Origin: a virus
IMG/VR virus record: IMGVR_UViG_3300031566_000020
Span: 818-64,817 of that record
Strand: one strand, 5' to 3'
Length of the DNA: 64,000 nt
In this document: positions 1 to 64,000 of the stretch, one piece after another
Position numbering within the stretch: position 1 is the stretch's first letter
Layout: every line of letters starts with the position of its first letter
Made by a program: the position numbers and the translations under genes
The notes under the pieces: model-generated
The model's database searches: none
What the model was told of the DNA's origin: nothing
The model's input: the letters and a program-made list of their open reading frames with translations, nothing else

Positions 1-81
1 ATTAAAACAACAGAAATATATGCTGAACCAGATAAGAAAATGATTAAAGAGTTTTGTGAAAAGATAAGGAATGAGAAATAA
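1..81 (+). CDS. 3' end of an upstream gene (partial)
   Basis: Frame 1 open from base 1 (IKTTEIYAEPDKKMIKEFCEKIRNEK) to TAA at 79-81. Confidence 0.55.
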   Translation: MKTTEIYAEPDKKMIKEFCEKIRNEK

Positions 82-124
82 TCTCTTATATAATATATCA
101 TTGATATACTTATATTGTATTATG

Positions 125-345
125 TTTTACCACTTTTATAAAAAGAAATACGATAGTATTTCTATTATAAAAAGCAGTAAAATATTACTGCTTATATTTA
201 ATAAAATCAATACGAAGTATTGTTTTATTACTTTTTATATACTTCGTATTGATTATTTTGAAAACTTCAGCATTTAAAATGCACTTATAAATTGCGTCCA
301 GAGGACGACGCAGTTGATGTATAATCAAACATTTGACGTATAAAA
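125..345. repeat. Intergenic cluster of inverted repeats/hairpins
   Basis: Imperfect ~27-bp IR 125-151/156-182; perfect 9-bp IR AAGCAGTAA/TTACTGCTT 172-193; perfect 16-bp IR AATCAATACGAAGTAT 205-220 / ATACTTCGTATTGATT 239-254; smaller hairpins to ~330. Confidence 0.85.
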
Positions 346-347
346 AC

Positions 348-376
348 TTGACAACTTTGCAATAATATGGTATACT
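348..376 (+). promoter_or_regulatory. sigma70-type promoter P1
   Basis: TTGACA 348-353, 17-bp spacer, TGG-TATACT extended -10 at 368-376; AAGGAG RBS before ATG 404. Confidence 0.85.
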
Positions 377-403
377 TGTATAGGAGTATAAAAGGAGAAA
401 ACT

Positions 404-634
404 ATGAATAGAAAACAACGAAGGGCAAATCGCTATAACTCTATTACTTTCAAGGGTTATAACAAAAGGCACACAAAAGGGGCTTCCGGTGCGTTACCTG
501 TTCATTTGGAACACTTTAGGAAGCTTGAATACATTAAAAAAGCAACAGAATTTGCAAAAAATGAGTTGAATAAAAACACAGAACCTGTTGTACTAGAACA
601 AGTTAATGAAAAAACAGAGGAAAAAACAGCCTAA
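404..634 (+). CDS. hypothetical protein (76 aa)
   Basis: ORF directly after P1 with AAGGAG RBS. Confidence 0.75.
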   Translation: MNRKQRRANRYNSITFKGYNKRHTKGASGALPVHLEHFRKLEYIKKATEFAKNELNKNTEPVVLEQVNEKTEEKTA

Positions 635-652
635 TTTTTGGGGTAATTTGCT

Positions 653-922
653 ATGAAAGCACTTTGGTCATTAAATGTTGAGATTTTAGAAGAATATTAT
701 GCTCTGCTTGAGAAACTTGAAGCGAAGTTTTTTAGACCATTAACCTATGAGGAGCAAGAGGTAGCTTTTTTAGAGTTGATGAAGCATAAGAATATCAAAC
801 CAATTGGGCATACTGAATTAAATAAAGAAGAATATATAAATGAGTTAGTTTCAAAAGGGAAAAAGATTTTAAATATAGATGAGGACGGATATAAATTTTA
901 CAAACCAAAGGATGAAGAATGA
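653..922 (+). CDS. hypothetical protein (89 aa)
   Basis: ORF track; operon context. Confidence 0.7.
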   Translation: MKALWSLNVEILEEYYALLEKLEAKFFRPLTYEEQEVAFLELMKHKNIKPIGHTELNKEEYINELVSKGKKILNIDEDGYKFYKPKDEE

Positions 923-1086
923 AAGAGATTAACATTGGTTATTATAGATTTCAAATTTTAAATGATGGCGGTACATCAAGTGAGAATGGAATTTTCTGTG
1001 GAAATCATATTGACAATATAATTTTAGAAAATAAATTAGAAGGTGTTGAATTAGAAGTTATTTTAAGACCGAAGGAGAAGAAATAA
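919..1086 (+). CDS. small hypothetical protein (55 aa)
   Basis: Read manually: MKEINIGYYRFQIL...; ATGA overlap upstream and TAATG overlap downstream. Confidence 0.55.
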   Translation: MKEINIGYYRFQILNDGGTSSENGIFCGNHIDNIILENKLEGVELEVILRPKEKK

Positions 1087-1601
1087 TGAAAAAACTAATC
1101 GTATTATTTTTAATGTGTTTTGCATTGACCGGATGTTCTCTTTTACCAAGAGTAACATTTGATACTCCAAATACATTACCACAATCAACGGACAAATCAT
1201 CAGCCAAATTTAAATGCTCCGGAAAGATTGAGTATTATGAAGATGGCACAGTAAAGTCATGCTCCAAAGGATTCTATCAATATCAAACGAATTATCAGAA
1301 GCAAGAACGTAAAATGACTATTACTGAAAGAGTAAAAAGCTATATCAATGCATTAGCCGGATGGGGATTTTGGGGTGTTGTTTTAATTATCATCTTATGT
1401 CCATCCTTGCTTGGCATCATAGTTGGTAGAGTTTTAGAAGCAACAGGTGGTATCGCTAAAACAACTCTTAATAAGGTTGCAAAGGCTGTACAAGAAGCAA
1501 GGAAGAATGGTAAGGATTTAAATGTGGCATTAGAATCCGAATTAGATGAAAAGAACAAGAAATATATTGCCGATTTAAAAGCAAAGGAGAAAATTAAATA
1601 G
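1086..1601 (+). CDS. lipoprotein with internal transmembrane segment (possible unimolecular spanin)
   Basis: Signal peptide MKKLIVLFLMCFALTG-C with lipobox LTGC; hydrophobic stretch ALAGWGFWGVVLIIILCPSLLGIIVG; AAGGAG RBS. Confidence 0.65.
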   Translation: MKKLIVLFLMCFALTGCSLLPRVTFDTPNTLPQSTDKSSAKFKCSGKIEYYEDGTVKSCSKGFYQYQTNYQKQERKMTITERVKSYINALAGWGFWGVVLIIILCPSLLGIIVGRVLEATGGIAKTTLNKVAKAVQEARKNGKDLNVALESELDEKNKKYIADLKAKEKIK

Positions 1602-1615
1602 TGTATTTTTAAAAC

Positions 1616-1644
1616 TTGACGACTTTTAAAAAATATGTTATACT
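1616..1644 (+). promoter_or_regulatory. sigma70-type promoter P2
   Basis: TTGACG 1616-1621, 17-bp spacer, TGT-TATACT 1636-1644. Confidence 0.8.
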
Positions 1645-1688
1645 TGAAGTGAAAGGTTTGGGAAGCTTACATTCTACAAAGGAAAATT

Positions 1689-2216
1689 ATGTTAAAAGAA
1701 ACTCCTAAAAATCTAATGTATGTTTACTTGGGTGGAATCATGTTGGGCGGTGAAGCTCAAAAACCAACAGTTGATTGGCGATATAGATTAAGAGAAAGCT
1801 ATGCCAATTGGAAAGGGCAAGGAATGTATGAGATTTGTTTTCTTGACCCTTGGAATGGGGAAGTAGGGGCTGTTATAGATAAAGAAGGTCTAACAAATGA
1901 AAGAGTTCCCGGCAAGGCAATATATGAAGGAGATAAATTAGCTATTAAAAAATCAGATATTGTTATTGCTAATTTTAATCAGTATGGAAGTCCAAGACCT
2001 TCTGTTGGAACATACTTTGAATGTGGAATGGCATTGGCATTTGATAAACCTTTGATTCTTATTGTTCCAGAAAGAGAGCATGAAAGATGGAGCAGACATC
2101 CATTTACAACTCAATCGGTAGCAATATATAAATCCGTTGATGAGTTAATAGAATCAAAAATTTTAAACTGGTTTTACAAAAGGACAAACTCTGCTATTTA
2201 TGAGTGGAATTTATAA
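1689..2216 (+). CDS. nucleoside 2-deoxyribosyltransferase-like / 5'-nucleotide N-hydrolase
   Basis: VYLGG N-terminal strand; SDIVIANF...SVGTYFECGMALAFDKPLIL matches NDT-family GTxxExG motif. Confidence 0.75.
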   Translation: MLKETPKNLMYVYLGGIMLGGEAQKPTVDWRYRLRESYANWKGQGMYEICFLDPWNGEVGAVIDKEGLTNERVPGKAIYEGDKLAIKKSDIVIANFNQYGSPRPSVGTYFECGMALAFDKPLILIVPEREHERWSRHPFTTQSVAIYKSVDELIESKILNWFYKRTNSAIYEWNL

Positions 2217-2824
2217 TGGCAAACAACGAAAAAATTATTAATGACTATTTAAAAACCTACTTAATTGGTGCTATGGAGAAAACCCAAGATAAAGATAATG
2301 GTAGGGGTTGGAGAGATAGGTTAAGACCTGAATTGGAATCCAGATTCGATTCAAATAATAATCCAGTTTATGTCTTTGACCCTACTATTATGGAAGAAGA
2401 ACGCACAGGATATGATGTAAAAGAATTCCATGAGAAATTAGAGGATTGGATTTCTTCAGGTAAAAGAGATAAGATTCGTGAAGCAATGGATAAAATTTGG
2501 AGAGGAAAAACATCTTTAAAACAAACAGAAACAACAAAAGCAGATTTGCATCATATGTTTGGTGATGTAGATTATGTTCGGAATTCCAATTTTATTATCT
2601 GTATGATTAATGAAGGCGATTCTCCTTGCGGTACATATTTTGAAGCCGGTTATGCTTATGAAAGAAATATACCTATCTATTTAATTCAAACAATGGCTCT
2701 TTCAAAGTATAATAAATCTTTTCTTGGTTGGGTTCTTGGAAGCGGTGGAGATATATTTCCTAACCAAAAACAATTACTGGAATATTTAGATAAGAGATAT
2801 AATTTAAAAAAGATGGAGAAATAA
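2216..2824 (+). CDS. second nucleoside 2-deoxyribosyltransferase-like protein
   Basis: YLIGAME; DYVRNSNFIICMI...PCGTYFEAGYAYERNIPIYLI; start taken at TAATG overlap. Confidence 0.72.
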   Translation: MANNEKIINDYLKTYLIGAMEKTQDKDNGRGWRDRLRPELESRFDSNNNPVYVFDPTIMEEERTGYDVKEFHEKLEDWISSGKRDKIREAMDKIWRGKTSLKQTETTKADLHHMFGDVDYVRNSNFIICMINEGDSPCGTYFEAGYAYERNIPIYLIQTMALSKYNKSFLGWVLGSGGDIFPNQKQLLEYLDKRYNLKKMEK

Positions 2825-2825
2825 T

Positions 2826-3212
2826 ATGAAATTTAATGAAGTCAAGGATAGTGGAAAAAGACAGCAGTTTGAAACAGGTAGCAAAAGGGATACAAATGAA
2901 GGGAAACCACGTTATGATTTGATTCCACCTTTGGCTTTGAATAGACTTGCTATGCATTTTGCTAACGGAGCAAAGAAGTATGGTGACCGAAATTGGGAAA
3001 AAGGACAGCCATTAAACAGATACATAGAAAGTGCTGAAAGACATTTACAAAAGATGAAGATGGGCATTGTAGATGAAGACCATGAATCAGCATTAGTATG
3101 GAATATAATGGCTTATATGCATACCAAGATGATGATAGAAACAGGGGAACTACCAAAAGAATTAGATAATGTTCCTAAATACAGCGAAGCAGTAAAAAAA
3201 TTATTTCAATAA
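2826..3212 (+). CDS. dATP/dGTP diphosphohydrolase (DUF5664-type)
   Basis: DSGKRQQFETGSKRD...GKPRYDLIPPLALNRLAMHFANGAKKYGDRNWEKG...ESAERHL family signature. Confidence 0.85.
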   Translation: MKFNEVKDSGKRQQFETGSKRDTNEGKPRYDLIPPLALNRLAMHFANGAKKYGDRNWEKGQPLNRYIESAERHLQKMKMGIVDEDHESALVWNIMAYMHTKMMIETGELPKELDNVPKYSEAVKKLFQ

Positions 3213-3226
3213 CAAGGAGAAAGAAA

Positions 3227-3370
3227 ATGAAACCTAGGAAGGAAGTGATTGAGGACGTATTAAATGCTTTTTTGGGTATTGATGGACAAGAAGAAGGAGT
3301 AAGTGCAGTTTTAGATGATGATGAAATTGATTTGCTATCAACAGCTATTGATGAAGCTTTGAAAGGATAA
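3227..3370 (+). CDS. small acidic hypothetical protein (47 aa)
   Basis: Read manually; AAGGAG RBS. Confidence 0.55.
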   Translation: MKPRKEVIEDVLNAFLGIDGQEEGVSAVLDDDEIDLLSTAIDEALKG

Positions 3371-3371
3371 C

Positions 3372-3587
3372 ATGAAAATCCAAGTCAAAATTAATAGAGA
3401 TAATGAAAATCTATATTGCACATATTACAAAGAGCTAATTCCTATTGATGAAAAATATTTAGAAGTCACAGATTATTATTTAGATGATGTCATCATAAAT
3501 GTTTATAGTTATGAATGTATGGACATGTTAGTTAATGACCATATGGAAGAATATGATGAATCACCAGATATTTTCGGAGATTTTTAA
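3372..3587 (+). CDS. hypothetical protein (71 aa)
   Basis: ORF track; tightly packed with neighbours. Confidence 0.65.
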   Translation: MKIQVKINRDNENLYCTYYKELIPIDEKYLEVTDYYLDDVIINVYSYECMDMLVNDHMEEYDESPDIFGDF

Positions 3588-4600
3588 TGAAAAAGGTTGT
3601 AATACTAGATGCCGGAGTTCTTACTCACCGCAGTATCTTTGCTTGGGGTGCTGAAAAAAGAAGACTGTTGCTAAAAGGCACAGATGATGACCCAAGATGT
3701 CCGGCTAGTTATACATATTTAAATACCTGTTATGCAACTTTAAAGAAGATAGGAATAGATAAAGATGATATTGTAATAGTGGCTAAAGATGGATGGAATT
3801 CATGGAGAAAAGCGTTCTTACCGGAATATAAAGGGCAAAGAAAGGCTTTAAGAAAAAGCCATGAAGAAATTGATTGGAAAGCTCAATATGCAATCATCAA
3901 TAGGTTGGAAAGACAATTAGATAAATATACTAATTGGCATGTACTACAATTAAATAATGCTTTTAACTTTGCTGATTTATGTTTAACAGATGAAGGGCAA
4001 GAATTAAATATAGAAGACTATGATATTGACATGGCTACGGAGTATGGTATTGAGTGTGATGATATTATGGCTGTAGCAGTTAAGTATTTTAAAAACTATG
4101 ACGAAATTGTTTTAATGACAATTGATGAAGATATTTCACAGTTAGTTTATTATAAAAATGTTAAGATTTTTAATCCAAATTTAAAAAGTCCAACGAATAA
4201 AGCTAATAAAGGATATTACGAAATTGTAAAAGAACCTCTAAAAATCAGGGCAAAGAAATACAGGTTAGGAGATAAGTCAGATAACATTTTAGTAAACAAA
4301 AATCACGATACACCAAGAGATGTAGAGATAAGACAGCTTGTTATTAATCTGATAGATTTGCCGGGGTGGGTGGAAGAACCTATTTTGAAACAATTAAACA
4401 ATTTAGATTATGAGAAAACAATAGATTATAATAATTTGCCATTTCAAAACTCTTTGGGAAAAAGATTTGATACAATTTACAGCAAGAAATCAGTTCGTAC
4501 TTATGAAGAATCCATTGAAAGAGATACAAAGAAGCAACAGATAGATGCTGAAAAATCCAAATTAAAAAGAAGTCAGAAGAAAAAGAAGGTTAAAGTATGA
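3587..4600 (+). CDS. 5'-3' exonuclease / flap endonuclease (T4 RNase H-like PIN domain)
   Basis: ILDAG, VAKDGWNSWRKAFLPEYKGQRK, ECDDIM, TIDEDISQL, GDKSDNI acidic motifs. Confidence 0.88.
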   Translation: MKKVVILDAGVLTHRSIFAWGAEKRRLLLKGTDDDPRCPASYTYLNTCYATLKKIGIDKDDIVIVAKDGWNSWRKAFLPEYKGQRKALRKSHEEIDWKAQYAIINRLERQLDKYTNWHVLQLNNAFNFADLCLTDEGQELNIEDYDIDMATEYGIECDDIMAVAVKYFKNYDEIVLMTIDEDISQLVYYKNVKIFNPNLKSPTNKANKGYYEIVKEPLKIRAKKYRLGDKSDNILVNKNHDTPRDVEIRQLVINLIDLPGWVEEPILKQLNNLDYEKTIDYNNLPFQNSLGKRFDTIYSKKSVRTYEESIERDTKKQQIDAEKSKLKRSQKKKKVKV

Positions 4601-4731
4601 AGATTGACCCTTTGGATATTTATAAATCAATAAGAAAGACTTGGAAAAAGAATCCAAAGACCGAAGTACATAAAACAAAGAAGCGTAAATCAAAACAACA
4701 GGAAAAAATAGATTTAAAGAAGGAGTATTGA
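4597..4731 (+). CDS. small basic hypothetical protein (44 aa)
   Basis: Read manually; ATGA overlap; fills the gap. Confidence 0.5.
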   Translation: MKIDPLDIYKSIRKTWKKNPKTEVHKTKKRKSKQQEKIDLKKEY

Positions 4732-4732
4732 T

Positions 4733-4981
4733 ATGCCATATATTAAAAGGGATAGGAGAGAAGAACTTGAAGGCTTGTATTTTAACATGAAGAATGTTGG
4801 TCTAAAAGCAGATGGCGATATTAATTATCTCTTATATAAGTATTGTAAAGAAGTGATTAAGCCAAGCTACAATAATTATAAAAATTTTTGTGGTGAGTTG
4901 CGTCAATGTGCTACAGAGATTGAAAGAAGGATTTTAGCAGAATACGAAGATGAAAAAATTCAAGAAAATGGAGATGTATAA
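4733..4981 (+). CDS. conserved phage protein (MPYI...YEDEKIxENGDV family, DUF6899-like)
   Basis: MPYIK start, GDINY, and C-terminal RRILAEYEDEKIQENGDV, typical of a small phage family found beside nucleotide-metabolism genes. Confidence 0.7.
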   Translation: MPYIKRDRREELEGLYFNMKNVGLKADGDINYLLYKYCKEVIKPSYNNYKNFCGELRQCATEIERRILAEYEDEKIQENGDV

Positions 4982-4995
4982 TAAAGGAGAAGAAA

Positions 4996-5271
4996 ATGGC
5001 AAATGAAGGTTATGATAGAAAAAAAGATGTTCAGCTTTTCAAAGAAGGAATTAATGTTGGTAAGGAACGTGGCAATCGTTATTTAAACGTGGTTGCTTAT
5101 CAGTATGATGGTGGTGAAAAGAAGATTCGTATTGAAGTTTCTAATAAGAACACGAACCCTAATGCTGACCCTAAAAAGCAGTGGATTAGAGTTGCCGGGA
5201 TTTCTCAAATTACAAAGGCTGAAGCTGAAGGTTTAGTAAAACTTTTAGAAAAAGCAATTTATAAAATTTAA
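4996..5271 (+). CDS. PC4-like ssDNA-binding protein
   Basis: YDRKKDVQLFKE...LNVVAYQYDGGEKKIRI...W...ITKAEAEGLV resembles prokaryotic PC4-like proteins. Confidence 0.55.
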   Translation: MANEGYDRKKDVQLFKEGINVGKERGNRYLNVVAYQYDGGEKKIRIEVSNKNTNPNADPKKQWIRVAGISQITKAEAEGLVKLLEKAIYKI

Positions 5272-5282
5272 GGAGCTGATTT

Positions 5283-6071
5283 ATGGCAAAAGTTATTCAG
5301 ACAGTAGCATGGACTATGAAGGATGATGCTGTTATTAAGTTAAAAGAATCTAATACAGCATATGATGTAGATGAAAAGGTAGATGCCTTTTTAAAGGGAA
5401 AAAATCTCTATGATGAGTTAGATGGAAAGAAAGTTGAAGTAGAGATTGATGAAGAAAAAGGACATAACGGAACAATTATGCGTCTTACTCTTGCTGATGG
5501 GAAAAAAGAAGAACCTAAAGCAGAAGAACCAAAAGAAACTCCTAAAGAAGAACCTAAACAGCAAGAAAAAGCAGAACCTGTCAAAGATGAATTGATTATA
5601 AAAGAATTGACAGTTGCTGGAGTTTCGGTAAAAAATGCTGGTGTTACTTTCAAAGAAGAAGAAAAGGTTTGGTATACACTTGATAGTACAATTAATGCAC
5701 AGGAATTTAAAGATAAGTATACAAAAAAAGTTGTTGAAGTTTCTATTTTGAAAACAGATAAGGGCAATGATGTAATCAAAGGTTATACTGTTAAAGAGGA
5801 TGATGTTAAATCAGAAGATGAAACAACCGAACCAGATGAACCAAGCATGACACAAAAGGATGCTTTTTACAGAGTAAAACAGCTAGAAAGTCAAGTTCGA
5901 TATTTAAAGGAACAGCAATCAGCATCTTTTGAAGCACAGTCAGCAGTAAATTCTGCAAACCAAGCAATCACCGGATGTATTGAAGATGATATTGATAAGG
6001 TGCTTGTAAAACTTGAAAAAATTGCAACTAAGAATTATGAGATGATTCAGAAGTTAAAAAATAAGGAATAA
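5283..6071 (+). CDS. hypothetical protein, two beta-rich domains with acidic linkers (possible SSB)
   Basis: Two segments ending in similar KKVEVEI/KKVVEVSI...KG.N motifs; KEEP-rich linker; replication-module position. Confidence 0.45.
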   Translation: MAKVIQTVAWTMKDDAVIKLKESNTAYDVDEKVDAFLKGKNLYDELDGKKVEVEIDEEKGHNGTIMRLTLADGKKEEPKAEEPKETPKEEPKQQEKAEPVKDELIIKELTVAGVSVKNAGVTFKEEEKVWYTLDSTINAQEFKDKYTKKVVEVSILKTDKGNDVIKGYTVKEDDVKSEDETTEPDEPSMTQKDAFYRVKQLESQVRYLKEQQSASFEAQSAVNSANQAITGCIEDDIDKVLVKLEKIATKNYEMIQKLKNKE

Positions 6072-6074
6072 ACC

Positions 6075-7139
6075 ATGACTGATAAAGAGATTAAACAGCT
6101 TGAGAATTTAATCACAGTTCCTTCTCCTTCTGGATTTGAAGGCTATATTGCCGATTACATAAAAGACCAAGTGTTAGAAGTTCTTAAAGAGGGCAATGTA
6201 GAAGTTGATTTCCAGAAGAATGTTATTGTGAAAATTGATGGTGTAGATACATCAAAAACCATCATGATTGATGCTCATTTAGACCAAATAGGTTATGTTG
6301 TAACAAACATCAGCAAAGAGGGTTTATTAAGCATTGGTATGCTTGGAGGAAGTGATTCATCTATTATTAGTGCAAGGCATCTAAACATCATTACAGATGG
6401 TGGTATTATTAATGCTGTAGTAGATAGAACGCATTCTCATTTGGTTTATGATGAAGATGATGAAAATGTAGGAAATTTATCTGATGCACAGATTGATATT
6501 GGTGTAAGAAGATTTGATGAAGTATCAAAGTATGTAAAGATTGGTGACCCGGTTGTATTTCATCCTCATTTCTATAAATTAATGGAAGATTTTTATGCTG
6601 GATATGGCTTTGATGATAAAGCCGGATGTTGGGTTTTATTAAACACTATTAAGAAATTTGCAAAATCAAAACCTCCGATTAACATTGTTTTTGTTTTTAG
6701 TTCCCAAGAGGAAACAGGAACACGATTGCCAACTATCGTAAATCGCTTTAATCCATCAGCAATCATTTCAATTGATGTTACATTTGGAACAGATTATGGC
6801 TTTGGTGATGTTCTTGATAGACAAGTTGGAACATGTGAACTTGGAAATGGCGGTGTTATTTATAGAGGACTTGGCTTAGATAAAGAGTTCTATCTTGCTT
6901 TAGAAAAAACAGCCATTACTAAAAAACTACCATTCCAAACTCAAGCAAATGCTATTTCAGGTGGATTTACTTCTTTGATGGTTTCATCAGAATTAAACGG
7001 AATAAAAGCAAGTGTTATAGGAGTTCCTTTAAGAAACATGCATACTCCTGTTGAAATTATTTGCCTAAAAGATTTAATGAATGTTTCTAAACTATTAACA
7101 TCTTTTTTGAAGAATCCAAAAATTTCAGAACTTATTTAA
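6075..7139 (+). CDS. M42 family (TET/FrvX) metallo-aminopeptidase
   Basis: PSPSGFE, DAHLDQIG, DDKAG, SQEETG, ISIDVT, LRNMHTPVE. Confidence 0.92.
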   Translation: MTDKEIKQLENLITVPSPSGFEGYIADYIKDQVLEVLKEGNVEVDFQKNVIVKIDGVDTSKTIMIDAHLDQIGYVVTNISKEGLLSIGMLGGSDSSIISARHLNIITDGGIINAVVDRTHSHLVYDEDDENVGNLSDAQIDIGVRRFDEVSKYVKIGDPVVFHPHFYKLMEDFYAGYGFDDKAGCWVLLNTIKKFAKSKPPINIVFVFSSQEETGTRLPTIVNRFNPSAIISIDVTFGTDYGFGDVLDRQVGTCELGNGGVIYRGLGLDKEFYLALEKTAITKKLPFQTQANAISGGFTSLMVSSELNGIKASVIGVPLRNMHTPVEIICLKDLMNVSKLLTSFLKNPKISELI

Positions 7140-7151
7140 GTTAGGAAAAAA

Positions 7152-9008
7152 ATGCATAATCATATCAAAAATCAATATGCTCAAGTTTTAGTTGAGTACC
7201 TAAAAGACCTTTTATCTACAGAAATTAAGAATGATAAGAGTGCTTTTCCATGTCCTGTTTGTAAACGTGAAACAGCTTTTCTTTATCCAAACCAAAAAAC
7301 TAATTTCTATTGTAATCATCCGGAGTGTAATTTCAAGGGTGATATTTTTGATTTGATAAGAAAAACAAAGAAACCTGATTTCTCTGATGCTGATATTGCT
7401 GTTTACTTACAGCACAAATTCCAAGTTGAAATAAAAGATGATATAAATGATATTCTTTCTTTATATAAGAAGAATAATTTTAGTCTTTTTCCTTTAGAAC
7501 CAAATTCTAAAACCCCACAAAAAGGTTTTATGTGGACAGAAAAGAATTATAAAGACCCTGAAATCTGGAAAGAATGGGTTGATAGAGGATACGGACTTGC
7601 TATACGGTTAGGCGAAGCATCAAATGTTATAGCAATTGATATTGATTCAGATGAAACATATGAAAAGGTTAAACACTTACTTCCTGAAAACACTTTAATT
7701 CAAGATACCAAAAGAGGTCGGCATTGGGTGTTTGTTTATGAGGAAGATTTTAGTGGTATTAAACATTTGAATTTCCGTAACAAAGGTTATGATATGGAGC
7801 TTCGTGGTAATAATGCTTATATCGCTATTGCTCCAACATCTGCAAATGGTGAGATTAGAAAATGGAATAATAAAAAGATTCAAAAAATGCCACAAGAATT
7901 AAAAGATTTTATTCTTGGTCTTATTGATGCAAATACAAAGAATGTTGAAGAAGACATTCAAGAAGCAATTGATAAAGAAGAATTAGGTACAACTATTGAT
8001 GGTTTAGAAGGTAGATGTAATGACACATTTGTAAAAATGGGCGGTATTTTAAGGAAGAAATTAAATCTTGAAAATACAAAGGTAGCATTATCTGTATTTA
8101 ACCAAGCGTTAGACAACCCAATGCCTGATAAAGATATTAGAAATATTCTTAGGCAATTAGATAAATATCAAACATATGATAAAGAAGAATTATCGCAAGA
8201 AGTTTTGGAACGCTTAGAGATTATTAAGGAAGGAACAGCATTTCAAATTGCCAGTTCGTTAAAAAGGGAACAAAAAGATGTTGAAGATGTATTGAAGCAT
8301 TTAGAAGATGAACAAAAAGTATTAAATATTAAAGGTAGAAAGTATAAGGTTCTTGAAAATGTAAAATGGACAAGTCAAAAAGAAGAATTAGGTATTCCAG
8401 TTGATTTTGTTTGCCCTTTTTTCCATAATATTGCAAGGTTTTATCAAGGTGGTATGGTTATTATTGGTTCTCCTACAGGTCATGGAAAAAGTCATATTAC
8501 AGGTAACATTATTAAGCAACTATGGGAACAGAAAAGAAAGACGTATTTGATTAATACAGAGCCTGAAGGCGGTATTGGTAAAATAACACAGACATTAGGA
8601 ATTCCAAACGAAGCATATTTAGTGCCTGAAAAAAATGTTTGTCATCCAACGGATATTGAATTAGTAGATAATGCTATTACAGTTGTAGATTGGTTGAGAA
8701 TGAAGGAAGGAGATTTTACTCAAACAAGTAACACATTCCATCATTTTCAACAGCAACTGTTAAAACATAAAGGATTTTTGATTATTTTAACACAAATAAG
8801 AAAATCCAACAACGAATGGTTTGCACCAGACCAAGTTGAAGAATTTGCATCTTTAGCGTGTAAATATTTATGGGGTAATAACGGAATAGATGGTGAAAAC
8901 ACATATTTCTTGGCAACAAAAATTCGTGATAGTAAAATTGGAAAACAAAACGTAACTATTCCAACATATTTTAACCCAACAACTAAAATCTTGGAAGTCC
9001 GGAAATGA
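7152..9008 (+). CDS. primase-helicase: Zn finger + Prim-Pol (AEP) + RecA-type helicase
   Basis: CPVC...CNHPEC Zn finger; LFPLEPNSKTP, AIDIDS, TKRGRHWVF, ELRGNNAYI Prim-Pol motifs; GSPTGHGKS Walker A; TVVDWL; ILTQIRK. Confidence 0.88.
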   Translation: MHNHIKNQYAQVLVEYLKDLLSTEIKNDKSAFPCPVCKRETAFLYPNQKTNFYCNHPECNFKGDIFDLIRKTKKPDFSDADIAVYLQHKFQVEIKDDINDILSLYKKNNFSLFPLEPNSKTPQKGFMWTEKNYKDPEIWKEWVDRGYGLAIRLGEASNVIAIDIDSDETYEKVKHLLPENTLIQDTKRGRHWVFVYEEDFSGIKHLNFRNKGYDMELRGNNAYIAIAPTSANGEIRKWNNKKIQKMPQELKDFILGLIDANTKNVEEDIQEAIDKEELGTTIDGLEGRCNDTFVKMGGILRKKLNLENTKVALSVFNQALDNPMPDKDIRNILRQLDKYQTYDKEELSQEVLERLEIIKEGTAFQIASSLKREQKDVEDVLKHLEDEQKVLNIKGRKYKVLENVKWTSQKEELGIPVDFVCPFFHNIARFYQGGMVIIGSPTGHGKSHITGNIIKQLWEQKRKTYLINTEPEGGIGKITQTLGIPNEAYLVPEKNVCHPTDIELVDNAITVVDWLRMKEGDFTQTSNTFHHFQQQLLKHKGFLIILTQIRKSNNEWFAPDQVEEFASLACKYLWGNNGIDGENTYFLATKIRDSKIGKQNVTIPTYFNPTTKILEVRK

Positions 9009-9143
9009 AATATTCTAAACAGATTTTATCAGAAAAATCAAAAGAAGAACTTATTAAAATAATCCTAACTTTGCAAGAAGTCAAAGAAGAAAACCCCTAC
9101 ATTGTTAAGGTGGATACAAGAAAAGGTATGATTAAGGATTAAA

Positions 9144-9680
9144 ATGAAAATCCCTATTGATAAGATTGAGATAGCAACAGGCTATAAAGTTAAAAGAAAC
9201 ATTGTTTCTATTGGTTTTGATTGGGCTTCAAGAGCTGGTGTATCTATCATTAAAACAGATGAAAAAAATGCAGAAGTAGAATATATTTTTGTTGAGTTCA
9301 AAGGAAATAACCCAAAAGAAAAATATAAAAGAATGGTTAGAACATTAGAATATTTGGTTTCTTCACAAGATATTGCTATTATTGAAAATGTTTTTGTTGG
9401 ATTTAACAGAAAAGGTTCATTGGAATTAGCTAAATACCATGCCTTTGCTATAAGTGAATGTATAAGGAAAAATGTAAACTATGAAACAGTTATGGCAAAA
9501 GATTGTAGAGCAAAGTTAGGAATTAAAACAACAAAAAAAGCCGGGTATGGTAGAGGAATGGCAAAGAAAGCAGTAGCAGATTATCTTGAAAACACTTTCC
9601 AAATTAAATTAAATGATGAAGATGCAAGTGATTCTGTTATTTTAGCAATGCTTGGTATATTAGAAGGGATTAAATTCTAA
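9144..9680 (+). CDS. ruvC: RuvC-like Holliday junction resolvase
   Basis: IGFDWASRAGVS (D), IAIIENVFVG (E), DEDASDSVILA (DxxD). Confidence 0.75.
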   Translation: MKIPIDKIEIATGYKVKRNIVSIGFDWASRAGVSIIKTDEKNAEVEYIFVEFKGNNPKEKYKRMVRTLEYLVSSQDIAIIENVFVGFNRKGSLELAKYHAFAISECIRKNVNYETVMAKDCRAKLGIKTTKKAGYGRGMAKKAVADYLENTFQIKLNDEDASDSVILAMLGILEGIKF

Positions 9681-9846
9681 TGACAAATGAAGAAAAAGCA
9701 GAGATTATTACAAAAGAAATAGAATATAAACAGGCACAAATTGATTATTTAGTCAAGCAAATCGAACTTGCAACACAATTGTTAAATCATTTAGATAAAA
9801 TCGAAATTGATGACAACTTGATTAGATTTGATTGGAGTGATTTAGA

Positions 9847-10071
9847 ATGAAAAATTCATACGGATTTACCACAAAAGAATTAATAGACAGATTAATTCTA
9901 ATTGGAAAAATGGGAGGATATACTATTGGTATTAAAAAACCATCATTAAAAATTTACCAGAATTATGCTAGAGTTTATTTGGATGAATATCCAGAACAAA
10001 AGGAAGAGAGAAAAGAATTTTTTGCAAAGAGATGGAACTTACAAAACGAAGCATTAAAAAGGATTGCATAA
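9847..10071 (+). CDS. hypothetical protein (74 aa)
   Basis: ORF track; packed. Confidence 0.6.
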   Translation: MKNSYGFTTKELIDRLILIGKMGGYTIGIKKPSLKIYQNYARVYLDEYPEQKEERKEFFAKRWNLQNEALKRIA

Positions 10072-10250
10072 TGGGAAATAAATATTCAGAGTGGGAATTT
10101 AATGGGGCAAGTGATAGTATAAGTTTTATAGACGATTTTGATTATACAGGTTCTGATGATTTTGCAATTAGTTATTCTTGGTTTTTTGAAGTCAATCCTG
10201 ATTATGGAGTTTTTCAAAATATGTATAACCGATTTTTGAGGAAAGAATAA
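10071..10250 (+). CDS. hypothetical acidic protein (59 aa)
   Basis: Start at TAATG overlap with upstream gene. Confidence 0.55.
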   Translation: MGNKYSEWEFNGASDSISFIDDFDYTGSDDFAISYSWFFEVNPDYGVFQNMYNRFLRKE

Positions 10251-10444
10251 TGAAAAGATTACCAAAAGTAAGAAACAAATACACAAAAAAAGAAGTTTAT
10301 TTTAGATTCTTTGCATCAGAAGAATTTTGTGATTGTTTTTGGTACACAGTAACTACTGACCCATACGGATTTGAAATCGGATTTATAAGTCATTATACAC
10401 CAGTAGGAACAACATGGGGGGAGTTAAGAAATGCAAAGTCCTAA
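10250..10444 (+). CDS. hypothetical protein (64 aa)
   Basis: TAATG overlap. Confidence 0.6.
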   Translation: MKRLPKVRNKYTKKEVYFRFFASEEFCDCFWYTVTTDPYGFEIGFISHYTPVGTTWGELRNAKS

Positions 10445-10778
10445 ATGGAAACAGTTTCAAGATTATATTGCTAGTAGATTACAATGTATTGACCCTAATG
10501 CTAGAAGCACAAAAGGAAGTGGCAACTGTGGTGAATTAGGAGATGTGAATAATAAGTATCTTCTTGTTGAGTGTAAGGATACTGATAAAAAATCTGTTAC
10601 ATTTAAGAAAGATGTTTGGGATAAGCTAAAAGGTGAGCTTCCTTTTCATAGCACAAGAATTCCTATGTATGCTATGCAAGACAAAGACGGAAACAAGTGG
10701 GCGGTAGTAGATTTGGATGATTTTCTGGATATTTTTATTGACCATATATATTATGATGAAGGATGCGGAAATGAGTAA
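10431..10778 (+). CDS. PD-(D/E)XK nuclease, Hjc-like resolvase
   Basis: WKQFQ...TKGSGN...GDV...LLVECK; GGGGAG RBS. Confidence 0.75.
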   Translation: MQSPKWKQFQDYIASRLQCIDPNARSTKGSGNCGELGDVNNKYLLVECKDTDKKSVTFKKDVWDKLKGELPFHSTRIPMYAMQDKDGNKWAVVDLDDFLDIFIDHIYYDEGCGNE

Positions 10779-11439
10779 AAAATTAAAATCTTATAAAAAT
10801 AAGGTTTATAAAACAAGATTTGGGATTGAATTAGAAGCCGAATTTCCTGAAAAAGTTGATATTATGGTCTTGCGTCAGCGTTATAGAAAGCTTTTAAAAA
10901 GCTGGACAGTAACAACAGATACTTCTTTAAACAACGGATTAGAATTTAAGCCAAAAGATATAAACAAACTTAAATTCACAAAAGAAACTCTTGATGAAAT
11001 ATCAGAGATTTTACATATAATTCGTAAAAGAAAAGGTACTTGTTCTTCAGCACAATGTGGATTACATATTCACATTGATATGACATCTTATACAAGCGAA
11101 GAAATTTTAAAAATAATCAAAGAAATGATAGCTAGGCAAAACTATATTGTAGAAAATTTTAATGTATCAGAAGATAGATTAGCAATGTATTGTCAATTAA
11201 TTAAAAAATCTGATTTAAGAAAACTAAAGGCTGAAACACTTGAATCTTTTAGAGCCGGGGATTATATTCCAAACATTAAATATTTAGATTCAAAATATTA
11301 TGTTTTAAATGTAAAAAGTTTGCAAGAATTTAATACAATAGAATTTAGACTTTTCAATGGAACAAAATATATAAGAGATATTAAAAAAATATTAACTTTT
11401 ATTTATGAATTTCTAATTAATGCGTTGGAAAGAGAATGA
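10771..11439 (+). CDS. putative amidoligase (glutamine synthetase-like COOH-NH2 ligase, Amidoligase_2 type)
   Basis: FGIELE, WTVTTDTSL, GLEF, CGLHIHID, KYYVLN, TIEFRLFNGT. Confidence 0.82.
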   Translation: MSKKLKSYKNKVYKTRFGIELEAEFPEKVDIMVLRQRYRKLLKSWTVTTDTSLNNGLEFKPKDINKLKFTKETLDEISEILHIIRKRKGTCSSAQCGLHIHIDMTSYTSEEILKIIKEMIARQNYIVENFNVSEDRLAMYCQLIKKSDLRKLKAETLESFRAGDYIPNIKYLDSKYYVLNVKSLQEFNTIEFRLFNGTKYIRDIKKILTFIYEFLINALERE

Positions 11440-11585
11440 ATATAAAATATTTAAAATACATTATTTTTAGTACAGGAATAATAATTATTTTAGGAATATT
11501 AGTAAGTGGTACTAAAATAGCATGTTCTCCACATTTAGATTTGAAAGATGGAACAGTAGGAATAAAAATTGGAGGAGAATTTTGA
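11436..11585 (+). CDS. small membrane/lipoprotein (49 aa)
   Basis: Read manually: MNIKYLKYIIFSTGIIIILGILVSGTKIAC...; ATGA overlap. Confidence 0.5.
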   Translation: MNIKYLKYIIFSTGIIIILGILVSGTKIACSPHLDLKDGTVGIKIGGEF

Positions 11586-11758
11586 GTAAATTAAATTTTG
11601 GTATTATTGGGTATGAAAGAAAAGTAGGATATTCTAAAAAAAGAGGATGGATTTTTTGTTATAAATGTCACAGGGAAGTAAGGGATGATATGATAACTGA
11701 CAATGGATGTATTTGGTGTGATACTGAATATCATTCAAAGGAGAAAAATAATGGATAA
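11582..11758 (+). CDS. small Zn-finger protein
   Basis: CYKC...CIWC; TTG start after GGAGGAG. Confidence 0.55.
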   Translation: MSKLNFGIIGYERKVGYSKKRGWIFCYKCHREVRDDMITDNGCIWCDTEYHSKEKNNG

Positions 11759-12908
11759 AAGTGAAAGAAGAAAAAAATTAGAAGAAACAATGAAAGCTTT
11801 TAATAAAAAACAGAAAGATTCTGTCTTAGATTTTGGTGTTTCTCATGAAGAATCTGAAGTAATTCCTACCGGAATAAAAGCTATTGATGATTTTATTGGT
11901 GGTGGAACAAAGCGTGGAACTTTCTCTATTATCTATGGTGGATATTCTGTTGGTAAATCAACAATTGTTTTACAACAAATTGCCCATGCACAAAAGGAAG
12001 GACAGATTTGTTGCTATATTGATTTAGAACATAGCTTTGAGAAAGAACGTGCTAAAGCTTTAGGAGTTAATTTAGATGAATTAGTATTAGCTGAAAAATG
12101 CCAAAATGCAGAACAGGCACTAGAAATTATTCGTGCATTGTGCAAAGAAAAAGCAGTTGATTATTTCGCCATTGATTCAGTACAGGCTATGTCACCTTTA
12201 AATGAGCAAGAAAATAAAGGAAAAGAAAGACAGCTTGTTGAAAAAGAGATTGCTGAATTGGCAAGAACATTAAGTAAATTCTTTAGAGTAGTTGCACCGG
12301 ATGTATTTAATGCTCAAGCAAGTATTGTAATGATTGGACAGGTTAGAATTCATGGTATTGGAACATTCTTTACAAGAGCAGGGCTTACAGGCGGTGAAGC
12401 ACTTAAACATTGGGCTTCACAGATGATTTTCATGCGTCAAGGACAATCTGCTGATGCTCCTGTAAAAGAGTTTAAGAAATATTTTCTTGATAAAGATGGA
12501 AAATTACGGTACAAAACAGAAAAAGATAAGATTGGCTTTGATTGTGTGCTTAAATTAGAGAAAACAAAATCTTCAAAATCTGCTTCTGAAGGTGAAGATG
12601 TTCATGTTCCTTTTGTTTTTGATTATGGGTTTGTAAACGAAGTTAAGCAAGAAGAAGTTGAAATAAAAATAGAAGGAACACCGGAAGAAAAAGAACAGAT
12701 TGAAAAAGAGTTAAAAGAAAAGGGTATTTTAGAAAAATATTCAACTTCAGAAGAACCAAAATCTGCTTATGACCCATTAAAAGAAGGGTATACACCGCAT
12801 CCTGTTAAAGAAGAAGGGGAAATTAAACCACCGCAAGGTGGAACAGGAGAAACAAAAATAGAAGAACCAAAAAAGAAACGTGGCAGACCAACAAAGGAGA
12901 AGAAATAA
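11751..12908 (+). CDS. recA: RecA/UvsX-like recombinase
   Basis: IPTGIKAIDDFIGGG, YGGYSVGKST Walker A, YIDLEH, AIDSVQA Walker B, IGQVR, GGEALKHWAS; AAGGAG RBS. Confidence 0.92.
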   Translation: MDKSERRKKLEETMKAFNKKQKDSVLDFGVSHEESEVIPTGIKAIDDFIGGGTKRGTFSIIYGGYSVGKSTIVLQQIAHAQKEGQICCYIDLEHSFEKERAKALGVNLDELVLAEKCQNAEQALEIIRALCKEKAVDYFAIDSVQAMSPLNEQENKGKERQLVEKEIAELARTLSKFFRVVAPDVFNAQASIVMIGQVRIHGIGTFFTRAGLTGGEALKHWASQMIFMRQGQSADAPVKEFKKYFLDKDGKLRYKTEKDKIGFDCVLKLEKTKSSKSASEGEDVHVPFVFDYGFVNEVKQEEVEIKIEGTPEEKEQIEKELKEKGILEKYSTSEEPKSAYDPLKEGYTPHPVKEEGEIKPPQGGTGETKIEEPKKKRGRPTKEKK

Positions 12909-13189
12909 TGACATGTAAAAACTGTGAAAAAGAATTGTTAAAAGCACGTTATAAAGAACTTTATAATTATGCTATTTTAGCTTATGATGCAACTGGTAGA
13001 GTAGCAAAAGAGAGATTAGCTGAACTTAAAAAACAAATAGAGGAAGCATAATGAATGGAAAAATAGCTAAAAAGTTAAGAAAAGAAGCAAACAATATGTA
13101 TGATAATGCTCCTGAAAAAGTACAGAAGAAGACATCACGCAGACGCATTTATCAATGGTTGAAAAATCAATTTAAGAAGGGAAAATAAA

Positions 13190-13663
13190 ATGACAAGTAG
13201 AGATGTAAATAAATTAATTAAAGAAGGCGAATCCGGAGTTGAAAAGCTTTATGCATCTCATATGAAGTATTTTAACATTGTGGATACTTGGGCTAAGAGA
13301 TTAACTGAAGGTGATATTCTTGATGAATATGAATTATCACAAGCAATGGAACAGCTTACAGGCTCTTTAATGAAGTTGGGAACTGTGGCTGGTGCATTAG
13401 ACGCTTTAATGGAAGAAATTGAACATGAAGAAGAAGTTACTCAATATAACTCATTTGAGAAATTAAGGGTACAGGATGTTAATGTTGTTAAAGCCAATGC
13501 TAGACACAAGATTGGAAAGATTCGTAAATGGAAATCAGACTTTCAGAACTATTTTAATTCTGCACAGTCAGCAGTTATTACTTCTCAATCAAGATTAAAA
13601 AGATTAACAGTTGAAAAGGGTGCAAAAGGGGTAGATTACTGTGGCGAAACACCAAACACATAA
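13190..13663 (+). CDS. helical protein (possibly UvsY-like recombination mediator)
   Basis: All-helical 157 aa between recA and the polymerase; functional call from position only. Confidence 0.4.
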   Translation: MTSRDVNKLIKEGESGVEKLYASHMKYFNIVDTWAKRLTEGDILDEYELSQAMEQLTGSLMKLGTVAGALDALMEEIEHEEEVTQYNSFEKLRVQDVNVVKANARHKIGKIRKWKSDFQNYFNSAQSAVITSQSRLKRLTVEKGAKGVDYCGETPNT

Positions 13664-13667
13664 TATT

Positions 13668-15590
13668 ATGTCACTTGATTCTTTACTAAATAATGCTATT
13701 GTTTATGATATCGAAACCTACTCTATGGATGAATACGGTAGGGAGATAGATATTCAAACAGATAACGAAAGGTATATAGAACTTGCCCAAGTTAGATGGG
13801 TAGGAATTTATTCTTTTCGTGATAATAAAGAATACTATCTTGAAGTATCTAAAGACAGACAAAAAATACAAGAATTATTAAGAACAGCTTATGTATTGAT
13901 AGGATTTAATAGTGAAGATTTTGACTATCCGATTCTTGTTAATAATGGTTTAATTGAATCTTCTCAAAAAGTAAACCATGTAGATTGTATGAAAATCCTT
14001 GGGTCAAATACAATGATTGATAAAAAAGGATTTAAATATAAAGGTAGAGGAGAACTTATGAATTATAAGTTCAAAAGAAATACTCTACAATGCATGGCTG
14101 AAACAATGAAGTTGCCTTTTCAGAAAAGCACAATTGATTATAAGATTTTTTATAAAGATACTTATACTGACGAAGAAAAGAAAGAAATTATTACTTATCT
14201 CCGGAATGATATTATGGCAACCAAAAGCTTATTTGATAAACTCTGGACTTACTGGATGCCATTTACAGAACTAATTGATTGGAAAGAAGTACAAAACCTT
14301 TCATGGATAAAGAACTCAATTGCATCTTTGACATATAAATCAGCCTGTTTTGCTCTTGGCACAGAACCAACATACTCTGATAAGAAAAGCAAATCTGAAG
14401 AAATGGGTGGGAGAGTTCTACTTCCTAATTACGAAGAAGCAAGACAGGTATGGTATGTAGATTTCGCAAGTCTATATCCTCATATTATGTGTATGTTTAA
14501 TTTGTTTGCTGAAGTCGAAGAAGGAAAAGGATGGAATGGGAATGAGCTTTTTAAAACAAGAGGATATTATGATATCACTTACAAACATGCTTTATGTAAA
14601 GAAGTTGAGAAAAGATTAAAGGAACGTATTGAATTAAAGAAAAAGTATGGTAAAGATTATCCAATGGTTTACGCTTTGAAGATTTTTTGTAATTCATTAT
14701 ATGGAGCAAGTAGAAGCTCTATTTTTGAAAAGATTCATACAAAGAATATTGGATGGGATACATGCTGGTTAGGGCAACAGATTCATGAGTTCACGCAAAA
14801 AGAATTAGAAAATTATGGTTTTGAAGCAATCTATGGCGATACGGATAGTGTCATGTTAATTGCCAAAGAGGAAAAGCATTTAGACAGAGATTACCTTTCA
14901 ATTTGTTTGAAAAAGATTGTCAAGAAAATTTTTGAAAATGTTCCTTTTCCAGTAGAAACATTTAAAATTGATATTGAAGATTATATCCATTATATGATGT
15001 TTCCTTTTACAGAACAACCTATGGTTGATGAAAAGACAGGCAAGAACATAAAGAAGGGAAATAGGCTTGTAAAGGAATGGAAAGGAAATAAAAAGAACTA
15101 TCTTTATATTACTGATGGAAAAGATGGTCTTGATATTAAAATTACCGGGCTTCCTATCAAAAAGGATGGGGCTACGGAATTAGGAATGAAGATTTATGAA
15201 GAAGTATTAAAAGAGAAGATTCTTGAAAATAAAAGGGCTAAATTCTCAAAAGAGTTTATTGAAGAAACGGTTGAATCCTATTTGAAGAAAAAAGAGATTA
15301 TGCAGTTGATTTCCAGAGAGTTTAAGGTGAAACCCTATGATACATATAAGGTTACGAAAGATAAAAAAGAACCAACTGGAATACATGCTCAAATAAGCAA
15401 GGGTTATTTCAGCTATGGAGAAGGTGTTATTAACCTTATTAAGAACAATAAGATAGGGAAAGCCGGAAAGGTGGCTAAATACTGTACTGTTGATGAAGCC
15501 ATTGAAGCCGGATTAAGGGTAAAAGACCTTGATTTGGAGAAGCTCTGGAATGAATTAAATCCCTTTATAGAACTTGACAAAACCCCTTAA
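13668..15590 (+). CDS. polB: family B DNA polymerase with 3'-5' exonuclease
   Basis: YDIET (ExoI), GFNSEDFD (ExoII), YLRND (ExoIII), DFASLYPHIM, KIFCNSLYG, YGDTDS, KKNY. Confidence 0.95.
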   Translation: MSLDSLLNNAIVYDIETYSMDEYGREIDIQTDNERYIELAQVRWVGIYSFRDNKEYYLEVSKDRQKIQELLRTAYVLIGFNSEDFDYPILVNNGLIESSQKVNHVDCMKILGSNTMIDKKGFKYKGRGELMNYKFKRNTLQCMAETMKLPFQKSTIDYKIFYKDTYTDEEKKEIITYLRNDIMATKSLFDKLWTYWMPFTELIDWKEVQNLSWIKNSIASLTYKSACFALGTEPTYSDKKSKSEEMGGRVLLPNYEEARQVWYVDFASLYPHIMCMFNLFAEVEEGKGWNGNELFKTRGYYDITYKHALCKEVEKRLKERIELKKKYGKDYPMVYALKIFCNSLYGASRSSIFEKIHTKNIGWDTCWLGQQIHEFTQKELENYGFEAIYGDTDSVMLIAKEEKHLDRDYLSICLKKIVKKIFENVPFPVETFKIDIEDYIHYMMFPFTEQPMVDEKTGKNIKKGNRLVKEWKGNKKNYLYITDGKDGLDIKITGLPIKKDGATELGMKIYEEVLKEKILENKRAKFSKEFIEETVESYLKKKEIMQLISREFKVKPYDTYKVTKDKKEPTGIHAQISKGYFSYGEGVINLIKNNKIGKAGKVAKYCTVDEAIEAGLRVKDLDLEKLWNELNPFIELDKTP

Positions 15591-15602
15591 ATATGGTATA
15601 CT
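15574..15602 (+). promoter_or_regulatory. sigma70-type promoter P3, overlapping the polB 3' end
   Basis: TTGACA 15574-15579, 17-bp spacer, TGG-TATACT 15594-15602. Confidence 0.85.
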
Positions 15603-15699
15603 TGTAGTGAAAGGTGAAGAATGCAAACAAATATAATTCAAGACATAAACCTGATTTTAATTGGTATAAATATAGGAATGTTATTAATTGGTTCATAAT

Positions 15700-15918
15700 A
15701 TGAAAAAAGTCATTCAAAAAATACTTGAGTTTAAATGCTACAAATGCTCTGGAACAGGGTTAATTGAAAAAACATTTAAATCAGTAAAACAAAACGAAAT
15801 TCCTTTTATACACAGTAAATGCCCTACTTGTGACGGAACTGGAATTTATAAAGAAACTTTTTATTATTTTATTGATGGTAAAAAGAAAATAGCATTTTCA
15901 GGAGATACTTTAAAATGA
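15700..15918 (+). CDS. DnaJ-type Zn-finger protein
   Basis: CYKCSGTG...CPTCDGTG. Confidence 0.7.
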   Translation: MKKVIQKILEFKCYKCSGTGLIEKTFKSVKQNEIPFIHSKCPTCDGTGIYKETFYYFIDGKKKIAFSGDTLK

Positions 15919-16142
15919 CAAAGAAACTATTCAAAAATGTACTTGAACCATTTAAAAACTCTATTGTTTATAAATCAGTTAAAGAAGGACAGACTTCTTT
16001 TAGAATAACACAGCAATTAGTACAATCTATTTATTTAAAAGCAAGAAAATTGAAAACATTGGCAACACTCATCTTAACTATTCCGGCTAACAAAGAGGAA
16101 AATTACATACTTAGATGCCAAATCAGCAAGGAGAAAAAATGA
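15915..16142 (+). CDS. hypothetical protein (75 aa)
   Basis: ATGA overlap. Confidence 0.6.
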   Translation: MTKKLFKNVLEPFKNSIVYKSVKEGQTSFRITQQLVQSIYLKARKLKTLATLILTIPANKEENYILRCQISKEKK

Positions 16143-16801
16143 AAAAGATTTTAACAATTTTATTTGCATTTTTATTTGTTACAAGCACAGCAATGGCTTA
16201 TTCTGGAACATTGGTAAGCCCGGAAGCAGAACCGAAAACGGTTGTAGTTAGCATGTTTGACAGAATTCAAGACTATACTGTTTCTCTTGTTATGGTAGGA
16301 GAAGGTCTTGGCACTTGTAGTGGAACAATGGTTTATGAAGACCAAGAAGCACAATACATTATTACAGCAAAACACTGTGTAGAAGGTGCATTAGAAGTTT
16401 ATGTTGAAAATAATATGGCTTATAGATGGCAAACATCTTTAGAAGATGATATGGCATTGATAACTTTGAAAGAGAAAATTTATACAAAAATTCCGGCAAA
16501 TTTGGCTTATAGACCATTAAGAAAAGGTGACAAAACTTATCTTATTGGATATCCTAGTACAGTTAGATATACAACCCAAGGAACAATGATATTAAAAACT
16601 AGAGATTGGGTTATTTATGATATGAAAGTAATTCCCGGCTGTTCTGGTGGAGGAATTTTTAATGATTATGGGCAATTAGTTGGAGTAATATGGGGTGCAT
16701 ATATAAATGTTGAAAGAGAAAACCCAATGAAATCACTTGGAGAAGGTATTGAAGATGTACGAACCTTTTTAAGAAAGGTACTGCCACAGGCAATAAAATG
16801 A
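16139..16801 (+). CDS. secreted trypsin-like serine protease
   Basis: Signal peptide MKKILTILFAFLFVTSTAMA; triad motifs ITAKHC, DDMALI, PGCSGGG. Confidence 0.88.
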   Translation: MKKILTILFAFLFVTSTAMAYSGTLVSPEAEPKTVVVSMFDRIQDYTVSLVMVGEGLGTCSGTMVYEDQEAQYIITAKHCVEGALEVYVENNMAYRWQTSLEDDMALITLKEKIYTKIPANLAYRPLRKGDKTYLIGYPSTVRYTTQGTMILKTRDWVIYDMKVIPGCSGGGIFNDYGQLVGVIWGAYINVERENPMKSLGEGIEDVRTFLRKVLPQAIK

Positions 16802-17223
16802 GTTATTTAATTATTTTAGAAAAATTAATGTTGGCAAGTTTATTAGGTTTCTTTATTGGTAGAGAAAGAAAGAAACAGGATAAACATGGTGGGTCAAGAA
16901 CCTTTGCTCTTGTATGCCTTGGGTCTTGCTTGATTGCCTTAATTTCTTTAGAATTGCTAAAGATGCCAAGACCAGAAGGAGTTGTCATTAATTTTACTAG
17001 AATGGTTAGTTATGCTATTGCATCAATTGGTTTTATAGGCAGTGCAGTTGTAATACATCATAAAGGTGAAGTTGATGGATTAACAACAGCTTCAGCTATT
17101 TTTGGTATTGTTCCGGTTGGTATTGCAATCGGATTCGGATACTATTTTTTAGGCACAGTTGCTAGTGTCCTTATATATATTTTATTAGAATACAAATATT
17201 GGTTTGATAAAGGAGATGTGTAA
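16798..17223 (+). CDS. mgtC: MgtC/SapB family membrane protein
   Basis: LLGFFIGRER...GSRTFALVCLGSC...IGFIGSAVVI...GLTTASAIF...GIAIGFG. Confidence 0.88.
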   Translation: MSYLIILEKLMLASLLGFFIGRERKKQDKHGGSRTFALVCLGSCLIALISLELLKMPRPEGVVINFTRMVSYAIASIGFIGSAVVIHHKGEVDGLTTASAIFGIVPVGIAIGFGYYFLGTVASVLIYILLEYKYWFDKGDV

Positions 17224-17225
17224 CA

Positions 17226-18281
17226 ATGGCTAAAGCACATAAAGTTTGGTCAAAAGATAAAATTGATATATTGCGTGACCTTTGGACAAATCCTAATTTT
17301 TCTATTAGTGATATTGCCAAAGAGTTAAACGTAACATATGATGCTGTTAAACATGCATTAAGGCGGTATAATTTAACGCATTATAGGAAAGTAAAACAAG
17401 ATAAAGCTTCTTCTAGTTCAATGCAAAAAATGTTAGAAGCTATTGATGTAAAAGCATTTGAAAAGTTAAAAAAGGAATGCACATTAGGTTGGAAAGTAAC
17501 TAAATCAAAGAAAAAGAAAGGTTCAGGAATTACAGGTTGGGAAAAATACATGATTATTGCAGATGTTCATGCACCTAAACATAATGAAGCAGTATTGAAA
17601 TCTATTTTAGATTTAATGGATGATGAACCTTTTGATGGTGTCATCAATCTTGGAGATTTTGTAGACCTTGAACCTATAAGTCATTGGACAAAAAATAAAA
17701 GAAAGACACTAGAAGGAAGAAGATTACTAGAAGATTATGTTGTTGCAAATTCCATTTTAGATGAATTTGATAAAAGACTTCCTAAAAATGCATCAAAGTA
17801 TTATTTTTGGGGAAATCATGAAGATTGGTATAATCAGTTTATTGAAGAATTACCAGCATTTGAAGGGTTTGCAGACCCAACAATTGAATTAAAGTTAGCA
17901 GAAAGAGGTTATAAAGTATTTCCTTATAATCATATAGAACAGTTTGGAAGATTGAGTATAACACATGGCATTTATGCAACATCAGATTCAACAAAAAAAC
18001 ATATTGATGAATTAAAAACAAATGTGATGTTTGGACATACTCACACACAAGCAGAAAAATATTCCTCATCAGAAGCTAGAACATTAGCAATGGGAGGATA
18101 TAACTTAGGATGTTGCTGTGATTTAGCACCAGAATATATGAGAGGAAGACCTCATAAATGGACACATGGTTTTGCTATATTGTATGTTGAAAAGAAAACA
18201 GGATACTTTTTTGTTGATTTAAAAAGAGTGGTAGATGGACGTTTTATTCACAATGATAAATTATATGATGGAAATAAATAA
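17226..18281 (+). CDS. HTH + calcineurin-like metallophosphoesterase
   Basis: N-terminal WSKDKIDILRDLW...SISDIAKELNVTYDAV HTH; ADVH, LGDFVD, GNHE, THG, GHTH. Confidence 0.85.
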   Translation: MAKAHKVWSKDKIDILRDLWTNPNFSISDIAKELNVTYDAVKHALRRYNLTHYRKVKQDKASSSSMQKMLEAIDVKAFEKLKKECTLGWKVTKSKKKKGSGITGWEKYMIIADVHAPKHNEAVLKSILDLMDDEPFDGVINLGDFVDLEPISHWTKNKRKTLEGRRLLEDYVVANSILDEFDKRLPKNASKYYFWGNHEDWYNQFIEELPAFEGFADPTIELKLAERGYKVFPYNHIEQFGRLSITHGIYATSDSTKKHIDELKTNVMFGHTHTQAEKYSSSEARTLAMGGYNLGCCCDLAPEYMRGRPHKWTHGFAILYVEKKTGYFFVDLKRVVDGRFIHNDKLYDGNK

Positions 18282-18293
18282 GAAAGAAAATTT

Positions 18294-18515
18294 ATGACAT
18301 TAACATTTAAAACGTGTCCTATTTGTGATGGTACAGGAAAGCTGTCTATTTTAAAAAGCAGAATAAATATTTTCAGTAAGTTATTAGGTCAAAATATACC
18401 TTTGCTTAAAGATGACCACCAGCAATGCTCTCATTGTAAGGGAACAGGAAGGGTCTATGTAAAAATAAATCCTTTTTTTAACCCTTGGAATCCATTTAAT
18501 AGGAGTGATTCATGA
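18294..18515 (+). CDS. DnaJ-type Zn-finger protein
   Basis: CPICDGTG...CSHCKGTG. Confidence 0.7.
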   Translation: MTLTFKTCPICDGTGKLSILKSRINIFSKLLGQNIPLLKDDHQQCSHCKGTGRVYVKINPFFNPWNPFNRSDS

Positions 18516-18641
18516 GCCGAAACGGAAAAGATAAGTTTTATCGTACCTTAAACTTAGATGAACATGAAAAAAATGCTTTAAGAATATATAATGAAGTGAA
18601 AAAGAAAGTAAACAAAAGCAACAAAAAAGAGGACAAATGAT

Positions 18642-18887
18642 ATGCAACCTATCCAACTTGTAGAAGATGTTCAACCAGTTTATACTACTGTCAAATATAA
18701 GGGTAAGGACAGAGTAATGCGTAGATTTGGTGCTGTTACTTTAACAGATAAGTATGGTAAGACAAGAGAGGTCAGACCAGCCGAATATCTATATGAATAT
18801 AGGGATGGTAAAAACATTTTACATTACTCTAAAACACCATTTAGAAGTACAGGAAATAAGGAGAAAAAGAATGAAACACAGAAATAA
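18642..18887 (+). CDS. hypothetical protein (81 aa)
   Basis: ORF track; GAGG RBS. Confidence 0.6.
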   Translation: MQPIQLVEDVQPVYTTVKYKGKDRVMRRFGAVTLTDKYGKTREVRPAEYLYEYRDGKNILHYSKTPFRSTGNKEKKNETQK

Positions 18888-18977
18888 AGTTAAAAGATTA
18901 CAAAGAAAACAAAGAGTGTTTGATGAAAAGTACACAAGTGAACGTGGATTTAAAAAACCAGGAAGCGTTAAGAAGCC

Positions 18978-19169
18978 ATGAGATACGAGTATAATTGTGA
19001 ACATTGTGGTAATATAGAATATGCATTTCGACCTGTTGATTTAAGAAATGACCCAACAGTTTGCCCAAAATGTCACAAACATATGCACAGATTGATAGGT
19101 ACTCCAAGTTTTATTTTTAAGGGAACAGGTTTTTACGAAACGGATTACAAAAAATCTAAGGAGCAATAA
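18978..19169 (+). CDS. FmdB family Zn-ribbon protein
   Basis: MRYEYNCEHCG...CPKC...RLIG...FKGTGFYETDY. Confidence 0.85.
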   Translation: MRYEYNCEHCGNIEYAFRPVDLRNDPTVCPKCHKHMHRLIGTPSFIFKGTGFYETDYKKSKEQ

Positions 19170-19170
19170 T

Positions 19171-19317
19171 ATGCAACCACCTAGAAAAAAAGAAGGTTTA
19201 GTAAAACATAAGGGTTGTGAAGGATGTACAAAGAAATGTGTATTCAATTGTCCTTGTACAACAAAAAATAAACAAGAAACTGATAGACCATATGGGTGTC
19301 ATTCATGCAACTCTTAA
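19171..19317 (+). CDS. Cys-rich microprotein (48 aa)
   Basis: Read manually: ...GCEGCTKKCVFNCPC...GCHSCNS; AAGGAG RBS. Confidence 0.55.
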   Translation: MQPPRKKEGLVKHKGCEGCTKKCVFNCPCTTKNKQETDRPYGCHSCNS

Positions 19318-19429
19318 CAGACATTATTACAATTCTATGTGTTGTGAGTTGGTTTATAATTATCTTTAGTGGATTAATTGCTTGGAGTTTTATTGCACTT
19401 TTCATAGAAGTATCGCAAAGGATAAGGAA

Positions 19430-19693
19430 ATGAAATATTCTTCCGGTGATATTTTATATTATGTAAACCCATTTGTATTTTTTATTGATGTGGTCAGAAT
19501 AGACTATGCCTATAAAGAGGAGGATGGAACAGTTTATTATATAGACCATACAGGAGCTTATTTAAGGGAAGAAGAACTATTTAAATCATTTAGTCAAGCA
19601 CAAAAGAAAGCGTTTCAGTTATTAGAAAAGTTTACACATGAATGTAAGTACAACATTTTAAATAATAAACCACAATTGAGAGAAGAATTATAA
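19430..19693 (+). CDS. hypothetical protein (87 aa)
   Basis: ATG after AAGGA RBS. Confidence 0.6.
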   Translation: MKYSSGDILYYVNPFVFFIDVVRIDYAYKEEDGTVYYIDHTGAYLREEELFKSFSQAQKKAFQLLEKFTHECKYNILNNKPQLREEL

Positions 19694-19929
19694 TGGAAAT
19701 GGTTTCTGTAAATAGTACAAACATAAAGCAAATTGGATATGAAGAAGATATTTATATCACAATGAATAGAAAAACATCCAAGCTTCGTGTTGTTTTTCAG
19801 AATGATAGAGTATACGATTATTACCAAGTACCGATTCATTTATTCAATGCATTTAAGGAAGCAAAGAGTAAGGGCAAATTTTTTCATGAAAATATAAACA
19901 ATCAATTCAAATATGAGAGGGTTAAATGA
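19693..19929 (+). CDS. KTSC domain protein
   Basis: VNSTNIKQIGY...LRVVF...YDYYQVP...AKSKGKFFH. Confidence 0.9.
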   Translation: MEMVSVNSTNIKQIGYEEDIYITMNRKTSKLRVVFQNDRVYDYYQVPIHLFNAFKEAKSKGKFFHENINNQFKYERVK

Positions 19930-20084
19930 ATACAGATTTTGAGTATACCGATTTATGGTGTTCTAAATGCGGTTATAATGTAGTTGATTTTATGTATGAA
20001 ACAGGAAAAGAACAACAATGTGACTGTCAATCAACATTGCATCCGGATTTTAATCCTGAACTTTGGTATAAAGGTGATGATTAA
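19926..20084 (+). CDS. small Zn-ribbon protein (52 aa), paralog of 24749-25000
   Basis: Read manually: CSKCG...YETGKEQQCDCQSTLHPDFNPELW. Confidence 0.7.
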   Translation: MNTDFEYTDLWCSKCGYNVVDFMYETGKEQQCDCQSTLHPDFNPELWYKGDD

Positions 20085-21213
20085 TTTAGAAAAGATTGAA
20101 CTTACAAATTTTCAAAAACATTCCCATCTGGTTTTAGAATTTAATGATGGGGTTAATATTTTATATGGTTCAAGTGATGCTGGTAAATCATGTGTCAGGA
20201 GAGCTATAGAATTTCTCTGTGATTTTAATGTTTGTGATGGTATTCGTAAGACCGGAACAAAGAAAACAGAAGTTAAGGGCTGGTTTTCAAATGGGGTTAT
20301 TGTAACAAGAGTTCGTAGCACAAGTATCAACAGGTATATTTTAGAGAAAGACGGAAAAGAACAGATTTTTGATGCTATTGGTAGAAGTGGAGTTGAAGAA
20401 ATATAGGAAGCGATAGGCATTTACCCTTTAGAATTTGATGATAAGAAACTTTATTTAAACACACAGCCACAAATTGCTTTACCTTTTTTATTTGATTTAA
20501 GTCCTTCAGATAGGGCTAGGATTTTTAATAAGCTTACCGGAAATGATATTCTAGATAAACTCTTTGGGCAATTCAATAAAGACATTTTACGCATTAAAAG
20601 AAAGTATAAAGAGGAAGTTGAGAATTTTGAAGAAAGGTCAAAAGAAATTGATGAAAAAGAAATAGAGAAGGAAAAAGTAGAAGCACTTCACATGCGGTTA
20701 AAAGTACGCATAAATGACATCAAAAACAGGTATGAAAAATATTCTAAGTTGTTAGAGTTAAAGGATTTACAAGTAAAAAATAGTGAAAACATAAGTAACG
20801 TAAAGACCGTTCTAAAAAACTTCACTTTTCCAGAAGATACTGAAATTAAAAAGCTTAGAGAAAATGTAGTGTCATTTAATGAGCTATTAGAGGTCAAAAA
20901 ACGCTGTGAGAAGCTCTCTGCTGGTTTGGAAGGGGTCAGAGGTCAGTTAAAGGCTTTGCGTTTGCCTACGCTTGATTCTGCAAAGATACAGGGCAAAATA
21001 GAAAGGTTCAACACCCTGAAATCCCTGAAAGAGAAACTTGACAACAATGAGAAAATATGTTATACTATACAGAGAGAAGTCAAAATAGGGGAAAAAGAGC
21101 TTTCTGTTTCATTAGATAGACAAAAATGTTTACTTAAAGAAATGAAAATTTGTCCAATTTGTAAAAGAGAAATAGACAATTCTTGTATAAAGGAGAATTT
21201 TAATGAAAGATAA
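20077..21213 (+). CDS. sbcC: SbcC/Rad50-like ATPase N-terminal half (Walker A, coiled coil, Zn hook) with in-frame TAG at 20404-20406
   Basis: IELTNFQKH, YGSSDAGKS; frame stays open after the TAG (EAIGIYPL...QIALPFLFDLSPSDRARIFNKLTG) and joins ORF 20692-21213 in frame, ending CPICKREID. Confidence 0.82.
21038..21066 (+). promoter_or_regulatory. sigma70-type promoter P4 embedded in sbcC-N
   Basis: TTGACA 21038-21043, 17-bp spacer, TGT-TATACT 21058-21066. Confidence 0.75.
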
Positions 21214-21445
21214 GATAGCAGAGGTGATAAAGAAAAAGGACTTTCATTATGAGTATGATGACCCAAGAGACTTAGCCCAAGCCATTGTTGACCTTATCGC
21301 TAAAGAGTTGCCGAAGGAGAAGGAAATGTCTGATTATGCTCCTAATGGGAGTGTTGAAAAAGCAAGGAATAACCAGTCAAATATGAGTGGCTTCAACCAA
21401 TGCCTTAAAGACATCAAACATAAACTGGGGAATAAAACTGCATAA
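21203..21445 (+). CDS. hypothetical protein (80 aa)
   Basis: AAGGAG RBS; C-terminus encoded through repeat copy 1. Confidence 0.65.
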   Translation: MKDKIAEVIKKKDFHYEYDDPRDLAQAIVDLIAKELPKEKEMSDYAPNGSVEKARNNQSNMSGFNQCLKDIKHKLGNKTA

Positions 21446-21514
21446 ATTTTAAATCAAGTTTCATGCAAATGAACACACTTTCATATAAATGAACATAAAC
21501 TGGGGGGGGGAGTT

Positions 21515-21610
21515 ATGAGTGTATGCTATGTGTGTGGAAAACCTGAAGATAAATGCACCTGTGGAAAAGAAGGAACTTACAAAGGCAAACATAAACTAAC
21601 GGAAGGGTAA
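21515..21610 (+). CDS. Cys-rich microprotein (31 aa)
   Basis: MSVCYVCGKPEDKCTCGKEG...; start codon supplied by repeat copy 2. Confidence 0.5.
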   Translation: MSVCYVCGKPEDKCTCGKEGTYKGKHKLTEG

Positions 21611-21695
21611 ACAGCGTGGCTCGTAACCACAACCTTATTGAGTCGCCAAGCGTCTTGGTAAGTGGACAGGGATTACAACCCTGCCCTTCCGACCA
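21600..21695 (+). ncRNA. tRNA-like structured element (non-canonical or degenerate tRNA)
   Basis: 8-bp acceptor-like stem CGGAAGGG/CCCTTCCG plus ACCA end; 5-bp stem/7-nt loop CAGGG-ATTACAA-CCCTG adjoining the acceptor; hairpins GTGG-CTCGTAA-CCAC and CCAAG-CGT-CTTGG; T-loop and D-arm are non-canonical. Confidence 0.55.
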
Positions 21696-21717
21696 AACAT
21701 AAACTGGGGGTGGAGTT

Positions 21718-21912
21718 ATGAGCAAGGCAAGGTGTAAAAACTGTAAAGAGGTAATTGAATCAAAACATAGACACGACTTTGTAGCCTGTAAATGCTTTAA
21801 GAATAAGCAAAACACAACAGGGATATTCATAGATGGTGGGAATGACTATAGAAGATGTGGAGGAAACTTTGATAATTTAGAGTGGCTAGATAATAAACTG
21901 GGGGTGGAATGA
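21718..21912 (+). CDS. conserved small phage Zn-binding protein (IESxHRHDFVxCxC family)
   Basis: CKNCKEVIESKHRHDFVACKC...IDGGNDY. Confidence 0.75.
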   Translation: MSKARCKNCKEVIESKHRHDFVACKCFKNKQNTTGIFIDGGNDYRRCGGNFDNLEWLDNKLGVE

Positions 21913-22055
21913 AAAAGACCACCAAATATAAAAAAAGAATATGGGAAGATAGGTTGCTTTGTGTTGAAACAACAAGCGATATTGTTGAAAGATACTTCAA
22001 AGGAAATTGGGATGTTAAGTTCAGGAATGAGGAGAACGGGGAGGAAACAAAATGA
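21909..22055 (+). CDS. small hypothetical protein (48 aa)
   Basis: Start supplied by repeat copy 5; ATGA overlaps at both ends. Confidence 0.5.
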   Translation: MKKTTKYKKRIWEDRLLCVETTSDIVERYFKGNWDVKFRNEENGEETK

Positions 22056-22669
22056 TTAGTGACCGTTTATGTGTAGAAGAAAGACATTTTAAAATCGCAA
22101 AAGAGATTAGACCATCTATTAAAAAGGATAATATTGTTTTAATTTATGGTACATCAGGAACAGGAAAAAGTGAAGTAGCTGATTGTTTGCAAGGGGAATT
22201 GTTTAATAAAAATATTTCAAGTTTTGTTCTTTCTTTAGATGATTATTATAACACTATTCCAAGTTTAAGAAATACTAATCGTAAAAAGATGGGATTAGAT
22301 TCTGTTGGATTACAAGAGATTGAATGGGAGCATTTAAGTAGAATTTGTGCAGACTTTCAAGAGAAGAAAACAATCTATTTTAAAAGAGTACATAAATTTG
22401 CAGATATTATTGAACATAATTCAATTGATACAGAAGAAGTTGATGTAATTATTATTGAAGGTTTATTTGCTGGTTATATGAAAAATTATGGTTATGGTGA
22501 CTTTGCAGTTTATTTAGATGGTAATCCAGCTCAAACATTAGCCTTTAGGGAAAAAAGGCGAAAAGAAAATCCTAATGATTCTTTTAGACAGAAAGTAGTG
22601 CAGAAAGAATTTAACATCATTTGTCAGTTAAAAAGATACGCTGATAAAATTATACCGTTTGAGGAATAA
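22052..22669 (+). CDS. uridine kinase / phosphoribulokinase-like P-loop kinase
   Basis: IYGTSGTGKS, LSLDDYY, VIIIEGLFA, FAVYLD. Confidence 0.75.
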   Translation: MISDRLCVEERHFKIAKEIRPSIKKDNIVLIYGTSGTGKSEVADCLQGELFNKNISSFVLSLDDYYNTIPSLRNTNRKKMGLDSVGLQEIEWEHLSRICADFQEKKTIYFKRVHKFADIIEHNSIDTEEVDVIIIEGLFAGYMKNYGYGDFAVYLDGNPAQTLAFREKRRKENPNDSFRQKVVQKEFNIICQLKRYADKIIPFEE

Positions 22670-22670
22670 A

Positions 22671-23594
22671 ATGAAACTTCTTTATTTTCAAGATGGTCAT
22701 GCAAGTGGAAAGAACTCATGTAATTATATCTCTAATTATTTTGAAGATTGGTTAGAGATGTATGATGAGATTCTTTCTATTGCAAAGAAAAATAAATGCG
22801 AAATGATTTTAGATGGTGGCGATTTAGTTGATACCCCAATGCCATCATATAGAGTTCTGGATGAAATAGCAGACCGGACAGAGAAAAACAAGATTCCTGT
22901 TTTTTCTTTATTTGGCAACCATGCTTCACGATTTCATTCAATGGAACACGCACAGTACACAGGATTGGCTCATTTAATTAAGAGAAGTGAGTATTTCAAC
23001 TATCTGGATAACTTTAAAAACGAAGAAGTAAATATTCATGCAATAGAATATTCTCATGATGTTGAAACAAAGATTAAAGAAGACGGTCTAATGTTTCATG
23101 GCGATTCTAATAAGTTTAAAATTTATGTTGTACACGCTTTTATTTGTCCAAAAGAGTTTCCTTTTGCAACCCATGTTGTACCGGAAGATATAAAGACGAA
23201 TGCTGATTTAGTTTTAGTAGGGCATTATCATGACCAATGGGAAAAGAAAATAGGTGATACAACTTATTTAGGTATTGGCTGTATTGGAAGAATGGATATT
23301 TCGGAAAGAGATATTATTCCTACGGTGCTGTTGATTGACACAGATAAAAGAGAATGGAAGAAGATACCTTTACAATCTGCAAAACCAGCAGAAGAAATTT
23401 TTGATTTAGCAAAAGTGGAAGCATTAAAGGCAAAGAGCAAATCAATTGATGAATTTTTAAACAGTATTTCTTCTGTTAAGTTTAAAGGTATTAGGGTAGA
23501 AGATATTATAAAGAACATTGCAACAGAGCAAAAAGTTGATAAAGAAGTGTTAGATTTAATTTTTGATAAAATTGGAGAAATTAATGGATTATAA
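22671..23594 (+). CDS. sbcD: SbcD/Mre11-like metallophosphoesterase nuclease
   Basis: FQDGH, GGDLVD, FGNH, VHAF, VGHYH, IGCIGR; next to SbcC parts. Confidence 0.88.
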   Translation: MKLLYFQDGHASGKNSCNYISNYFEDWLEMYDEILSIAKKNKCEMILDGGDLVDTPMPSYRVLDEIADRTEKNKIPVFSLFGNHASRFHSMEHAQYTGLAHLIKRSEYFNYLDNFKNEEVNIHAIEYSHDVETKIKEDGLMFHGDSNKFKIYVVHAFICPKEFPFATHVVPEDIKTNADLVLVGHYHDQWEKKIGDTTYLGIGCIGRMDISERDIIPTVLLIDTDKREWKKIPLQSAKPAEEIFDLAKVEALKAKSKSIDEFLNSISSVKFKGIRVEDIIKNIATEQKVDKEVLDLIFDKIGEINGL

Positions 23595-23811
23595 AGCTGA
23601 ATTTGACAAATTACAAGAAGATATTAATAATAAGAAGCTTGAGAAAGCCAAGCTGGAAGAACGATTAGAAAATCTTCAAAAAGAACAAAAACAAATTAAT
23701 CAAGAGTTGGTAGAACTTGGACTGACTTCTGAAGAATTAGATGATACGATTTATAAATTAGAGGAAGAAATTAAAGCGGAGATTGAGAAATGCCAAAAAA
23801 ACCTAAGTTAA
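23584..23811 (+). CDS. coiled-coil protein (75 aa), possible middle segment of split SbcC
   Basis: Heptad-rich Leu/Glu/Lys sequence; follows sbcD. Confidence 0.65.
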   Translation: MDYKAEFDKLQEDINNKKLEKAKLEERLENLQKEQKQINQELVELGLTSEELDDTIYKLEEEIKAEIEKCQKNLS

Positions 23812-23972
23812 AAAAATATTTAGTAGTATTTGAAGACCCTGAACCATATATTGAGGTAGTGGTTAAAGCAAGAAATGAAAACGAAGCGATTAAAAAGGCT
23901 GAAAAGAAAGAACCAGACGGAATTTTTATAGACATACAGGAAATAGAGGAAGTAAAAAATGGGAAAGAATAA
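23790..23972 (+). CDS. hypothetical protein (60 aa)
   Basis: ORF track; packed. Confidence 0.6.
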   Translation: MPKKPKLKKYLVVFEDPEPYIEVVVKARNENEAIKKAEKKEPDGIFIDIQEIEEVKNGKE

Positions 23973-24141
23973 ATTAAAAAAGATAGAAATTAAAAGGAAA
24001 TATGTATATACAACATTTACAGATGGAACTGTTTGTAAACATCCTAAACATGCAACAGATGTATCTGTTGAACTTAGACAACCAAAAGTTCAGCCATTAA
24101 TACAAAAATTTCCTATAACTTTAAATGATATAATTATATGA
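23959..24141 (+). CDS. hypothetical protein (60 aa)
   Basis: GAGG RBS; packed. Confidence 0.55.
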   Translation: MGKNKLKKIEIKRKYVYTTFTDGTVCKHPKHATDVSVELRQPKVQPLIQKFPITLNDIII

Positions 24142-24749
24142 AAGATAAAATTAAACAATTAGAAGAAGCTTTTGAAAAATTCTCCAATAAAGTCGGAAGA
24201 CTTCAAGGGGAATACTCTACTTTAAGAATACAACAAGAAACAAGTGGAACTATAATTGAGAAATTAAAACATCAAGAAGAAGTTTATACAAAAGCGGTTC
24301 AGCTATTAACTTTAGTTCAGCAAATAACAAGAGATAAAGTGAAACAGGGATTTGAAGATATTGTTAGTCATGCATTGAATTATATTTTTGAAAGTGATAA
24401 GTATTCTTTTGAGTTGGATTTTAATACAAGGGGAAATTTACAGACTTTAGATTTCAAGGTTAGAACCCCGGATAAAGATGAACCTTTAGATTTAATTGAT
24501 ACATCAGGGGGTGGAGTGATTAATATCGTGTCCTTTGCATTAAGAGTTGTCTTGATGGAGCTTACACAACCTAAGACAGAAGGATTTATTATTGCAGATG
24601 AAACCTTTGCTAATTTAAGTGAAGACCGGATTGAAAGAGCAAGTCAGTTCTTAAAGGAAATAAACCAGAAAATGAATCGGCAAGTGATTGCGATTTCACA
24701 CCAAAACAAAATGTTGGATAGTGCAGATAAATTAATTGAGGTAAAATAA
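24138..24749 (+). CDS. sbcC: SbcC/Rad50-like ATPase C-terminal half
   Basis: Coiled coil followed by signature TSGGGVINIVSFALR, Walker B FIIADETF, and H-loop AISH. Confidence 0.9.
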   Translation: MKDKIKQLEEAFEKFSNKVGRLQGEYSTLRIQQETSGTIIEKLKHQEEVYTKAVQLLTLVQQITRDKVKQGFEDIVSHALNYIFESDKYSFELDFNTRGNLQTLDFKVRTPDKDEPLDLIDTSGGGVINIVSFALRVVLMELTQPKTEGFIIADETFANLSEDRIERASQFLKEINQKMNRQVIAISHQNKMLDSADKLIEVK

Positions 24750-25000
24750 TGGAAAAATATTGTAAAAATTGTGGTGAAGAAGTCCAGCAAGAATTATATG
24801 AAACAGGTATTGAAGAATTTTGTCGCTGTCAATGTACTTTAGAACCTGATTTTAATCCAGACTTATGGACAAACAATCTATTGGAAAGAAAACGTAAGAT
24901 AGCAAGGGATTTGAAAGACAGGATGAAAAAAGAATGGACAGGTCTGAATGGACAAGACTACCAAGAACAAACTCCATTAGAAAGTTTTGAAAATGAATAA
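24749..25000 (+). CDS. small Zn-ribbon protein, paralog of 19926-20084
   Basis: CKNCG...YETGIEEFCRCQCTLEPDFNPDLW. Confidence 0.7.
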   Translation: MEKYCKNCGEEVQQELYETGIEEFCRCQCTLEPDFNPDLWTNNLLERKRKIARDLKDRMKKEWTGLNGQDYQEQTPLESFENE

Positions 25001-25808
25001 TCCAATTATAATTTGTGCTTCAGGCAATTCTGTGCCTTTTTTGAATAGCCAATATTATAGAACGCATTGCGGATTACCATCAAAACTTCAATACACAATA
25101 CAGAATAATGTTTCTATTGGATTGAATTGGTTCTTTAAATACGGATGCCGGACAACTTTTACATCTTGGGTAGATTGGCAGTGGTATGTTTGGACAAAAG
25201 AACAAACACAATCTTTACCGCTTATGGTTGGAAATTATGACCAATCTTTAAAAAATCATAATGAAGATTTAACCAATAAGAATACGATTTTGTTGAAAAG
25301 TAGCAACACATATTATGGCAAAGAATCAATCGAAAAGGGAGTATACACAAAGCATTTGGTAGGGATTTGGGCTATGAGCCTTGCAGTTTCTTTGGGGTTT
25401 AAAGAGATATACCTTCTTGGCTATGATTGTTGCGAAGTAAACGGACAAACACATTTTTATCAAGGGGTTATTGATGTAAATCAATCAGTTCCTTTGAAGT
25501 TAAGAGGAAAGGTTGTTGAAAACAGACCTATATTTAGAGGAGTAGGAAAGAAAGAAGATGGGAAATATAAAACCGGAACATATAACCGGAAAGGTAAAGA
25601 TATAAGCGATACATATTTTGATAAGTTCACAACAGAAAAGGATGTCAAAATTTATAATGTATCAGAAGAAAGTATCATAACATCTTTTCCTAAAATTTCA
25701 TATGAAGAATTATATGAAAGAGTTGGCGATATTAAAGTTGATAATGATGCAATTAGGGATAAAATAAAGGAAGCTTTACATGAAAGAGCTTGTGATTGTA
25801 ACCGTTAG
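24993..25808 (+). CDS. MptE-like/DUF115 (Maf- or sialyltransferase-like) glycosyltransferase
   Basis: IICASGNS, IGLN, WVD, AMSLAVSLGFKEIYLLGYDC...THFY, KIYNVSEES...FPKIS. Confidence 0.7.
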   Translation: MNNPIIICASGNSVPFLNSQYYRTHCGLPSKLQYTIQNNVSIGLNWFFKYGCRTTFTSWVDWQWYVWTKEQTQSLPLMVGNYDQSLKNHNEDLTNKNTILLKSSNTYYGKESIEKGVYTKHLVGIWAMSLAVSLGFKEIYLLGYDCCEVNGQTHFYQGVIDVNQSVPLKLRGKVVENRPIFRGVGKKEDGKYKTGTYNRKGKDISDTYFDKFTTEKDVKIYNVSEESIITSFPKISYEELYERVGDIKVDNDAIRDKIKEALHERACDCNR

Positions 25809-25871
25809 TTTTGCGATATCAATTATATTAATTCCTGTCTATGTTTTATACAGGATATATAAAGGACTAAG

Positions 25872-26126
25872 ATGAGTTTAATATCAATAATGGGATGGGT
25901 AGGCAATATATTTTTCATTCTAGGGGCAATTTTTCTAGCAATGAAATGGATATCCGGATGGCATTGTCAAATCTTGGGTAATATTTGTTATGTTGTTTTC
26001 GCTGTTCTCATGGGGGTTGAAGGGGTGAGCCTTTGTGCTTTGTCTATTTTGTTAATAATTATAAATATATTTGGATGGAAAAATTGGAAGGAGCAAAAAA
26101 ATCAATGGATAACTATAAAAAATTAG
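25872..26126 (+). CDS. PnuC-like short (3-TM) membrane protein
   Basis: GWVGNIFFILGAIFLA...GWHCQILGNICY...NIFGWKNW. Confidence 0.6.
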   Translation: MSLISIMGWVGNIFFILGAIFLAMKWISGWHCQILGNICYVVFAVLMGVEGVSLCALSILLIIINIFGWKNWKEQKNQWITIKN

Positions 26127-26275
26127 ACTGTGTTAAAGGACTTTTAATGGGAATGGATAGACAGCTTCAGGCATTATGGGATAAGTCTATAGGCGAAGAA
26201 GCTCAAAATATTGTCATTGATAGATATTATGAAGCTATTATTAATTTTTTAAATGAGGAAGACACTAATGCCTAG
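26105..26275 (+). CDS. hypothetical protein (56 aa)
   Basis: AAGGAG RBS. Confidence 0.55.
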   Translation: MDNYKKLDCVKGLLMGMDRQLQALWDKSIGEEAQNIVIDRYYEAIINFLNEEDTNA

Positions 26276-26537
26276 ACCACACAGAAAATGGACAGTTATA
26301 TCTTCATATTTTAGAGAAGTGCTTGATACACCAACAAAAGCGATTATAAATGACCTTTTGAAAGAGGATAAAAACATTCTTCTTTTCATTAAAAAAGATG
26401 AACAAGATGAAGACCCAAAGAAAGGTCAATCAGAAAAGTTTAAAAAATTATGTGAGTTGTATGAAAACGAAACCAAATTAGGGAAAATAATTATTTCAGC
26501 AGTACCGGATATTGAAAAATACATTGAAATAGATTAA
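26268..26537 (+). CDS. hypothetical protein (89 aa)
   Basis: GAGG RBS; packed. Confidence 0.6.
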   Translation: MPRPHRKWTVISSYFREVLDTPTKAIINDLLKEDKNILLFIKKDEQDEDPKKGQSEKFKKLCELYENETKLGKIIISAVPDIEKYIEID

Positions 26538-26538
26538 A

Positions 26539-26718
26539 ATGAATATACTTTTAAGAAAAACATTATTATATCGTGTAATTAATTTAGTTGTTATAGGAAT
26601 GATTGTGTTTCTTATAACAAAAAACGTAGAAGAAGCACTTAAATTGAGTCTTGTGGTTGAAGTAACAAAAACTGTACTCTATCTTGTATACGAATATTTT
26701 TGGGAGCTTTCTCACTAA
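26539..26718 (+). CDS. DUF2061-like small membrane protein (59 aa)
   Basis: Missed by ORF track: MNILLRKTLLYRVINLVVIGMIVFLITKNVEEALKLSLVVEVTKTVLYLVYEYFW (KTxxYR...K..LY..E..W pattern). Confidence 0.65.
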   Translation: MNILLRKTLLYRVINLVVIGMIVFLITKNVEEALKLSLVVEVTKTVLYLVYEYFWELSH

Positions 26719-27434
26719 TGGAACTTAAAAACTTTATAATTTTAGGCAATTCAAAATGCGGTACAACGGGGCTGTATGCAACCATGAGCCAGCATCCTCA
26801 GATTGTTCCAGCAAGAACAAAGGAATTGTATTTTTTTGGTTCACCGAAATACACAAAGGGTGTTAATTGGTACAATAGCCAACTAGGAAAGTGTGATGAA
26901 AATCAAATCACAGGAGAATCTACACCTCCGTATTTTTTCCGAAAAGCATCAGTTCTCCAAATTTATAAATATGATAAAGATTTAAAGTTTATTGTTCTAT
27001 TAAGACATCCTGTGAAAAGAGTTATTTCTCATTATAACCATACGAGTGTACCTGGATATGCTTATCCGTTCTCAAAGTTTTTAGATAAAACATTAAAAAG
27101 GATATATATTGAAGCCCACCCATTTTTAATTTTATACCATGTCATTGGGAAAAGCTGTTACTATCCTATGATAAAATATTGGCTTTCTTATTTTCCAAAG
27201 AGCCAATTCCTGTTTGTTAAAAGCGAAGAGTATTTTACTCAGTCACAGAAGGTGTTAAACGAAATTTATAGGTTCTTAAATATTAGCGAATATGATACAG
27301 AGGTAATCCACGCATTAAAGGGCAAATACAGAGCAACAGTGACCGACGAAGACATCAAGCGATTAGAAGAGTATTATAAACCTTACAACAAACTGTTACC
27401 AGCCTTAATTGGTGAAAAATTTACATGGGAGTAG
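26718..27434 (+). CDS. PAPS-dependent sulfotransferase (heparan sulfate sulfotransferase-like)
   Basis: FIILGNSKCGTTGL (5'-PSB), QHPQI...KELYFF, GESTPPY, IVLLRHPVKRVISHY (3'-PB). Confidence 0.9.
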   Translation: MELKNFIILGNSKCGTTGLYATMSQHPQIVPARTKELYFFGSPKYTKGVNWYNSQLGKCDENQITGESTPPYFFRKASVLQIYKYDKDLKFIVLLRHPVKRVISHYNHTSVPGYAYPFSKFLDKTLKRIYIEAHPFLILYHVIGKSCYYPMIKYWLSYFPKSQFLFVKSEEYFTQSQKVLNEIYRFLNISEYDTEVIHALKGKYRATVTDEDIKRLEEYYKPYNKLLPALIGEKFTWE

Positions 27435-27439
27435 GATAG

Positions 27440-28051
27440 ATGAAAAACTATTTTTCTATAAGAAACGAAGAGCATATTAAGTTACAGTTGGAAGGAATGA
27501 AACAGCTTATCAATTTCTTCAGAACAGAATGCGGTGTCTATGCTTATTTAACCTATGGTTCGTTATTAGGGGCTGTTAGAAACCAAGATGTTATAGGTCA
27601 TGATACTGATTATGATATTGCCTATATGTCTAAATTCTCTGAACCAAAAGATATTCAGGCTGAATGGAGAGAGATATGCTGTAAACTAATTGATAACAAT
27701 ATGTTAGGCAAAATTTGGACTAAGCAAGGCATCTTTATCCATCCAACAAAAGACCAATTAGGTGATTTTTCCGGACAGATGCATGTGCAAACTCCAAATA
27801 GGGTTATTCATATTGATGTGTATACTTCCTTTTGTAAGAATGGAAAATACCATTTGAGTTTTGGAATTCATGGACACTTAAAGAGAAGTGATATTGTTCC
27901 TTTTGGCAAAGTAACATTAAGAGGTATTGACTTTCCAGCACCAAAAAGACCAGAAGCAATATTAAAATTTATGTATGGTAAGGATTGGATGACCCCAAAA
28001 GAAGCATATAAATATCAAGGAAAACGAAAGAAACTTTGGGAGTACAAATGA
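27440..28051 (+). CDS. licD: LicD family phosphotransferase
   Basis: YGSLLGAVRNQDVIGHDTDYDI, IDVY, PAPKRPEAILKFMYGKDW. Confidence 0.9.
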   Translation: MKNYFSIRNEEHIKLQLEGMKQLINFFRTECGVYAYLTYGSLLGAVRNQDVIGHDTDYDIAYMSKFSEPKDIQAEWREICCKLIDNNMLGKIWTKQGIFIHPTKDQLGDFSGQMHVQTPNRVIHIDVYTSFCKNGKYHLSFGIHGHLKRSDIVPFGKVTLRGIDFPAPKRPEAILKFMYGKDWMTPKEAYKYQGKRKKLWEYK

Positions 28052-28455
28052 AAAAAGTAATTACTTTCATGGTTGGAGATTTGTTTCACATAGGACATCT
28101 TAATATGCTTCAGAACGCTAAGAAGCTAGGAGATTATCTTATTGTTGGGATTCCTACATCATGGACTATAAAAGAACATATTAAAGGGAAAACTCCGATT
28201 TTTTCAGCAGAGGAAAGATTACGGATTGTTCAGGCTTTAGAGATTGTAGATTTTGCATTTATTTATACAGACAATGATAGTTTAGATGAATCAATAAGAT
28301 TATTAAAACCGGATATTATTTGCAGAGGAGATGACAACAAAAACTTTTTTGGTAAAAAAGCGTCAGAAGAAATAGGATGTGAGATTGTATATTTTCCATA
28401 TACACAAGGAATTTCATCAACAGAAATTAGGAGAAGATTATGCGAAGAAAATTAA
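28048..28455 (+). CDS. HxGH cytidylyltransferase (TagD / glycerol-3-phosphate CTase-like)
   Basis: GDLFHIGHLNML, LIVGI, EERL, PDII, YTQGISST. Confidence 0.9.
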   Translation: MKKVITFMVGDLFHIGHLNMLQNAKKLGDYLIVGIPTSWTIKEHIKGKTPIFSAEERLRIVQALEIVDFAFIYTDNDSLDESIRLLKPDIICRGDDNKNFFGKKASEEIGCEIVYFPYTQGISSTEIRRRLCEEN

Positions 28456-28631
28456 CAGATGAAGAAGTTTACATGATAGTTCGTGCAGAAGAAGAATGTG
28501 GTATGAACACTTTACTTCAAGAACTGTTTACATCAGAAAATCCTGTAGTTTATTGTGAGATTGATGAGAAGGGGTGTTTCGGAGAGTATACTGTTGAAGA
28601 AAAACATAAGAAAGTTAGGAGTAAAAAATGA
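28440..28631 (+). CDS. hypothetical protein (63 aa)
   Basis: AGGAG RBS; packed. Confidence 0.55.
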   Translation: MRRKLTDEEVYMIVRAEEECGMNTLLQELFTSENPVVYCEIDEKGCFGEYTVEEKHKKVRSKK

Positions 28632-29200
28632 GGGTAATATTTGGTGGAAATTCTGATATAGGAAAAGCGATTGAAGGGGAACATATATCTAGAAAAGATT
28701 GTGATGTAACAAAATTTAATGATGTTCTGCATATTATACAAACTTATAGACCAAATGAGATTGTGGATTGTGCTGGGGTTATTTATCCATCATCAATTTA
28801 CAGTTCAGATGTTTTAAGTTGGGAGCATGAGTTGAAGGTAAATTTAATAGGTTCTTACTATATTGCAAAGCTAGGTACACTTAATATAAACGCAAAGATT
28901 GTTTTCATTGGGTCTACAAGCGGATTAAGAGGTAGGGGTGATTGGAGTGGGTATTGTGCATCAAAGGCTGGATTAATATCTCTTGTTCAATCAATGGCTG
29001 AAGAAGGATATAATGCATGGGTGGTAAATCCATCAAGAACAGCAACCAAAATGAGAAAAAAGCTTTTTCCGGATGAAGACCAAAACACTTTATTGCAACC
29101 TTCAGATATAGCAAAAGTTGTGCAAGGATGTTTTGACGGTGTTTATAAATCCGGTAGTAGTATTACAGTAAAAAAAGATAAAATAATTGTAGAGGAGTAA
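28628..29200 (+). CDS. SDR oxidoreductase (Bcs1-type ribulose-5-phosphate reductase-like)
   Basis: GGNSDIG, AGV, NLIG, GSTSGLRGR, YCASK, NPSRTATKMRKKLFPDED. Confidence 0.8.
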   Translation: MRVIFGGNSDIGKAIEGEHISRKDCDVTKFNDVLHIIQTYRPNEIVDCAGVIYPSSIYSSDVLSWEHELKVNLIGSYYIAKLGTLNINAKIVFIGSTSGLRGRGDWSGYCASKAGLISLVQSMAEEGYNAWVVNPSRTATKMRKKLFPDEDQNTLLQPSDIAKVVQGCFDGVYKSGSSITVKKDKIIVEE

Positions 29201-29202
29201 TT

Positions 29203-29604
29203 ATGAAACTAAAATTTAAAACAGATGGTATTTTTACAGACATCACCGAAAAATTAAAGCCAACAATTAAAGATGGTATTTTAGTGGTATCAACCCAACA
29301 TACAACATGTATGTTAGCTATTCTTGAAAATGAATCATTGTTAAAGAAAGATATGGAAGGATTTTTAGAAAGAATTGCTCCGGAAAAAGGTGTTTATGCT
29401 CATGATTATATTGAGAAAAGAGATGTTCCTCCGGATGAAAGAATTAACGGTTTTTCTCATATCAGAGCAATGATGTTTCAACCATCATTAACAATTCCTG
29501 TAGAAGATGGCAAACTGGTACTTGGAAAATGGCAAACAGTATTCTTAATTGAATTAGACCCAAAAAGGGAACGAACTCTACATGTTGTCGAAATCGAAAA
29601 ATAA
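29203..29604 (+). CDS. yjbQ: YjbQ/UPF0047 family protein
   Basis: QHTTC, ENE...D, YAHD, NGFSHIRA, LVLGKWQTVFLIELD. Confidence 0.9.
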   Translation: MKLKFKTDGIFTDITEKLKPTIKDGILVVSTQHTTCMLAILENESLLKKDMEGFLERIAPEKGVYAHDYIEKRDVPPDERINGFSHIRAMMFQPSLTIPVEDGKLVLGKWQTVFLIELDPKRERTLHVVEIEK

Positions 29605-29613
29605 GGATTTATT

Positions 29614-32310
29614 ATGACTGACCAAATGCATCTTTTAAAAAAAGTTACTGATTTGCTTAAAGATAATAATATCGAATATTTCCTTGACTGTGGAACTCTA
29701 CTTGGTGCAGTTAGAGAAGGAGATTTTCTTGCTCATGATGCCAATGATATTGATATTGGATTGAAGCAAGAGGACTATTGGAAAGTAAGAACCATAATAG
29801 ACCGACATTTTGAGTTAGAATATAAAAATTATTGGAGAGCTGAAATTGCAGTTACTCTTGATAATAAATGCCATCTAGATATGTTTTTCTATACAGATGA
29901 AGGGAAATATCTAGCAACTCAAGCATGTTTAGGTAACCCAATGCAAAGAGGGATTAATATAGAATCTGAAACACGAAGATTAAAAGAGAATATTTTTCCT
30001 TTGAAAACAATCAAAATGAAAAGAAAAACTTTCTTTGTTCCAAATAATCCGGAAGCTGTATTAGAAGAACAATATGGGAAAGAATGGAGAACTCCTGTTA
30101 CAAAATGGTATCATGAATATGGACAGGGCTTAAATCCGGAGCATAGAACCATAGGAATATTAATCACAGCGTTTTTAAGAGATGACAAGCTTTTTAAAGA
30201 AGTAAATTCGATATTACAGTATTGCGATAAAGATGACCTATTCAGAAAATGGATTCGTATTTATATTGCTGACCAAGGAAATCCAGAATGGTCAGAAGAA
30301 AAACAAAGATTCTATGACCAATTAAGAGCAAACGGACATAAGATATTTAAAACACCTTACAATTCCGGGCTATCATACAACAGGAACTTTTTGGTTGAGC
30401 AAAGCAACGAACCATACCTGATGATTATAGATGATGATTTTGAGTTTACCGAAAAAACGGATTTAACTCAAATGATTGAAATTTTAAATCATAGAGAGAA
30501 AAACGGAATTGTTGGTGGAGATATTGATGAAAGACCTCCATATCATGCAAACTTAATGTTTGAAGTTAAGGGTGGAATTAATCATCTTTATAGAATACAA
30601 AAAATGAATCAAGAACAGAATGTTAAGAATTACAAATACTATTATACAGACATTGTGCTTAATTTCTTTTTAGCCAAACGAAAAGTCTTAGAAGATGTTA
30701 AATTAGACAACAATTTAAAATTGGTTGAACATTCTGACCACATGCTCCGTATTAAAAGAGATTCAGATTGGAAAGTGTGCTATTGTCCAGATGTTACATG
30801 TAGACATCAAAGAGGTAGAGATAGTGATGAGTATCGTAATTTCAGGCATAATCATAACTATGTGCAAATGTTTTTAGATAAATGGAATATTAAAGAAGAA
30901 AGAAACGCACACAAAGTATATGTAACTCCAATAAAAGAAATTAAGTGTATTGAAGAAAAACCTGAACATAAAGAAAAAATAAAAGTTGTTCAGATTGCAA
31001 GGATTCCATGTGCCAATAGTGCATATGAAGTGTCAAACCTATTAAATAAGTATTCAGATAAATATGAATCACGTTATATTTTAGGAGCAGAATATAGCCG
31101 AAACAATCAAACTATTCCTTTCAGACAATTTCCTTATGATATCTTATGGAAAGAAAATCAAGAGGAAGCTATTAGACTTATTAAAGAAGCAGATATTATT
31201 CATATTCACCACGATTCATGGGAAGACATAGAACAATATTTTGAAGGAAAGTGTGTTGTAAGTACGTTGTATAATTTAACACAGTCTTTACAGTATAAAG
31301 ATAATAAATTTAATAATGATTATCTTAATAAATTAAAATCTTTTGGACATATAACAGTTGCAGACCAGCCACTTCAAAAAATAATGTTCAGTGATATTTC
31401 AACTGACACTGTTCCATTAGTAAAAATGATGTTTGGGTTAAGAGTTTATGACAACGGAAATAAAAATGTTGTTATAGGCTTTGCTCCAACAAATAAAAGC
31501 CCTATAGGTATAGGAAGTAAAAGATTTGAAGAAGTTATGACTGTGATAAACGGTCTTAAAGAAAAATATGACTTTGAATTTAAATTAATCGAAGGACTTC
31601 CTTATGAAGAAAATTTGGTAGAAAAAGGCAAATGTGACATCATTATTGATGATGTTGATGATAGGTATGAAAAGGCTCACAACACAACTATTGAAGCTGG
31701 AATGCTCAATGCAGTTCCATTGACTAATTATAGTGGAGATTGGTATCCAGCACATAAGACATCAATCATTAACTTACAAGAAACTTTAGAGTTATATTTA
31801 GAGAACCCGGCATTGATAGAAGATTATCGTAAACGGATTTTGGAAAAATGGAGAGCCGAAGTGTATACTCCTCAAAATTTGTTAAAAGAATTTGAAAGAG
31901 TTTATGATAGTTTAACAATAAAGAAATCTATAGAAGAAATAGCAATACCAGATACAAAAGATTTATCAATTAAAGAAGAATTTATTTTACTAGATTCAAT
32001 TTTTGAACAAAATAAAATTGATTATTGTTTAATAAAAACAAGTTGTTTAGATGCAGTAAGGTTTGGAGAACCTCGTTTAACACCAGATACAATACATATA
32101 GCGGTAAAAGATATTGAAAAAGCGTCAGCGATTTATAAAGAATTAAATTTAAAATTAAAGGTTAAGTTTTCTACTAATATGCCACCAAAAATGAAAGAGA
32201 TTGGATTTTTTGGAAGGGCTAGAAAGATTCCATTTCCTGTAATTCCATATCTTCAAAATTTTTATGGATATGGAACAAGGTGGAGAAAGTATGGTATAAC
32301 AGAACAATGA
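29614..32310 (+). CDS. four-domain glyco-enzyme: LicD + GT-A (GT2/GT12-like) + GT-B (GT4-like) + degenerate LicD
   Basis: GTLLGAVREG...DIDI; GLSYNRN...IIDDDFEF...VLNFFLA; IGFAPT...DIIIDDV...TIEAG; C-terminal YCLIKTSCLDAV...PVIPYLQNFYG. Confidence 0.85.
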   Translation: MTDQMHLLKKVTDLLKDNNIEYFLDCGTLLGAVREGDFLAHDANDIDIGLKQEDYWKVRTIIDRHFELEYKNYWRAEIAVTLDNKCHLDMFFYTDEGKYLATQACLGNPMQRGINIESETRRLKENIFPLKTIKMKRKTFFVPNNPEAVLEEQYGKEWRTPVTKWYHEYGQGLNPEHRTIGILITAFLRDDKLFKEVNSILQYCDKDDLFRKWIRIYIADQGNPEWSEEKQRFYDQLRANGHKIFKTPYNSGLSYNRNFLVEQSNEPYLMIIDDDFEFTEKTDLTQMIEILNHREKNGIVGGDIDERPPYHANLMFEVKGGINHLYRIQKMNQEQNVKNYKYYYTDIVLNFFLAKRKVLEDVKLDNNLKLVEHSDHMLRIKRDSDWKVCYCPDVTCRHQRGRDSDEYRNFRHNHNYVQMFLDKWNIKEERNAHKVYVTPIKEIKCIEEKPEHKEKIKVVQIARIPCANSAYEVSNLLNKYSDKYESRYILGAEYSRNNQTIPFRQFPYDILWKENQEEAIRLIKEADIIHIHHDSWEDIEQYFEGKCVVSTLYNLTQSLQYKDNKFNNDYLNKLKSFGHITVADQPLQKIMFSDISTDTVPLVKMMFGLRVYDNGNKNVVIGFAPTNKSPIGIGSKRFEEVMTVINGLKEKYDFEFKLIEGLPYEENLVEKGKCDIIIDDVDDRYEKAHNTTIEAGMLNAVPLTNYSGDWYPAHKTSIINLQETLELYLENPALIEDYRKRILEKWRAEVYTPQNLLKEFERVYDSLTIKKSIEEIAIPDTKDLSIKEEFILLDSIFEQNKIDYCLIKTSCLDAVRFGEPRLTPDTIHIAVKDIEKASAIYKELNLKLKVKFSTNMPPKMKEIGFFGRARKIPFPVIPYLQNFYGYGTRWRKYGITEQ

Positions 32311-32891
32311 TAAATATACTTATAACAGGACATCCTAGAAGTGGTACACATTATATTGCTAATCTTTTAAATGCTTTAGGACATTCGTGTACCTACGAAA
32401 AAAGAAATCCTAATGGTTTTACTGCTTCTTGGAAACATATTAAGAGTGGAGTTTTTGAACCGCCATGCAGAGAAACAGAAATCGTTTGTGATTTTGATAA
32501 AATAATTCATCAAGTCAGACATCCTTTAAAGGTTATTGCATCTTCTACTACACTTTGGACAATGAGCATGATTTATATGGCTCAATTTATAGAACTTCCA
32601 GACCCAATTGTTAATAGAGAAAACACAATAAAAAATTGTATGGTTACTTGGTTAAAATGGAATGAGTTTATTGAAAAGAAAGCAGTATGGCGATATAGAT
32701 TAGAAGATTTAAAATATGTAAATAAAGAATGGTGCGAACAATTGGAAATCCCTTATTGTGAGATACCAAATAAAAGTCCTGTAAATACTAGAAAACATAT
32801 AGAATTAAATTGGTCAGATTTATATAAAATCAATACTGAATTAACAACAGAAATAAGGTCAAAGGCTTTTGAATATGGATACTCAACCTAA
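32307..32891 (+). CDS. second sulfotransferase-like protein
   Basis: ILITGHPRSGTHY (5'-PSB), HQVRHPLKVIAS (3'-PB). Confidence 0.8.
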   Translation: MINILITGHPRSGTHYIANLLNALGHSCTYEKRNPNGFTASWKHIKSGVFEPPCRETEIVCDFDKIIHQVRHPLKVIASSTTLWTMSMIYMAQFIELPDPIVNRENTIKNCMVTWLKWNEFIEKKAVWRYRLEDLKYVNKEWCEQLEIPYCEIPNKSPVNTRKHIELNWSDLYKINTELTTEIRSKAFEYGYST

Positions 32892-33705
32892 AATCGCAAT
32901 TTGTATTCCTACAATTCTAAAAGATAATGGCTTAATGCAATCACTTAATTCGATACTTGATGTTTATCAAGACAATTGGGTAGTGCTTATTGGTGAACAG
33001 AATAATATCGAAGATTATAGTGAAGAAAAAACTATTTTCTATCATACAGCTTGTGCAAAGGCACATGATGATTTACATCAGGATAGATTTAAAGTGGTTA
33101 AACTTCCTTATGATTGTGGTTTATCTTATGCAAGAAATAAGCTTGTTGAGAAAGCAATGGAAATAGGAGCAGATTATTGTGTTATTTCAGCAGATAGTAT
33201 TATGTTCACAGAATCAATGAAAAAATTAAATGAGTTATTTATTTGCTTTAAGGAGTATGATGTTGTTGGGTTAGAATTAAAAGGACGTATTTCTTGGGAA
33301 GCCTATTTAGATATACAAGAAGCATTTGTATTTGATTTTATTGAAAGGCATCCGGTTAATGCTCTTTTAGATAGATATACAGACAAGCAAATAACGGTTC
33401 ATACTTGTGATGTAATACGGAATTTCTTTATGGCAAAAACTCCGGTTTTAGCTTCTGTTCTATGGGATGATAATGTGAAGATGGGGGAGCATGGTGATTG
33501 GTTTTGGAGATTAAAACAAGAAGGGTTTAAGGTAGGATTTACAGATTATTGTGAAGGTCAGTATCGTTCAAATATAGAAACAGAATATAAACAGTTACGT
33601 CAGAAGAACTTAGAGATTGGTAAGGATTATATGAAAAAGAAATACAATCTCAAAAAATGGCATGAATATATTCATTTAGAAAGAGTTAGGAAACCCAATG
33701 TTTAA
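32875..33705 (+). CDS. GT-A glycosyltransferase (GT2/GT12-like), paralog of the GT-A domain in 29614-32310
   Basis: ICIPT, LPYDCGLSYARNKLV, CDVIRNFFMAK, EHGDWF; DxD degenerate (ISADS). Confidence 0.8.
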   Translation: MDTQPKIAICIPTILKDNGLMQSLNSILDVYQDNWVVLIGEQNNIEDYSEEKTIFYHTACAKAHDDLHQDRFKVVKLPYDCGLSYARNKLVEKAMEIGADYCVISADSIMFTESMKKLNELFICFKEYDVVGLELKGRISWEAYLDIQEAFVFDFIERHPVNALLDRYTDKQITVHTCDVIRNFFMAKTPVLASVLWDDNVKMGEHGDWFWRLKQEGFKVGFTDYCEGQYRSNIETEYKQLRQKNLEIGKDYMKKKYNLKKWHEYIHLERVRKPNV

Positions 33706-34399
33706 TATAATAAAAACAATATTTGATACAACAATTGCTATTTTTTTCTCTATTGAAACATACCAGTTTTTATTTTGTTTACTAATCACAGTTTCCATAC
33801 ACGAATTGGCTCATATGCTAGTGGCTCTAAAATGCGGTATGGGGGTCAAAGCATTTTCAATAGGGTTCGGTAAACCTTATTTACATAAAACCTTCAAGGG
33901 GATAGATTTTAGGCTTTCTCCGTTGCCTTTTGGGGGGTATTGTGACATAAAGGGCATGGAATCCAAGGAAGAACCTGATGATTTTTTGGCACATCCATAT
34001 AGGAACAAATTTGCTGTTTTAATTGCCGGAGTAACTGTTAATATCCTGTTTGCCTGTATTTGCTACATTATAAACTTTGGTTCTATTCGGCTTGGGTTTG
34101 CAATAGACATGGAGTTTTTAAAGGCATTGTTTACAAAGGATTATGAAATGGTAGCCTTTTTGGTTAGAAACATTCCTATGAATTGGCTTATTTTACAGCT
34201 ATCCTTGCTTAATATGTTCTGTGGATTAACCAATTTAATTCCTTTTCCGGCTCTTGATGGAGGGCATTTATGGGAAGTATTATTAGAGAAACCTTTAGGA
34301 GATAAATTTATTCCTGTTTACAGAGCTTTAAATTACTTTGGATTTATATTTTTGATTATTTTACAATTATATTTGTTATGGTGGGTTTACTTTAAATAA
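33698..34399 (+). CDS. M50 site-2 intramembrane metalloprotease (RseP-like, no PDZ)
   Basis: IHELAH, FSIGFG, LPFGGYC, AGVTVN, NLIPFPALDGGH. Confidence 0.92.
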   Translation: MFNIIKTIFDTTIAIFFSIETYQFLFCLLITVSIHELAHMLVALKCGMGVKAFSIGFGKPYLHKTFKGIDFRLSPLPFGGYCDIKGMESKEEPDDFLAHPYRNKFAVLIAGVTVNILFACICYIINFGSIRLGFAIDMEFLKALFTKDYEMVAFLVRNIPMNWLILQLSLLNMFCGLTNLIPFPALDGGHLWEVLLEKPLGDKFIPVYRALNYFGFIFLIILQLYLLWWVYFK

Positions 34400-34408
34400 G
34401 GAGTTATC

Positions 34409-34801
34409 ATGGAAAAACCAAGATTTACAGTTCAATACGAAGATAATACAAACTTTTCTGGAGTTACAATGGAAAGAGATTGGATGAAAATTGATGAATC
34501 CAAGAAGATTATCCGGGCTATTTTTGTATTTAATAATTCTCAAGTTATTTTAGAAGGTTACAAACAATACAACCATGTTATTGAAAAAGTTGCATTTGGA
34601 AAAAGCGGTATTAGTAGATTTATGTATATGGGAAGAAAAGAAAATAGCACTGATATTTTTGTTATTGATTTATTAAATAAGAGAATGTTTAAAAAAGAAC
34701 TTCCTATTTATCAAGAGTACGGAAAGCAAATTCTTAATGGTTGGCAAGAAGGTAAATTAAATAACCCAAGAATGCTATTCAACAATGCCGAAATTCGCTA
34801 A
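34409..34801 (+). CDS. hypothetical protein (130 aa)
   Basis: AAGGAG RBS. Confidence 0.7.
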   Translation: MEKPRFTVQYEDNTNFSGVTMERDWMKIDESKKIIRAIFVFNNSQVILEGYKQYNHVIEKVAFGKSGISRFMYMGRKENSTDIFVIDLLNKRMFKKELPIYQEYGKQILNGWQEGKLNNPRMLFNNAEIR

Positions 34802-35111
34802 TACTTATATAAAGAAATGTAATGCTCTAGGTATTAATCCATTAACACAGGATGAACTTGTGGAGCTTTGCAAACAGCTTCCAAAGTATCAAAAGAAGAC
34901 CTATCTCCAATTGTTGAGTTGTTTTAGGGTTGGAATATCAAGAACATGCTGTAATGGTTATTTAGAATCACAAACTTTAAACGACCTTTGGTTAATGTTT
35001 TATATCAATGAAGCATTTGGGTGGGGGTGGTTTGAAGGAAAGAATGAATGGATAAGAGTAAATAAATACAGCTCTCCAAAAATTATCTTAGATATTCCGA
35101 AGGATTCTTAA
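34785..35111 (+). CDS. hypothetical protein (108 aa)
   Basis: Last + strand ORF; converges with the structural operon. Confidence 0.6.
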   Translation: MPKFANTYIKKCNALGINPLTQDELVELCKQLPKYQKKTYLQLLSCFRVGISRTCCNGYLESQTLNDLWLMFYINEAFGWGWFEGKNEWIRVNKYSSPKIILDIPKDS

Positions 35112-35619
35112 AATCAACAAGAATTTTAGCTTCTGGAACAATTAAAGGGTCACTGTCAAAATACTTTTTTATATAGGAAGACATTCTTAAATAGAGAGTA
35201 TTATCTTTCACATCAAAAACAGAAGTTTGCTGTACATTATATTGTCCATTATAAAAATCAATTTCATTCTCAATCCCTGATTGATATACAATATTATAAG
35301 TAATGTAAGGCATTATCGTTTCAGCTAAAGATTCTACAACTCCCTCACCAGCTATTGAAGCAATAGTTACATCCCAAGATTTAAAAACATATTCCACTTC
35401 TCCGTCTTCATCTAATAGAAAATCCATAACTTCAAAATCAGTAGAATAGTTACGAAATTTTGCTTGATAGTAGATATGCTTATTACCATCTCTGGTAATT
35501 TGTATCCATTTATCTCTATCACTATATTCATTTTTTAGAGTAGAATCGTTTTTATTATCATACCTATTTGCAGTTTCTAAAACAGGTTTCTCTCTCATTT
35601 CATCTCTTGGAGTTGTCAT
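35083..35619 (-). CDS. hypothetical, probable tail-tip associated protein
   Basis: Last gene of the - strand operon; ATGA overlap. Confidence 0.6.
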   Translation of the reverse strand: MTTPRDEMREKPVLETANRYDNKNDSTLKNEYSDRDKWIQITRDGNKHIYYQAKFRNYSTDFEVMDFLLDEDGEVEYVFKSWDVTIASIAGEGVVESLAETIMPYITYNIVYQSGIENEIDFYNGQYNVQQTSVFDVKDNTLYLRMSSYIKKYFDSDPLIVPEAKILVDFKNPSEYLR

Positions 35620-36611
35620 GTGACGTAAATCTTTCCTTCTGAATAAGTATTTGGGTTAATATAATACATCATTAATTTAACTTCAAAGTCTACACCTGAT
35701 GCTTTATAAGTTTTGTATTCAACATGGGAATAGTCTGTTTCTGTAGTTGCTGGTGAAATCTGAAGCATATCACCAGAAATTTCAAAATCAAACTCTTGGT
35801 CATTCTTCTTTGTAAAAACTTTCTTTTGGTGTGCAGTATTTACTCTTTCTTCGCTGACTAATTCAAAGGCATCATATGGTGGATTTGTTGTAAATAAAAC
35901 ATCATCAAACCAATCATTCACAACATCCACTGCATCTTCATATGAATAATAAGCTAATAAGCCATTAAATGTAACAACTCCACTATCTTCCCAATACTGT
36001 CCGGGTGTTTCACATCCTTCACAAGCACAAACAGCATTATCAGCCCCTATATATCTTTCTCCGGGTAAAACATGAACCGGATTTTCACTTACAGGAACTG
36101 GAAAATGAGCTTGAGGGTATTTGAATCCGTAGCCAACACCAGCAGTATATAATTCGGAAGGGTTTGGTGATAAAAGCTCTGCTCCGCATCCAGATGTATA
36201 TGTAATACCTTGCCAATCATATAAATGAAATTGAACAGCCATATAACCACTTCTTGTATAACTAAAAACATTTTGAATAGTAACATCTGCATTTGACTTA
36301 ACAAGAATTACTGGTTTAAGGTAAGGCAATAATTCATCAGTAATTGCAATTGTTCCTGTAAATTCATATTTTGCTCTTTCAGGCAAAAGGGTATTTTCTT
36401 CTGTTGATGTGGCTTCTGGTATATCTTCATGCTCTAATACTGTCCAATCAGATTCATAAACAATATGAGAATTTTTAACATATTCATGAGCTGACATCCT
36501 ACGAAAATCAGGAACTTTTTCTATTATAGTAAGGTTCTTATTATTCTCTGAAACCTTTTCCTTAATATAATCTAATTTTTTTGGTTGATTGTAAGGTCTA
36601 TGTTGTGTCAT
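35616..36611 (-). CDS. probable minor tail protein (331 aa)
   Basis: Position; MTQHR start resembles the neighbour's MTQYR; C-terminal YINPNTY resembles AINPNTY (paralog-like). Confidence 0.55.
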   Translation of the reverse strand: MTQHRPYNQPKKLDYIKEKVSENNKNLTIIEKVPDFRRMSAHEYVKNSHIVYESDWTVLEHEDIPEATSTEENTLLPERAKYEFTGTIAITDELLPYLKPVILVKSNADVTIQNVFSYTRSGYMAVQFHLYDWQGITYTSGCGAELLSPNPSELYTAGVGYGFKYPQAHFPVPVSENPVHVLPGERYIGADNAVCACEGCETPGQYWEDSGVVTFNGLLAYYSYEDAVDVVNDWFDDVLFTTNPPYDAFELVSEERVNTAHQKKVFTKKNDQEFDFEISGDMLQISPATTETDYSHVEYKTYKASGVDFEVKLMMYYINPNTYSEGKIYVT

Positions 36612-37255
36612 TTTATTTTTTCTTTTGTTAATGCATCATAGGTATTAGGGTTAATCGCACATAACTCTGCTTTAACAAGTAATTGTGAATCTGCATCTTC
36701 TACAGAAAAGAAAGCATTGTAATAGAAAGTATAATTATCCCCTTCTTGATGCCATCTATAACTTTCATTAAAATCTAAACAATTTACAGTTTCATTAATA
36801 TCGTTATAAATATAAGATTTTAATTTCATATAATTTATAACTCTCTCTGTCATATTATGGAACGTAAGTTGAGTTTGAATAATACCAACTGTTTTTGTGT
36901 ATTCCCAATCATCTTCAGATGTGCCCGGAGCATATAGGTGGGCTGGTATTCCTTGTGGTACTCTAAAATCTTGAGTTGGATATAAAAAAAACCATCCTCC
37001 TCTATAGCCTGATTGATAAGCTGTAGAGGGTTCTGGTTCAATAGATGTATAAATTATTCCATTCCAATCATAGAGGTCATAATAAGTAGGAGTTGTATCA
37101 AGAGAATAAATTTTATTCATCTTAAATACAGGAACAGACTGTTCTATTGGCTTCTGTTTCTCTATTTGAGAAATGCGATAGAGAATATCTAAAGTTTCTT
37201 GATATATATCATTAAGTTTGCTATTTTTATTAACAAAAGTACGATATTGTGTCAT
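36608..37255 (-). CDS. probable minor tail protein (215 aa)
   Basis: Shares LYDWxGI.YTS motif with 35616-36611. Confidence 0.55.
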   Translation of the reverse strand: MTQYRTFVNKNSKLNDIYQETLDILYRISQIEKQKPIEQSVPVFKMNKIYSLDTTPTYYDLYDWNGIIYTSIEPEPSTAYQSGYRGGWFFLYPTQDFRVPQGIPAHLYAPGTSEDDWEYTKTVGIIQTQLTFHNMTERVINYMKLKSYIYNDINETVNCLDFNESYRWHQEGDNYTFYYNAFFSVEDADSQLLVKAELCAINPNTYDALTKEKIK

Positions 37256-39930
37256 TAAGAATCCTCATTATCAATTGTTAGTTCAGTTTTCATATCTGTT
37301 TTACCAGCAACTAAATATTCAGATTCAGCTTGAATATATTCGTCATCTGTATCATCAGGAAATTGAGAGTTAATAATCTCTAATTCTTCTTGAGATTTTG
37401 AATTATCAGCGTTAATGGTAACTTTCCTATCAGCAGATGTGATTGTGATAGATTTTGCACTGACAGGAAAACCATTGTTTCCATTAAATGTATTTGCTGA
37501 TGTTGTATTATCAATATTTATTCTAGTTAATAAACCAATCTTATAATATAAGTAACAATCTATTGTCATTGTTAAATCACAAGAGGTATCAGGAAGAACT
37601 GTTCCGTTGATATTTTTTAACAATTCATATTCTAAATCAGCTACTGTTTTTGCATAATCAACATAATTATAAGATTCATCAGTTTTCTTGTATAAGCCAT
37701 CTCCTCTATCATATAAATAAGGAGTTACGTTTTTTACACCATTTCTACAACTGATTTCTTTATATGGGGCATCACCAACATAATAATACCCAAGTTCAGT
37801 TTCAGTATCATTCCATTTTCTTTGTCGCCAATGTGAAGCATTTAAAAGCATCCAGAGGTCTTCAGTAACAGGAGCTAAAGATGTTCCTATAAACCAAAAA
37901 TGTTTTGAGATTGTACTTCCTAAATCAATCTCTCCCATTTTCTGTACAGTTGGTGACCAGAAATAAGTATATTGAGGAACAGAATTCCATGTTCCTTCAT
38001 GGATTCGCTGTGCAATATTTCCGGGTCTTGATGCACTACGATTTAATGGATTATAAAGACCATTATCACTAATAAAGAATGAAGTAACATGCTGGTCAAT
38101 CTGTGTTCCTAAATCAACTTTAATTCCTTTATATTTTTTAGGATTATCCTCATTGCTAGGGTTAATATAAGGATTATAAATTCTAGGATTGCTCAATAAA
38201 ACATCATACAAAGATAATCTAGCCCCTACACTTGGTAATGAAAGAGTAATAGTTTGTACCTTTGCTGTTGGTTCATCTTGATAAGCAGTAACTTCAACTT
38301 GTTCTTGAGAATCTGAATAGATACAGTTCAATTCTGCAATCTTTCCATTAAAAACTGTTACACCATCAATTGTAATAAGAACAGTATTTTGTGATGTTAT
38401 TGTAGATGATGCACCTTCTAATGTATGATTTAAATCATCATGTTTTCGTGTTAAAGTAAATGTTGCTTGACTTTCAGTTCCTTCAGAGTGAGTTATTTCG
38501 ATAGATTCCATAACCAAGTCAGTATTACCTAGTGTAACTCCATCAATTTTAACAACAAAATCCGATAAGTCAATAGGAACTATATCATCAATAGATGTAA
38601 TAGCAACTGTTTCTTTTGTTAAACATTTAAAATCACTATTAACATAGAAGTAATCATAAGCTAATGCTGTAAATTCACTGTCCAATTCAAATGCATCTAC
38701 AATATTAAAATCAGAATCAATCTCAAATGTTTCTTGAGAAACAGCTTTAAAATCTGTGTCTATTTCAAAATTAGACCTATCATCAAGAGTATAGATTTCT
38801 CCTGTTGTTGAATCAGTTCCGGCATAAGTTATGCCTTTATTAGAGTTATTTTCTATTTGATAAACGTCATCTGTATCACTTAAATCAATTGTTACTTTGC
38901 TAGATATATCAGAAATTTGGATTTTAGAAATCAGACCACTAGCACCAGATACATAAACATAATTTCCGGTAGTATCAAGACAAATATCTTTTGCAGTGTT
39001 TATTGCAGAAATTGTTGTTCCTGTATATACTGGTGCGGTAGGTGTAGAAATATCAATTTTAATAAGTTTAGCTGGAGAAGTATTTGTTACTGCTAACAAA
39101 TAGTTTCCAGAATTTATAATTTTATTGATATTAGCACCTATTACTGGAAATGTAGGTGTTTGTACAGATGATGTTATTGTCAAAACCGAAGGTGTTACTA
39201 ATGCATCAGTAAGTGTAACTGCTGATGTTGGTGTTTCTACAGAAGAAGTAATTGTTAAAACAGAAGGGGTAATTGTGACATTTGCGTTGTATTCTTCTGT
39301 TGGTGGAGTAAAAGTTGTTGTCCATCTTGCCACATCAGATACACGAATTTCATCTATCCAACCATTAAGATAATATCCAGCATTATCAGACATTCGACCA
39401 AATTCTAAAGCAACTGCTCTATCAATAAAAGCAGTTGTACTAACACTTGCTGTAGCACCTTGTGGAACACCATCTTTAAAAATATACATACTTGTTCCAG
39501 ACCGAACAATAGCCAAATGAAACCAAGAGCCTGTTGTTTCAGTAACTGCTCTGCTAAAATCAATACTTCCACCAGCATCCCTTACTCTAAGGTTTCCACC
39601 TTCCCATGCTATGTAAAAGTAGTTTCCACTACCAGTTACCCTTGAACAAACCGTTGTTGATGGTGTGGCACTGTTCAAATATAACCAACAATCAATTGTC
39701 CAATCATTTGCTCCAAAATCCCAATCTGCATGGTCACCAACTGATAAATAATCACCAAATGCTGATGTAAGGCATGACCCTGTGCCAAACTTTTGTTTAG
39801 CAGTGTCTACTTGGGCATTACCTTCAGCAGTGATTGTGTGACCAGTAGCAGAATAATCAGTAAATGTTGTTGATTCATCTACTCCATCACAATGTATAAG
39901 TAATTTTACATTACTATCTAAACCAGCCAT
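37255..39930 (-). CDS. tail tip/hub protein with N-terminal LamG (concanavalin A-like) domain
   Basis: LLIHCDG...WTIDCW...WFHLAIVR...GWIDEIRVS; later hub-like VKIDG...IEITHSEG...TFTL. Confidence 0.75.
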   Translation of the reverse strand: MAGLDSNVKLLIHCDGVDESTTFTDYSATGHTITAEGNAQVDTAKQKFGTGSCLTSAFGDYLSVGDHADWDFGANDWTIDCWLYLNSATPSTTVCSRVTGSGNYFYIAWEGGNLRVRDAGGSIDFSRAVTETTGSWFHLAIVRSGTSMYIFKDGVPQGATASVSTTAFIDRAVALEFGRMSDNAGYYLNGWIDEIRVSDVARWTTTFTPPTEEYNANVTITPSVLTITSSVETPTSAVTLTDALVTPSVLTITSSVQTPTFPVIGANINKIINSGNYLLAVTNTSPAKLIKIDISTPTAPVYTGTTISAINTAKDICLDTTGNYVYVSGASGLISKIQISDISSKVTIDLSDTDDVYQIENNSNKGITYAGTDSTTGEIYTLDDRSNFEIDTDFKAVSQETFEIDSDFNIVDAFELDSEFTALAYDYFYVNSDFKCLTKETVAITSIDDIVPIDLSDFVVKIDGVTLGNTDLVMESIEITHSEGTESQATFTLTRKHDDLNHTLEGASSTITSQNTVLITIDGVTVFNGKIAELNCIYSDSQEQVEVTAYQDEPTAKVQTITLSLPSVGARLSLYDVLLSNPRIYNPYINPSNEDNPKKYKGIKVDLGTQIDQHVTSFFISDNGLYNPLNRSASRPGNIAQRIHEGTWNSVPQYTYFWSPTVQKMGEIDLGSTISKHFWFIGTSLAPVTEDLWMLLNASHWRQRKWNDTETELGYYYVGDAPYKEISCRNGVKNVTPYLYDRGDGLYKKTDESYNYVDYAKTVADLEYELLKNINGTVLPDTSCDLTMTIDCYLYYKIGLLTRINIDNTTSANTFNGNNGFPVSAKSITITSADRKVTINADNSKSQEELEIINSQFPDDTDDEYIQAESEYLVAGKTDMKTELTIDNEDS

Positions 39931-39943
39931 AATTTAAACCCCT

Positions 39944-40366
39944 TTATGCTAATTGAATTATTCCGCTACTTGACCAATTAATTTGAAATGTTCCGTTTAA
40001 TACAACCTCGTCATCTCCAAAATCAATAGAACAAATAAGGTCATCTGTTCCTATTGTATCATCATAGATAACTGCATGACGAGCTGTAAAAGATGCTGAT
40101 GTCCATGATAAATTATCTGCATCAAAATTTGCAACGTCATTAGCATCATCCTGTGTAACAGACTGATTGGCTAATGTTTTTTGTTCGTAACCAGTACCAC
40201 TTGTTTCTACTTCATTTGCAGAAACATCAGCGAGAACATCATCATCAGCGTCAAAACTATGACTAGAATCCAATAAAAGAACTTTTATTGTATCCCCACC
40301 TGTTCCCATATCCATTAATGCATTCATTAAATTAGCTTTTGCTCTATTATAAACACCTGAAGCCAT
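39944..40366 (-). CDS. conserved phage tail structural protein
   Basis: DTIKVLLL...ANEV..GTGY...FDADNLSWT.ASFTARHAVIYDDT...LICSIDFG. Confidence 0.7.
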   Translation of the reverse strand: MASGVYNRAKANLMNALMDMGTGGDTIKVLLLDSSHSFDADDDVLADVSANEVETSGTGYEQKTLANQSVTQDDANDVANFDADNLSWTSASFTARHAVIYDDTIGTDDLICSIDFGDDEVVLNGTFQINWSSSGIIQLA

Positions 40367-40368
40367 TT

Positions 40369-40551
40369 TTATTCCTCCTGATATTGTCCACTTAATTTTA
40401 AAGGTTTTTGAATATTCACTTCAAAATCATTTGAACCATCTGTATAATAAGTATATTTTTTTAAAGCTGGTATTTTTTGTACACTACCATCTTTTAAAGT
40501 TACTGTGATAAAACTTTCTTTAGTAACAATTTCTTTTACTATTTTATCCAT
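40369..40551 (-). CDS. hypothetical protein (60 aa)
   Basis: AGGAG RBS; packed. Confidence 0.55.
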   Translation of the reverse strand: MDKIVKEIVTKESFITVTLKDGSVQKIPALKKYTYYTDGSNDFEVNIQKPLKLSGQYQEE

Positions 40552-40559
40552 TATTTCTC

Positions 40560-41162
40560 CTAAGTAATTAATGATGTATCTTCGGTAAATTCATATGTAC
40601 CACCGGATAATTCTGTTACTCTTACAATTGTAGAAGGAACTGCGTAAGTAGCAATCCAAATATCTCCGTTTCCATCTACAGTCATTGACTTAGCATTTGT
40701 GATAGTAGTTCCGCTTTTTGTTAAATCAACAGTTGTTTGAAGAACTCCGGATGTGTTGTATTTTAAAAGCTTGGCATTAGCTCCACTTGCAGAGCCGGGC
40801 AACAAATACCATAAATCAGAGCCACTTATTAAAACATCAACAGGGTCTTCTGATTCAGGGTTTGTAATTTCAACGGTTGTTGTTAAAGGATTTGAAGCTG
40901 AAATAATTTCACCCAATAAAGTTGTATCTGAATAAGCTAAATAGATATAGGTTGCATCTCCGGCAATTGCCACAATTTCATCCACATATTTATTTAAACT
41001 ATAGTATGTCTGTTCAGGGTCAAGACATCCTTGTTTTTTCAAAATACAATAATCACTACTATTCTGTGCAAAAGCTGTCCATAAATGGTTGCTATTTGTA
41101 TCAGAATACATAGCAGTGACATCTTCATTGCTTGAAAAACTATGTTGAGTTGTGATTGTCAT
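40560..41162 (-). CDS. beta-propeller-like structural protein
   Basis: Repeated D-xx-G-xx-W/Y strands (DGNGDIWIAT, SGSDLWYL). Confidence 0.5.
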   Translation of the reverse strand: MTITTQHSFSSNEDVTAMYSDTNSNHLWTAFAQNSSDYCILKKQGCLDPEQTYYSLNKYVDEIVAIAGDATYIYLAYSDTTLLGEIISASNPLTTTVEITNPESEDPVDVLISGSDLWYLLPGSASGANAKLLKYNTSGVLQTTVDLTKSGTTITNAKSMTVDGNGDIWIATYAVPSTIVRVTELSGGTYEFTEDTSLIT

Positions 41163-41175
41163 TATTTATCCTTTA

Positions 41176-41808
41176 TTAATTATCTAACCATTTAACTACA
41201 AATACAGGACTTGCACTAAATCCAGTTGTTTGAGAAGCTGGAATTACTACACATATATTTGCATATAAATTGGTAGCTGTGCTTAAATAACCACTTCCAT
41301 CATTTAATTCCAAATAATTTCCGTCTGTACTTCCAGCCATTCTTGTTCCGGTTGTAATCCATCCAGCTCCGGGTAATCCTGAAGTTGTTACAACACCACG
41401 AATAAAACTTGAAGATGGTGTTCCACTTCCAAGCATTGCTCCTGTTGCTGTGTTTAAATTATCATCATCATATACTTCTAACTGTGGTTCTGATGCTGTA
41501 GAAGCGTCAAATGCAAAACAAAGAACATACCTTTTATTAACATTGCCCATATTTGGTATATCTTTTAATTCATCTGCACTTGTATCTTGAAGTAAATATG
41601 TATCCATGATAATTTGTGCCCCTGTTAATATTACACCAGCAGAAATAAGTTCTGCCTGTGATGGCACATCTTCCCCATCTGCTACTACGCTATTTCCAGC
41701 AGTAAAGATAAGTTTATCTGAACTTTCTGCATACTCAACCCACTCAACCCCACTTGTTCCTTGTGGTGAATCAGTTGAATCACAATTTACATAGACTTTT
41801 AAAGCCAT
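41176..41808 (-). CDS. structural protein (210 aa)
   Basis: AAGGAG RBS; Thr/Ser/Gly-rich; tail region. Confidence 0.55.
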   Translation of the reverse strand: MALKVYVNCDSTDSPQGTSGVEWVEYAESSDKLIFTAGNSVVADGEDVPSQAELISAGVILTGAQIIMDTYLLQDTSADELKDIPNMGNVNKRYVLCFAFDASTASEPQLEVYDDDNLNTATGAMLGSGTPSSSFIRGVVTTSGLPGAGWITTGTRMAGSTDGNYLELNDGSGYLSTATNLYANICVVIPASQTTGFSASPVFVVKWLDN

Positions 41809-41823
41809 ACTATTTCTCCTTTG

Positions 41824-42240
41824 TTAAGCCCAAGCATCTACACGAAATGTGCAGACTACTCTTTGCCAAGTTATTCTTTTCTTTCGTGAATCTAAAGGAA
41901 ACTGAAAAGAAGTTAATCTTTTCACCTTATAATCTTTTGTTGTTGTACTTGTTAAACCAACCTTTAACACATATTTTGTATTTTTAGCTATAGTTGTTAA
42001 AAGTGCATTCATTTCTGCAACTAATCCGGCATATGTGGTATTTTTTAACATAAAAGTTAATGTTAAATCCCAAGGTTCTGTTGAACCAGCCGAAATAATT
42101 GACCCCTGTCCTCTTAGAGAAGTATGTTCTACAAAAGATTGAGGGTCTTGGAAATCATCAATATCAGTCACATATTCAAATGTATACTGCAATGATGTTC
42201 CTGTTGAATCATATAATTTAAATGTTGGTATGTATGCCAT
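41824..42240 (-). CDS. distal tail (Dit)-like protein
   Basis: Immediately downstream of the tape measure gene; beta-rich 138 aa. Confidence 0.55.
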   Translation of the reverse strand: MAYIPTFKLYDSTGTSLQYTFEYVTDIDDFQDPQSFVEHTSLRGQGSIISAGSTEPWDLTLTFMLKNTTYAGLVAEMNALLTTIAKNTKYVLKVGLTSTTTKDYKVKRLTSFQFPLDSRKKRITWQRVVCTFRVDAWA

Positions 42241-42242
42241 GA

Positions 42243-45035
42243 TTATTTGTCCTCTATTTTATTATCTATGACTTTAGCCCCTTTTTCTTTTGGGTTATTT
42301 GCCACTCTATCCCACATCTTATCTAGCTGTTCATTAAAAATATAAACAATTCTTGGTTCAATTTCAGATACTGCTTTTTTGAAATCTTCTTTAGAAGTAG
42401 AACCAATACTAAAGTTCTTTCCATCTATAACCAAATCCATTGTAACATGATGTTCAGATTTAGCTACTGTGCCTGTCTGTGGTATAGGAGTTCCATATTT
42501 TTTAGCTTGTGCTTCTTGAGCTAAAACTGCCATTGTTTTTCCGCTTGATAATGCACTATCCATTCTTCTTCGTGCTTCTTCTAAACGTAAATTTTTCCTA
42601 GCTTGTAGCTCTTGCTGTGCTACAGTCTGTCCTATATCTGTTCTTCCAACAACTCCTCTATCAGAAACAGGTACATTTATCTTTTGTCCGCCTTTAAGCT
42701 CCTGAAAGCCAAACTGTGTTTTACCTTTAAAAAACGATAATGCTTGTTGTTCTTTAAAAATATCACCAAAATTCTCTTTAAAGACATCAAGAGCTTTACC
42801 ACCTTTTTTAACAAATGCACTAAAATCTACATCTCCAGCTAAAACATCACTTAATCCTTTAGCCATATCAACACCATATTTTTGTGCAATGTCATAAAGT
42901 TTTTTGGCTCTATCGGATAAATCAGTACCTAATTCTTTTTCATCATTGATAGCTTGTTCTTTTTTAAGTTGGTCATCTAATACTTCAAAAATATCTTTTT
43001 CTTTTTTATAACGCTTATTTAATGCCTGTTCTGCTTTAAGAATTTCTGAAGTAGAAGCTCCTTCTAATTTTAGTCTGTCAAGGGTATTTTTAATAATAAC
43101 ATCTTGTAATTTGCCCTGACGAATAAAATTATCTTCTTTCTTTTTATCATTAATTTCTGATTGTTTTTGAGCTTTATCTACTTCTTTTTGTTTTGCAAGT
43201 ATTTTTTCTAATTCAGCTCTTACTCTTTCAATATTAACACCTTCACCTAATCCTAAATTTGCACCTGTTCCAGCAACATCTATTTTTGCTAAAACTGCTT
43301 CGATTTCTTCTATTGAAAGATTTCCTTTAAGCCCTTTATTAATAGCACCAGCCATATCCTGACCTATTTTATCAAAGGTCTTATGAGTAGCTTTTGCATC
43401 TTTTTCTAATTTATTTGCTTGTTCTTTAACTTGGAGAGCAGTAAAGATACCAACACCTATTGCTCCAAGAGGAGTTGCTAAACCAGTAACAATTTTTTTA
43501 GCGATACTTGGAACTGTAGCAGTAGCAAAAGCTAACAGTTGGGCACGAAACGCACCAACACCTATAATTCCTCCAGCTATTAAAGCGTTTTTAATTGTAT
43601 AACCCATTGCTTCAGCACTACGTTCAACATCTTCTTGTGCCCCAACAACTTTTCTTAAAAGATTAATATATTTATCACCACCTACTAATCCTTCTGTAAA
43701 AGCTTTTCCAATGAGTTTATTTAAGTTTTTATAACGGTCTGTTAAACCACTAATTGTTTCTGTTTGTTTATTAAATGTTTCGTCAAATGCTTCAAGGTCT
43801 GGTCTTAAAGCAAGGTTTTCTCTTAATACGTTTTTCAAAGAAACTAATGATGCAATAATTTCAGTCCTTCTTGCTCCAAATAATTCGCCTAATGATTCAG
43901 CTAAATCGGCTGGAACTTCATCAACTGTTTTAAGTTCGGATAATCTATCAACTAACGCAAGAATAAATTCTGTTGTTCCTTGGGTACTTGGGTCAAAACT
44001 TAATTGTAATTTTTGAGATATTCCTTGAATATCAGCCAAAGCACTTAATAATGTTGTTCTTAATAATCTTCCAGCCCTCTTTGCCTGACCACCTGTACTA
44101 AGAGTGGCTAATACAGCAAGAGTATCATTAATAGATAAATTAGCTATGTTAGCTGTACCAGCAAATTTTTCTAAATCTTGGTTTAATTCTGTGATTTCAA
44201 AAGCGTTTGTTTGCCAAAGTTTATCTGTTAAAGCAAGAGCATTCTTAATAGCTAACTGTTTTTCCTCTGTGCTTCCAAGATTATTTGTTAAAACACGCAA
44301 AGAACGAGCAAAAGCTTTAGCAGTTTCTTCACCTTCACCAAATAAATTAACAGCTAATTTCAAAGAACCAATACCACCAGCTAAAGATTCTTCAAGTGTA
44401 AAACCAACAGTAGCAAACTTCTGAATAGCATTAGTAACTTCTGTTACGCTTCTACCAGATTTAATAGAAAATTCTTCGATTTGGTCTTGTAATCCACTAA
44501 AATCATAACCCGGAGAAGTAGCAGATAAGTTGCGGTTTAATTTTTGCATTGCTCTATCAAATTCAGCAATAGTGGCTAATCCATCTTTGATTGTACGAAA
44601 AACTGTGGCAATACCTTGACGTAAAGCAAACCAAACAGGGATAGTCAAAACAGCACGTTTTAATAGAGTTTTTAAGTTATCACCAAAACTTCTTGTGACA
44701 TTAGCTCCATTTTTTACTGTTTGATTAACAACCTGTTGATTTTTACCATAACCAGCAACAGTTCTTGTTAAAGTTTTATATTTACCATCTACACCTTTTA
44801 AAACAGTTTCGTATGTTCTAAGCTGATTTGCAACTGTTCCGTCACCAAGCTTAATTCCTTTAGCGTTATAAGTTATCTTCTTTAGTTCATTAGATACAAC
44901 ACTTGCCCCTTTTACAAACTCTGTGCCTAAAGTTTTGGCTAATGTTTTATTTGTTAAATCAAGAACCTGTATTTGCCTTTTAGCTCTTGAAATGTCAGCA
45001 TCATATTGTATAACTACTCTGTCACCTAAAGCCAT
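42243..45035 (-). CDS. tail tape measure protein
   Basis: 930 aa Ala/Gly/Leu-rich helical protein; FDRAMQKL...FSIKSGRSVTEVTNAIQKFATVGF TP901-type core; follows two chaperone-sized genes. Confidence 0.88.
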   Translation of the reverse strand: MALGDRVVIQYDADISRAKRQIQVLDLTNKTLAKTLGTEFVKGASVVSNELKKITYNAKGIKLGDGTVANQLRTYETVLKGVDGKYKTLTRTVAGYGKNQQVVNQTVKNGANVTRSFGDNLKTLLKRAVLTIPVWFALRQGIATVFRTIKDGLATIAEFDRAMQKLNRNLSATSPGYDFSGLQDQIEEFSIKSGRSVTEVTNAIQKFATVGFTLEESLAGGIGSLKLAVNLFGEGEETAKAFARSLRVLTNNLGSTEEKQLAIKNALALTDKLWQTNAFEITELNQDLEKFAGTANIANLSINDTLAVLATLSTGGQAKRAGRLLRTTLLSALADIQGISQKLQLSFDPSTQGTTEFILALVDRLSELKTVDEVPADLAESLGELFGARRTEIIASLVSLKNVLRENLALRPDLEAFDETFNKQTETISGLTDRYKNLNKLIGKAFTEGLVGGDKYINLLRKVVGAQEDVERSAEAMGYTIKNALIAGGIIGVGAFRAQLLAFATATVPSIAKKIVTGLATPLGAIGVGIFTALQVKEQANKLEKDAKATHKTFDKIGQDMAGAINKGLKGNLSIEEIEAVLAKIDVAGTGANLGLGEGVNIERVRAELEKILAKQKEVDKAQKQSEINDKKKEDNFIRQGKLQDVIIKNTLDRLKLEGASTSEILKAEQALNKRYKKEKDIFEVLDDQLKKEQAINDEKELGTDLSDRAKKLYDIAQKYGVDMAKGLSDVLAGDVDFSAFVKKGGKALDVFKENFGDIFKEQQALSFFKGKTQFGFQELKGGQKINVPVSDRGVVGRTDIGQTVAQQELQARKNLRLEEARRRMDSALSSGKTMAVLAQEAQAKKYGTPIPQTGTVAKSEHHVTMDLVIDGKNFSIGSTSKEDFKKAVSEIEPRIVYIFNEQLDKMWDRVANNPKEKGAKVIDNKIEDK

Positions 45036-45427
45036 TATTCGTCACCTTCTTTATCTTCAGTATTTTTTACACCAGAAAAAATAGGAATGTCAAACTGATT
45101 TTTCTTTTTACTGTTTCTTTGTTTGCGTTCTTCACGCTTCATTTTTCTTAAATCTTTTTCTATCGTTTTGGCTCTCCAATATAAAAAAGCATCACATCTG
45201 GAATTGTTATCTATTACTTTTTCATCAAGATTTTCCCACTCCATACTTGATAGTTCTGAATAAAGCATAGAATAGACACGAAGCCAATAAAGAAATAAAT
45301 ACTGTAATCCTGAAAAGGTATTCCGATTTTTAAATATATTAATTCCAGAACAGTCTTTTGAACAAGTATATATCTCTTGCCAATAAGAAGACCTTGCGAG
45401 TTGTCTAATCTTATCTTCAATATTCAT
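45035..45427 (-). CDS. tail assembly chaperone-like protein (T position)
   Basis: Position directly before the tape measure gene. Confidence 0.5.
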   Translation of the reverse strand: MNIEDKIRQLARSSYWQEIYTCSKDCSGINIFKNRNTFSGLQYLFLYWLRVYSMLYSELSSMEWENLDEKVIDNNSRCDAFLYWRAKTIEKDLRKMKREERKQRNSKKKNQFDIPIFSGVKNTEDKEGDE

Positions 45428-45429
45428 TA

Positions 45430-46068
45430 TTATGTTAAGCTCAATAGTAAAGATTGAACTCCATCTAAAGCTATAGTAGATAATCCAGATTCATCTTTTT
45501 TATAAGCTTCAAAGGAATCCCAAATCTTTTTTGTTTTATCATTAACAACTTCTTCTGTACACATATAAGCAAGATATCTATAATATTCAACTTTAACCTG
45601 TGATTCAATACAAGGCGATAAATATTCAGCTATATCAATTAAAATATTTTGAAATCTTGTGTTTATTTCATCTTGTTTTTCCAATGCTTTTGCTAATCTT
45701 TCAGGTTCATCAGAAGGTATTAGGGCTGTTTCAAGCATTGCATCTCTTAATTCGCTTAAAATCTGCTCTTTTTCTTTTTCTAATGCCGGAATATCAATGT
45801 TTTGAGATTCTTTTAATATTTTAATCCAGTCCTTCTTTGTAACATTATCTTTATCCTTATAAAGTTTAATCTTTTCTTTGTTCTGAATACGTTCTGCTAC
45901 AATCTGGTCTTCCTGACTAGGCATTCTAACCCTATAAGTAGCGTCTTTATAAGAAAATAAGTATTTATTATCTTCAATCAAAGCTCTTGTTGAAGTGCAT
46001 AAATTTAAATCCTTTAAAGTCTGTTGGATTTCTGCTTTCTTTTCTTGTGATAATATTTCGTTTTCCAT
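45430..46068 (-). CDS. tail assembly chaperone-like protein (G position)
   Basis: Position between tail tube and tape measure; AAGGAG RBS. Confidence 0.5.
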   Translation of the reverse strand: MENEILSQEKKAEIQQTLKDLNLCTSTRALIEDNKYLFSYKDATYRVRMPSQEDQIVAERIQNKEKIKLYKDKDNVTKKDWIKILKESQNIDIPALEKEKEQILSELRDAMLETALIPSDEPERLAKALEKQDEINTRFQNILIDIAEYLSPCIESQVKVEYYRYLAYMCTEEVVNDKTKKIWDSFEAYKKDESGLSTIALDGVQSLLLSLT

Positions 46069-46086
46069 ACTATTCTCCTTTAATTG

Positions 46087-46293
46087 TTAAAAGCCATACT
46101 GGGTTTCATCATCTTCATCTAATTTTAAAAGGTCTTCAATACTAATCATTTTATCTGCTAAACCAGAATAATCATTATAATAATGTGTGTGAATTTCAAC
46201 AGTTCTCATTTCTTTAAGTTCTTCAATAGCTTTTCTAAGGTAAGCAAGTTCGGTTTCAATCATTTTAAGACGGTCAGTTTCTGGTTCACTCAT
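46087..46293 (-). CDS. hypothetical protein (68 aa)
   Basis: GGGGAG RBS. Confidence 0.55.
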   Translation of the reverse strand: MSEPETDRLKMIETELAYLRKAIEELKEMRTVEIHTHYYNDYSGLADKMISIEDLLKLDEDDETQYGF

Positions 46294-46334
46294 GGTATCT
46301 CCCTTTTTAAATAAAAAAACCCCTATTGCCTAGA

Positions 46335-46601
46335 TTATTCATCTGACTTAGGGGTATATATAGGAAACTCTTTATACTCTCTCCCTTCAGCATAAAACAC
46401 AATGGTATTGCGAAGGGTACGAAATTCTTCGTAAATAAGTTCTTTTAAAAGAGCCTTTTGAAGACCAAGCACATTCTTGGTAACTTCAGAAATATTAGGT
46501 TGTTCTTGTAAAACTTCAATCTGTTTACAAGCCTTACCAACCAAACTCCGGCTCTGGTCTTTACAAATCCTTTTAATAAATTCCTTAGTTGCTTTGTCCA
46601 T
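46335..46601 (-). CDS. hypothetical protein (88 aa)
   Basis: AAGGGG RBS. Confidence 0.6.
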   Translation of the reverse strand: MDKATKEFIKRICKDQSRSLVGKACKQIEVLQEQPNISEVTKNVLGLQKALLKELIYEEFRTLRNTIVFYAEGREYKEFPIYTPKSDE

Positions 46602-46623
46602 ACATTCCCCTTACATTTTGCAA

Positions 46624-46648
46624 GGGGAGGAAGGTTATCTCCCTCCCC
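46624..46648 (-). terminator. GC-rich hairpin after the tail tube gene (no clear U-tract)
   Basis: GGGGAGGGAG-ATAAC-CTTCCTCCCC on the - strand. Confidence 0.5.
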
Positions 46649-46666
46649 AAGCATTAAACTACTTTA

Positions 46667-47902
46667 TTATAAATCGCCTACTGTTGTTGTAATCTTAACA
46701 TCATCAGATTCAGCAGAAACATCAATTGTGCCAAATTCGTTAGCACTAATTGAAAAACTGCCACCTGTGTATGATAAATTATCAACCTGATAACCAATTA
46801 AGAAGATATCTTTATCAGCATTGTTATAAATCTTAACAGTAATTTTAACATCATCACTGAAAGATTTAACACTTGATGCTAGGTTAGCAGAAGCTAAACT
46901 TGCCATGAAAGCTCTATCACCACGATACCGTTTTACTCTTGCACTAAAATCAACAGTTACAGGACTGTCAGAAACTTCACGAAGGATTCTTTGGTCATTA
47001 CCAAGAACCTTTTCATCAATTCTGTTAAATGTAACTGTAAGTGATAAAGAGGACAATCTATCCAATTCTAATTCAGTAACACCGTCATCAATTAAAATAG
47101 TGACGTTCTCTGCTTTGAGGAAGCAAATACTGTCAGAATCAACTGATGTTGGGTCACCGGAAGCTGGAAATGTACCAGCACTCCAATAAACGTGATAGAT
47201 ATCTCCTGTTGTAGCAGAAAGAATTGTTACTGTTGTAGTTCCATTAACATATGTATAATCTGTTGTGATTTCAAGGGTTTTAGCTTCGCCTGAACGAACA
47301 CGCACAACTGACATAACATACACACCAGCGTTATGTGGGTCTACTACAGGTGTTGGGTCAGAGATATCAATAGTATAATTCTCTGCACTATAACCAGAAC
47401 CAACTGTAGATTTGCTGAATGTTAAACATTTGTTTGCACCAGCAAAAATACGTCTGTCATCTCCGCTAAGTTCGATATCCCTTGTAATACGTCCTTCAGG
47501 GTCATCTACGTTTAGTGTAATGCTATTAACTGTACACTGTGGAATCCAAATTGTTGAATCAAGGCTTCCAGCATATGCGTCTTTTATGTAGAAAATAGCG
47601 TCGGTTAAGGAGCTATTGAAATCAGCTACATCAAGCCCCCCGGATGGTTCTGAAGCTAAGTTTGCTAAACAAAGATAACTAGCAATCTCACCACGTTCCA
47701 ACTGTGATAATGGAACTGTGACTACAGGTGTTTCTGTGTCTGTTCCACATTTTGTTTGTTTTCCAATTACATAAACTTTTTCTGACCCTACGCTTGGGTC
47801 TGCCCCTATACCTGTCAATCCATGAAGTTCATCATTTGAACCAGCTATAATTGGACGAAAGTAAGGGCTTACTGCTCTTGCGTGTCTAATATCGTCTGCC
47901 AT
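46667..47902 (-). CDS. major tail (tube) protein with Ig-like insertion
   Basis: 411 aa Thr/Ser/Val/Asp-rich; after neck genes and before chaperones/TMP; strong RBS; hairpin downstream. Confidence 0.65.
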   Translation of the reverse strand: MADDIRHARAVSPYFRPIIAGSNDELHGLTGIGADPSVGSEKVYVIGKQTKCGTDTETPVVTVPLSQLERGEIASYLCLANLASEPSGGLDVADFNSSLTDAIFYIKDAYAGSLDSTIWIPQCTVNSITLNVDDPEGRITRDIELSGDDRRIFAGANKCLTFSKSTVGSGYSAENYTIDISDPTPVVDPHNAGVYVMSVVRVRSGEAKTLEITTDYTYVNGTTTVTILSATTGDIYHVYWSAGTFPASGDPTSVDSDSICFLKAENVTILIDDGVTELELDRLSSLSLTVTFNRIDEKVLGNDQRILREVSDSPVTVDFSARVKRYRGDRAFMASLASANLASSVKSFSDDVKITVKIYNNADKDIFLIGYQVDNLSYTGGSFSISANEFGTIDVSAESDDVKITTTVGDL

Positions 47903-47978
47903 GTTTCAATTTCTCCTTTTAACTATATTTATTAATCTGTATTCAACTTCGGCACTGCGAACTGTATCTGACCATACT

Positions 47979-48227
47979 TTAACTAACTAATTTTTCTAAT
48001 TTCGACACCTTTTCTCCTTGTACTGCAAAGGATTTATCCAACTCTGTTACCTTACGGTCAATATCATTTACTCTTTTTTCAATCTTTTCAACATCAATAG
48101 CAAGATGACGTAAATCGTTAAACTTTATTGTCAAAAAAGCAATAGATGTGATAAGAGCATTTACTACTCCTAAAATAAATAAATAAAATTTCCAATCTCC
48201 GAACATCTCTATCTCCTTATTCTGCAA
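47979..48227 (-). CDS. single-TM coiled-coil protein (holin/XhlA-like)
   Basis: WKFYLFILGVVNALITSIAFLTI followed by a coiled coil. Confidence 0.45.
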   Translation of the reverse strand: MQNKEIEMFGDWKFYLFILGVVNALITSIAFLTIKFNDLRHLAIDVEKIEKRVNDIDRKVTELDKSFAVQGEKVSKLEKLVS

Positions 48228-48711
48228 TTGAAATATTGCAAGTTATTCTATGTCTAAACTTTTCAAAAAGATTAGCATCCTCTGTGCTTCTAATGGCTGT
48301 ATCGGAAACAAAATCAATTGAAGCTTTACCATTCAAAGCTTTAAATGGCGAATCCGGTGTTCCTGAATTTGGGTCATATTCATAAACATCAAATCCATCA
48401 TTAATTGTTGTTGCTACCCATTCAGCCAAATCAGCTCTCATTCCATCATCTAAAGCACGAATGTCAATAATCATAAGAAAGGATTCTAATCTTCGATTTT
48501 GACCTACAAATGCTCTTGGAGCTGTTTTGCTGTCTATATAAATAGATATATTAGGTAGTGTCCAATCATCCTGTGGAGTATTGCCTACTCTTATATCTAT
48601 TGCTTGGTTTGACCCTTTATAAAAAATAGTCAAATCGTTTGCTTCATCTGTTAAAAAATCAACAAATGAATTTTCTAAATTTCTTCTAGTTTGCCAAGTA
48701 AGATTACTCAT
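48217..48711 (-). CDS. tail terminator/completion-like protein
   Basis: WTLPNISIY, IIDIRA..D..R..L..W, RHRITCNI; position before the tail tube. Confidence 0.6.
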   Translation of the reverse strand: MSNLTWQTRRNLENSFVDFLTDEANDLTIFYKGSNQAIDIRVGNTPQDDWTLPNISIYIDSKTAPRAFVGQNRRLESFLMIIDIRALDDGMRADLAEWVATTINDGFDVYEYDPNSGTPDSPFKALNGKASIDFVSDTAIRSTEDANLFEKFRHRITCNISIAE

Positions 48712-48713
48712 GA

Positions 48714-49049
48714 TTAAAATAAGCTTTCTGTTATTTCAAGAGTTAAAATTGTTGTTTTATCAACAGAAGTTGTTGCGTTCCATGTGGTTTTTAACTGTAA
48801 TTTATAAAAACCAACTGCTAAATTAAGGTCAGTTGTGTTTAACGTGATATAAGCATACCCATTACCAACATTTGTTTTATCAAAATCGGAATCAGATTTT
48901 GAAATAACAGCAGTTCCAGCACTATTTTCAACCTTTAAAGCAAATGTAGCAGTGGTGATAGCTGTATCATAATAAAAACTTAACCTTTTGGCTTCTGTTT
49001 GAACTAAAGATAATTTTGTTGTATTTTTTCCATTAATAGTTACTGACAT
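48714..49049 (-). CDS. BppU-like beta-sandwich protein
   Basis: TATFALK...GYAYITLNTTDL....YKLQLK...TT. Confidence 0.55.
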   Translation of the reverse strand: MSVTINGKNTTKLSLVQTEAKRLSFYYDTAITTATFALKVENSAGTAVISKSDSDFDKTNVGNGYAYITLNTTDLNLAVGFYKLQLKTTWNATTSVDKTTILTLEITESLF

Positions 49050-49177
49050 TATTCTACCTCGATTTTAATAAGAATATCTGTTGTTAATTCAATATTTATT
49101 TCCTGTACTACTTCTGTTGTTTCTTCTGTTTCAACAGGAGGTAAAAAACCCTTAGTTATTAAAGTAAGACCACTCAT
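49049..49177 (-). CDS. small hypothetical protein (42 aa)
   Basis: Read manually: MSGLTLITKGFLPP...; AAGGAG RBS; TAATG overlap. Confidence 0.5.
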   Translation of the reverse strand: MSGLTLITKGFLPPVETEETTEVVQEINIELTTDILIKIEVE

Positions 49178-49179
49178 AT

Positions 49180-50289
49180 TTACTCCTTCACCACTTTATA
49201 AGTTTCCATCTGATTAGAACCGTCATAAGTGGCTGTTAAAGTATATGTTGCGATTTCGTTTTCAGCATTATCACAATCTGTTTTTGATGAATAAATTTTA
49301 ACTGTTGCGGATGTTAAAAGTCCACTTGAATAAACAGGGGATGAAATTCTATAATTTTCTTGACTTAATCCTAAAATATAAGGAATTTTATCAGTTTGTG
49401 TTTTAATAGAATCAACATTTCCATCTACAGTTGTTAAATTGCTATTAATTGTATCTACAATTCCATCAACCACAACAACTTTTGCATCTAAGGTATCAAT
49501 CTTTGTTTCATTTGCATCCACTTCGGTTATAATTTCGTCTTTATCTGAAGTTGCTTCTGAACGCTTTACAGCATCATATGTTTCCAAAGCTGTATCTATG
49601 TCACTAGAGCTTAAATCGTTTAATGCATCAATCTTTGTTTCATTTGCATCCACTTCGGTTATAATTTCGTCTTTATCTGAAGTTGCTTCTGACCTTTTCA
49701 CACCATCATATGTTTCTAATTCAGTAGCTATATCAGAAGAACTTAAATCATTCAGATTTCCAATAGCAGTAGTAATAGCTTCTTTATCTGAAGTTGCTTC
49801 TGTTCTTGTTGGTGGGTCATAAGAATTTAAAGAAGTTGTTACATGCCCTTCAACATTTCCTTCAATAGCCAAAGCAGAAACATCAGCTTTCAAATCACTT
49901 GCTCCGGCAACTGCTCCACCGCCAACTTGAGTAACATCTACTTGTAAGTTATCGGTGCTGAAGAATGAATCATATACATTTGTCGGAACTACCATAAATC
50001 TTGCGAAAGTAGGAAGACATAAATCTGCATCTTGTATAACAACTTCTAATAATCCTAAAGTAGCTGTATCATCAGTTGTTAATGTTAAATCGTACCATCC
50101 ATCACAATTGGTAACAGCAGACCAAGCATTTCCGCTAATATCTGTTGTTCCAGCTCCATTATGTTTTAGTAATTCTGCTTGGTCAGCAGAAGCTAATACG
50201 ACATTAGTTACTGGTGTTACTGCATCTGATATATCCATGAAACAGCCAATACGAACATCAACTGCTGTGGATTGTTTTAAGAATTGCAT
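49180..50289 (-). CDS. virion fibre/decoration protein with 44-aa tandem repeats
   Basis: RSEATSDKDEIITEVDANETKID repeated with a 132-bp period. Confidence 0.65.
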   Translation of the reverse strand: MQFLKQSTAVDVRIGCFMDISDAVTPVTNVVLASADQAELLKHNGAGTTDISGNAWSAVTNCDGWYDLTLTTDDTATLGLLEVVIQDADLCLPTFARFMVVPTNVYDSFFSTDNLQVDVTQVGGGAVAGASDLKADVSALAIEGNVEGHVTTSLNSYDPPTRTEATSDKEAITTAIGNLNDLSSSDIATELETYDGVKRSEATSDKDEIITEVDANETKIDALNDLSSSDIDTALETYDAVKRSEATSDKDEIITEVDANETKIDTLDAKVVVVDGIVDTINSNLTTVDGNVDSIKTQTDKIPYILGLSQENYRISSPVYSSGLLTSATVKIYSSKTDCDNAENEIATYTLTATYDGSNQMETYKVVKE

Positions 50290-52340
50290 TGTATCATCCT
50301 CCTAAAATGTGTTAAAACTGGTATTGAAATCCCTGATAATAAATCTAAACCATCTTCAGTTCCATCTCCACCATTATAAATTGATTTTACTTGGTCTTCT
50401 GTTAAAGCTTTTCTATATATCCTTAAATCATCCATATGAGAAGTAGATATTTCTGTTGGAGTTCCAGCATTTGAATATCCATTTGAACAGACAATATCAA
50501 TATCAGAAATATCAGCTATCCATGCAGTTGTATCAGTAGTGGCATAGACTGTACCTTCAACACCATTGAGATATAGCTTTGGAGAAACACCATCTTGTAC
50601 AAGAGCAACATGATGCCAATTATTTAACCATGTTTCTGTTAGAGGAGAGGAAGCACTCCAATTACGAGAACCTCCTTCGTAATGGTGGGCATAAAAATAA
50701 CTATTTTGTCCTCTAATAATAATATATGATTGGTTATAAGCACCATCTCCACTATCTCCAATTCCAAAGAAAGAACAAGTATTTGCTGTTGGGTATACCC
50801 AAAAAGTTATTGAACCAACAGTATCATCTTTTATTATAGGAATTAAATCATTATAAGTTAGGATATCTCCACCAGCCAATAATCTAAGACCTGTATTTAT
50901 CTTTCCAGTTGTTGTGAATGTAGCTCCTGTTCCGCTAACTATAAGTCCATCTACAACACCAGCAGAATCTTCAATAACAGTAGTTGCGTCAGTATCATTC
51001 ATTTTGTAATGAGCAAGTTCATGAGTATATGGTTTTGTTGGTGGTATAAAATTTGTTGTATGCCTAAGTGTATCTAATTGTGCTGGTGTTGAAAGTCCAT
51101 CAAATCTGCGAAAAGAAAATTCATCTATATAGCCATTGAAAGCATTAGCGGTTATGCTTGAATATTTGCCAAGTGTCCAAACATAACCTAAAGTAGCTCC
51201 TGAATTAACTGTAGAACCTGATAATTTCTCTCCATCAATAAAAATATACCAATCAGGATATACAGCACCAAAACGACCACCACAAGTTGCATATACATGA
51301 TACCATTGTCCAGCACTTAGGGATTTATTTCCAATAGTATTACCCCACCAAACCCAATCTCCTGTGGTATGATTGTAATATATTGTTACAGCACCAAAGC
51401 CAACAATCCAATATAATCTTGAAGTTAATGTCGGAAAATAAATCCAAAATTCAAATACATAAGGAGATGTATTTCCATAATTATCCGTACCTACTCCTTG
51501 TATATCTGCTGAATCTGATTGACTAAAATCAAATGCATAACTTCCAAATTTGCTTGTAGCAGTATAACTTAAATTTGCTGGTTCTACCGTAACATCATTA
51601 AGCATAGCATTATCGGTATTTTCTTCACCATGAAGAAGAACCTTCATATAACTATCAATTTCGTTTGGATTTCTAGGTACAATTAGATTTTCTGTTCCAT
51701 TTCCAGAATTGTAAAATGCTGTCATTTCATCTGCTGTAAGCATTCCAGACCAAATCCTAAATTCATCTAAATAATCTGTGAAATATGTACTGCCAGTACG
51801 TCCAATTATGGTAGTAGCATCTCTATAAGTTCCAGAAATACCTGTAAAATCTAAAGTATCAGCAAGAGAATTATTAACATAAATTTTTACTTCTTCATTT
51901 GTACTATCCCAAACAATAACAATACATTGCCAATCCGTTGAATCATAAATGTAATCTGTTGTTTGATATTGGTCGCCTAACCCTATTGAAAGACTAGCCA
52001 TTCCACCACTTTCAACTGTGCCTAATTGAACATGAAAACGTGTGGTAGCAGAAACAGCAGATGGTACAATAACAGGTGAACCTTCAATAGTGCATCCTTT
52101 TATCCAAAATCCAATTGAAAAATCTTCCAAATCACCTAGTATTTGATGTGGATTAAATGGGCATGTGATATACTTTCCAAGAGTTGTAAAATAAAAACAG
52201 CCAGTTCCGACTTTTCCTGTATCATGTAACCATGATGTATATGTATTCACAGTTCCTGTAAAATTACCTGTACTGTCAATAACATTTTGCCCATCAGCTA
52301 TATTATCATTCAATCCATATCGCAATAATAAAGTTGCCAT
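50277..52340 (-). CDS. triple LamG-domain virion protein
   Basis: Three LamG-like blocks (FSIGFW...LDEFRIW; FEFWIY...IDEFSF; HYKMND...ITFWV...MDDLRIY). Confidence 0.8.
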   Translation of the reverse strand: MATLLLRYGLNDNIADGQNVIDSTGNFTGTVNTYTSWLHDTGKVGTGCFYFTTLGKYITCPFNPHQILGDLEDFSIGFWIKGCTIEGSPVIVPSAVSATTRFHVQLGTVESGGMASLSIGLGDQYQTTDYIYDSTDWQCIVIVWDSTNEEVKIYVNNSLADTLDFTGISGTYRDATTIIGRTGSTYFTDYLDEFRIWSGMLTADEMTAFYNSGNGTENLIVPRNPNEIDSYMKVLLHGEENTDNAMLNDVTVEPANLSYTATSKFGSYAFDFSQSDSADIQGVGTDNYGNTSPYVFEFWIYFPTLTSRLYWIVGFGAVTIYYNHTTGDWVWWGNTIGNKSLSAGQWYHVYATCGGRFGAVYPDWYIFIDGEKLSGSTVNSGATLGYVWTLGKYSSITANAFNGYIDEFSFRRFDGLSTPAQLDTLRHTTNFIPPTKPYTHELAHYKMNDTDATTVIEDSAGVVDGLIVSGTGATFTTTGKINTGLRLLAGGDILTYNDLIPIIKDDTVGSITFWVYPTANTCSFFGIGDSGDGAYNQSYIIIRGQNSYFYAHHYEGGSRNWSASSPLTETWLNNWHHVALVQDGVSPKLYLNGVEGTVYATTDTTAWIADISDIDIVCSNGYSNAGTPTEISTSHMDDLRIYRKALTEDQVKSIYNGGDGTEDGLDLLSGISIPVLTHFRRMIQCNS

Positions 52341-52342
52341 TT

Positions 52343-52849
52343 TTAAATTTTACCTTTTCCTAAAACTGATTTAATAAGTATATTTACTTCTGCTAAAGTT
52401 GCATCTATATAATTTTTTGCTTTAATAGGCTTCGTTGGGTTAATCAAAAATCCACCGGAACTACTTTGATACCATCTTCCACCGCTTTGACCAGCAGTGG
52501 GCTGTGGAACACCCGGAGCAAATTGACCTCTACTTCTTGGTGGTGTTTTTCTTCCACTTTGAGCCACACCAAAGTTCTGCCAATACCAATAAGGTGCATT
52601 TTGGTTCAAATACTCAATATCGCCAACACCCCAACTTGCTTCGCCCAACTGAACTGCAAAAAATGAATTAGCCAAGTTTCCTTCAGAACCAGCTCTTTCA
52701 ATTCGTTCTGTAATTTTCTGACGAATTAGAGTTTCTGTTTCTCTTGCTAATCTTTCAATCTGTATAGCTGATAATTTATAAAGACTGTCTATCTGACGCT
52801 TTACAAATCCAGCATCAATACCTGTAATTTTAACTCTATAATGAACCAT
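52343..52849 (-). CDS. neck protein (HK97 gp10-like)
   Basis: EGNLANS...WGVGD..YLNQNAPYW...NFG...IKAKNYI. Confidence 0.6.
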   Translation of the reverse strand: MVHYRVKITGIDAGFVKRQIDSLYKLSAIQIERLARETETLIRQKITERIERAGSEGNLANSFFAVQLGEASWGVGDIEYLNQNAPYWYWQNFGVAQSGRKTPPRSRGQFAPGVPQPTAGQSGGRWYQSSSGGFLINPTKPIKAKNYIDATLAEVNILIKSVLGKGKI

Positions 52850-53271
52850 TATGTATCTCGCCTAAAAAGAATAATTTTACTATAAGAAGAATAAGTTGTT
52901 GGATAAATAAGAAACTTATTTCCTACAGCTTCACTATAAGCGTAATATGCGTTACTGTCAATAGTAATTGCTTCTGCATTTTTAATCAATTCCACATCAT
53001 CATCAGAAACAATTATTGCTAAAGCCCCTGTTTGGGCTACTCCTAATCCTTGATAGGAAAGAGAAGACCCACTAATTGTTTTCTTTAAAATCTTAACAGG
53101 AATAGCGTTCATATATGTTTCTGTCCATCCTGTATCACGATACTTATCGTATCTTGTTCCTTTTGTTTTTGACTTCTTCAATGTAACCAAAGCTGTTTCG
53201 TGACATCTGCGGAAAATATCATCAAATACTTTTTTATTAATATTAGGTAATGGCATTATTCGCTTGTCCAA
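52849..53271 (-). CDS. head closure/stopper-like protein
   Basis: Beta-rich 140 aa in the neck cluster. Confidence 0.5.
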   Translation of the reverse strand: MDKRIMPLPNINKKVFDDIFRRCHETALVTLKKSKTKGTRYDKYRDTGWTETYMNAIPVKILKKTISGSSLSYQGLGVAQTGALAIIVSDDDVELIKNAEAITIDSNAYYAYSEAVGNKFLIYPTTYSSYSKIILFRRDT

Positions 53272-53630
53272 TCTACATCTTCATATTCTAAGTAAATATA
53301 TTTTTTGGCAATCGTTTTGACTACCCCTGATGCTAACTCTCTTTCTACTTCTAAATAGCAATCGTGGCAAAAATTATCCGTTTCATCTTTAGCAACAGTA
53401 ACAGTAAATTCACCACTTTCTGCATCAGTGATTTCTATTTCATCATCACTTCCACCTGTTACATCAGATGTTGCCATTTTTGTGTAATTGCCATCTGCAT
53501 CAGTAAATTGTGCCCTTAAAGTCCATCCAGTAATATCTGTGTCACGAACAACAAAAGGAAAACTCAAAGTATCACCTTGATAAAACTTCTCATCATCATC
53601 CCAATTGTATCTTATTTTATATGTACTCAT
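53256..53630 (-). CDS. BppU-like beta-sandwich protein
   Basis: FYQGDTLSFPFVV..TDITGWT..AQ...GEFTVTV...T...YLEVE. Confidence 0.65.
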   Translation of the reverse strand: MSTYKIRYNWDDDEKFYQGDTLSFPFVVRDTDITGWTLRAQFTDADGNYTKMATSDVTGGSDDEIEITDAESGEFTVTVAKDETDNFCHDCYLEVERELASGVVKTIAKKYIYLEYEDVDWTSE

Positions 53631-54223
53631 GATATGTCCTCACGCAATTCAGTTGTAATATCCCCCAAATAGCTTTGGAAATGTACAAATGCTTCTTTAA
53701 TTTGTTCTTGGTCTGATTTATCTCTTTTTGCTTCAATAGTCAAATCCGGAATAGCAATCTTAACATTCTGTGGATTGATTAAGATAGAAGCGATAATAGC
53801 GATAAAATAAAGTTCATTTGTACTTGGGTCTGTATCGTTTACAGCAACAACAGTTGTGCCGGATATTTCAAAGGTTTTTTTGTATTGATATTGCACAAAA
53901 TAACTTAAAGCACTTTCGATATAACTTGAAATCTCTGTATCTGAATATTCAAGGTAATATGAATAAGTAATAATAACCGTATCATTTGCTGTTAAAGATG
54001 CGGATACTGTCACATAACCTGTGCTTGAGCTATAAGTAAAACTAGATGTAGCTACTCCATTAATTGTAACAGCAATTGTAGCAGAGGATACATAATCTTT
54101 TGATAATTTAAAGGTATTGTCAGAAGAATAAGTAAAAACTTGTCTTCCATCAGTCCTTAATGTATCTTGAATCAGCCCTCTTACGATTGACGTTATACTT
54201 GCTACTGTGTTTGTAAGTGCCAT
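53627..54223 (-). CDS. head-tail adaptor with Ig-like insertion
   Basis: IVRGLIQD...YSDTEISSYIESAL; near the major capsid gene. Confidence 0.6.
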   Translation of the reverse strand: MALTNTVASITSIVRGLIQDTLRTDGRQVFTYSSDNTFKLSKDYVSSATIAVTINGVATSSFTYSSSTGYVTVSASLTANDTVIITYSYYLEYSDTEISSYIESALSYFVQYQYKKTFEISGTTVVAVNDTDPSTNELYFIAIIASILINPQNVKIAIPDLTIEAKRDKSDQEQIKEAFVHFQSYLGDITTELREDIS

Positions 54224-54707
54224 AAGGTTTATCCTCTTTTTTCAATAAAACTTCGTTTTTGTCTTCTCTTACTTTTATAATTTCAAAACCATTTTTTCTT
54301 AAAATATATGCTGGTTTATAAGCTTTTGTTTTTACATTAAATTTAATAAAGTGCCTATTTTTAATATTAACCTTGATAAATAACGCATTTAATTTTTGCC
54401 AACTTAAATAATTAATAAGGTCTTGGAAATCTGTTTGATTATCAGAAAGCACTTTAATATATTTTCGTTCTGACTTATCTTTATAGCCGACCACTAATAA
54501 TACAGCCTTTATTTCTCCACAGTCTTCCTTCACATAGCATTTATTATTCCATTTCATGCATTCGTTAAATACCTGTTTAGCAACAGTAGCATCAGTAAGA
54601 AAATAACGCTTATTATCTTTTGTGATATAAAAATCTCCATAAGAATCACGCTTTTGGCAATAATAAATAAAATTTTTTAAATCTTTTGACTTTAGTGGTC
54701 TTATCAT
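54150..54707 (-). CDS. hypothetical basic protein, GNAT-like fold suspected
   Basis: MIRPLKSKDL start; YVKEDCGEIKAVLLV; LRKNGFEII. Confidence 0.45.
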   Translation of the reverse strand: MIRPLKSKDLKNFIYYCQKRDSYGDFYITKDNKRYFLTDATVAKQVFNECMKWNNKCYVKEDCGEIKAVLLVVGYKDKSERKYIKVLSDNQTDFQDLINYLSWQKLNALFIKVNIKNRHFIKFNVKTKAYKPAYILRKNGFEIIKVREDKNEVLLKKEDKPYGTYKHSSKYNVNRKRADSRYIKD

Positions 54708-54729
54708 TTTTCTTTTTTCTATTAAAGGT

Positions 54730-54768
54730 TAAAAGAAGTGGTGGAGGAGGATTTCTCCTCCTCCCCAC
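54730..54768 (-). terminator. rho-independent terminator after the major capsid gene
   Basis: GTGG-GGAGGAGGA-GAAA-TCCTCCTCC-A-CCAC then TTCTTTT on the - strand. Confidence 0.8.
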
Positions 54769-54784
54769 ATATTACCTATAACTA

Positions 54785-55765
54785 TTAGCTACGAGTGAAT
54801 TTTGAGAAACAATAATCGTTAAGTGCGGTGGCACTATATTCTTCAAAACCTACGAAGCCTTTAGCGATTTTGCTGTTAGAACCAATGTTAATCTCGTTTC
54901 CTGTAGAGATAACAATACGTTCCTTTGAAGCTGGTTTCATTTCTGTATCGAATGAATTTGCCAACTCTGCTGTCTGACGACGAGCAACTAACAAAGGACG
55001 ATTCTTTTTAGCATCAGAAACTGCTACAACGTATGCTTTTGTTGCTGACATAACGGTTGTTGATGAACCGTTAATAGTAACAGCTAATGATTCAATAGGA
55101 ATGTGCTTATCTACAACATCATAGATAGAAACAGCTTGATTCTTATTGGCATCATAGTTTAACAACATAACGTCAGTTGTAACTGTTCCACCAGTGATAA
55201 GAACTAGATTGCGTCCATAAGGAGCAACTTCTCTAGCCATATCAACTAGGTCAGGAAATACGAATTTGGTTTCGCCACTACGAAGAGTGTGTAGGTTTGA
55301 AACAGTTATAGCACCAGCATCAACAAGAGCTAGAACAGCATAAATTTCCTGTCTGTCCATAGCTTCCTGAATCATGTCAGCGTTGAAAGTAAGTACATCA
55401 TGGTCACCCTGTAACCAATCCTGTAAACAAACATAAATCTTTTCAGAAACTAAGTCTGTCCAAGTAACTTCGGTGCGTGAACTTGGGGTAACTGCTGTTT
55501 CTGTTAGATTACATCCGCTAGTTAGTGTGCGAACCTTCTTTGTTACTGTTTCAGGAGCTAGGTAGTAAAGATGCTCTCCACGACCAACTCTCTCAAACCG
55601 GGCAATTGCGTCAATTACTTCAGGGATAGGAAGCTCAACATCATAGACATCACCAATTGTCTTTGCAATGAAAAGTTCTCTATCCGCATCAGAGTAATTC
55701 CTTGCTTCTTTCATTTTTTCTGATAGAACTGTTTTTTGTTCTGCGGTTAATTTGATTTTACTCAT
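54785..55765 (-). CDS. major capsid protein (HK97 fold, inferred)
   Basis: 326 aa; follows protease-scaffold; GGAGGA RBS; terminator after; precedes neck genes. Confidence 0.75.
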   Translation of the reverse strand: MSKIKLTAEQKTVLSEKMKEARNYSDADRELFIAKTIGDVYDVELPIPEVIDAIARFERVGRGEHLYYLAPETVTKKVRTLTSGCNLTETAVTPSSRTEVTWTDLVSEKIYVCLQDWLQGDHDVLTFNADMIQEAMDRQEIYAVLALVDAGAITVSNLHTLRSGETKFVFPDLVDMAREVAPYGRNLVLITGGTVTTDVMLLNYDANKNQAVSIYDVVDKHIPIESLAVTINGSSTTVMSATKAYVVAVSDAKKNRPLLVARRQTAELANSFDTEMKPASKERIVISTGNEINIGSNSKIAKGFVGFEEYSATALNDYCFSKFTRS

Positions 55766-55797
55766 TTCTTTTGTTTCCTCCTAATAATTATTAATAA

Positions 55798-57519
55798 TTA
55801 TTTGTCTTTTTTCAACACGACTGTTGATGATTCCCTATCCTCTAATTTTTGTTTTCGGATAGAAGCCATTACTTCTTTAAAACTGTCTGTTTTTACTTCT
55901 GCACCTGTATCTAAATTTTCTTCAGCTTTTTCTTCCTCAACTTCAGCTTTAACTTCTTCTTTAGTTTCTGGAATCTTTGCCTGAAGTTCATCTTTTTCCT
56001 TCTTTACTTTTGCTAATTCAACTTTTACCTCATTTAGATAATCTTCATCAGAAAAGTCTTTAGCATATTCATTGTCTTTTAATTCCTCTTTACGAGTAGC
56101 AACGATTTCTGCATCTGCTTTTGCTTTTACAGCTTGAGCAACTTTTTCTTCATTAAGATAATCCTCATCAGTAAAGTCAGCAACAAACTCATTGTCTTTC
56201 AACTCAACTTTAAGTTGTCCGATTTTTTCAGCGTTAGCCCTGACTTCTTCAATTTCAGAATCTTTAGCTTGTAAAGTGTTCTGAAGTTCTTCGATTTTTG
56301 CTTTCAGCTCGGTGTTTTCTTCTTTAAGAACTTCTAGTTCAGACTTCTCGACTTCTTCTGCCTTTTCTTCAGTTTCTTCAGCCTTTTCCTCTGTTTCTTC
56401 TTCGGCTGTTTCTTCTGTTTCTTCGGCTTTTTCTTCGGTTTCTTTAGCTTCTTCTTCAGCCTTCTCTTCGGCTTTAGGTTCGGCTAATTCTTCACGAATT
56501 TTTGCTACTATTGAATCATCGAGTAAATCCTCATCAGAAATGTCCTTAACAGCATCACCAAGTTCAGCACGAATTTCTTCGATTTTGGCTAATTGTTCTT
56601 CTGTCACTTGACTATTTCCTCCTTGTTCGGATTTATCATTGTTCTCACCTTTTAATACATCTCTATATTTATCTAACTCCTGTTTTGCTTTTGCTTGTAA
56701 TTCTTCAGCAGTTATAGAATCAGAAATAGGTTTAATCTGATTTACAACTTCTAAAGCATAACGGTATTGAGTTAAGTCAATCTTTCCTTCCATATCTTTA
56801 AAGGGAAGATGTCTTGCTTTTTTATCTTCAACTTCGCTTTTAAGATAAGAAGGCTCAATAACTGCAAAAGAGGAATTAGGCAAAGAATTGATATAGGTTG
56901 TTTGCCATTTTCCAGCTTCCAAAATCTTGTTGCAATTTTCTTCAATCTGTGAAGCAAATACAACTTTATTTTCTGATAATCTAGCCTTAATAAGATTAGC
57001 ATACTCATAAGTTTTGGCTTTTGGATAAGCTGGTGCATGAGTGATTAACATTCCTACACCTTGGAAATCAACTTCATGTAACCTGATAGTACCGTCAGCT
57101 AATTGTTCCTGTCTTTCAGTTTCAGCTAACAGCTCAAAAGAAACACTTAATGTTCCAGCGTCAAGTGCTTCTAATGCCATTGCATATTCATCTTTATAGA
57201 TGTTTTTTGCAAAAGAGTAAACAATTTCAATTTCTTCTTGGTCATTTACCCAAGCATCTAATATAATACCAACAATCCATCCGTAACCAAAATGTTCAAG
57301 GTTTACCTGTGAACCTATTAATCCTTGAATACCAGTTTCAACTGCTTGTCTTGCCAAACGAATACCATTTAAATTGGCTACTTCGATTGGAGCATAAACA
57401 GACTGAAATAGGGCTGTATGAGTTGAAGGTAAAATAATTCCGACTTTCTGTGCAACTTCTTGAATGCGATTGGTTTCTTGTGCAACAGAAGTTGTTTTTG
57501 CATACATTTTTAATTTCAT
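55798..57519 (-). CDS. prohead protease + DUF6582-like domain + acidic scaffold fusion
   Basis: QVNLEH, LSVSFE, VDFQGVGML protease-like motifs; YINSLPNSSFAVIE...RHLPFKD; Glu/Lys-rich coiled tail. Confidence 0.7.
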   Translation of the reverse strand: MKLKMYAKTTSVAQETNRIQEVAQKVGIILPSTHTALFQSVYAPIEVANLNGIRLARQAVETGIQGLIGSQVNLEHFGYGWIVGIILDAWVNDQEEIEIVYSFAKNIYKDEYAMALEALDAGTLSVSFELLAETERQEQLADGTIRLHEVDFQGVGMLITHAPAYPKAKTYEYANLIKARLSENKVVFASQIEENCNKILEAGKWQTTYINSLPNSSFAVIEPSYLKSEVEDKKARHLPFKDMEGKIDLTQYRYALEVVNQIKPISDSITAEELQAKAKQELDKYRDVLKGENNDKSEQGGNSQVTEEQLAKIEEIRAELGDAVKDISDEDLLDDSIVAKIREELAEPKAEEKAEEEAKETEEKAEETEETAEEETEEKAEETEEKAEEVEKSELEVLKEENTELKAKIEELQNTLQAKDSEIEEVRANAEKIGQLKVELKDNEFVADFTDEDYLNEEKVAQAVKAKADAEIVATRKEELKDNEYAKDFSDEDYLNEVKVELAKVKKEKDELQAKIPETKEEVKAEVEEEKAEENLDTGAEVKTDSFKEVMASIRKQKLEDRESSTVVLKKDK

Positions 57520-57521
57520 AA

Positions 57522-58106
57522 TTAATCTCCTAAGTCAAGAATATCTAATGCTTCAAGAATATTTAAAATATCCTTTTTTCCTACTATTATTGAATCGTCT
57601 TTTATCTGAATTGATTTCTTTCCAGCGATTAATGTTTTTTCTTCGTTGAAAAGAAGTTTTGTTCCTTTTATTGTATCTTTAAAAGAATCAAAGATTAACT
57701 TTTTTCCTTTAATCTCCGCTTCTTCTGAAATGTTAAACTTTCTAAAGGCAACAACATCAACTTCTTCATGTACTAAATAATTAACCAATCCTCTTAAAAG
57801 GATAACATCTTCTGTTGAAAAAAGCTTTTTACCTATCGTTGAAAATGCTTCTTTTGTCTGTACTGCTTTAATGCCTTCTAAGAGATACTCATTTTCACTT
57901 AAAAATAATAAAATACCTACTAATGAAAAAACTTGTTTATATTCTAAAAGCTTGTAGCCACGAAGTTTAAAAAGTTGGTCTTTTAATCTTCTGCGTCTTA
58001 CTCTTCTTTGTCTTTCAGAATAAACATTAACTGTTGCTGGAGTAGCCTGTTCAAAAACTAAAACTGAATTAAATTTTCCGGAATTAAAACCAAATGAGTT
58101 AAACAT
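57522..58106 (-). CDS. 14-residue periodic repeat protein
   Basis: Gly every 14 residues over ten positions (one is Ala). Confidence 0.7.
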   Translation of the reverse strand: MFNSFGFNSGKFNSVLVFEQATPATVNVYSERQRRVRRRRLKDQLFKLRGYKLLEYKQVFSLVGILLFLSENEYLLEGIKAVQTKEAFSTIGKKLFSTEDVILLRGLVNYLVHEEVDVVAFRKFNISEEAEIKGKKLIFDSFKDTIKGTKLLFNEEKTLIAGKKSIQIKDDSIIVGKKDILNILEALDILDLGD

Positions 58107-58115
58107 TTAAATCCT

Positions 58116-60212
58116 TTATGAAATTATGTAACATTGGCTGTGTGGAAATCCGGTAATCAATTCATAGTAACCAGCCGGGTTGTATTCTGTTCCATCTCCA
58201 CCATTATAAATATCAAGAATCTGTTGTTCAGTTAAAGCTGTTTTGTAGTATCGGAAGTCGTCGATTTTGCCTTGGAAATAATAATATCTTGTTGAGTTGT
58301 TGAAATATAAATCTCCTATTTCCATATTATCGACACCACTTACTCCTGCAATCCAGAGTGTTGGGTCAGTATCATTTTTAAGAGTGGAATATGCTGTGTT
58401 ATCAATATATAAAACAGGACTTGTTCCATTCTGTACTAAAACTAGATGATGCCAATTAGCTACAGATGCCGATATATTAGTGATAGACCATTTGGTAGCT
58501 CCAGCAGATGCATGCGAGATGCTTATTTGTTCGTTATCGTTGTTGTATCTTATCCCAAACCAAGAGTCAGCATTTGTGTCTGCAAAACTCCATAGAAAAG
58601 TATTGTCGCTTGAGACATCCTCGGCATAGAACCAGAAAGATACAGAACCAGAAGTATCTGAAGAGACATCTGTAAAAAGATTCGCTAGACTAACATACTC
58701 ATTCATTCCATTGAACTCAAATGCAGAATTAATTTTACCAGCAACGGACAAATTGCTAGTATTCGTAGAGGCTGTTCCATTATTCGCCCCATACCCATCA
58801 TCCGTTACTGTAGTGTTTCCAGCATCATCATTGCATTTAAAATGAGCATAAGCATCAGTTTCTGTTCCAGTTCCTTCATAGTAGATATTAGCTACTTCTG
58901 TAGGAGATAAAGCTGTTTTGTAATATCGGAAATCGTCAATTTTTCCTGGGAAAAAGAATTGATTACCGCCATTGTTATAATTTGAACATCCTATACGTCC
59001 ATTATCTATTCCACTTAAACCAGCAAACCATAATGTTGTATTAATTTCTTTATTCCATTCTCCTGATGATGTAACATCAACACCATTTAAATAAAATTTT
59101 GGTCGGATACCATCTTGAACTATTGCAAAATGATACCAAGTAGTAGATTCTATTACAGATGTTAATATCCATACCCATGTATTTGTGCTACTTATTCTAT
59201 AAAAAATTTTTATTTCTGAATTAGAATCAGTATAATCAGTAGAAACTATAAAATTATCTGTACCAGCATTCGTATCTCCTAAAGCAAAAATATGCGTATC
59301 TTCATCAGTAATATCATCTTTATTAAACCAAAAAACAATGCTTCCTATTGTGTCACTTGCTATATCAGTTTGCAAAGCATCAACATTTATATATTCATCA
59401 GCCCCATTAAACTCAAATCCACCAAAGCTTACTCCATTATTTGTTACGGTGTGTCCGGTATTTCCACTATCCGTTTCATCACCATCCATATGAAGAAGTA
59501 ACTTTGTATTTGCATCAGATGTATGGGCTGATGTTGGTACTGTTATTGTGTCTGTTTTTCCGCTATTAGGAGAAGCATTAAATGGGTTACCATTATATAC
59601 TCTAAATTCATCCATTGCTCCATTATGAGGATATGTTGTTCCTATTGTGGTTGCCCCTATTAAGAAATTTCCAGTAAATGAATCGTTAGCTAACATTGTT
59701 TGATATGTTACTTGGTTACCATCAACATAAAACCCAATTTCATTATCAATAAAAACCATAGCAACATGTCGCCAAATCCCATCAGCAAGGAGTACATCGT
59801 TATCAGAATCAGGAGTAGTGATGCTTGAACCACCTGATTTTATAGCAATAGATATATTAGCATTTCCTGTTCCACCTATTACAACATAATATCTATTATT
59901 AACATCTTCATAATGTGTAAAAGGAGAAATATGACTTGGAAAACTATCTATTCTTATCCAAAAATCTACTGTCCATTCACCAGTATCACTTCCAAATATA
60001 TCCCAATCGGCTGAATCTGGAACAGTTAAATGTGTTTCCTCACCATTAAACTTTCCACCGCCTGAAAAATAACCATTAACAGGAACTTTACCAGCACCAG
60101 CTAACGTATCTGCATCTCCAGAAGCAGTTCCGTTATTTCCACCACTACCATAATCTGTTACTGTAGTGCTTTCAGCATTTTCATTTAATTTATAGTGAGC
60201 ATAAGCTCCCAT
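58116..60212 (-). CDS. triple LamG-domain virion protein (head region)
   Basis: AHYKLNE; WTVDFW...MDEFRVY; IVFWF...IDDFRYY; AHFKCND...VSFWF...IDDFRYY. Confidence 0.82.
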   Translation of the reverse strand: MGAYAHYKLNENAESTTVTDYGSGGNNGTASGDADTLAGAGKVPVNGYFSGGGKFNGEETHLTVPDSADWDIFGSDTGEWTVDFWIRIDSFPSHISPFTHYEDVNNRYYVVIGGTGNANISIAIKSGGSSITTPDSDNDVLLADGIWRHVAMVFIDNEIGFYVDGNQVTYQTMLANDSFTGNFLIGATTIGTTYPHNGAMDEFRVYNGNPFNASPNSGKTDTITVPTSAHTSDANTKLLLHMDGDETDSGNTGHTVTNNGVSFGGFEFNGADEYINVDALQTDIASDTIGSIVFWFNKDDITDEDTHIFALGDTNAGTDNFIVSTDYTDSNSEIKIFYRISSTNTWVWILTSVIESTTWYHFAIVQDGIRPKFYLNGVDVTSSGEWNKEINTTLWFAGLSGIDNGRIGCSNYNNGGNQFFFPGKIDDFRYYKTALSPTEVANIYYEGTGTETDAYAHFKCNDDAGNTTVTDDGYGANNGTASTNTSNLSVAGKINSAFEFNGMNEYVSLANLFTDVSSDTSGSVSFWFYAEDVSSDNTFLWSFADTNADSWFGIRYNNDNEQISISHASAGATKWSITNISASVANWHHLVLVQNGTSPVLYIDNTAYSTLKNDTDPTLWIAGVSGVDNMEIGDLYFNNSTRYYYFQGKIDDFRYYKTALTEQQILDIYNGGDGTEYNPAGYYELITGFPHSQCYIIS

Positions 60213-60213
60213 A

Positions 60214-63200
60214 TTATGACCTCGTTACTTCTAAAATAATTGTTACACGTTGAATTGTTGTTACAGAATCAACATTAAATCTTAAAATATCATCCTCTGA
60301 AATAGCAGTTGTCCAACCTGTTAAAGTTGAATCTTGTGATTTTGTAGCAGTTGTGATTGTAGGCGGTGTTGCACCAGAACCTATAATTGAATCAGCATCA
60401 GTAGCCGGATAATTTGCGTATGTATCTTTCCAAATATCAACAACGATACTTCCTGATTGGTCAGCTAAAAGAGTTACCTTTGTAATTGTTCCACCAAAAG
60501 GAACTAATAAATCACCAGCAACACCTGTAGAAATTTCAGAACCACCACCGTCAATAACGAAAGAAACACTAGATTTTTGTAAGCTTGTTACATCTGTTTC
60601 AATTGCATCTAAAGCTTCCTGTACAGTTACTCCGGAATCATCTGTGTTGATATTGTTTGCATCTGTAGTGTCTACGTTTTCAACATTACTCAAGCCAACT
60701 TGTGTTTTTGTAACAGTATGTGGGTTGCTCACATCATCTATGTGGTCTTGAACCGTTACACCAGATTCATCAGTATCAATATTACTTGCAATCGTTGTAT
60801 CAACATTCTCTACATTACCAAGACCAACATCTGAAGCGGTTAATGCATCAACTGTATCATCTACATATTTCTTTGTTGCTGGTTCATAATCTCCATTAGG
60901 AGTAAAGGCATCAGTGTTCTCTTTATAAAGATAACGAACATCCCCTCTTGTATTGTTATGATATTGAGTATGGTCATCATCAGAAAGACCAGATAAATTT
61001 CCATGGTCTGTAGCTAATACTGGTGTAAATACCGTATCAAATGCAGACTGAATTAATACAGGAGTTGCAACATTTTGTTTAATAATAATTCTTCCAATTA
61101 AAATACCATTTTTTGAAATATGTGCTGGTAAAAGAGTAGGTGGTGCTTCTGCTTCAGCACTACTAGAAGAAGCATATGTATTTTGAGGATAGATGAGAGC
61201 AATTTCTTGACTATCTGCTTCTGCATAAATCCAAATATTCGCATATTGATTATTATCTATATTCTGTAATGTCGCTAAAGAAGTATCGTTCCATTGTAAA
61301 ACAGAAAATTGGGTGACACCACTATCTTGCCATGTTCCAGCTACTCCATTATACCAGTAATATTCTACTGTATCTCCTGATGTTGATGTATCAACTGCTG
61401 GAATATCATATTCATTGAATAAACTCCACAATTTACCTTTGGTTACTGCAATGGTTTGTCCACCGGGAGCAGAAATAGCTAATCCACCATATTCTTTATC
61501 TCTATATACATGACCTTCAGCTTTCAACCGTTCCAAGATGTTTGTTATAGCATCGCCAGTTTTCCAAGGATTATTTAAAATATGTAAAACATCTTCTTCA
61601 TTAACAACCGTTGCTAAAGGAAAATCAGTATCATAATCCCATTCATAACTATCTGATTTTACAACAACCTGTGAACCACCAGCATCATCATATTCAATAC
61701 CTACATAACGTGTAGTATTTATATCAATTTCTATGTTAGTTTCTGCGTCAAAATCGAAGAAAAGAATTTCTGCGACATCATCATCTGTTACTTTTATCCA
61801 ACCAGTACCAGCAGATACATCAACTTGTCCAGAACCACTATCTGTGACTACTCCACCAGAAATAAGTCCTACAGAAAATCCTAAATTAATAGCATCTTGT
61901 ACAGATGTATAAGTTGGTGTTCCTAATTGTGCTAGTTCTACATTATCAGCGTCAGTTGTATCAACATTCTGAACATTACCTAATCCCACTTGTGTAGCTG
62001 TTACAGAATGTGGATTGTTTGTTAAATCCTTGTGAGCTATTGCATTGTCATAAGATGTTTTCTGAATTGTAATGTTATCTTCGATAACAACCCCTGTTGA
62101 TGATGTATAATGAAATGTATTTCCCCAAGGAGTTCCATCATAAACAACTCTACCACCACGACTTGTAACACATCCATAAGTTAATCCTGCATGTGCAGTA
62201 ATAGACTTAGCATAAATAAGAGCATTATAATCGGCTTGAATGCCAAAGGTACTATTAGATAAATAAATAGTATCTAAAACAGCATTACTTCTATAAACTT
62301 CAAAGTGATAATCACCTGATGCGGTATATACATCTTCATAAAACACATAATCACAATCATGAATTCTGCTTTTTCCGAGAAGTGTATTGTTAATGCCATT
62401 TCCACTGATTATAATAGGAACTTTAAAATTAAATATATCAATTGAATCTGAACTAAAATTGCCTGTACCAACATTAATCTTAAATGTAGTTTGTTCGCCA
62501 TCGGCAAACTTTTTTATTTGAGATAAAGTATGGCTGACAGTTGCCCAAGGACTTCCAACAGAACCATCACCTGTTGTATCATTTCCTGTAGTTTCTACAT
62601 AATAATTGATTGTTCCATCGCCAACATATGCTTTAGGAATTTCAGTTACTGCGATTTCATTTACTCCACCATAATCAAGATATTGGTCAGTATTTTGCGT
62701 ATGTGCTGTTCCCTGTAATGTTGATACATCACTCTCAACAGCATCTAGGGCTTCCTGAACATTGACACCTGAATCGTCTGTGTCAATGTTATTAGCGTCA
62801 GTGGTGTCTACATTCTGCACGTTGCCAAGTCCTACATCGGATGCGTCTACGCTGTGTGGATTACTAACATTATCAATGTGGTCTTGTACATTTTCACCTG
62901 ATGTATCAGTAGTTACTTGGTCTGCGGTTACAGAATGTGGATTGCTTGTGTTTGTTAAATGGGCTACAAGACTATCATATTCAGCTTCTGATAAAGTTAA
63001 TTTATCAAATACTAAACCAGAAGTGAGAGTTCCATCATTATTTGCAAAAGATGAATTATCGTGTACTAAAATACTACCTCTATCAACCTTATATCGTTTA
63101 AAAACTGGTGATGCACTATCAGAAATTGAACAATAATAAACATATGATAAATAATCAGCATAAATACCTATGGATGAACCACCACCGCCTAATTTTAGAC

Positions 63201-63999
63201 TATTAAAATATCCCTTACTTCTTTCAAGATAAATAGGAGCAAAGCTATTTGTAACTTCACAATCAAATAAATAAACTATATTACAATCATAAAGTTTAAC
63301 TCGCCCATTAATAAGAGTATTACTTTCACCAGCTCCTAATAAATATACTGCACATTTAAAATCGTAAAGAGATACTGTTTCGGTGAATGTTCCAGACCCT
63401 ATATTTATTTGAATGAACGATTCGTTATTTTTGGCGATTTTTGGACAAATACTTAATGCATGTGATATAGTTGCAAATGGATTTCCAACAGAACCATCTC
63501 CTGTGGTATCATTTCCTGTTGTTTCTACATAATACTCTATATAAGTAGAAAGAGCTTTTGGTATTTCTGTAACTGCTATCTCATTAACACCACCATAATC
63601 TAAATATTGGTCAGTGTTTTGCGTGTGTTGGTCTGTTTCGATTGCGTCCAACGCTTCTTGTACAGTTACTCCTGAATCATCCGTATCAATGTTGTTTGCA
63701 TCCGTAGTATCTACATTCTCTACATTACCAAGACCGACTTGAGTTTTTGTAACTGAATGCGGATTAGCTACAGAATCAATATGTGTTCTAGCTTCTAAAG
63801 CAGTAACATCATTTGCTCCACCAGATTCTCCATCAGATAATTTTTCGGCTGAATCTACAACTCCATTATTATCAGTATCATAAACTGCTTTTTCCATATC
63901 AGAAGCATCAATTGTAGCTAAATCTTCTTCTATAGAATTTAATGCATCTTGAACAGTTACACCGCTATCTTCTGTATTGATTTCAGATGCTTCCGGCAT
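60214..63999 (-). CDS. large repeat-rich virion fibre protein (5' end probably outside the window)
   Basis: Repeated NPHSVTxxQVGLGNVENVDTTDAxNIDTDDSGVTVQEALDAIE; duplicated YYVETTGNDTTGDGSVGxP beta-helix blocks; DDDHTQY motif. Confidence 0.8.
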   Translation of the reverse strand: MPEASEINTEDSGVTVQDALNSIEEDLATIDASDMEKAVYDTDNNGVVDSAEKLSDGESGGANDVTALEARTHIDSVANPHSVTKTQVGLGNVENVDTTDANNIDTDDSGVTVQEALDAIETDQHTQNTDQYLDYGGVNEIAVTEIPKALSTYIEYYVETTGNDTTGDGSVGNPFATISHALSICPKIAKNNESFIQINIGSGTFTETVSLYDFKCAVYLLGAGESNTLINGRVKLYDCNIVYLFDCEVTNSFAPIYLERSKGYFNSLKLGGGGSSIGIYADYLSYVYYCSISDSASPVFKRYKVDRGSILVHDNSSFANNDGTLTSGLVFDKLTLSEAEYDSLVAHLTNTSNPHSVTADQVTTDTSGENVQDHIDNVSNPHSVDASDVGLGNVQNVDTTDANNIDTDDSGVNVQEALDAVESDVSTLQGTAHTQNTDQYLDYGGVNEIAVTEIPKAYVGDGTINYYVETTGNDTTGDGSVGSPWATVSHTLSQIKKFADGEQTTFKINVGTGNFSSDSIDIFNFKVPIIISGNGINNTLLGKSRIHDCDYVFYEDVYTASGDYHFEVYRSNAVLDTIYLSNSTFGIQADYNALIYAKSITAHAGLTYGCVTSRGGRVVYDGTPWGNTFHYTSSTGVVIEDNITIQKTSYDNAIAHKDLTNNPHSVTATQVGLGNVQNVDTTDADNVELAQLGTPTYTSVQDAINLGFSVGLISGGVVTDSGSGQVDVSAGTGWIKVTDDDVAEILFFDFDAETNIEIDINTTRYVGIEYDDAGGSQVVVKSDSYEWDYDTDFPLATVVNEEDVLHILNNPWKTGDAITNILERLKAEGHVYRDKEYGGLAISAPGGQTIAVTKGKLWSLFNEYDIPAVDTSTSGDTVEYYWYNGVAGTWQDSGVTQFSVLQWNDTSLATLQNIDNNQYANIWIYAEADSQEIALIYPQNTYASSSSAEAEAPPTLLPAHISKNGILIGRIIIKQNVATPVLIQSAFDTVFTPVLATDHGNLSGLSDDDHTQYHNNTRGDVRYLYKENTDAFTPNGDYEPATKKYVDDTVDALTASDVGLGNVENVDTTIASNIDTDESGVTVQDHIDDVSNPHTVTKTQVGLSNVENVDTTDANNINTDDSGVTVQEALDAIETDVTSLQKSSVSFVIDGGGSEISTGVAGDLLVPFGGTITKVTLLADQSGSIVVDIWKDTYANYPATDADSIIGSGATPPTITTATKSQDSTLTGWTTAISEDDILRFNVDSVTTIQRVTIILEVTRS

Positions 64000-64000
64000 T

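Follow-up and report, generated by a model that had tools for sequence, protein, structure and literature searches.

In this uncultured, low-GC phage, a slot of small genes between the conserved N-terminal half of SbcC/Rad50 (SbcC-N) and SbcD/Mre11 is probably strung together by one reusable junction, with units exchanged in phages by short-homology recombination; based on sequence comparisons, we assign this reading a probability of about 0.68. The window that we analysed is a stretch of 64,000 nucleotides from a 68,226-bp viral record, and its positions 21203-22055 form a hyperplastic slot flanked by these conserved genes (Table 1). The slot varies in all relatives (55-62% SbcD identity), which carry 2-6 unrelated small ORFs there, lack the PRK/uridine-kinase-like gene in this slot, and have a gene of 366-378 aa at the position of SbcC-N. 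tblastn searches with ORF80, ORF31, ORF64, ORF48, and the kinase recovered zero homologues in nine syntenic relatives, and blastn of window positions 20000-24000 against GenBank phages gave zero matches; searches for related loci returned none with SbcD alone and, with alignment, three close IMG/VR relatives only. SbcC-N itself contains one in-frame TAG (20404-20406), for which we rejected stop-codon recoding because TAG terminates 7 of the 76 long ORFs.

Table 1 Features of the array, its junction copies, and the genes bordering the slot (window coordinates).
Feature	Position	Strand	Description
SbcC/Rad50 N-terminal half	20078..21213	+	Pfam AAA_23, phrog_16465; left border of variable slot
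Sigma-70-like promoter candidate (P4 of the earlier note)	21038..21066	+	TTGACA-17-TATACT, extended TG
ORF80	21203..21445	+	Three-block hypervariable small-protein family member
Junction copy 1	21407..21431	+	Native 3' block of ORF80 (AAAGACATCAAACATAAACTGGGG); SD/start half degenerate
Non-coding spacer	21446..21490	+	17-nt internal duplication
Junction copy 2	21491..21517	+	Non-coding; run of 9 G; SD and ATG for ORF31
ORF31	21515..21610	+	Cys-rich mini-protein, tail KHKLTEG
Junction copy 3	21587..21602	+	Variant 3' block (AAACATAAACTAACGG)
GC-rich structured element	21600..21694	+	55% GC; 8-bp closing stem and three hairpins
Junction copy 4	21695..21720	+	Non-coding here; SD and ATG for ORF64
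ORF64	21718..21912	+	DUF7695, zinc-ribbon-like; 194-bp cassette
Junction copy 5	21889..21911	+	Encodes DNKLGVE-stop; ATGA overlap is the ORF48 start
ORF48	21909..22055	+	Small basic protein; final array unit
PRK/uridine-kinase-like P-loop protein	22052..22669	+	Context gene 3' of array
SbcD/Mre11 nuclease	22659..23594	+	Context; right border of variable slot

The junction has the form (C)AAACATAAACTGGGGG(T)GGAG(TT)ATG and is a purine- and G-rich direct repeat, occurring five times on the + strand between window positions 21416 and 21911. When 0-3 mismatches were allowed, AAACATAAACTGGGGG matched on this strand at starts 21416, 21491, 21587, 21695, and 21889, compared to a mean of 0.62 matches in 100 dinucleotide shuffles, none of which reached five. 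A repeat search placed four of the copies at start-to-start distances of 75, 204, and 194 bp; it grouped the variant copy 3 into a second repeat family. Each unit holds exactly one junction copy, with unit sizes of 194, 203-204, and 226 bp. Copies 2, 4, and 5 supply the GGAG and ATG of ORF31 (21515), ORF64 (21718), and ORF48 (21909), respectively, while copies 1, 3, and 5 encode the ends of ORF80 (...IKHKLGNKTA-stop), ORF31 (...GKHKLTEG-stop), and ORF64 (...DNKLGVE-stop). The earlier note's account of this DNA thus holds for the five copies, for the three that provide a ribosome-binding site and start codon to the next ORF, and for the three that spell KHKL or NKL near a C-terminus. It had also suggested a scan for further copies, and across the whole 68,226-bp record the core CATAAACTGGGGG with at most one mismatch matched every copy except copy 3, whose divergence is too great for this search, and nothing outside the array.

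The same note described the block as more G-rich than its flanks, which agrees with a GC content of 0.475 at 21500-21700 versus 0.26-0.30 on either side, and placed a promoter ahead of it. That candidate is an 11/12 sigma-70-like site about 140 nt upstream of ORF80, and is the only strong promoter-like site in the region; it is a consensus match only, and sigma-70-like sites in the region were no more numerous than in shuffles. None of the five junction copies overlaps a promoter-like site, and no terminator-like site was found in 21203-22055.

The repeat is not free-standing: alignments identify it as the conserved 3' terminus native to the gene family to which ORF80 belongs, an unnamed small-protein family whose last block (...KDIKHKLGVE-stop) is fused to a Shine-Dalgarno sequence and the next start codon. 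Members share an architecture of three conserved blocks separated by two hypervariable segments, the blocks reading MKDKIAEVI, AI.DLIAKELPKEKE, and NQCLKDIKHKLG..., and ORF80 aligns across all three blocks of the 'MKDKIAEV...LIAKELPKEK...KHKLGVE' family, with profile matches down to 1e-26. ORF80, ORF86 of contig L055, and ORF104 of contig L058 also align mutually. At least 39 members of the family are present in a database clustered at 90% identity, and at 50% identity it forms 110 clusters; all of its proteins are 67-200 aa long, and nearly all terminate in ...K.KLGVE. Member P0147 has the KHKLTEG tail seen in ORF31. The N-terminal, middle, and C-terminal blocks are near-identical at the DNA level, including at synonymous sites, while the intervening segments are unalignable, and among members the two variable segments are combined independently of each other; in one comparison, with contig L056, divergence begins exactly at the middle block (window 21308). 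In an AF2 model of ORF80, of modest confidence (pLDDT 70.7), each of the three blocks corresponds to one of three helices. We would guess that the encoded mini-proteins, comprising zinc ribbons such as ORF64 (Pfam DUF7695, E 1e-14) and the three-helix family, are hypervariable early or host-interaction proteins.

Contigs that carry variants of the array, all from one set of sister-sample metagenomes, provide evidence for shuffling. These metagenomes are JGI 3300031539, 3300031565, 3300031578, 3300031669, and 3300031673, with matching ENA runs. Across them we counted 13 distinct junction pairings. The identical ORF64 follows three different upstream partners (the RNA element, a 65-aa zinc-ribbon ORF, and ORF104) and precedes three different downstream partners (ORF48, ORF111, and ORF51), and the DNA shared at this unit extends between copies 4 and 5, with 98.6% identity across 218-221 bp. 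Three indels terminate inside the repeat: in L061, a 75-bp deletion from copy 1 to copy 2 removes the spacer at 21446-21490; L060 has an additional unit of 226 bp; and L067 lacks the 203-bp ORF31 plus RNA unit of L055. L061 and L067 show the deletion product reciprocal to the mini-circle that recombination between nearby copies would yield. Several pairings recur across independent samples and assemblers, including ORF104-ORF64 in four contigs and ORF64-ORF111 and ORF39-ORF51 in three each, and arrays with seven (L192) and four (L196) junction copies lie on other backbones that have no window DNA apart from the blocks. Long-range linkage within the single contigs L059, L060, and L064 is less certain than the junctions themselves, because shared units of 194-226 bp exceed the k-mer and their flanks could misjoin. 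The earlier proposal of a mobile cassette array therefore stands in part: because related contigs differ between copies, content and order are not identical among them, and units have been gained, lost, and reordered, although the analogy to integrons that accompanied the proposal is unsupported.

The sequence of the ORF31 plus RNA unit further indicates that it has been transferred between phages. The unit is 99.5% identical over 216 bp between the window and L055, and the exact ORF31 protein is also present on other contigs, yet L055 belongs to a compositionally different phage (43-47% GC, compared to 32% in the window phage), in which the GT and TerL genes flanking the unit have a GC content of 44-47%. 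These GT and TerL genes have no homologues in the 68-kb record, in which no 2-kb window exceeds 36% GC, and the TerL went unmatched in one complete relative. We therefore considered it unlikely that the L055-type context is a missing part of the same genome (44-47% versus at most 36% GC, and no homologue in the record). In L064 and a second ENA contig, a 44%-GC GT gene is joined to the 32%-GC window backbone through the ORF31 plus RNA unit, with only 13 nt of homology at the GT/ORF31 junction.

Within that unit, one mobile component seems not to be a gene but a structured RNA. The element at 21600-21694, which co-travels with ORF31, folds into a four-way junction (-38.8 kcal/mol, z -2.2). Its homologue in L192, where the copy 3 variant AAACATAAACTAACGG is placed before the RNA-like element, keeps the closing stem and two side hairpins and has a wholly different central-arm sequence that still forms a hairpin (z -3.83, 0/200 shuffles); these are the only two known central-arm variants, and they lack classical covariation. 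The element had previously been called tRNA-like, but it is not a recognisable tRNA despite its four-way fold: ARAGORN found none on the + strand of the unit even at 80% thresholds, and Rfam gave no match at the gathering threshold or at E values up to 10. A covariance model of the element recovered no additional copy from 21 sources, and a 24-mer from its 3' half had 0 matches in a viral search. We considered L192 2950-3085 as a possible second structured unit and rejected it (z -0.64).

The junction, corresponding to the conserved last 25-35 nt of a three-block family gene (...AAAGACATCAAACATAAACTGGGGGTGGAG, read ...KDIKHKLGVE-stop), also spells a strong Shine-Dalgarno sequence in the same letters and abuts or overlaps the next start (ATGA, GTGA, or TGATG), so that an incoming unit would be translated by coupling; the junction thus probably confers translational coupling. 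Several co-occurring phages carry the junction and the N-terminal and middle blocks of the family, so that segments between two copies could be inserted, deleted, or exchanged through short-homology recombination as phages replicate or co-infect a cell, using the phage RecA (11703-12908), RuvC-like nuclease (9144-9680), 5'-3' exonuclease (3587-4600), and SbcCD, or the machinery of the host. Selection would then retain recombinants with the Shine-Dalgarno sequence and start codon in register. The homology shared at junctions is short; its 13-30 nt do not exceed the minimum usually required for RecA-type exchange. Short-homology recombination nevertheless seems the best explanation of the joining, and we infer that it proceeds by homologous or microhomology recombination and not through a dedicated enzyme.

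A dedicated site-specific or nuclease-stimulated system, acting for example at the G-run and moving cassettes as integron integrases move attC sites, is one competitor, whether the agent were an Xer-like recombinase or an unrecognised nuclease. A single crossover point, placed in TAAACTGGGGGTGGA or the G-run, would account for all 13 pairings as well as the three indels, there is exactly one junction copy per unit, and the homology of only 13 nt at the GT/ORF31 junction would also suit such an enzyme. The record does encode one tyrosine recombinase, an Xer-like protein (119-898 of its first contig), but this gene lies about 21 kb from the array and scores below every curated cut-off (best, archaeal XerA at 155 versus 220 bits; 101 bits versus a cut-off of 265 for the integron-integrase subfamily model). 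No serine recombinase was found, and no IntI-type integrase with attI and Pc lies beside the array. The repeat search reported neither an inverted repeat nor a hairpin at or near the junction copies, so that attC anatomy is absent, and exchange also occurs at the unrelated middle block, including that of ORF80, which a single-site enzyme would leave unexplained. We consequently regard a dedicated system as improbable, and the integron likeness, lacking hairpin anatomy and a nearby above-threshold integrase and with breakpoints elsewhere, as unsupported. An extended version, in which the junction and G-run are the target of an exchange mechanism (a site-directed nuclease or Xer-like recombinase) common to several unrelated soil phages and the four-way-junction RNA is a functional part of it, such as an RNase P/Z-type processing signal or a guide, is equally doubtful; if true, it would represent a phage-borne, integron-like cassette system built on coding junctions.

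We consider it similarly unlikely that the peptide ...KHKLGVE is foremost a functional C-terminal tag for interaction, degradation, or localisation, with cassette mobility secondary. Even diverged family members keep the tail as a protein sequence (...RERLGV, ...KTKLGGEMK, ...RAKLEGK), and unrelated ORFs share the tail (ORF39, ORF64, ORF31, and the 145-aa and 55-aa ORFs of L192). However, the block cannot be translated as a tail in window copies 2 and 4, stands after a stop codon in L060 and L196, and is frame-shifted at L192 2950, and because synonymous sites are identical across unrelated genes, DNA exchange is indicated rather than selection on the peptide. To judge from these non-coding and out-of-frame sites, the junction element works at the DNA level. 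Somewhat less probable again is a local duplication of one junction in this phage only, with the shuffling among contigs an assembly artefact across shared 200-bp segments: units of 194-226 bp are longer than typical k-mers, the contigs all come from sister samples, and the GT/backbone join in L064 and the second ENA contig could be chimeric, but k exceeds the length of the junctions (25-35 nt plus flanks), so that reads are expected to contain every pairing, and both the recurrence of pairings across samples and assemblers and the L192 and L196 arrays on unrelated backbones argue against it. Least credible is that the repeat is only a favoured ribosome-binding context without a role in gene turnover. 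GGAG or GGTGGAG does stand 5-8 nt ahead of each start, and single, chance-type matches to a 16-mer occur at gene junctions of unrelated genomes, but conservation extends at least 20 nt upstream of the Shine-Dalgarno sequence into the preceding gene, homology between genomes begins and ends in the repeat, and the motif is absent at the other ~70 gene starts of the record. That 16-mer, TAAACTGGGGGTGGAG, had 8 viral matches and 116 genome loci, nearly all single, and we rejected these as further arrays of the same type since none is such a junction array; L156 has it twice in a different repeated context, and several matches are an unrelated Anaerolineae palindromic repeat. A viral scan with CATAAACTGGGGGNGGAG gave two chance matches only, in high-GC coding DNA.

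The array can be compared with several known systems. Integron cassettes are small promoterless ORFs, each with one 3' recombination sequence, served by an upstream promoter, and their attC sites are imperfect inverted repeats (R''/L''...L'/R') that fold into a hairpin. The present array resembles integron cassettes, attC sites, and CALINs in its unit-wise gain, loss, and reordering, its units being gained and lost whole as promoterless ORFs with one junction copy each, and in pairing such ORFs and a 3' recombination sequence with an upstream promoter. It differs in lacking an attC hairpin and an adjacent IntI or attI, in exchanging also at other conserved blocks, and in having its junction inside coding sequence. 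In modular phage evolution, as formulated in Botstein's theory and seen in lambdoid and dairy-phage mosaics, crossovers between otherwise unrelated modules take place in short stretches conserved at gene borders. The linker described here likewise provides crossover points at gene borders, but it is reiterated at least five times in <1 kb with units of ~200 bp, and is common to phages of very different base composition.

The closest parallel lies in the promoter-early stem-loops (PeSLs) of T4-type phages, which lie between genes, combine a sigma-70 promoter with a terminator stem-loop, and have been shown to yield mini-circles (Arbiol et al. 2010, PMC2839356; Comeau et al. 2014, PMC4122927). 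PeSLs and the present junction are both short repeated motifs that bound small ORFan genes in hyperplastic regions, and both end in the Shine-Dalgarno sequence and start codon of the downstream gene, as found at the junction's 3' end here. Insertions, deletions, and replacements have their endpoints in the motifs in both cases, as seen here for indels and replacements between relatives in the small-ORF slot, and homologous recombination has been proposed for both. Unlike PeSLs, the present junction has neither promoter nor terminator stem-loop; it is dual-coding, comprising the upstream gene's last codons, and its source is the 3' end conserved in a single gene family; and it implies translational coupling within one transcript, while PeSLs are autonomous transcription units.

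Modular shuffling is familiar from T4-type phages, and the array represents a form of it that operates at coding junctions. Its junction triples as gene end, ribosome site, and crossover point, and the repeat can be traced to an uncharacterised, combinatorially shuffled small-protein family of ~110 clusters. The contigs provide a population-level picture of phages trading 200-bp accessory genes across very different base compositions, which makes the rules of modular shuffling, namely minimal homology, expression via translational coupling, and mobile cargo, testable outside the T4 group.

Five plus-strand matches to AAACATAAACTGGGGG, with 0-3 mismatches, lie in the array between the SbcC-N and SbcD genes (start-to-start distances among four of the copies 75, 204, and 194 bp), where chance gives a mean of 0.62 matches and 0 of 100 dinucleotide-preserving shuffles reached five. 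Copies 2, 4, and 5 are extended by GGAG(TT)ATG into the starts of ORF31, ORF64, and ORF48, respectively, and copies 1, 3, and 5 are translated in one frame as the C-terminal ends of ORF80 (...KHKLGNKTA-stop), ORF31 (...KHKLTEG-stop), and ORF64 (...NKLGVE-stop), respectively. GC content reaches a maximum of 0.475 against ~0.26-0.30 in the flanks, and one strong sigma-70-like candidate site (TTGACA-17-TATACT with TG) lies upstream. The repeat array set out in the earlier note, with its five copies, shared starts and ends, G-rich composition, and upstream promoter candidate, was thus accurately described, and the genome-wide scan it proposed returned no copy of the 13-nt core (≤1 mismatch) elsewhere in the IMG/VR record (68,226 bp, estimated completeness 73%).

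Coordinates of the array, its surroundings, and the sites compared with it (window positions unless another record is named)
Feature	Position	Strand	Remark
Xer-like recombinase	G000:C1:119-898 (window -699 to 81)		68-kb record
Split-SbcC gene order	20078-24749
SbcC-N	20078-21213
In-frame TAG	20404-20406		within SbcC-N
Sigma-70-like candidate site	21038-21066
Array	21203-22055	+
L056/window breakpoint	21308		middle block
Repeat copies 1-5 (starts)	21416, 21491, 21587, 21695, 21889	+
Nine-G run	21498-21509		copy 2
GC maximum	21500-21700
RNA-like unit	21600-21694
Segment aligned to L192:3935-4044	21598-21700		RNA-like element
SbcD	22659-23594
Repeat block in another frame	L192 2950
Diverged family member	L194:6001-6500

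We compared junctions by pairwise blastn and a table of all junctions, using a 2,586-bp contig of 43% GC from a metagenome scan with the repeat (L055) and contigs from sister samples found by exact-protein look-up of ORF31, ORF64, and the L055 genes (L056-L067); all variants derive from one sample group. Upstream of the gene for an identical 64-aa ORF64 protein lies the RNA-like unit (window, L056, L061, and L064), a 65-aa double-zinc-ribbon ORF (L060), or ORF104 (L058, L059, L062, and L063), and downstream of it ORF48, ORF111 (L058, L062, and L063), or ORF51 (L059); the shared DNA (98.6% identity over 218-221 bp) spans exactly copies 4 to 5. ORF31 and the RNA unit are shared by the window and L055 (99.5% identity over 216 bp), in which the order is a glycosyltransferase gene, ORF31 and the RNA unit, ORF86 (an ORF80 homologue), ORF39, ORF51, and a Terminase_3 TerL. 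Three indels have their endpoints in the repeat: the 75 bp separating copies 1 and 2 are missing from L061, and because the KHKL frame of copy 2 is in phase with ORF31 this deletion joins ORF80 in frame to ORF31 as a fusion protein; in L060 an additional unit of 226 bp separates the RNA-like unit from ORF64; and L067 is L055 without the 203-bp ORF31 and RNA unit, with only 13 nt of homology, GG(G/T)GGAGTTATGA, at the joint. Content and order thus differ among relatives, as the proposal of mobile cassettes had anticipated.

The flanking genes of L055-type contigs, at 44-47% GC, lack any homologue in the 68-kb record, every 2-kb window of which is at ≤36% GC; the L055-type TerL has no match in G002, a complete relative of the window phage. 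These unlike flanks suggest that near-identical units are common to at least two compositionally different phages, with the higher-GC contexts (L055/L058/L059/L065, L191-L193, and L196) representing one genome or several. Because the shared units are longer than assembler k-mers, single contigs may be chimeric in their long-range linkage, above all L064 and one ENA contig; k exceeds the length of the junction pairings themselves, several of which were seen repeatedly across samples and assemblers. In L064 and the 6,504-bp ENA contig, a glycosyltransferase gene of the 44%-GC L055 backbone is joined through the shared ORF31 and RNA unit to window-type ORF64-ORF48-kinase-SbcD, and these joins are either true inter-phage recombinants or assembly chimeras.

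The junction repeat consists of the 3′ block of the ORF80 family, the SD, and the next start. ORF80, ORF86, and ORF104 are homologous, and a profile search for the family recovered 39 proteins in a 90%-identity database and, among 1.84 billion proteins, 110 clusters at 50% identity (28 at E ≤1e-10), all of 67-200 aa and unnamed. Three blocks (MKDKIAEVI, AQAILDLIAKELPKEKE, and GYNQCLKDIKHKLGVE-stop) are separated by two hypervariable segments; an AF2 model of ORF80 from the family alignment has three helices matching the blocks (pLDDT 70.7). The DNA of the blocks is near-identical, synonymous sites included, between genes that are otherwise unalignable, and the V1 and V2 segments assort independently: one V1 type is found with four V2 types, and two V1 types accompany each of at least five V2 types. 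From a breakpoint in the middle block onward, L056 and the window are 99.94% identical; upstream of it they are unrelated. Several variable segments are Cys-rich (alignment A3; P0135-P0253).

L192 (4.3 kb, 41% GC), whose backbone is also that of the 24-kb contig behind L191, carries seven copies of the junction and family members in tandem, and L196, a 17.9-kb contig of 38.5% GC, carries four copies. Since window copies 2 and 4 are non-coding, and the block lies after a stop codon in L060 and L196 and is read in another frame at one site in L192, the repeat is also kept as a DNA or RNA element where a peptide-tag role is impossible. From another sample set, L194 (IMG/VR UViG 3300028388_002289) holds a diverged family member that has lost the C block; this block now forms its own 10-codon ORF (MTLAIKHNLEE-stop) directly 5′ of a zinc-ribbon-like ORF starting MSKKTVCDNC, similar to the ORF64 start.

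Every junction event fits a crossover inside TAAACTGGGGGTGGA, and a site-directed process could possibly act there, perhaps at the G-run. Exchange is, however, also seen at the middle block, an unrelated sequence, and the length of homology varies from 13 to ~30 nt, observations that favour, with a probability of roughly two in three, short-homology recombination between co-infecting phages. Such recombination would exchange units, and selection would retain recombinants with the SD and start register intact; we infer both the enzymology of joining and translational coupling at the junction. The record encodes RecA, a RuvC-like nuclease, a 5′-3′ exonuclease, and SbcCD, and no serine recombinase was found in it. 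The record's left end also encodes a Xer-like tyrosine recombinase of 259 aa, mostly outside the window and ~21 kb from the array, which falls below every NCBIfam cut-off (best match archaeal XerA, 155 bits vs a cut-off of 220) and may act in integration, dimer resolution, or another process. The repeat holds no inverted repeat, and the integron-like reading in the earlier note finds no support, the array differing from integrons in both integrase and attC anatomy.

SbcC is split into an N-half of ~370 aa (phrog_16465), stopping at the CxxC zinc hook, and a C-half of 203 aa (phrog_15167), in the order SbcC-N, small ORFs, SbcD, further small ORFs, and SbcC C-half. This order is kept across relatives (L007-L011, L051-L054) at 35-70% identity; the split at the zinc hook is native to the phage lineage and not caused by the array. 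Directly before the C-half lies a conserved 75-82-aa coiled-coil ORF, and about 120 SbcD relatives were found at 40-62% identity. In each of nine fetched syntenic loci the SbcC-N/SbcD slot contains 2-6 small ORFs of differing kinds, an HNH/NUMOD endonuclease among them, and no homologue of ORF80, ORF31, ORF64, ORF48, or the 205-aa kinase of the window; this variation places the array in a hyperplastic slot. SbcC-N contains a single in-frame TAG, for which stop-codon recoding is unlikely, as TAG terminates 7 of 76 long ORFs; because the gene is called intact (378 aa) in a near-identical ENA contig, the codon is probably either a nonsense mutation specific to the strain or an error in the sequence.

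For the RNA-like unit, previously described as tRNA-like, ARAGORN found no tRNA on the plus strand, even at 80% thresholds, and Rfam gave no match, whether at the gathering threshold or with E allowed up to 10. The unit (95 nt, 55% GC) is predicted to form an 8-bp closing stem and three hairpins (-38.8 kcal/mol, z -2.2). A copy in L192 follows family member P0147, whose tail KHKLTEG is that of ORF31; its 5′ and 3′ parts are identical to those in the window, and its central arm is unrelated sequence that again folds as a hairpin (-46.3 kcal/mol, z -3.83, 0/200 shuffles). A T-to-G change in L055 and L060 abolishes the central-arm bulge, and a C-to-A change in L064 is in a loop. Arm replacement with the fold kept, together with these changes, suggests that the structured element is real and that one of its arms varies. 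The arm swap could reflect an RNA of modular build whose variable arm confers specificity, and the element may be a processing signal, a stabiliser, or something else. No further copies were found with model R1.

A palindromic REP-like repeat (TAAACTGGGGGTGGAGGGGGCG..GCCCCCTCCCAGGGGG) near the ends of Anaerolineae MAG contigs (L080, L093, L098, L099, L101, L162, and L185) has a 16-mer in common with the phage junction, seemingly a coincidence. Among published systems, the nearest is the promoter-early stem-loops (PeSLs) of T4-type phages, which are intergenic promoter/terminator composites in a hyperplastic region of small ORFans (PMC2839356, PMC4122927). The array resembles them in this setting, in a motif whose 3′ end supplies the SD and start, and in indel endpoints within that motif, but tests for promoter-like and terminator-like sites found neither in the repeat. 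Particular to this array are a junction derived from a three-block protein family that is shuffled combinatorially, exchange between phages at 32% GC and others at ~38-47%, and a structured RNA-like unit acting as a cassette.

Follow-up and report, generated by a model that had tools for sequence, protein, structure and literature searches.

The segment at positions 21600-21695 (+) of the phage sequence analysed here resembles a tRNA in outline and ends in ACCA, which raises the question of whether it is a tRNA, the remnant of one, or another kind of RNA with a tRNA-like shape. The window, meaning the whole stretch of DNA that was analysed, is 64,000 nt long and corresponds to bases 818-64817 of the 68,226-base IMG/VR virus record IMGVR_UViG_3300031566_000020, a soil phage with an estimated completeness of 73%. 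The 96-nt element has a G+C content of 0.53-0.54, compared with 0.32 for the window. A first-pass annotation had described a GC-rich segment with an 8-bp acceptor stem, an ACCA end, and a T-like arm of 5 bp with the 7-nt loop AUUACAA, and each of these features was confirmed on the sequence and in a minimum-free-energy fold.

The fold predicted by RNAfold is a four-way junction with a cloverleaf-like order of helices. It is closed by an acceptor-like stem of 8 bp, P1, in which 21600-21607 pair with 21684-21691. This is followed by J1/2, a single-stranded linker of 8 nt (21608-21615) that begins with a U and occupies the place of the 2 nt plus D-arm of a tRNA. P2 (21616-21630) is a hairpin of 4 bp with the 7-nt loop CUCGUAA, which resembles an anticodon loop with the triplet CGU. 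In the long variable hairpin P3 (21633-21663), a small internal loop separates the lower stem, of about 10 bp, from a short apical stem that is capped by a 3-nt loop. P4 (21667-21683), a hairpin of 5 bp with the 7-nt loop AUUACAA, sits in the T-arm position and runs directly into the 3′ strand of P1, and P1 and P4 together make up a 13-bp coaxial helix (8/5). The ACCA tail (21692-21695) is unpaired. The first base of the element (+1) is C, and the base preceding it (-1) is A. Two readings of the segment had been offered previously; the one with no D-arm, the loop CUCGUAA, and a long extra arm matches the predicted fold, while a weak D-arm with GG is unsupported by either the fold or the homologs.

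The fold is more stable than expected from composition and depends on the strand. The plus strand folds with -36.8 kcal/mol (z = -3.4), and none of 200 shuffled sequences folds as well; for the opposite strand, z is -1.4. Furthermore, P3 contains three G-U pairs in the window, which makes this hairpin strand-specific.

Despite its outline, the element is not a canonical tRNA, and no detector recognizes it. ARAGORN detected neither tRNAs nor tmRNAs in the window, the whole phage record, or a second phage of 44.6 kb that carries a version of the element (see below), and neither phage encodes any tRNA by this measure. For the element, ARAGORN returned nothing at default settings, with the score threshold lowered to 80% (-ps80), at the mitochondrial default, or with introns allowed. 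The mitochondrial -ps80 and the -ps60 (60%) settings gave junk calls only, all on the opposite strand and none on the plus strand. Canonical, intron-containing, and mitochondrial-type tRNAs are ruled out by the ARAGORN settings tested. No Rfam 15 family matched the element at the gathering score, and searches with 501 nt and 121 nt of sequence at E<=10 found no relevant family, a result that covers tRNA, tRNA-Sec, tmRNA, Y-RNA-like RNAs, and self-cleaving ribozymes. Specifically, neither RF00005 nor RF01852 gave a match at E<=10 in the 121-nt search. These results bear out the earlier description of the element as tRNA-like and non-canonical.

Several features that define tRNAs are missing from the sequence. 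The T-like loop AUUACAA does not contain UUCRA and lacks U54, C56, and A58. G18-G19 of the D-loop are missing as well, as the only candidate for a D-like loop, CUCGUAA, has no GG. Seen as an anticodon arm, P2 has U33 and A37 in the window and a stem of 4 bp rather than 5; in the 44.6-kb phage, the loop is 8 nt long with a U at the equivalent of position 37. The P4 loop is also compatible with U33/R37. As the first-pass annotation stated, there is no loop that resembles a CUA anticodon. Among the features of tRNA-Sec and allo-tRNAs, the 8/5 branch and the long arm are present, and the D-arm and UCA are absent.

Two further explanations were considered and rejected. Stop-codon recoding as the reason for an odd tRNA found no support, as there is no global TAG signal and the sbcC-N gene is uninterrupted in related phages. 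In the window, sbcC-N carries an in-frame TAG at 20404-20406, and the relatives encode sbcC-N at this locus as one gene of 375-378 aa with no interruption. Little open frame is gained across the window when TAG is read as sense. This TAG looks strain-specific, and it reflects a nonsense mutation, an error in the assembly, or read-through at this site rather than genome-wide recoding. An archaeal bulge-helix-bulge intron in P3 was considered because some homologs of a neighbouring kinase are labelled as Asgard MAGs, and no 3-4-3 motif occurs in any of the three P3 versions. The neighbouring gene (22052-22669) encodes a 205-aa PRK/uridine-kinase-like P-loop protein whose homologs are common in large phage-like contigs, a few of them labelled as Asgard or Nanobdellota MAGs. 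Since the contigs of the relatives carry bacterial-type RecA, Pol A, GcrA, and MgtC, these labels are likely the result of mis-binning.

Homologs of the element were sought by scanning viral, metagenome, and genome collections for the exact 17-mer of the P4 hairpin. Near-identical copies, termed lineage 1, occur in about ten related (soil-)metagenome contigs in three gene contexts. Variant B (contigs L055 and L076) shows no difference from the window in P1, the linker, P2, or P4. In its P3, an unrelated sequence takes the place of the inner 30 nt and likewise folds into a short apical hairpin above a small internal loop and a lower stem of about 10 bp. The copy in L156 has AUCGUAA as its P2 loop. 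Lineage C is a single element in the complete, unrelated 44.6-kb phage, which has no protein in common with the window phage at E<=1e-3. Here, the order of the helices is unchanged and J1/2 is 7 nt long. The ACCA tail is present in all copies of lineage 1 and missing in lineage C.

The comparison between the two lineages shows how the structure has been kept. Four of the eight P1 pairs are altered on both sides and none is broken. In P2, one of four pairs is altered on both sides (U-A to C-G), again with none broken, and the loop retains UCGU. P3 of lineage C is a third, different hairpin, with the CCU/AGG base in common. The versions are 96, 103, and 106 nt long, and therefore a conserved reading frame is excluded. 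RNAalifold independently gives the four helices, and in a control in which the pairing partners were slid, paired cells fell from 97.5% to 37-61%. Variant B and lineage C also fold as four-helix junctions well below their shuffles, and for each of the three versions the gene strand gives the better fold. Because of this, and because of the G-U pairs, the structure is taken to be read from the transcribed strand.

This sequence comparison indicates that the element is a real conserved structure, with stems kept by compensatory change; the covariation rests on one divergence, that between lineage 1 and lineage C. Stem-preserving substitutions in homologs had been named beforehand as a test of the element, and both double substitutions and the replacement of one hairpin by another were found. 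The same evidence speaks against the earlier suggestion of a degenerate tRNA or an integration relic. Every stem is kept by compensatory change in an unrelated phage, and a decaying relic would not keep its stems in this way, so that such an origin is unlikely. P4 is identical in all members, an identity that is partly by construction, as the members were retrieved through the P4 17-mer; for this reason it is unusable as evidence for a sequence-specific partner. Tertiary contacts were also explored. Kissing between the P2 and P4 loops was rejected, as GUAA/UUAC would give 4 bp in the window and this pairing is lost in lineage C. A pseudoknot of the linker with a loop or with P3 was likewise rejected, as it is not conserved between the lineages.

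Additional searches returned the same two lineages. Two relaxed P4 patterns in IMG/VR gave no third lineage, and a P4-independent pattern built from the linker and P2 found the same two lineages only. The exact P4 17-mer revealed no further lineage in 185,579 species genomes. A covariance model of the element finds one copy per genome and none in the more distant relatives L225 and L226.

One occurrence of the P4 sequence lies beside a true tRNA gene. In an MAG of an uncultured gammaproteobacterium (L108:4120-4260), the exact 17-nt P4 is located 22 nt downstream of a normal tRNA-Thr(CGU) gene, and the terminator next to this gene holds a 9-mer matching the linker of the element. The chance of such an adjacency is roughly estimated at about 0.01. 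The 17-mer was not found beside tRNA-Thr in 100 relatives of this genome, and the covariance model sees only P4 at the locus. It could be a scar left behind by a mobile element that had used the tRNA as its integration site, or a coincidence.

The surroundings of the element in lineage 1 are those of a gene cassette. Flanking repeats had been noted before and were confirmed: one copy of a 12-nt direct repeat (21586-21597, +), which is also the 3′ end of a 31-aa ORF, ends 2 nt before the element. The next copy (21694-21705, +) overlaps the CA of CCA and is followed by the RBS and ATG (21718) of a 64-aa DUF7695 gene. In the relatives, this 12-nt motif forms an ordinary gene-to-gene junction that combines a stop region, an RBS, and a start, which may overlap. 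Since the repeat is a general cassette junction, the repeats of lineage 1 need no special insertion mechanism. The small genes at 21203-22055 of the window are shuffled among related phages (L013, L076, and L150-L156) at the 12-nt motif, RBS, and overlapping start.

The element stands downstream of three different genes. These are a 31-aa Cys-rich ORF (in the window, L013, L149, L153, and L156), a homolog of an 80-aa ORF (L055 and L076), and a glycosyltransferase-like gene (L042). Whichever of these genes precedes it, the element begins exactly with P1, and four different genes are found on its downstream side. The left flank in L042 is different and does not contain the 12-nt repeat. The junction is empty in L150, L151, L154, and L155, where the DUF7695 gene (64 aa) joins the preceding gene through a single copy of the motif. 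In L225, whose 205-aa kinase-like protein is 79% identical, the cassette array is wholly absent and sbcC-N abuts the kinase gene. In every lineage-1 context, the element lies 14-26 nt upstream of an RBS and start codon. Judged from these arrangements, it behaves as an autonomous and accessory cassette in lineage 1.

The setting in the 44.6-kb phage is different in kind. There, the element is flanked by a 15-nt direct repeat that occurs at only these two sites in that genome. This repeat keeps the mobile-element reading alive. The element terminates a G+C-rich, roughly 700-nt stretch without a convincing ORF (L005:640-1250, - strand, equivalent to about 31120-31730 of the phage). The last 471 nt of this stretch fold with z = -4.5 and match no Rfam family, and the stretch may be a larger structured RNA that is unannotated. 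The neighbouring genes are a split sbcC and sbcD in the window phage, and exonuclease, SSB-like, and methylase genes in the 44.6-kb phage.

In the window, the element is on the same strand as all its neighbours, and no promoter-like or terminator-like site adjoins it. The nearest strong sigma-70-like promoter on this strand (21038-21066, +) matches the consensus at 11 of 12 positions and has a TG extension, and on this match it is a candidate start for the transcript that carries the element. Since the element shares the strand of its neighbours and has no promoter or terminator of its own, we infer that it is made within a polycistronic early transcript.

The explanation we favour, with a probability of about 0.4, is that the element is an accessory, cassette-borne, tRNA-shaped non-coding RNA that would be released from a polycistronic transcript and act in trans as a mimic or decoy. 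It would be a small structured RNA gene with its own cassette in the hyperplastic small-gene region of an early/DNA-metabolism operon, and would be co-transcribed with the flanking small genes. Host tRNA-processing enzymes would then release the RNA, or cut at least its 5′ edge, by recognizing the 13-bp coaxial helix of P1 and P4 and, in lineage 1, the 3′ ACCA, in the manner of RNase P. The role of the stable RNA would be that of a mimic or decoy, directed at a host factor with an affinity for tRNA-shaped RNA or anticodon-type loops. The tRNA mimic proposed by the first-pass annotation is plausible, and the place of the element among shuffled small accessory genes fits such a role. Phage RNAs other than tRNAs, and operon mRNAs, are among the known substrates of RNase P (review PMC11143913). 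The bacterial enzyme cuts substrates of this kind, with a 13-bp coaxial helix and ACCA behind it, and cleavage of the element is predicted.

Several observations count against a mimic or decoy. There are two independent lineages only, and CCA is not kept in lineage C. The elbow marks used by RNase P, the CCA-adding enzyme, and other tRNA binders (UUCRA and GG) are missing. In addition, a C at +1 and an A at -1 are not the usual preference of RNase P, and no partner protein is common to both phages.

Phages are known to encode RNase P substrates that are not tRNAs, including the C4 antisense RNA precursor of P1/P7, the M3 RNA of phi80, and the stable RNAs of T4. In these RNAs, a 5′/3′ stem stacked on a hairpin and a 3′ NCCA form an acceptor-like structure inside a longer transcript. 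The element is similar in being a small phage RNA with a stacked stem and hairpin and a 3′ NCCA (ACCA in lineage 1). However, it has no relation to them by sequence or in Rfam, and it forms a full four-helix junction with a long variable arm. Compared with the C4-RNA type, which has a helix of about 12 bp and a 3′ RCCA, the element has the 13-bp stack of P1 and P4 with ACCA in lineage 1 and no CCA in lineage C. Other tRNA-shaped modules with non-decoding uses are the tRNA-like domain (TLD) of tmRNA, the Y RNA-like YrlA of bacteria and phages (PMC4201824), and mascRNA, all of which keep the elbow between the T-loop and D-loop and are found by Rfam models. The element shares the tRNA shape with these modules, some of which are phage-encoded, but differs in having no elbow and no Rfam match.

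In shape, the element resembles canonical and class II tRNAs, tRNA-Sec, and allo-tRNAs. It has the cloverleaf order, a long extra arm, a U after the acceptor stem, and, in lineage 1, ACCA; its acceptor-like stem of 8 bp is combined with a T-like stem of 5 bp, which is also the arrangement in bacterial tRNA-Sec. It differs in the lack of a D-arm with GG and of the T-loop consensus, in the 4-bp anticodon-like stem, and in the linker of 8 nt instead of 2. The acceptor branch is 13 bp (8/5) in tRNA-Sec and 12 bp (8/4 or 9/3) in allo-tRNAs, and these RNAs have a D-arm of 6 bp or of the normal kind and carry UCA or another anticodon in a normal anticodon arm (Mukai et al., 2017; PMC5389517). Overall, the nearest systems are phage tRNA-like RNase P substrates and tRNA-like domains by mechanism, and tRNA-Sec and allo-tRNAs by shape, and the element is a member of none of them.

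The cassette arrangement has a parallel in the PeSLs of T4-type phages, which are mobile regulatory cassettes for the shuffling of small genes and have a junction made of a promoter and a stem-loop. In both systems, short conserved junctions bound reshuffled small accessory genes. Unlike PeSLs, the lineage-1 array includes one cassette that is a structured RNA, and its junction is an overlap of stop, RBS, and start. An origin as a MITE or IS-derived element was rejected, as the P1 sequence differs between lineages, the repeats are 12 and 15 nt long, and there is one copy per genome. No integron attC core sites (RYYYAAC/GTTRRRY) were seen on inspection of the element sequence. The VIPR vrRNA is defined by tandem 5-nt units of GGYNN (bioRxiv 10.64898/2026.10.15.759431), a periodicity that the element does not show, and this identity was also rejected. 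A guide or antisense role was set aside, as neither genome contains a target of at least 12 nt. An 11-mer at 41350-41360 (+) of the window is a perfect complement of the P4 loop together with the two adjoining stem positions on either side, and there is no such site in the 44.6-kb phage; this complementarity is probably due to chance.

The element could instead be a cis-acting part of a polycistronic mRNA, serving as tRNA-like punctuation or a processing site, or as a 5′ stabilizer. The gene that follows would in this way be uncoupled from the preceding one in its decay or translation, and no function in trans would be left for the RNA once excised. Its location inside an operon without its own promoter or terminator agrees with this, as do the spacing of 14-26 nt to the next RBS and start and the fact that operon mRNAs are known targets of RNase P (PMC11143913). 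However, the genes upstream and downstream both vary, meaning that the element is not tied to one gene, and most junctions in these phages do without it. Also, a four-helix junction with a maintained long hairpin exceeds the needs of a processing site, and the element occurs in an unrelated phage as well, at the end of a 700-nt non-coding stretch. A cis-acting role appears rather unlikely. The fold could alternatively serve the spread of a selfish mobile element, either through DNA (by short-repeat recombination or cassette circles) or through an RNA intermediate, with little benefit for the phage. Consistent with this, the element lies between direct repeats in each lineage (12 nt in one, and in the other 15 nt unique to these two sites), filled and empty junctions exist among close relatives, the insertion contexts are of three kinds, and the element is the sole thing that the two otherwise unrelated phages have in common. 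Yet the repeat of lineage 1 also serves protein genes as a general junction, and the left flank in L042 lacks it. The repeat lengths and the terminal inverted sequences (P1) differ between the lineages, unlike those of a MITE recognized by a transposase. There is a single copy per genome, and no reverse transcriptase, integrase, or transposase was seen on inspection of the ORFs around the element in both phages. A selfish element is considered unlikely.

Another alternative, in line with the first of the two readings in the first-pass annotation, is an aberrant, decoding tRNA-Thr(CGU) that lacks a D-arm and has a long variable arm and an acceptor branch of the 8/5 type. Its anticodon loop would be CUCGUAA in P2, which contains U33, CGU, and A37, is identical to the anticodon loop of the real gammaproteobacterial tRNA-Thr(CGU) in L108, and retains UCGU in lineage C. 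In addition, a U8-like U opens the linker, a G-C pair closes the T-like loop, A73 is followed by CCA in lineage 1, and the long arm varies as variable arms do. Against this stand the absence of an ARAGORN call on the plus strand and of a match to RF00005 or RF01852, the 4-bp anticodon stem, and, in lineage C, a loop of 8 nt in which position 37 is a pyrimidine. U54, C56, and A58 are missing from the T-loop, which has no GG partner. A 13-bp acceptor branch is of the tRNA-Sec type, which is disfavoured by EF-Tu. Furthermore, ACG is the rarest Thr codon in the window phage (53 of 1301), and there is no other tRNA in either phage. A decoding tRNA is very unlikely. Finally, the segment could act as DNA, in single-stranded or cruciform form, by signalling recombination or replication or by binding a protein as a palindrome. 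Genes for DNA metabolism are nearby in both phages, P4 is an interrupted palindrome of 17 nt, and direct repeats flank the element. However, the gene strand folds clearly better, and several G-U pairs become A-C on the other strand. The compensatory changes preserve pairing rather than sequence, and there are no attC-type core sites and no conserved terminal sequence. A site working at the DNA level is highly improbable.

A more speculative reading would have the element move horizontally between unrelated phages as a decoy for a tRNA-directed host defence, such as an anticodon nuclease. The CGU-type and UAC-type loops would be the baits, and the long arm, being freely replaceable, would be a by-product of an arms race; alternatively, the element would be a SINE-like selfish RNA that leaves target duplications of 12-15 nt. 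This scenario is regarded as quite unlikely.

About 10,000 candidate structured RNAs of viruses have been catalogued (PMC10690425), and this motif may be among them. The element and its homologs apparently form an undescribed small family of tRNA-shaped phage RNAs with two lineages. If it is only a processing signal or a selfish insert, it would be a modest curiosity. It shows that real structured phage RNAs are left unannotated by tRNA finders and Rfam. It would also offer a compact scaffold of natural origin, in the form of a four-way junction in which one arm can be replaced wholesale. The accessory regions of phages are known mainly for small anti-defence proteins, and a conserved and mobile RNA that is tRNA-shaped without being a tRNA would add an RNA player to this repertoire.

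Follow-up and report, generated by a model that had tools for sequence, protein, structure and literature searches.

Gene content and layout of the cluster

The stretch of DNA analysed here (the window, 64,000 nucleotides) comes from a 68-kb contig of an uncultured soil phage, with a completeness of 73%. Positions 24987-34399 on its + strand form a single overlapping operon, whose features, with two ORFs that follow it, are listed below.

24987-25808, +: Maf/DUF115-like (MptE-like fold) transferase, 273 aa, a clade-core gene (Pfam MptE-like, E 6e-6)
25872-26126, +: PnuC (NMN transporter)-like fragment, 84 aa, a three-helix membrane protein (Pfam NMN_transporter, 28.3 bits against a cut-off of 27.3, over profile positions 1-72 of 175)
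26033-26537, +: ORFs of 80 and 94 aa, both small and conserved (tblastn identity to relatives L003-L005: 50-53% and 32-35%; no Pfam family)
26539-26718, +: DUF2061 membrane protein, 59 aa (Pfam DUF2061, E 1.3e-10)
26721-27434, + (ORF open from 26700): carbohydrate sulfotransferase, heparan sulfate 3-OST-like (Sulfotransfer_1, E 3.4e-17, 63 bits, above gathering)
27440-28051, +: stand-alone LicD-family phosphotransferase, 203 aa (Pfam LicD, E 1.3e-7; H-D-x-D-x-D intact)
28036-28455, + (likely start 28048): HxGH nucleotidyl(cytidylyl)transferase, TagD / RfaE-II group (CTP_transf_like, E 1.4e-18, 68 bits)
28440-28631, +: 63-aa ORF (44% conserved in L003; no family match)
28628-29200, +: short SDR oxidoreductase, 190 aa (adh_short, E 4.4e-14; YxxxK present)
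29203-29604, +: YjbQ / UPF0047 (UPF0047, E 1e-31; TIGR00149, 88 bits, above cut-off)
29614-30138, +: fusion domain 1 (residues 1-175), active-looking LicD/FKRP-like phosphotransferase (LicD, E 6e-12, above gathering, residues 16-71)
30139-30948, +: fusion domain 2 (residues 176-445), GT-A, B4GALNT1 (GT12)-like, with a DDD motif (Glycos_transf_2, E 4e-9, residues 196-360)
30967-31926, +: fusion domain 3 (residues 452-771), GT-B, GT4-like (structure model match to GT4 enzymes, Z 20-22)
31939-32310, +: fusion domain 4 (residues 776-898), degenerate LicD-like (hhalign against domain 1, probability 94%, E 1.4e-7)
32307-32891, +: probable mini-sulfotransferase, 194 aa, ATGA-coupled to the fusion gene (Sulfotransfer_3, E 5e-5, below cut-off)
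32875-33705, + (also given from 32869): stand-alone GT-A, 276 aa, paralogue of fusion domain 2, a clade-core gene (BLASTP, E 5e-23)
33698-34399, +: M50 (site-2 type) membrane metalloprotease, accessory (Peptidase_M50, E 1e-35; HELAH present)
34409-35111, +: two conserved ORFs, 130 and 108 aa, with which the + strand operon closes (tblastn, 27-67% in L003-L006, L012 and L014; no family)

Pfam gathering scores are exceeded by Sulfotransfer_1, both LicD matches, CTP_transf_like, adh_short, Glycos_transf_2 and DUF2061. Between 26253 and 35111 the + strand genes overlap or are separated by gaps of about 10 nt or less. Every frame in the cluster is intact and translationally coupled, with no decay seen, and the GC content is uniform at 0.30-0.33, equal to that of the remainder of the phage. 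The original prediction was of a co-oriented, tightly packed cluster, and all of the enzyme types that it named are found on the + strand at or near the positions proposed. It also placed the cluster directly before the virion operon, which is not the arrangement found: the virion genes occupy the - strand from 35083 on, and the cluster converges on them, lying outside the virion operon, downstream of the replication/recombination genes and on the same strand as these. The YjbQ/UPF0047 protein, the PnuC-like 84-aa membrane protein and the M50 protease are also in the block, and had gone unnamed.

The operon also encodes a few small membrane proteins, three or four in all: the PnuC-like protein, DUF2061, the product of a 31-aa TM ORF and M50. 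The PnuC-like protein is 37-67% conserved in L003-L006; the M50 gene is found at the same position in L005/L010 (62%) and L014 (27%) and elsewhere in L030, and was not found in the fetched flanks of the remaining relatives.

The enzymes and their possible reactions

For the 273-aa protein, the DUF115/Maf score of 26.5 bits misses the Pfam cut-off of 34.6, but the structure model (pLDDT 74) backs the call, its best match being to Maf (5mu5, Z 14.6), with HPPK at 9.5 and the sialyltransferase Cst-I at 9.0. The profile matches CstII with E 0.007, and the N-terminal G-x-G-x-S and L-L-G-x-D ... H-F-Y motifs are conserved. The fold is thus common to Maf flagellin glycosyltransferases and GT42 sialyltransferases (CstII). 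Maf itself has flanking flagellin-binding domains, whereas the phage protein is the central domain alone, and the phage cluster, unlike Maf/GT42 systems, has no genes for CMP-nonulosonate synthesis. The same fold covers pyrophosphokinases too, which counts against a glycan or virion reading.

The stand-alone LicD has the glycolipid cholinephosphotransferase Mf1 as its best NCBIfam match (E 8e-12), and aligns to the N-terminal domain of the fusion with E 3e-9. The HxGH enzyme is placed in the CTP_transf_like family by its Pfam score, and its translation shows HIGH and GISST motifs; the matches to rfaE_dom_II (1.9e-23) and g3p_cytidyltrns (2.1e-19) are both under the equivalog cut-offs, and with RfaE-II and TagD scoring equally the substrate assignment is ambiguous. 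The short SDR scores above gathering for adh_short and matches many SDR equivalogs, including sorbitol-6-P dehydrogenase, all under cut-off; we infer that it reduces a ketose phosphate to a polyol phosphate. In relatives, YjbQ always adjoins the short SDR (as an SDR-YjbQ pair in L003, L029 and L030). In L029 and L030 an IspD-type enzyme replaces the HxGH type and adjoins short SDR, YjbQ and LicD, an arrangement that follows the same logic as CDP-ribitol synthesis by TarI/J and Bcs1; because it is paired with the same SDR and YjbQ, the case for a polyol phosphate is strengthened. The enzymes that could supply an activated phospho-alcohol are present, and the putative alcohol is a polyol.

A comparable sequence of reductase, cytidylyltransferase and LicD-fold phosphotransferase operates in the ISPD-FKTN-FKRP system of alpha-dystroglycan, in TarI/TarJ and in H. 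influenzae Bcs1; as in Bcs1, L029 and L030 have an IspD-type enzyme beside the SDR. Among solved LicD domains, FKRP comes closest (E 4e-6). The phage differs from these CDP-ribitol pathways in that its nucleotidyltransferase is of the HxGH (TagD/RfaE-II) type, its SDR is truncated at 190 aa, and YjbQ is a constant extra partner.

The fusion protein (898 aa, model pLDDT 83) has the order LicD, GT-A, GT-B and degenerate LicD. Domain 1 matches FKRP (6kaj, E 4.4e-6), and its residues D42, D45, D47, H87 and D89 are invariant in 23 homologues. Domain 2 matches B4GALNT1 (E 3.8e-14; Foldseek 1.5e-16; Z 23.7) with D273-D275 invariant, and resembles prophage TarP and TarS too. Domain 3 gave no match in Pfam and PDB sequence searches, but its model matches BshA (Z 22.2), PimA (20.2) and T4 alpha-glucosyltransferase (19.9), and an E686-x7-E694 motif is conserved. 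Domain 4, C-terminal in all architectures examined, is probably not catalytic, because it has lost the D-x-D and H-x-D residues, which never vary in domain 1. Three LicD-type domains had been proposed; two, the stand-alone protein and fusion domain 1, are intact, and the third is this degenerate copy. The stand-alone GT-A is 30% identical to fusion residues 180-412; its DDD motif has become a conserved x-A/S-D-S, while the EH-D motif is kept (9 relatives). Two GT-A domains and one GT-B domain are thus borne out.

The sulfotransferase at 26721-27434 matches HS3ST3A1/5/1 in the PDB with E 3e-23 to 5e-20, and is paired with an APS kinase in relatives L003 and L006. The sibling contig L001 is about 100% identical over 27480 to 42310, but only 55-80% identical in the DUF2061-sulfotransferase region; judged by this comparison, the two genes are a swappable cassette, the sole part swapped in this near-identical sibling. 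The product of 32307-32891 is a probable second sulfotransferase. Its two PAPS-loop-like motifs do not vary among 21 homologues, in which R11, a 'RHPLKVIAS' block and W42/H44 are likewise fully or almost fully conserved, and comparison with viral sulfotransferase clusters gives Atlas scores of 0.93-0.95; a PDB sequence search gave no match. Of the two sulfotransferases originally proposed, the first is therefore firm and the second probable.

Taken together, the capacities for an activated phospho-alcohol donor, LicD-type phosphotransfer, several glycosyl transfers and sulfation are all represented. The parallels drawn earlier with animal enzymes also hold, for FKRP, B4GALNT1 and the heparan sulfate 3-O-sulfotransferases alike.

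Some other cytoplasmic product is rather improbable. This could be a small glycoconjugate, soluble or bound to lipid (a modified cofactor, a sulfated glycolipid or a polyol-phosphate sugar resembling an osmolyte), or else a glycosylated protein from outside the virion (a phage effector, or a flagellin, pilin or S-layer precursor of the host). The homology to Maf suggests substrates of the flagellin type, the MptE-like and thiamine-pyrophosphokinase folds are related, the YjbQ and PnuC-like families are annotated with cofactor chemistry, and the LicD-family Mf1 makes a phosphocholine glycolipid. However, four to six transferase domains and two sulfotransferases exceed the usual need for a small metabolite, and no carrier or export gene was found in the cluster.

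Conservation among related phages

A core trio, consisting of the Maf-like gene, the LicD-GT fusion and the GT-A paralogue, occurs in each of the 10 distinct relatives whose flanking sequence is long enough. The fusion is modular, with LicD, GT-A, in some cases GT-B, and the second LicD-like domain. The Maf-like gene is in 10 distinct relatives and the GT-A paralogue in all relatives. In syntenic relatives the position of the trio is constant and convergent with the tail genes, the order being SbcCD, cluster, then convergent Laminin_G_3 tail genes (L003-L007, L009, L029 and L030), and this synteny is kept even where the fusion protein is only 30-60% identical. The surrounding genes vary: HxGH- or IspD-type enzyme, SDR with YjbQ or with DUF2284, and sulfotransferase with or without APS kinase, while other relatives have an NTP-transferase/aminotransferase fusion or two methyltransferases. 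On this evidence the donor and tailoring genes are interchangeable modules around a conserved core, and the cluster is a hallmark of a clade of uncultured soil and sediment tailed phages. Because the core is common to the whole clade, the phage would appear to build its own decorated glycan.

These observations bear on whether the cluster is a recent, possibly decaying fragment of a host LPS or capsule locus with no phage-specific role. The enzyme families are indeed typical of bacterial surface-polysaccharide loci. However, the genes have the GC content of the phage and intact, coupled frames, the synteny persists in divergent phages, a fusion profile search found 369 representative clusters at E <= 1e-30, and a pattern scan of 185,579 species genomes found no relative. 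Recent host capture is ruled out in practice, and the cluster is phage-owned; this outcome favours the original proposal.

LicD has been found in phages before: a licD + ispD insertion is described for gut phages of the 'Flandersviridae' (Benler et al. 2021, PMC8008677). There too a LicD gene adjoins a cytidylyltransferase gene in a non-structural module of an uncultured phage. These Bacteroides phages, however, belong to another lineage and have the two genes only, without glycosyltransferase fusion, sulfotransferase or Maf-like gene; being present in some members, the pair is accessory.

The target of the glycan

The best reading, to which we give a probability of roughly 0.4, is that this is a phage-owned cytoplasmic assembly line for a glycan that decorates virion proteins. 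The short SDR, possibly with YjbQ, would reduce a ketose phosphate to a polyol phosphate, which the HxGH enzyme would then use, together with CTP, to make a CDP-polyol. Both intact LicD domains would place polyol phosphate on a growing glycan made from host nucleotide sugars by the GT-A, GT-B, GT-A-paralogue and Maf-like transferases, and one certain and one probable sulfotransferase would sulfate it with host PAPS. Acceptors would be virion proteins, most likely of the tail or baseplate/fibre or the capsid; their modification would take place in the cytoplasm, either ahead of assembly or while it proceeds.

Virion proteins are, tentatively, the most likely target. The Pfam results for the window cluster and the clusters of nine relatives contain no polyprenyl-phosphate initiating transferase, flippase or ABC exporter, which we count for a cytoplasmic target; nor do the transferases match membrane-protein families. 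By structure, the core 273-aa enzyme lies closest to a flagellin O-glycosyltransferase, which favours a protein target, and the core-gene status and position against the tail genes favour the virion. Against it, no Ser/Thr-rich tract beyond the usual was found in the virion proteins, the small membrane proteins of the operon hint at a membrane-associated step, and the LicD enzymes characterised so far have, almost without exception, envelope glycoconjugates as their substrates. A further point against is that this cluster lies on the replication/recombination strand, whereas the glycosyltransferase genes known from mycobacteriophages belong to the virion operon.

DNA hypermodification, in which a modified base is decorated with sugar, phospho-alcohol or sulfate against restriction in the manner of SP-15 or the T-even phages, is very unlikely. 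The cluster does come after the replication/recombination genes, in the same orientation; nucleotide-pool editing is suggested by a dATP/dGTP-diphosphohydrolase-like gene and by two proteins of the NDT family; there is a uridine-kinase-like P-loop kinase at 22052-22669; and the diversity of the cassettes is compatible with a restriction arms race. The GT-B domain shares its fold and its location after DNA-metabolism genes with the T-even DNA glucosyltransferases, but it resembles GT4 enzymes in general just as closely, generic ones scoring equally or higher. DNA is the weakest of the three proposed targets because no thymidylate-synthase-family (pyrimidine) hydroxymethylase was found in the 73%-complete contig or in five relatives, including G004, which has terminal repeats. 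The only Tet/JBP signal is a sub-threshold match within recA, and each domain finds its closest relatives among enzymes of glycan or protein-glycan synthesis. We know of no LicD, Maf-like enzyme or sulfotransferase that has DNA as substrate.

Remodelling of the host envelope is the main rival reading, somewhat less likely than decoration of virion proteins. Polyol phosphate, sugars and sulfate would be added at the cytoplasmic membrane face to lipid-linked teichoic-acid, LPS, capsule or glycolipid intermediates, and masking of the receptor could lead to superinfection exclusion, less trapping of progeny on debris, or lysogenic conversion. Its appeal lies in the mostly envelope substrates of LicD enzymes, the glycolipid-type match of the stand-alone LicD, the likeness of the GT-A domain to TarP and TarS, and the membrane proteins within the operon. 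A tyrosine integrase at the contig end implies that the phage may be temperate, and the importance of host surface glycans to it is evident from its virion, which has three lectin-like Laminin_G_3 proteins and a pectinesterase-like beta-helix. G004 has a LicD-bearing fusion without a cytidylyltransferase of its own, and so would depend on the host CDP-alcohol pool. The authors of the 'Flandersviridae' finding put forward the same idea (PMC8008677). In Actinobacillus pleuropneumoniae, the LicD enzyme CpsC/Cps7C elongates polyol phosphate from CDP-polyol on a capsule primer and, with the multi-domain CpsD, makes teichoic-acid-like polymers by alternating sugar and polyol-phosphate transfer (PMC11666461). 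The partnership is similar, but that system has a lipid primer, ABC transporter export, TagF-type domains and TPR modules, none of which is in the phage cluster. Against envelope remodelling, receptor-modifying genes are usually patchy morons of one to three genes expressed from prophages, whereas the six-transferase core of these phages keeps its position throughout a deep clade, inside a lytic-cycle operon and without flippase, initiating transferase or exporter.

Decoration of virion proteins has precedents in other viruses, which counts in its favour. In work attributed to Freeman et al. in 2023, the virions of mycobacteriophages Che8, Corndog and Myrna are reportedly glycosylated. Like the present phage, these use soluble phage glycosyltransferases with no lipid carrier or exporter, the presumed cytoplasmic acceptors are structural proteins, and gene sets vary among relatives. 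Their clusters comprise 2-4 plain glycosyltransferases, whereas the soil phage adds a CDP-alcohol/LicD branch, sulfotransferases and a four-domain fusion. Chlorovirus PBCV-1 (A064R, A111/114R) and mimivirus encode their own machinery for capsid or fibril glycans. The likeness lies in an atypical glycan of the virus's own, multi-domain glycosyltransferase fusions with tailoring (methylation), and clusters that differ between clades; these are, however, giant viruses of eukaryotes, with homology limited to generic GT folds and, to our knowledge, no LicD, polyol phosphate or, in characterised cases, sulfation. If decoration of virion proteins is the correct reading, these phages would have a particle with a strain-variable, anionic, teichoic-acid-like coat.

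Composition of the cluster and its proposed donor pathway

All of the genes between 24987 and 35111 lie on the + strand, and from 26253 on adjacent genes either overlap by 4-17 nt or are separated by gaps of 1-9 nt.

Genes of the cluster, in order (24987-35111, all + strand)
24987-25808, +, Maf/DUF115-like gene, 273 aa
25872-26126, +, PnuC-like three-helix protein, 84 aa
two small conserved ORFs, +
26539-26718, +, DUF2061 (Pfam match)
26700-27434, +, sulfotransferase 1
stand-alone LicD, +
HxGH enzyme, +
63-aa ORF, +
190-aa SDR, +
YjbQ/UPF0047, +
29614-32310, +, LicD-glycosyltransferase fusion, 898 aa
32307-32891, +, probable mini-sulfotransferase (sulfotransferase 2), 194 aa
32875-33705, +, GT-A paralogue
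M50 protease, +
two conserved ORFs, +

The first gene had been predicted to encode a DUF115/Maf-like transferase. Its Pfam score against Maf/DUF115 (PF01973) is 26.5 bits, under the cut-off of 34.6, and it is the fold of the predicted model (pLDDT 74) that upholds the assignment: Maf 5mu5 is matched with Z 14.6 (197 residues aligned), whereas HPPK MptE, which comes second, reaches 9.5 and Cst-I 9.0. Foldseek gives E 3e-4, and the family profile matches CstII weakly. As modelled, the 273-aa protein has the Maf central-domain fold, clear of other folds. The 84-aa protein that follows is of SemiSWEET-like size and matches a single three-helix PnuC repeat. Four relatives conserve it, and possible roles are those of a half-transporter or of a holin-like protein. 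For the conserved 130-aa ORF near the end of the cluster, an Atlas look-up gave no informative match.

Two sulfotransferases were expected, and the first is clear. Sulfotransferase 1 scores 63.1 bits against PF00685 (cut-off 22), carries K-x-G-T-T and R-H-P-x-x-R-x-x-S (the 5'-PSB and 3'-PB loops), and has heparan sulfate 3-O-sulfotransferases as its nearest solved relatives (E 3e-23). Sulfotransferase 2 is only probable: it scores 24 bits where the Pfam cut-off is 27, and PDB sequence and profile searches gave no match, with the loop motifs invariant across 21 homologues and an Atlas feature score of 0.93-0.95 against viral sulfotransferase clusters. These enzymes presumably draw on host PAPS, because the contig encodes no APS kinase; its P-loop kinase (22052-22669) is uridine-kinase-like. 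A predicted complex of sulfotransferase 1 with DUF2061, which bears on membrane tethering, scored 0.00 and tells neither way. It is worth adding that in L003, a relative's contig, the APS-kinase gene (4501-5235) is about 40 residues over the usual length, and that its N-terminus matches the window DUF2061 (tblastn, 29%). This suggests a DUF2061-APS kinase fusion, which would link DUF2061 with sulfate activation.

Against LicD (PF04991, cut-off 22.6 bits) the stand-alone protein scores 32.4 and fusion residues 1-175 score 46.5; in the former H-D-T-D-Y-D is readable, so that the catalytic acidic residues are kept. The predicted HxGH cytidylyltransferase-family enzyme and SDR reductase are both borne out. 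The former scores 67.8 bits against PF01467 (cut-off 21), with H18-I-G-H21 and G-I-S-S-T present, and the latter 52.9 bits against PF00106 (cut-off 26.6), with G-G-N-S-D-I-G and Y-C-A-S-K; the SDR match begins at profile position 50, implying that the cofactor-binding region is partly shortened. TIGR01518 (TagD; 69.9 against a cut-off of 165.4) and TIGR02199 (RfaE domain II; 82.9 against 181.5) match the HxGH enzyme about alike, both below the equivalog level, and such scores are too low to assign a substrate.

In four independent phages the orphan family YjbQ/UPF0047 is adjacent to, or one short ORF from, a short SDR and a cytidylyltransferase of HxGH or IspD type. In other relatives DUF2284 replaces YjbQ, next to a full-length SDR.

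SDR-YjbQ neighbourhoods
Window, 28628-29604
L003, 7786-8937
L029, 8948-10004
L030, 8944-10004

This gene neighbourhood suggests that YjbQ/UPF0047 and DUF2284 both help to make an activated polyol phosphate. An SDR beside an IspD-type enzyme is the Bcs1/TarIJ layout for CDP-ribitol. CDP-activated alcohols are the substrates of LicD enzymes (PMC11666461). By analogy, the replacement of the IspD-type by the HxGH-type enzyme while SDR, YjbQ and LicD stay constant argues that the product here would also be some CDP-polyol.

The four-domain fusion and the GT-A paralogue

The fusion was modelled with AlphaFold from an alignment of 23 homologues (mean pLDDT 83), and four domains are seen. LicD occupies residues 1-175. 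Among solved structures FKRP is closest to it (E 4e-6), and D42, D45, D47, H87 and D89 are invariant in the 23 homologues, an FKRP-like arrangement of D-x-D and downstream H/D. Residues 176-445 are a GT-A domain (Glycos_transf_2, the GT2 family of Pfam, 37.1 bits, cut-off 23.3) in which D273-D274-D275 is invariant. By far its best match is human B4GALNT1 (GT12-like), with a profile E of 3.8e-14 and a structural Z of 23.7 (rmsd 2.4 Å over 232 residues).

Residues 452-771 found no match by Pfam, PDB sequence or profile search, and were identified by structure: over about 290 residues the model resembles GT4-like GT-B enzymes, with Z 22.2 to BshA and 20.2 to PimA/WbaZ-like proteins. In its E-x7-E motif E694 is invariant and E686 nearly so. 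Together these agree with the single GT-B domain of the original prediction. The C-terminal domain (residues 776-898) is by hhalign a homologue of the N-terminal LicD (probability 94%, E 1.4e-7), with no Pfam match and with the D-x-D and H-x-D positions not conserved; we refer to this domain as LicD'. The three LicD-type domains proposed are thus present at the level of fold, two of them probably active and the third lacking the catalytic residues.

The GT-A paralogue is homologous to the fusion GT-A (E 5e-23), and this gives the two GT-A domains expected. It has a conserved x-(A/S)-D-S instead of DDD, and retains the EH-D motif. Because the altered motif is itself conserved, its sequence suggests that the paralogue is active, with altered metal binding.

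About 30 full-length homologues of the fusion were found, 39-60% identical to it and carried by contigs 20-139 kb long. In a search of 1.84 billion representatives its profile found 369 clusters at E <= 1e-30, with architectures that include LicD-GT-A alone, GT-B-LicD' alone and longer fusions. LicD' is the last domain in every order examined, and one of the orders is a circular re-ordering.

Domain order of the fusion (custom domain HMMs)
LicD-GTA-GTB-LicD': window phage, L007
GTB-LicD-GTA-LicD' (circular re-ordering; gene at about 9980-12850 in each): L009, L012, L014
LicD-GTA-LicD' (GT-B absent): L029, L030

A phage-owned cluster with an ancient core and a modular periphery

The parent IMG/VR record is linear, 68,226 bp long and 73% complete (CheckV estimate), and 64 kb of it form the window. 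GC content is 0.29-0.36 along the entire window, with no step at the cluster. Genes are on the + strand over 1-35111, and the virion genes, which also include a tape-measure protein, are on the - strand from 35083 on.

Other features of the record
1-35111, +, genes outside the cluster: two NDT-family proteins, dATP/dGTP-diphosphohydrolase-like protein, 5'-3' exonuclease, M42 peptidase, Prim-Pol, RuvC, amidoligase, RecA, PolB, trypsin-like peptidase, MgtC, split SbcC and SbcD
60214-63999, -, virion module: 1,318-aa protein with a pectinesterase-like beta-helix stretch
58116-60212, 50277-52340 and 37255-39930, -, virion module: three large Laminin_G_3 (lectin-like) proteins
119-898 of the full record (G000:C1, locus L031), left contig end, partly left of the window: tyrosine recombinase/integrase (Phage_integrase E 3e-28, SAM-like N-domain)

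The pectinesterase-like stretch and the three Laminin_G_3 proteins imply a particle with many domains that bind or cleave carbohydrate. Just beyond the window there is a gene for a 649-aa ChaB-domain protein. The tyrosine recombinase raises the possibility of a temperate phage.

Eight annotated contexts share a common layout: SbcCD, the Maf-like gene, a variable block, the fusion with the GT-A paralogue, and a convergent tail module that opens with a large Laminin_G_3 protein. The core trio (Maf-like gene, fusion and GT-A paralogue) is present in all ten distinct relatives having enough flank (10/10). It is present in G004, a genome with terminal repeats, in which neither type of cytidylyltransferase nor Sulfotransfer_1 was found. 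The donor and tailoring genes vary.

Donor and tailoring sets
Window phage, L003: sulfotransferase, LicD, HxGH transferase, short SDR, YjbQ; L003 also APS kinase
L004, L005, L007: DUF2284, full-length SDR, HxGH transferase, LicD
L006: APS kinase, sulfotransferase, NTP-transferase/aminotransferase fusion, LicD
L009: two methyltransferases
L029, L030: IspD-type cytidylyltransferase, short SDR, YjbQ

In L006 a 586-aa NTP_transferase/aminotransferase fusion (7623-9383) lies ahead of LicD, where the SDR and HxGH enzyme would sit. It resembles the cytidylyltransferase-transaminase fusions of aminoethylphosphonate pathways, so that some members of the clade may attach another phospho(no)-alcohol.

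The near-identical sibling L001 is ~100% identical to window 27480-42310 and only 55-80% identical over DUF2061 and sulfotransferase 1. The divergence (window 26459-27480 against L001:1-1000) ends right at the start of the LicD gene; on the left, the L001 contig ends. This is a clean allelic cassette replacement. Recent capture from a host is very unlikely, given the even GC content, the synteny in eight annotated contexts and the presence of the core trio in 10/10 relatives. The comparisons show that the cluster is phage-owned, with a core that is ancient in the clade and a periphery that is modular and exchanging.

In a set of 50,697 phage records the 8.7-kb block had no megablast match, and neither the stand-alone LicD nor sulfotransferase 1 had one by tblastn; for the fusion, the only tblastn match was a GT-A stretch of 143 residues in Salinibacter phages. 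In IMG/VR a pattern from a single protein gave no locus, and an alignment-based scan gave 18. When 185,579 species genomes were scanned with a pattern from the fusion alignment, no relative was confirmed, and no prophage or host clue emerged.

The bacterial-type RecA and RuvC of this phage, and the peptide deformylase and ribosomal protein bS21 of relatives, argue for a bacterial host. Contigs of two relatives (L006, in GCA_054387555.1; P0118) were deposited in Asgard-archaeal MAGs, and one of the two, L006, encodes bS21. An archaeal host, suggested by the MAG labels (Helarchaeota, Promethearchaeota), was rejected on the same four bacterial markers, and the binning of these low-GC phage contigs with Asgard archaea is probably mis-binning. 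The window DNA was detected in soil metagenomes from several studies, and no RNA runs containing it were found. Between 21 and 37 kb, promoter and terminator consensus sequences turned up no more often than expected by chance.

Genes for peptidases and protein maturation are unusually numerous in the clade, with M42 (6075-7139), trypsin-like (16115-17223) and M50 peptidases in the window phage, which also has MgtC, and M17, M16, M24, ClpP and peptide deformylase genes in L007, L029 and L030. The genes at 1689-3212, where a dATP/dGTP-diphosphohydrolase N-domain protein comes after two Nuc_deoxyrib_tr (NDT) paralogues, point to nucleotide-pool editing; the contig has no purZ, queuosine or hydroxymethylase genes.

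Target of the glycan and its significance

Among the Pfam matches to the cluster genes of the window and to the clusters of nine relatives there is no initiating polyprenyl-phosphate transferase, flippase or ABC exporter. The glycan would therefore grow on an acceptor in the cytoplasm or else be attached to intermediates of the host. We tentatively favour virion proteins as the target, at somewhat short of even odds, because the core genes are fixed in the clade, the cluster borders on the tail genes, the 273-aa core enzyme is similar to a protein O-glycosyltransferase, and chloroviruses and mycobacteriophages offer a parallel. Against this, the cluster is outside the virion operon and membrane proteins share its operon. 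Ser/Thr-rich tracts were sought in the virion proteins as acceptors, and none were found beyond the generally S/T-rich fibre proteins.

Remodelling of the host envelope is a possible if doubtful reading. It is supported by the membrane proteins in the operon, by the usual substrates of LicD enzymes, by the integrase, and by the clear relevance of surface glycans for the phage. Some other cytoplasmic product, or a non-virion protein as the target, is unlikely and has no specific support. Modification of DNA is the weakest proposal and highly improbable: no match to a thymidylate-synthase-family dNMP hydroxymethylase (PF00303) was found in the full record or in the records of five relatives (one with terminal repeats; records partly incomplete), and no domain in the cluster has a nearest relative that modifies DNA. 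The sole match to the Tet/JBP family was sub-threshold, inside recA, and was judged spurious.

The boldest reading, to which we give a probability of roughly 0.3, is that these phages, a widespread clade in soil and sediment, make a teichoic-acid-like glycan containing polyol phosphate and sulfate and cover their own particles with it. The Maf-like protein glycosyltransferase would start the glycan, the FKRP/B4GALNT1/GT4-type modular synthase would extend it, and its chemistry would be diversified as donor and tailoring cassettes are swapped between otherwise identical phages.

Virus-encoded glycan synthesis is established in giant viruses and a few mycobacteriophages, and in the latter the virion is glycosylated by plain glycosyltransferases. 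In the literature searched there is no report of phosphodiester-linked polyols or sulfate esters in such synthesis, nor of a phage uniting a CDP-alcohol pathway, LicD, a multi-domain synthase and sulfotransferases, in line with the view that the combination is uncharacterised in phages. A licD+ispD pair occurs as a two-gene insertion in some 'Flandersviridae' (PMC8008677). The locus is new in having a polyol-phosphate branch, in its family of four-domain synthases and in being core to a clade.

The fusion defines a large modular enzyme family with shuffled domains, confined so far to uncultured phage contigs. The clade is a natural experiment in non-orthologous replacement of the CDP-alcohol pathway, and it tentatively links the orphan families UPF0047/YjbQ, DUF2284 and DUF2061 to the steps of polyol-phosphate activation and sulfation. 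Near-identical phages exchange the sulfotransferase cassette, the mark of diversifying selection on a surface. If the particles are indeed coated, this would be the first sulfated and the first polyol-phosphate virion glycan in any bacterial virus, and YjbQ/UPF0047 would gain a role in CDP-polyol synthesis. With virion proteins as the target, soil phage particles would carry strain-specific anionic coats, with effects on adsorption, on recognition of the host and on recognition by immune or defence systems; with the host envelope as the target, no phage receptor-remodelling system so far described would be as elaborate.
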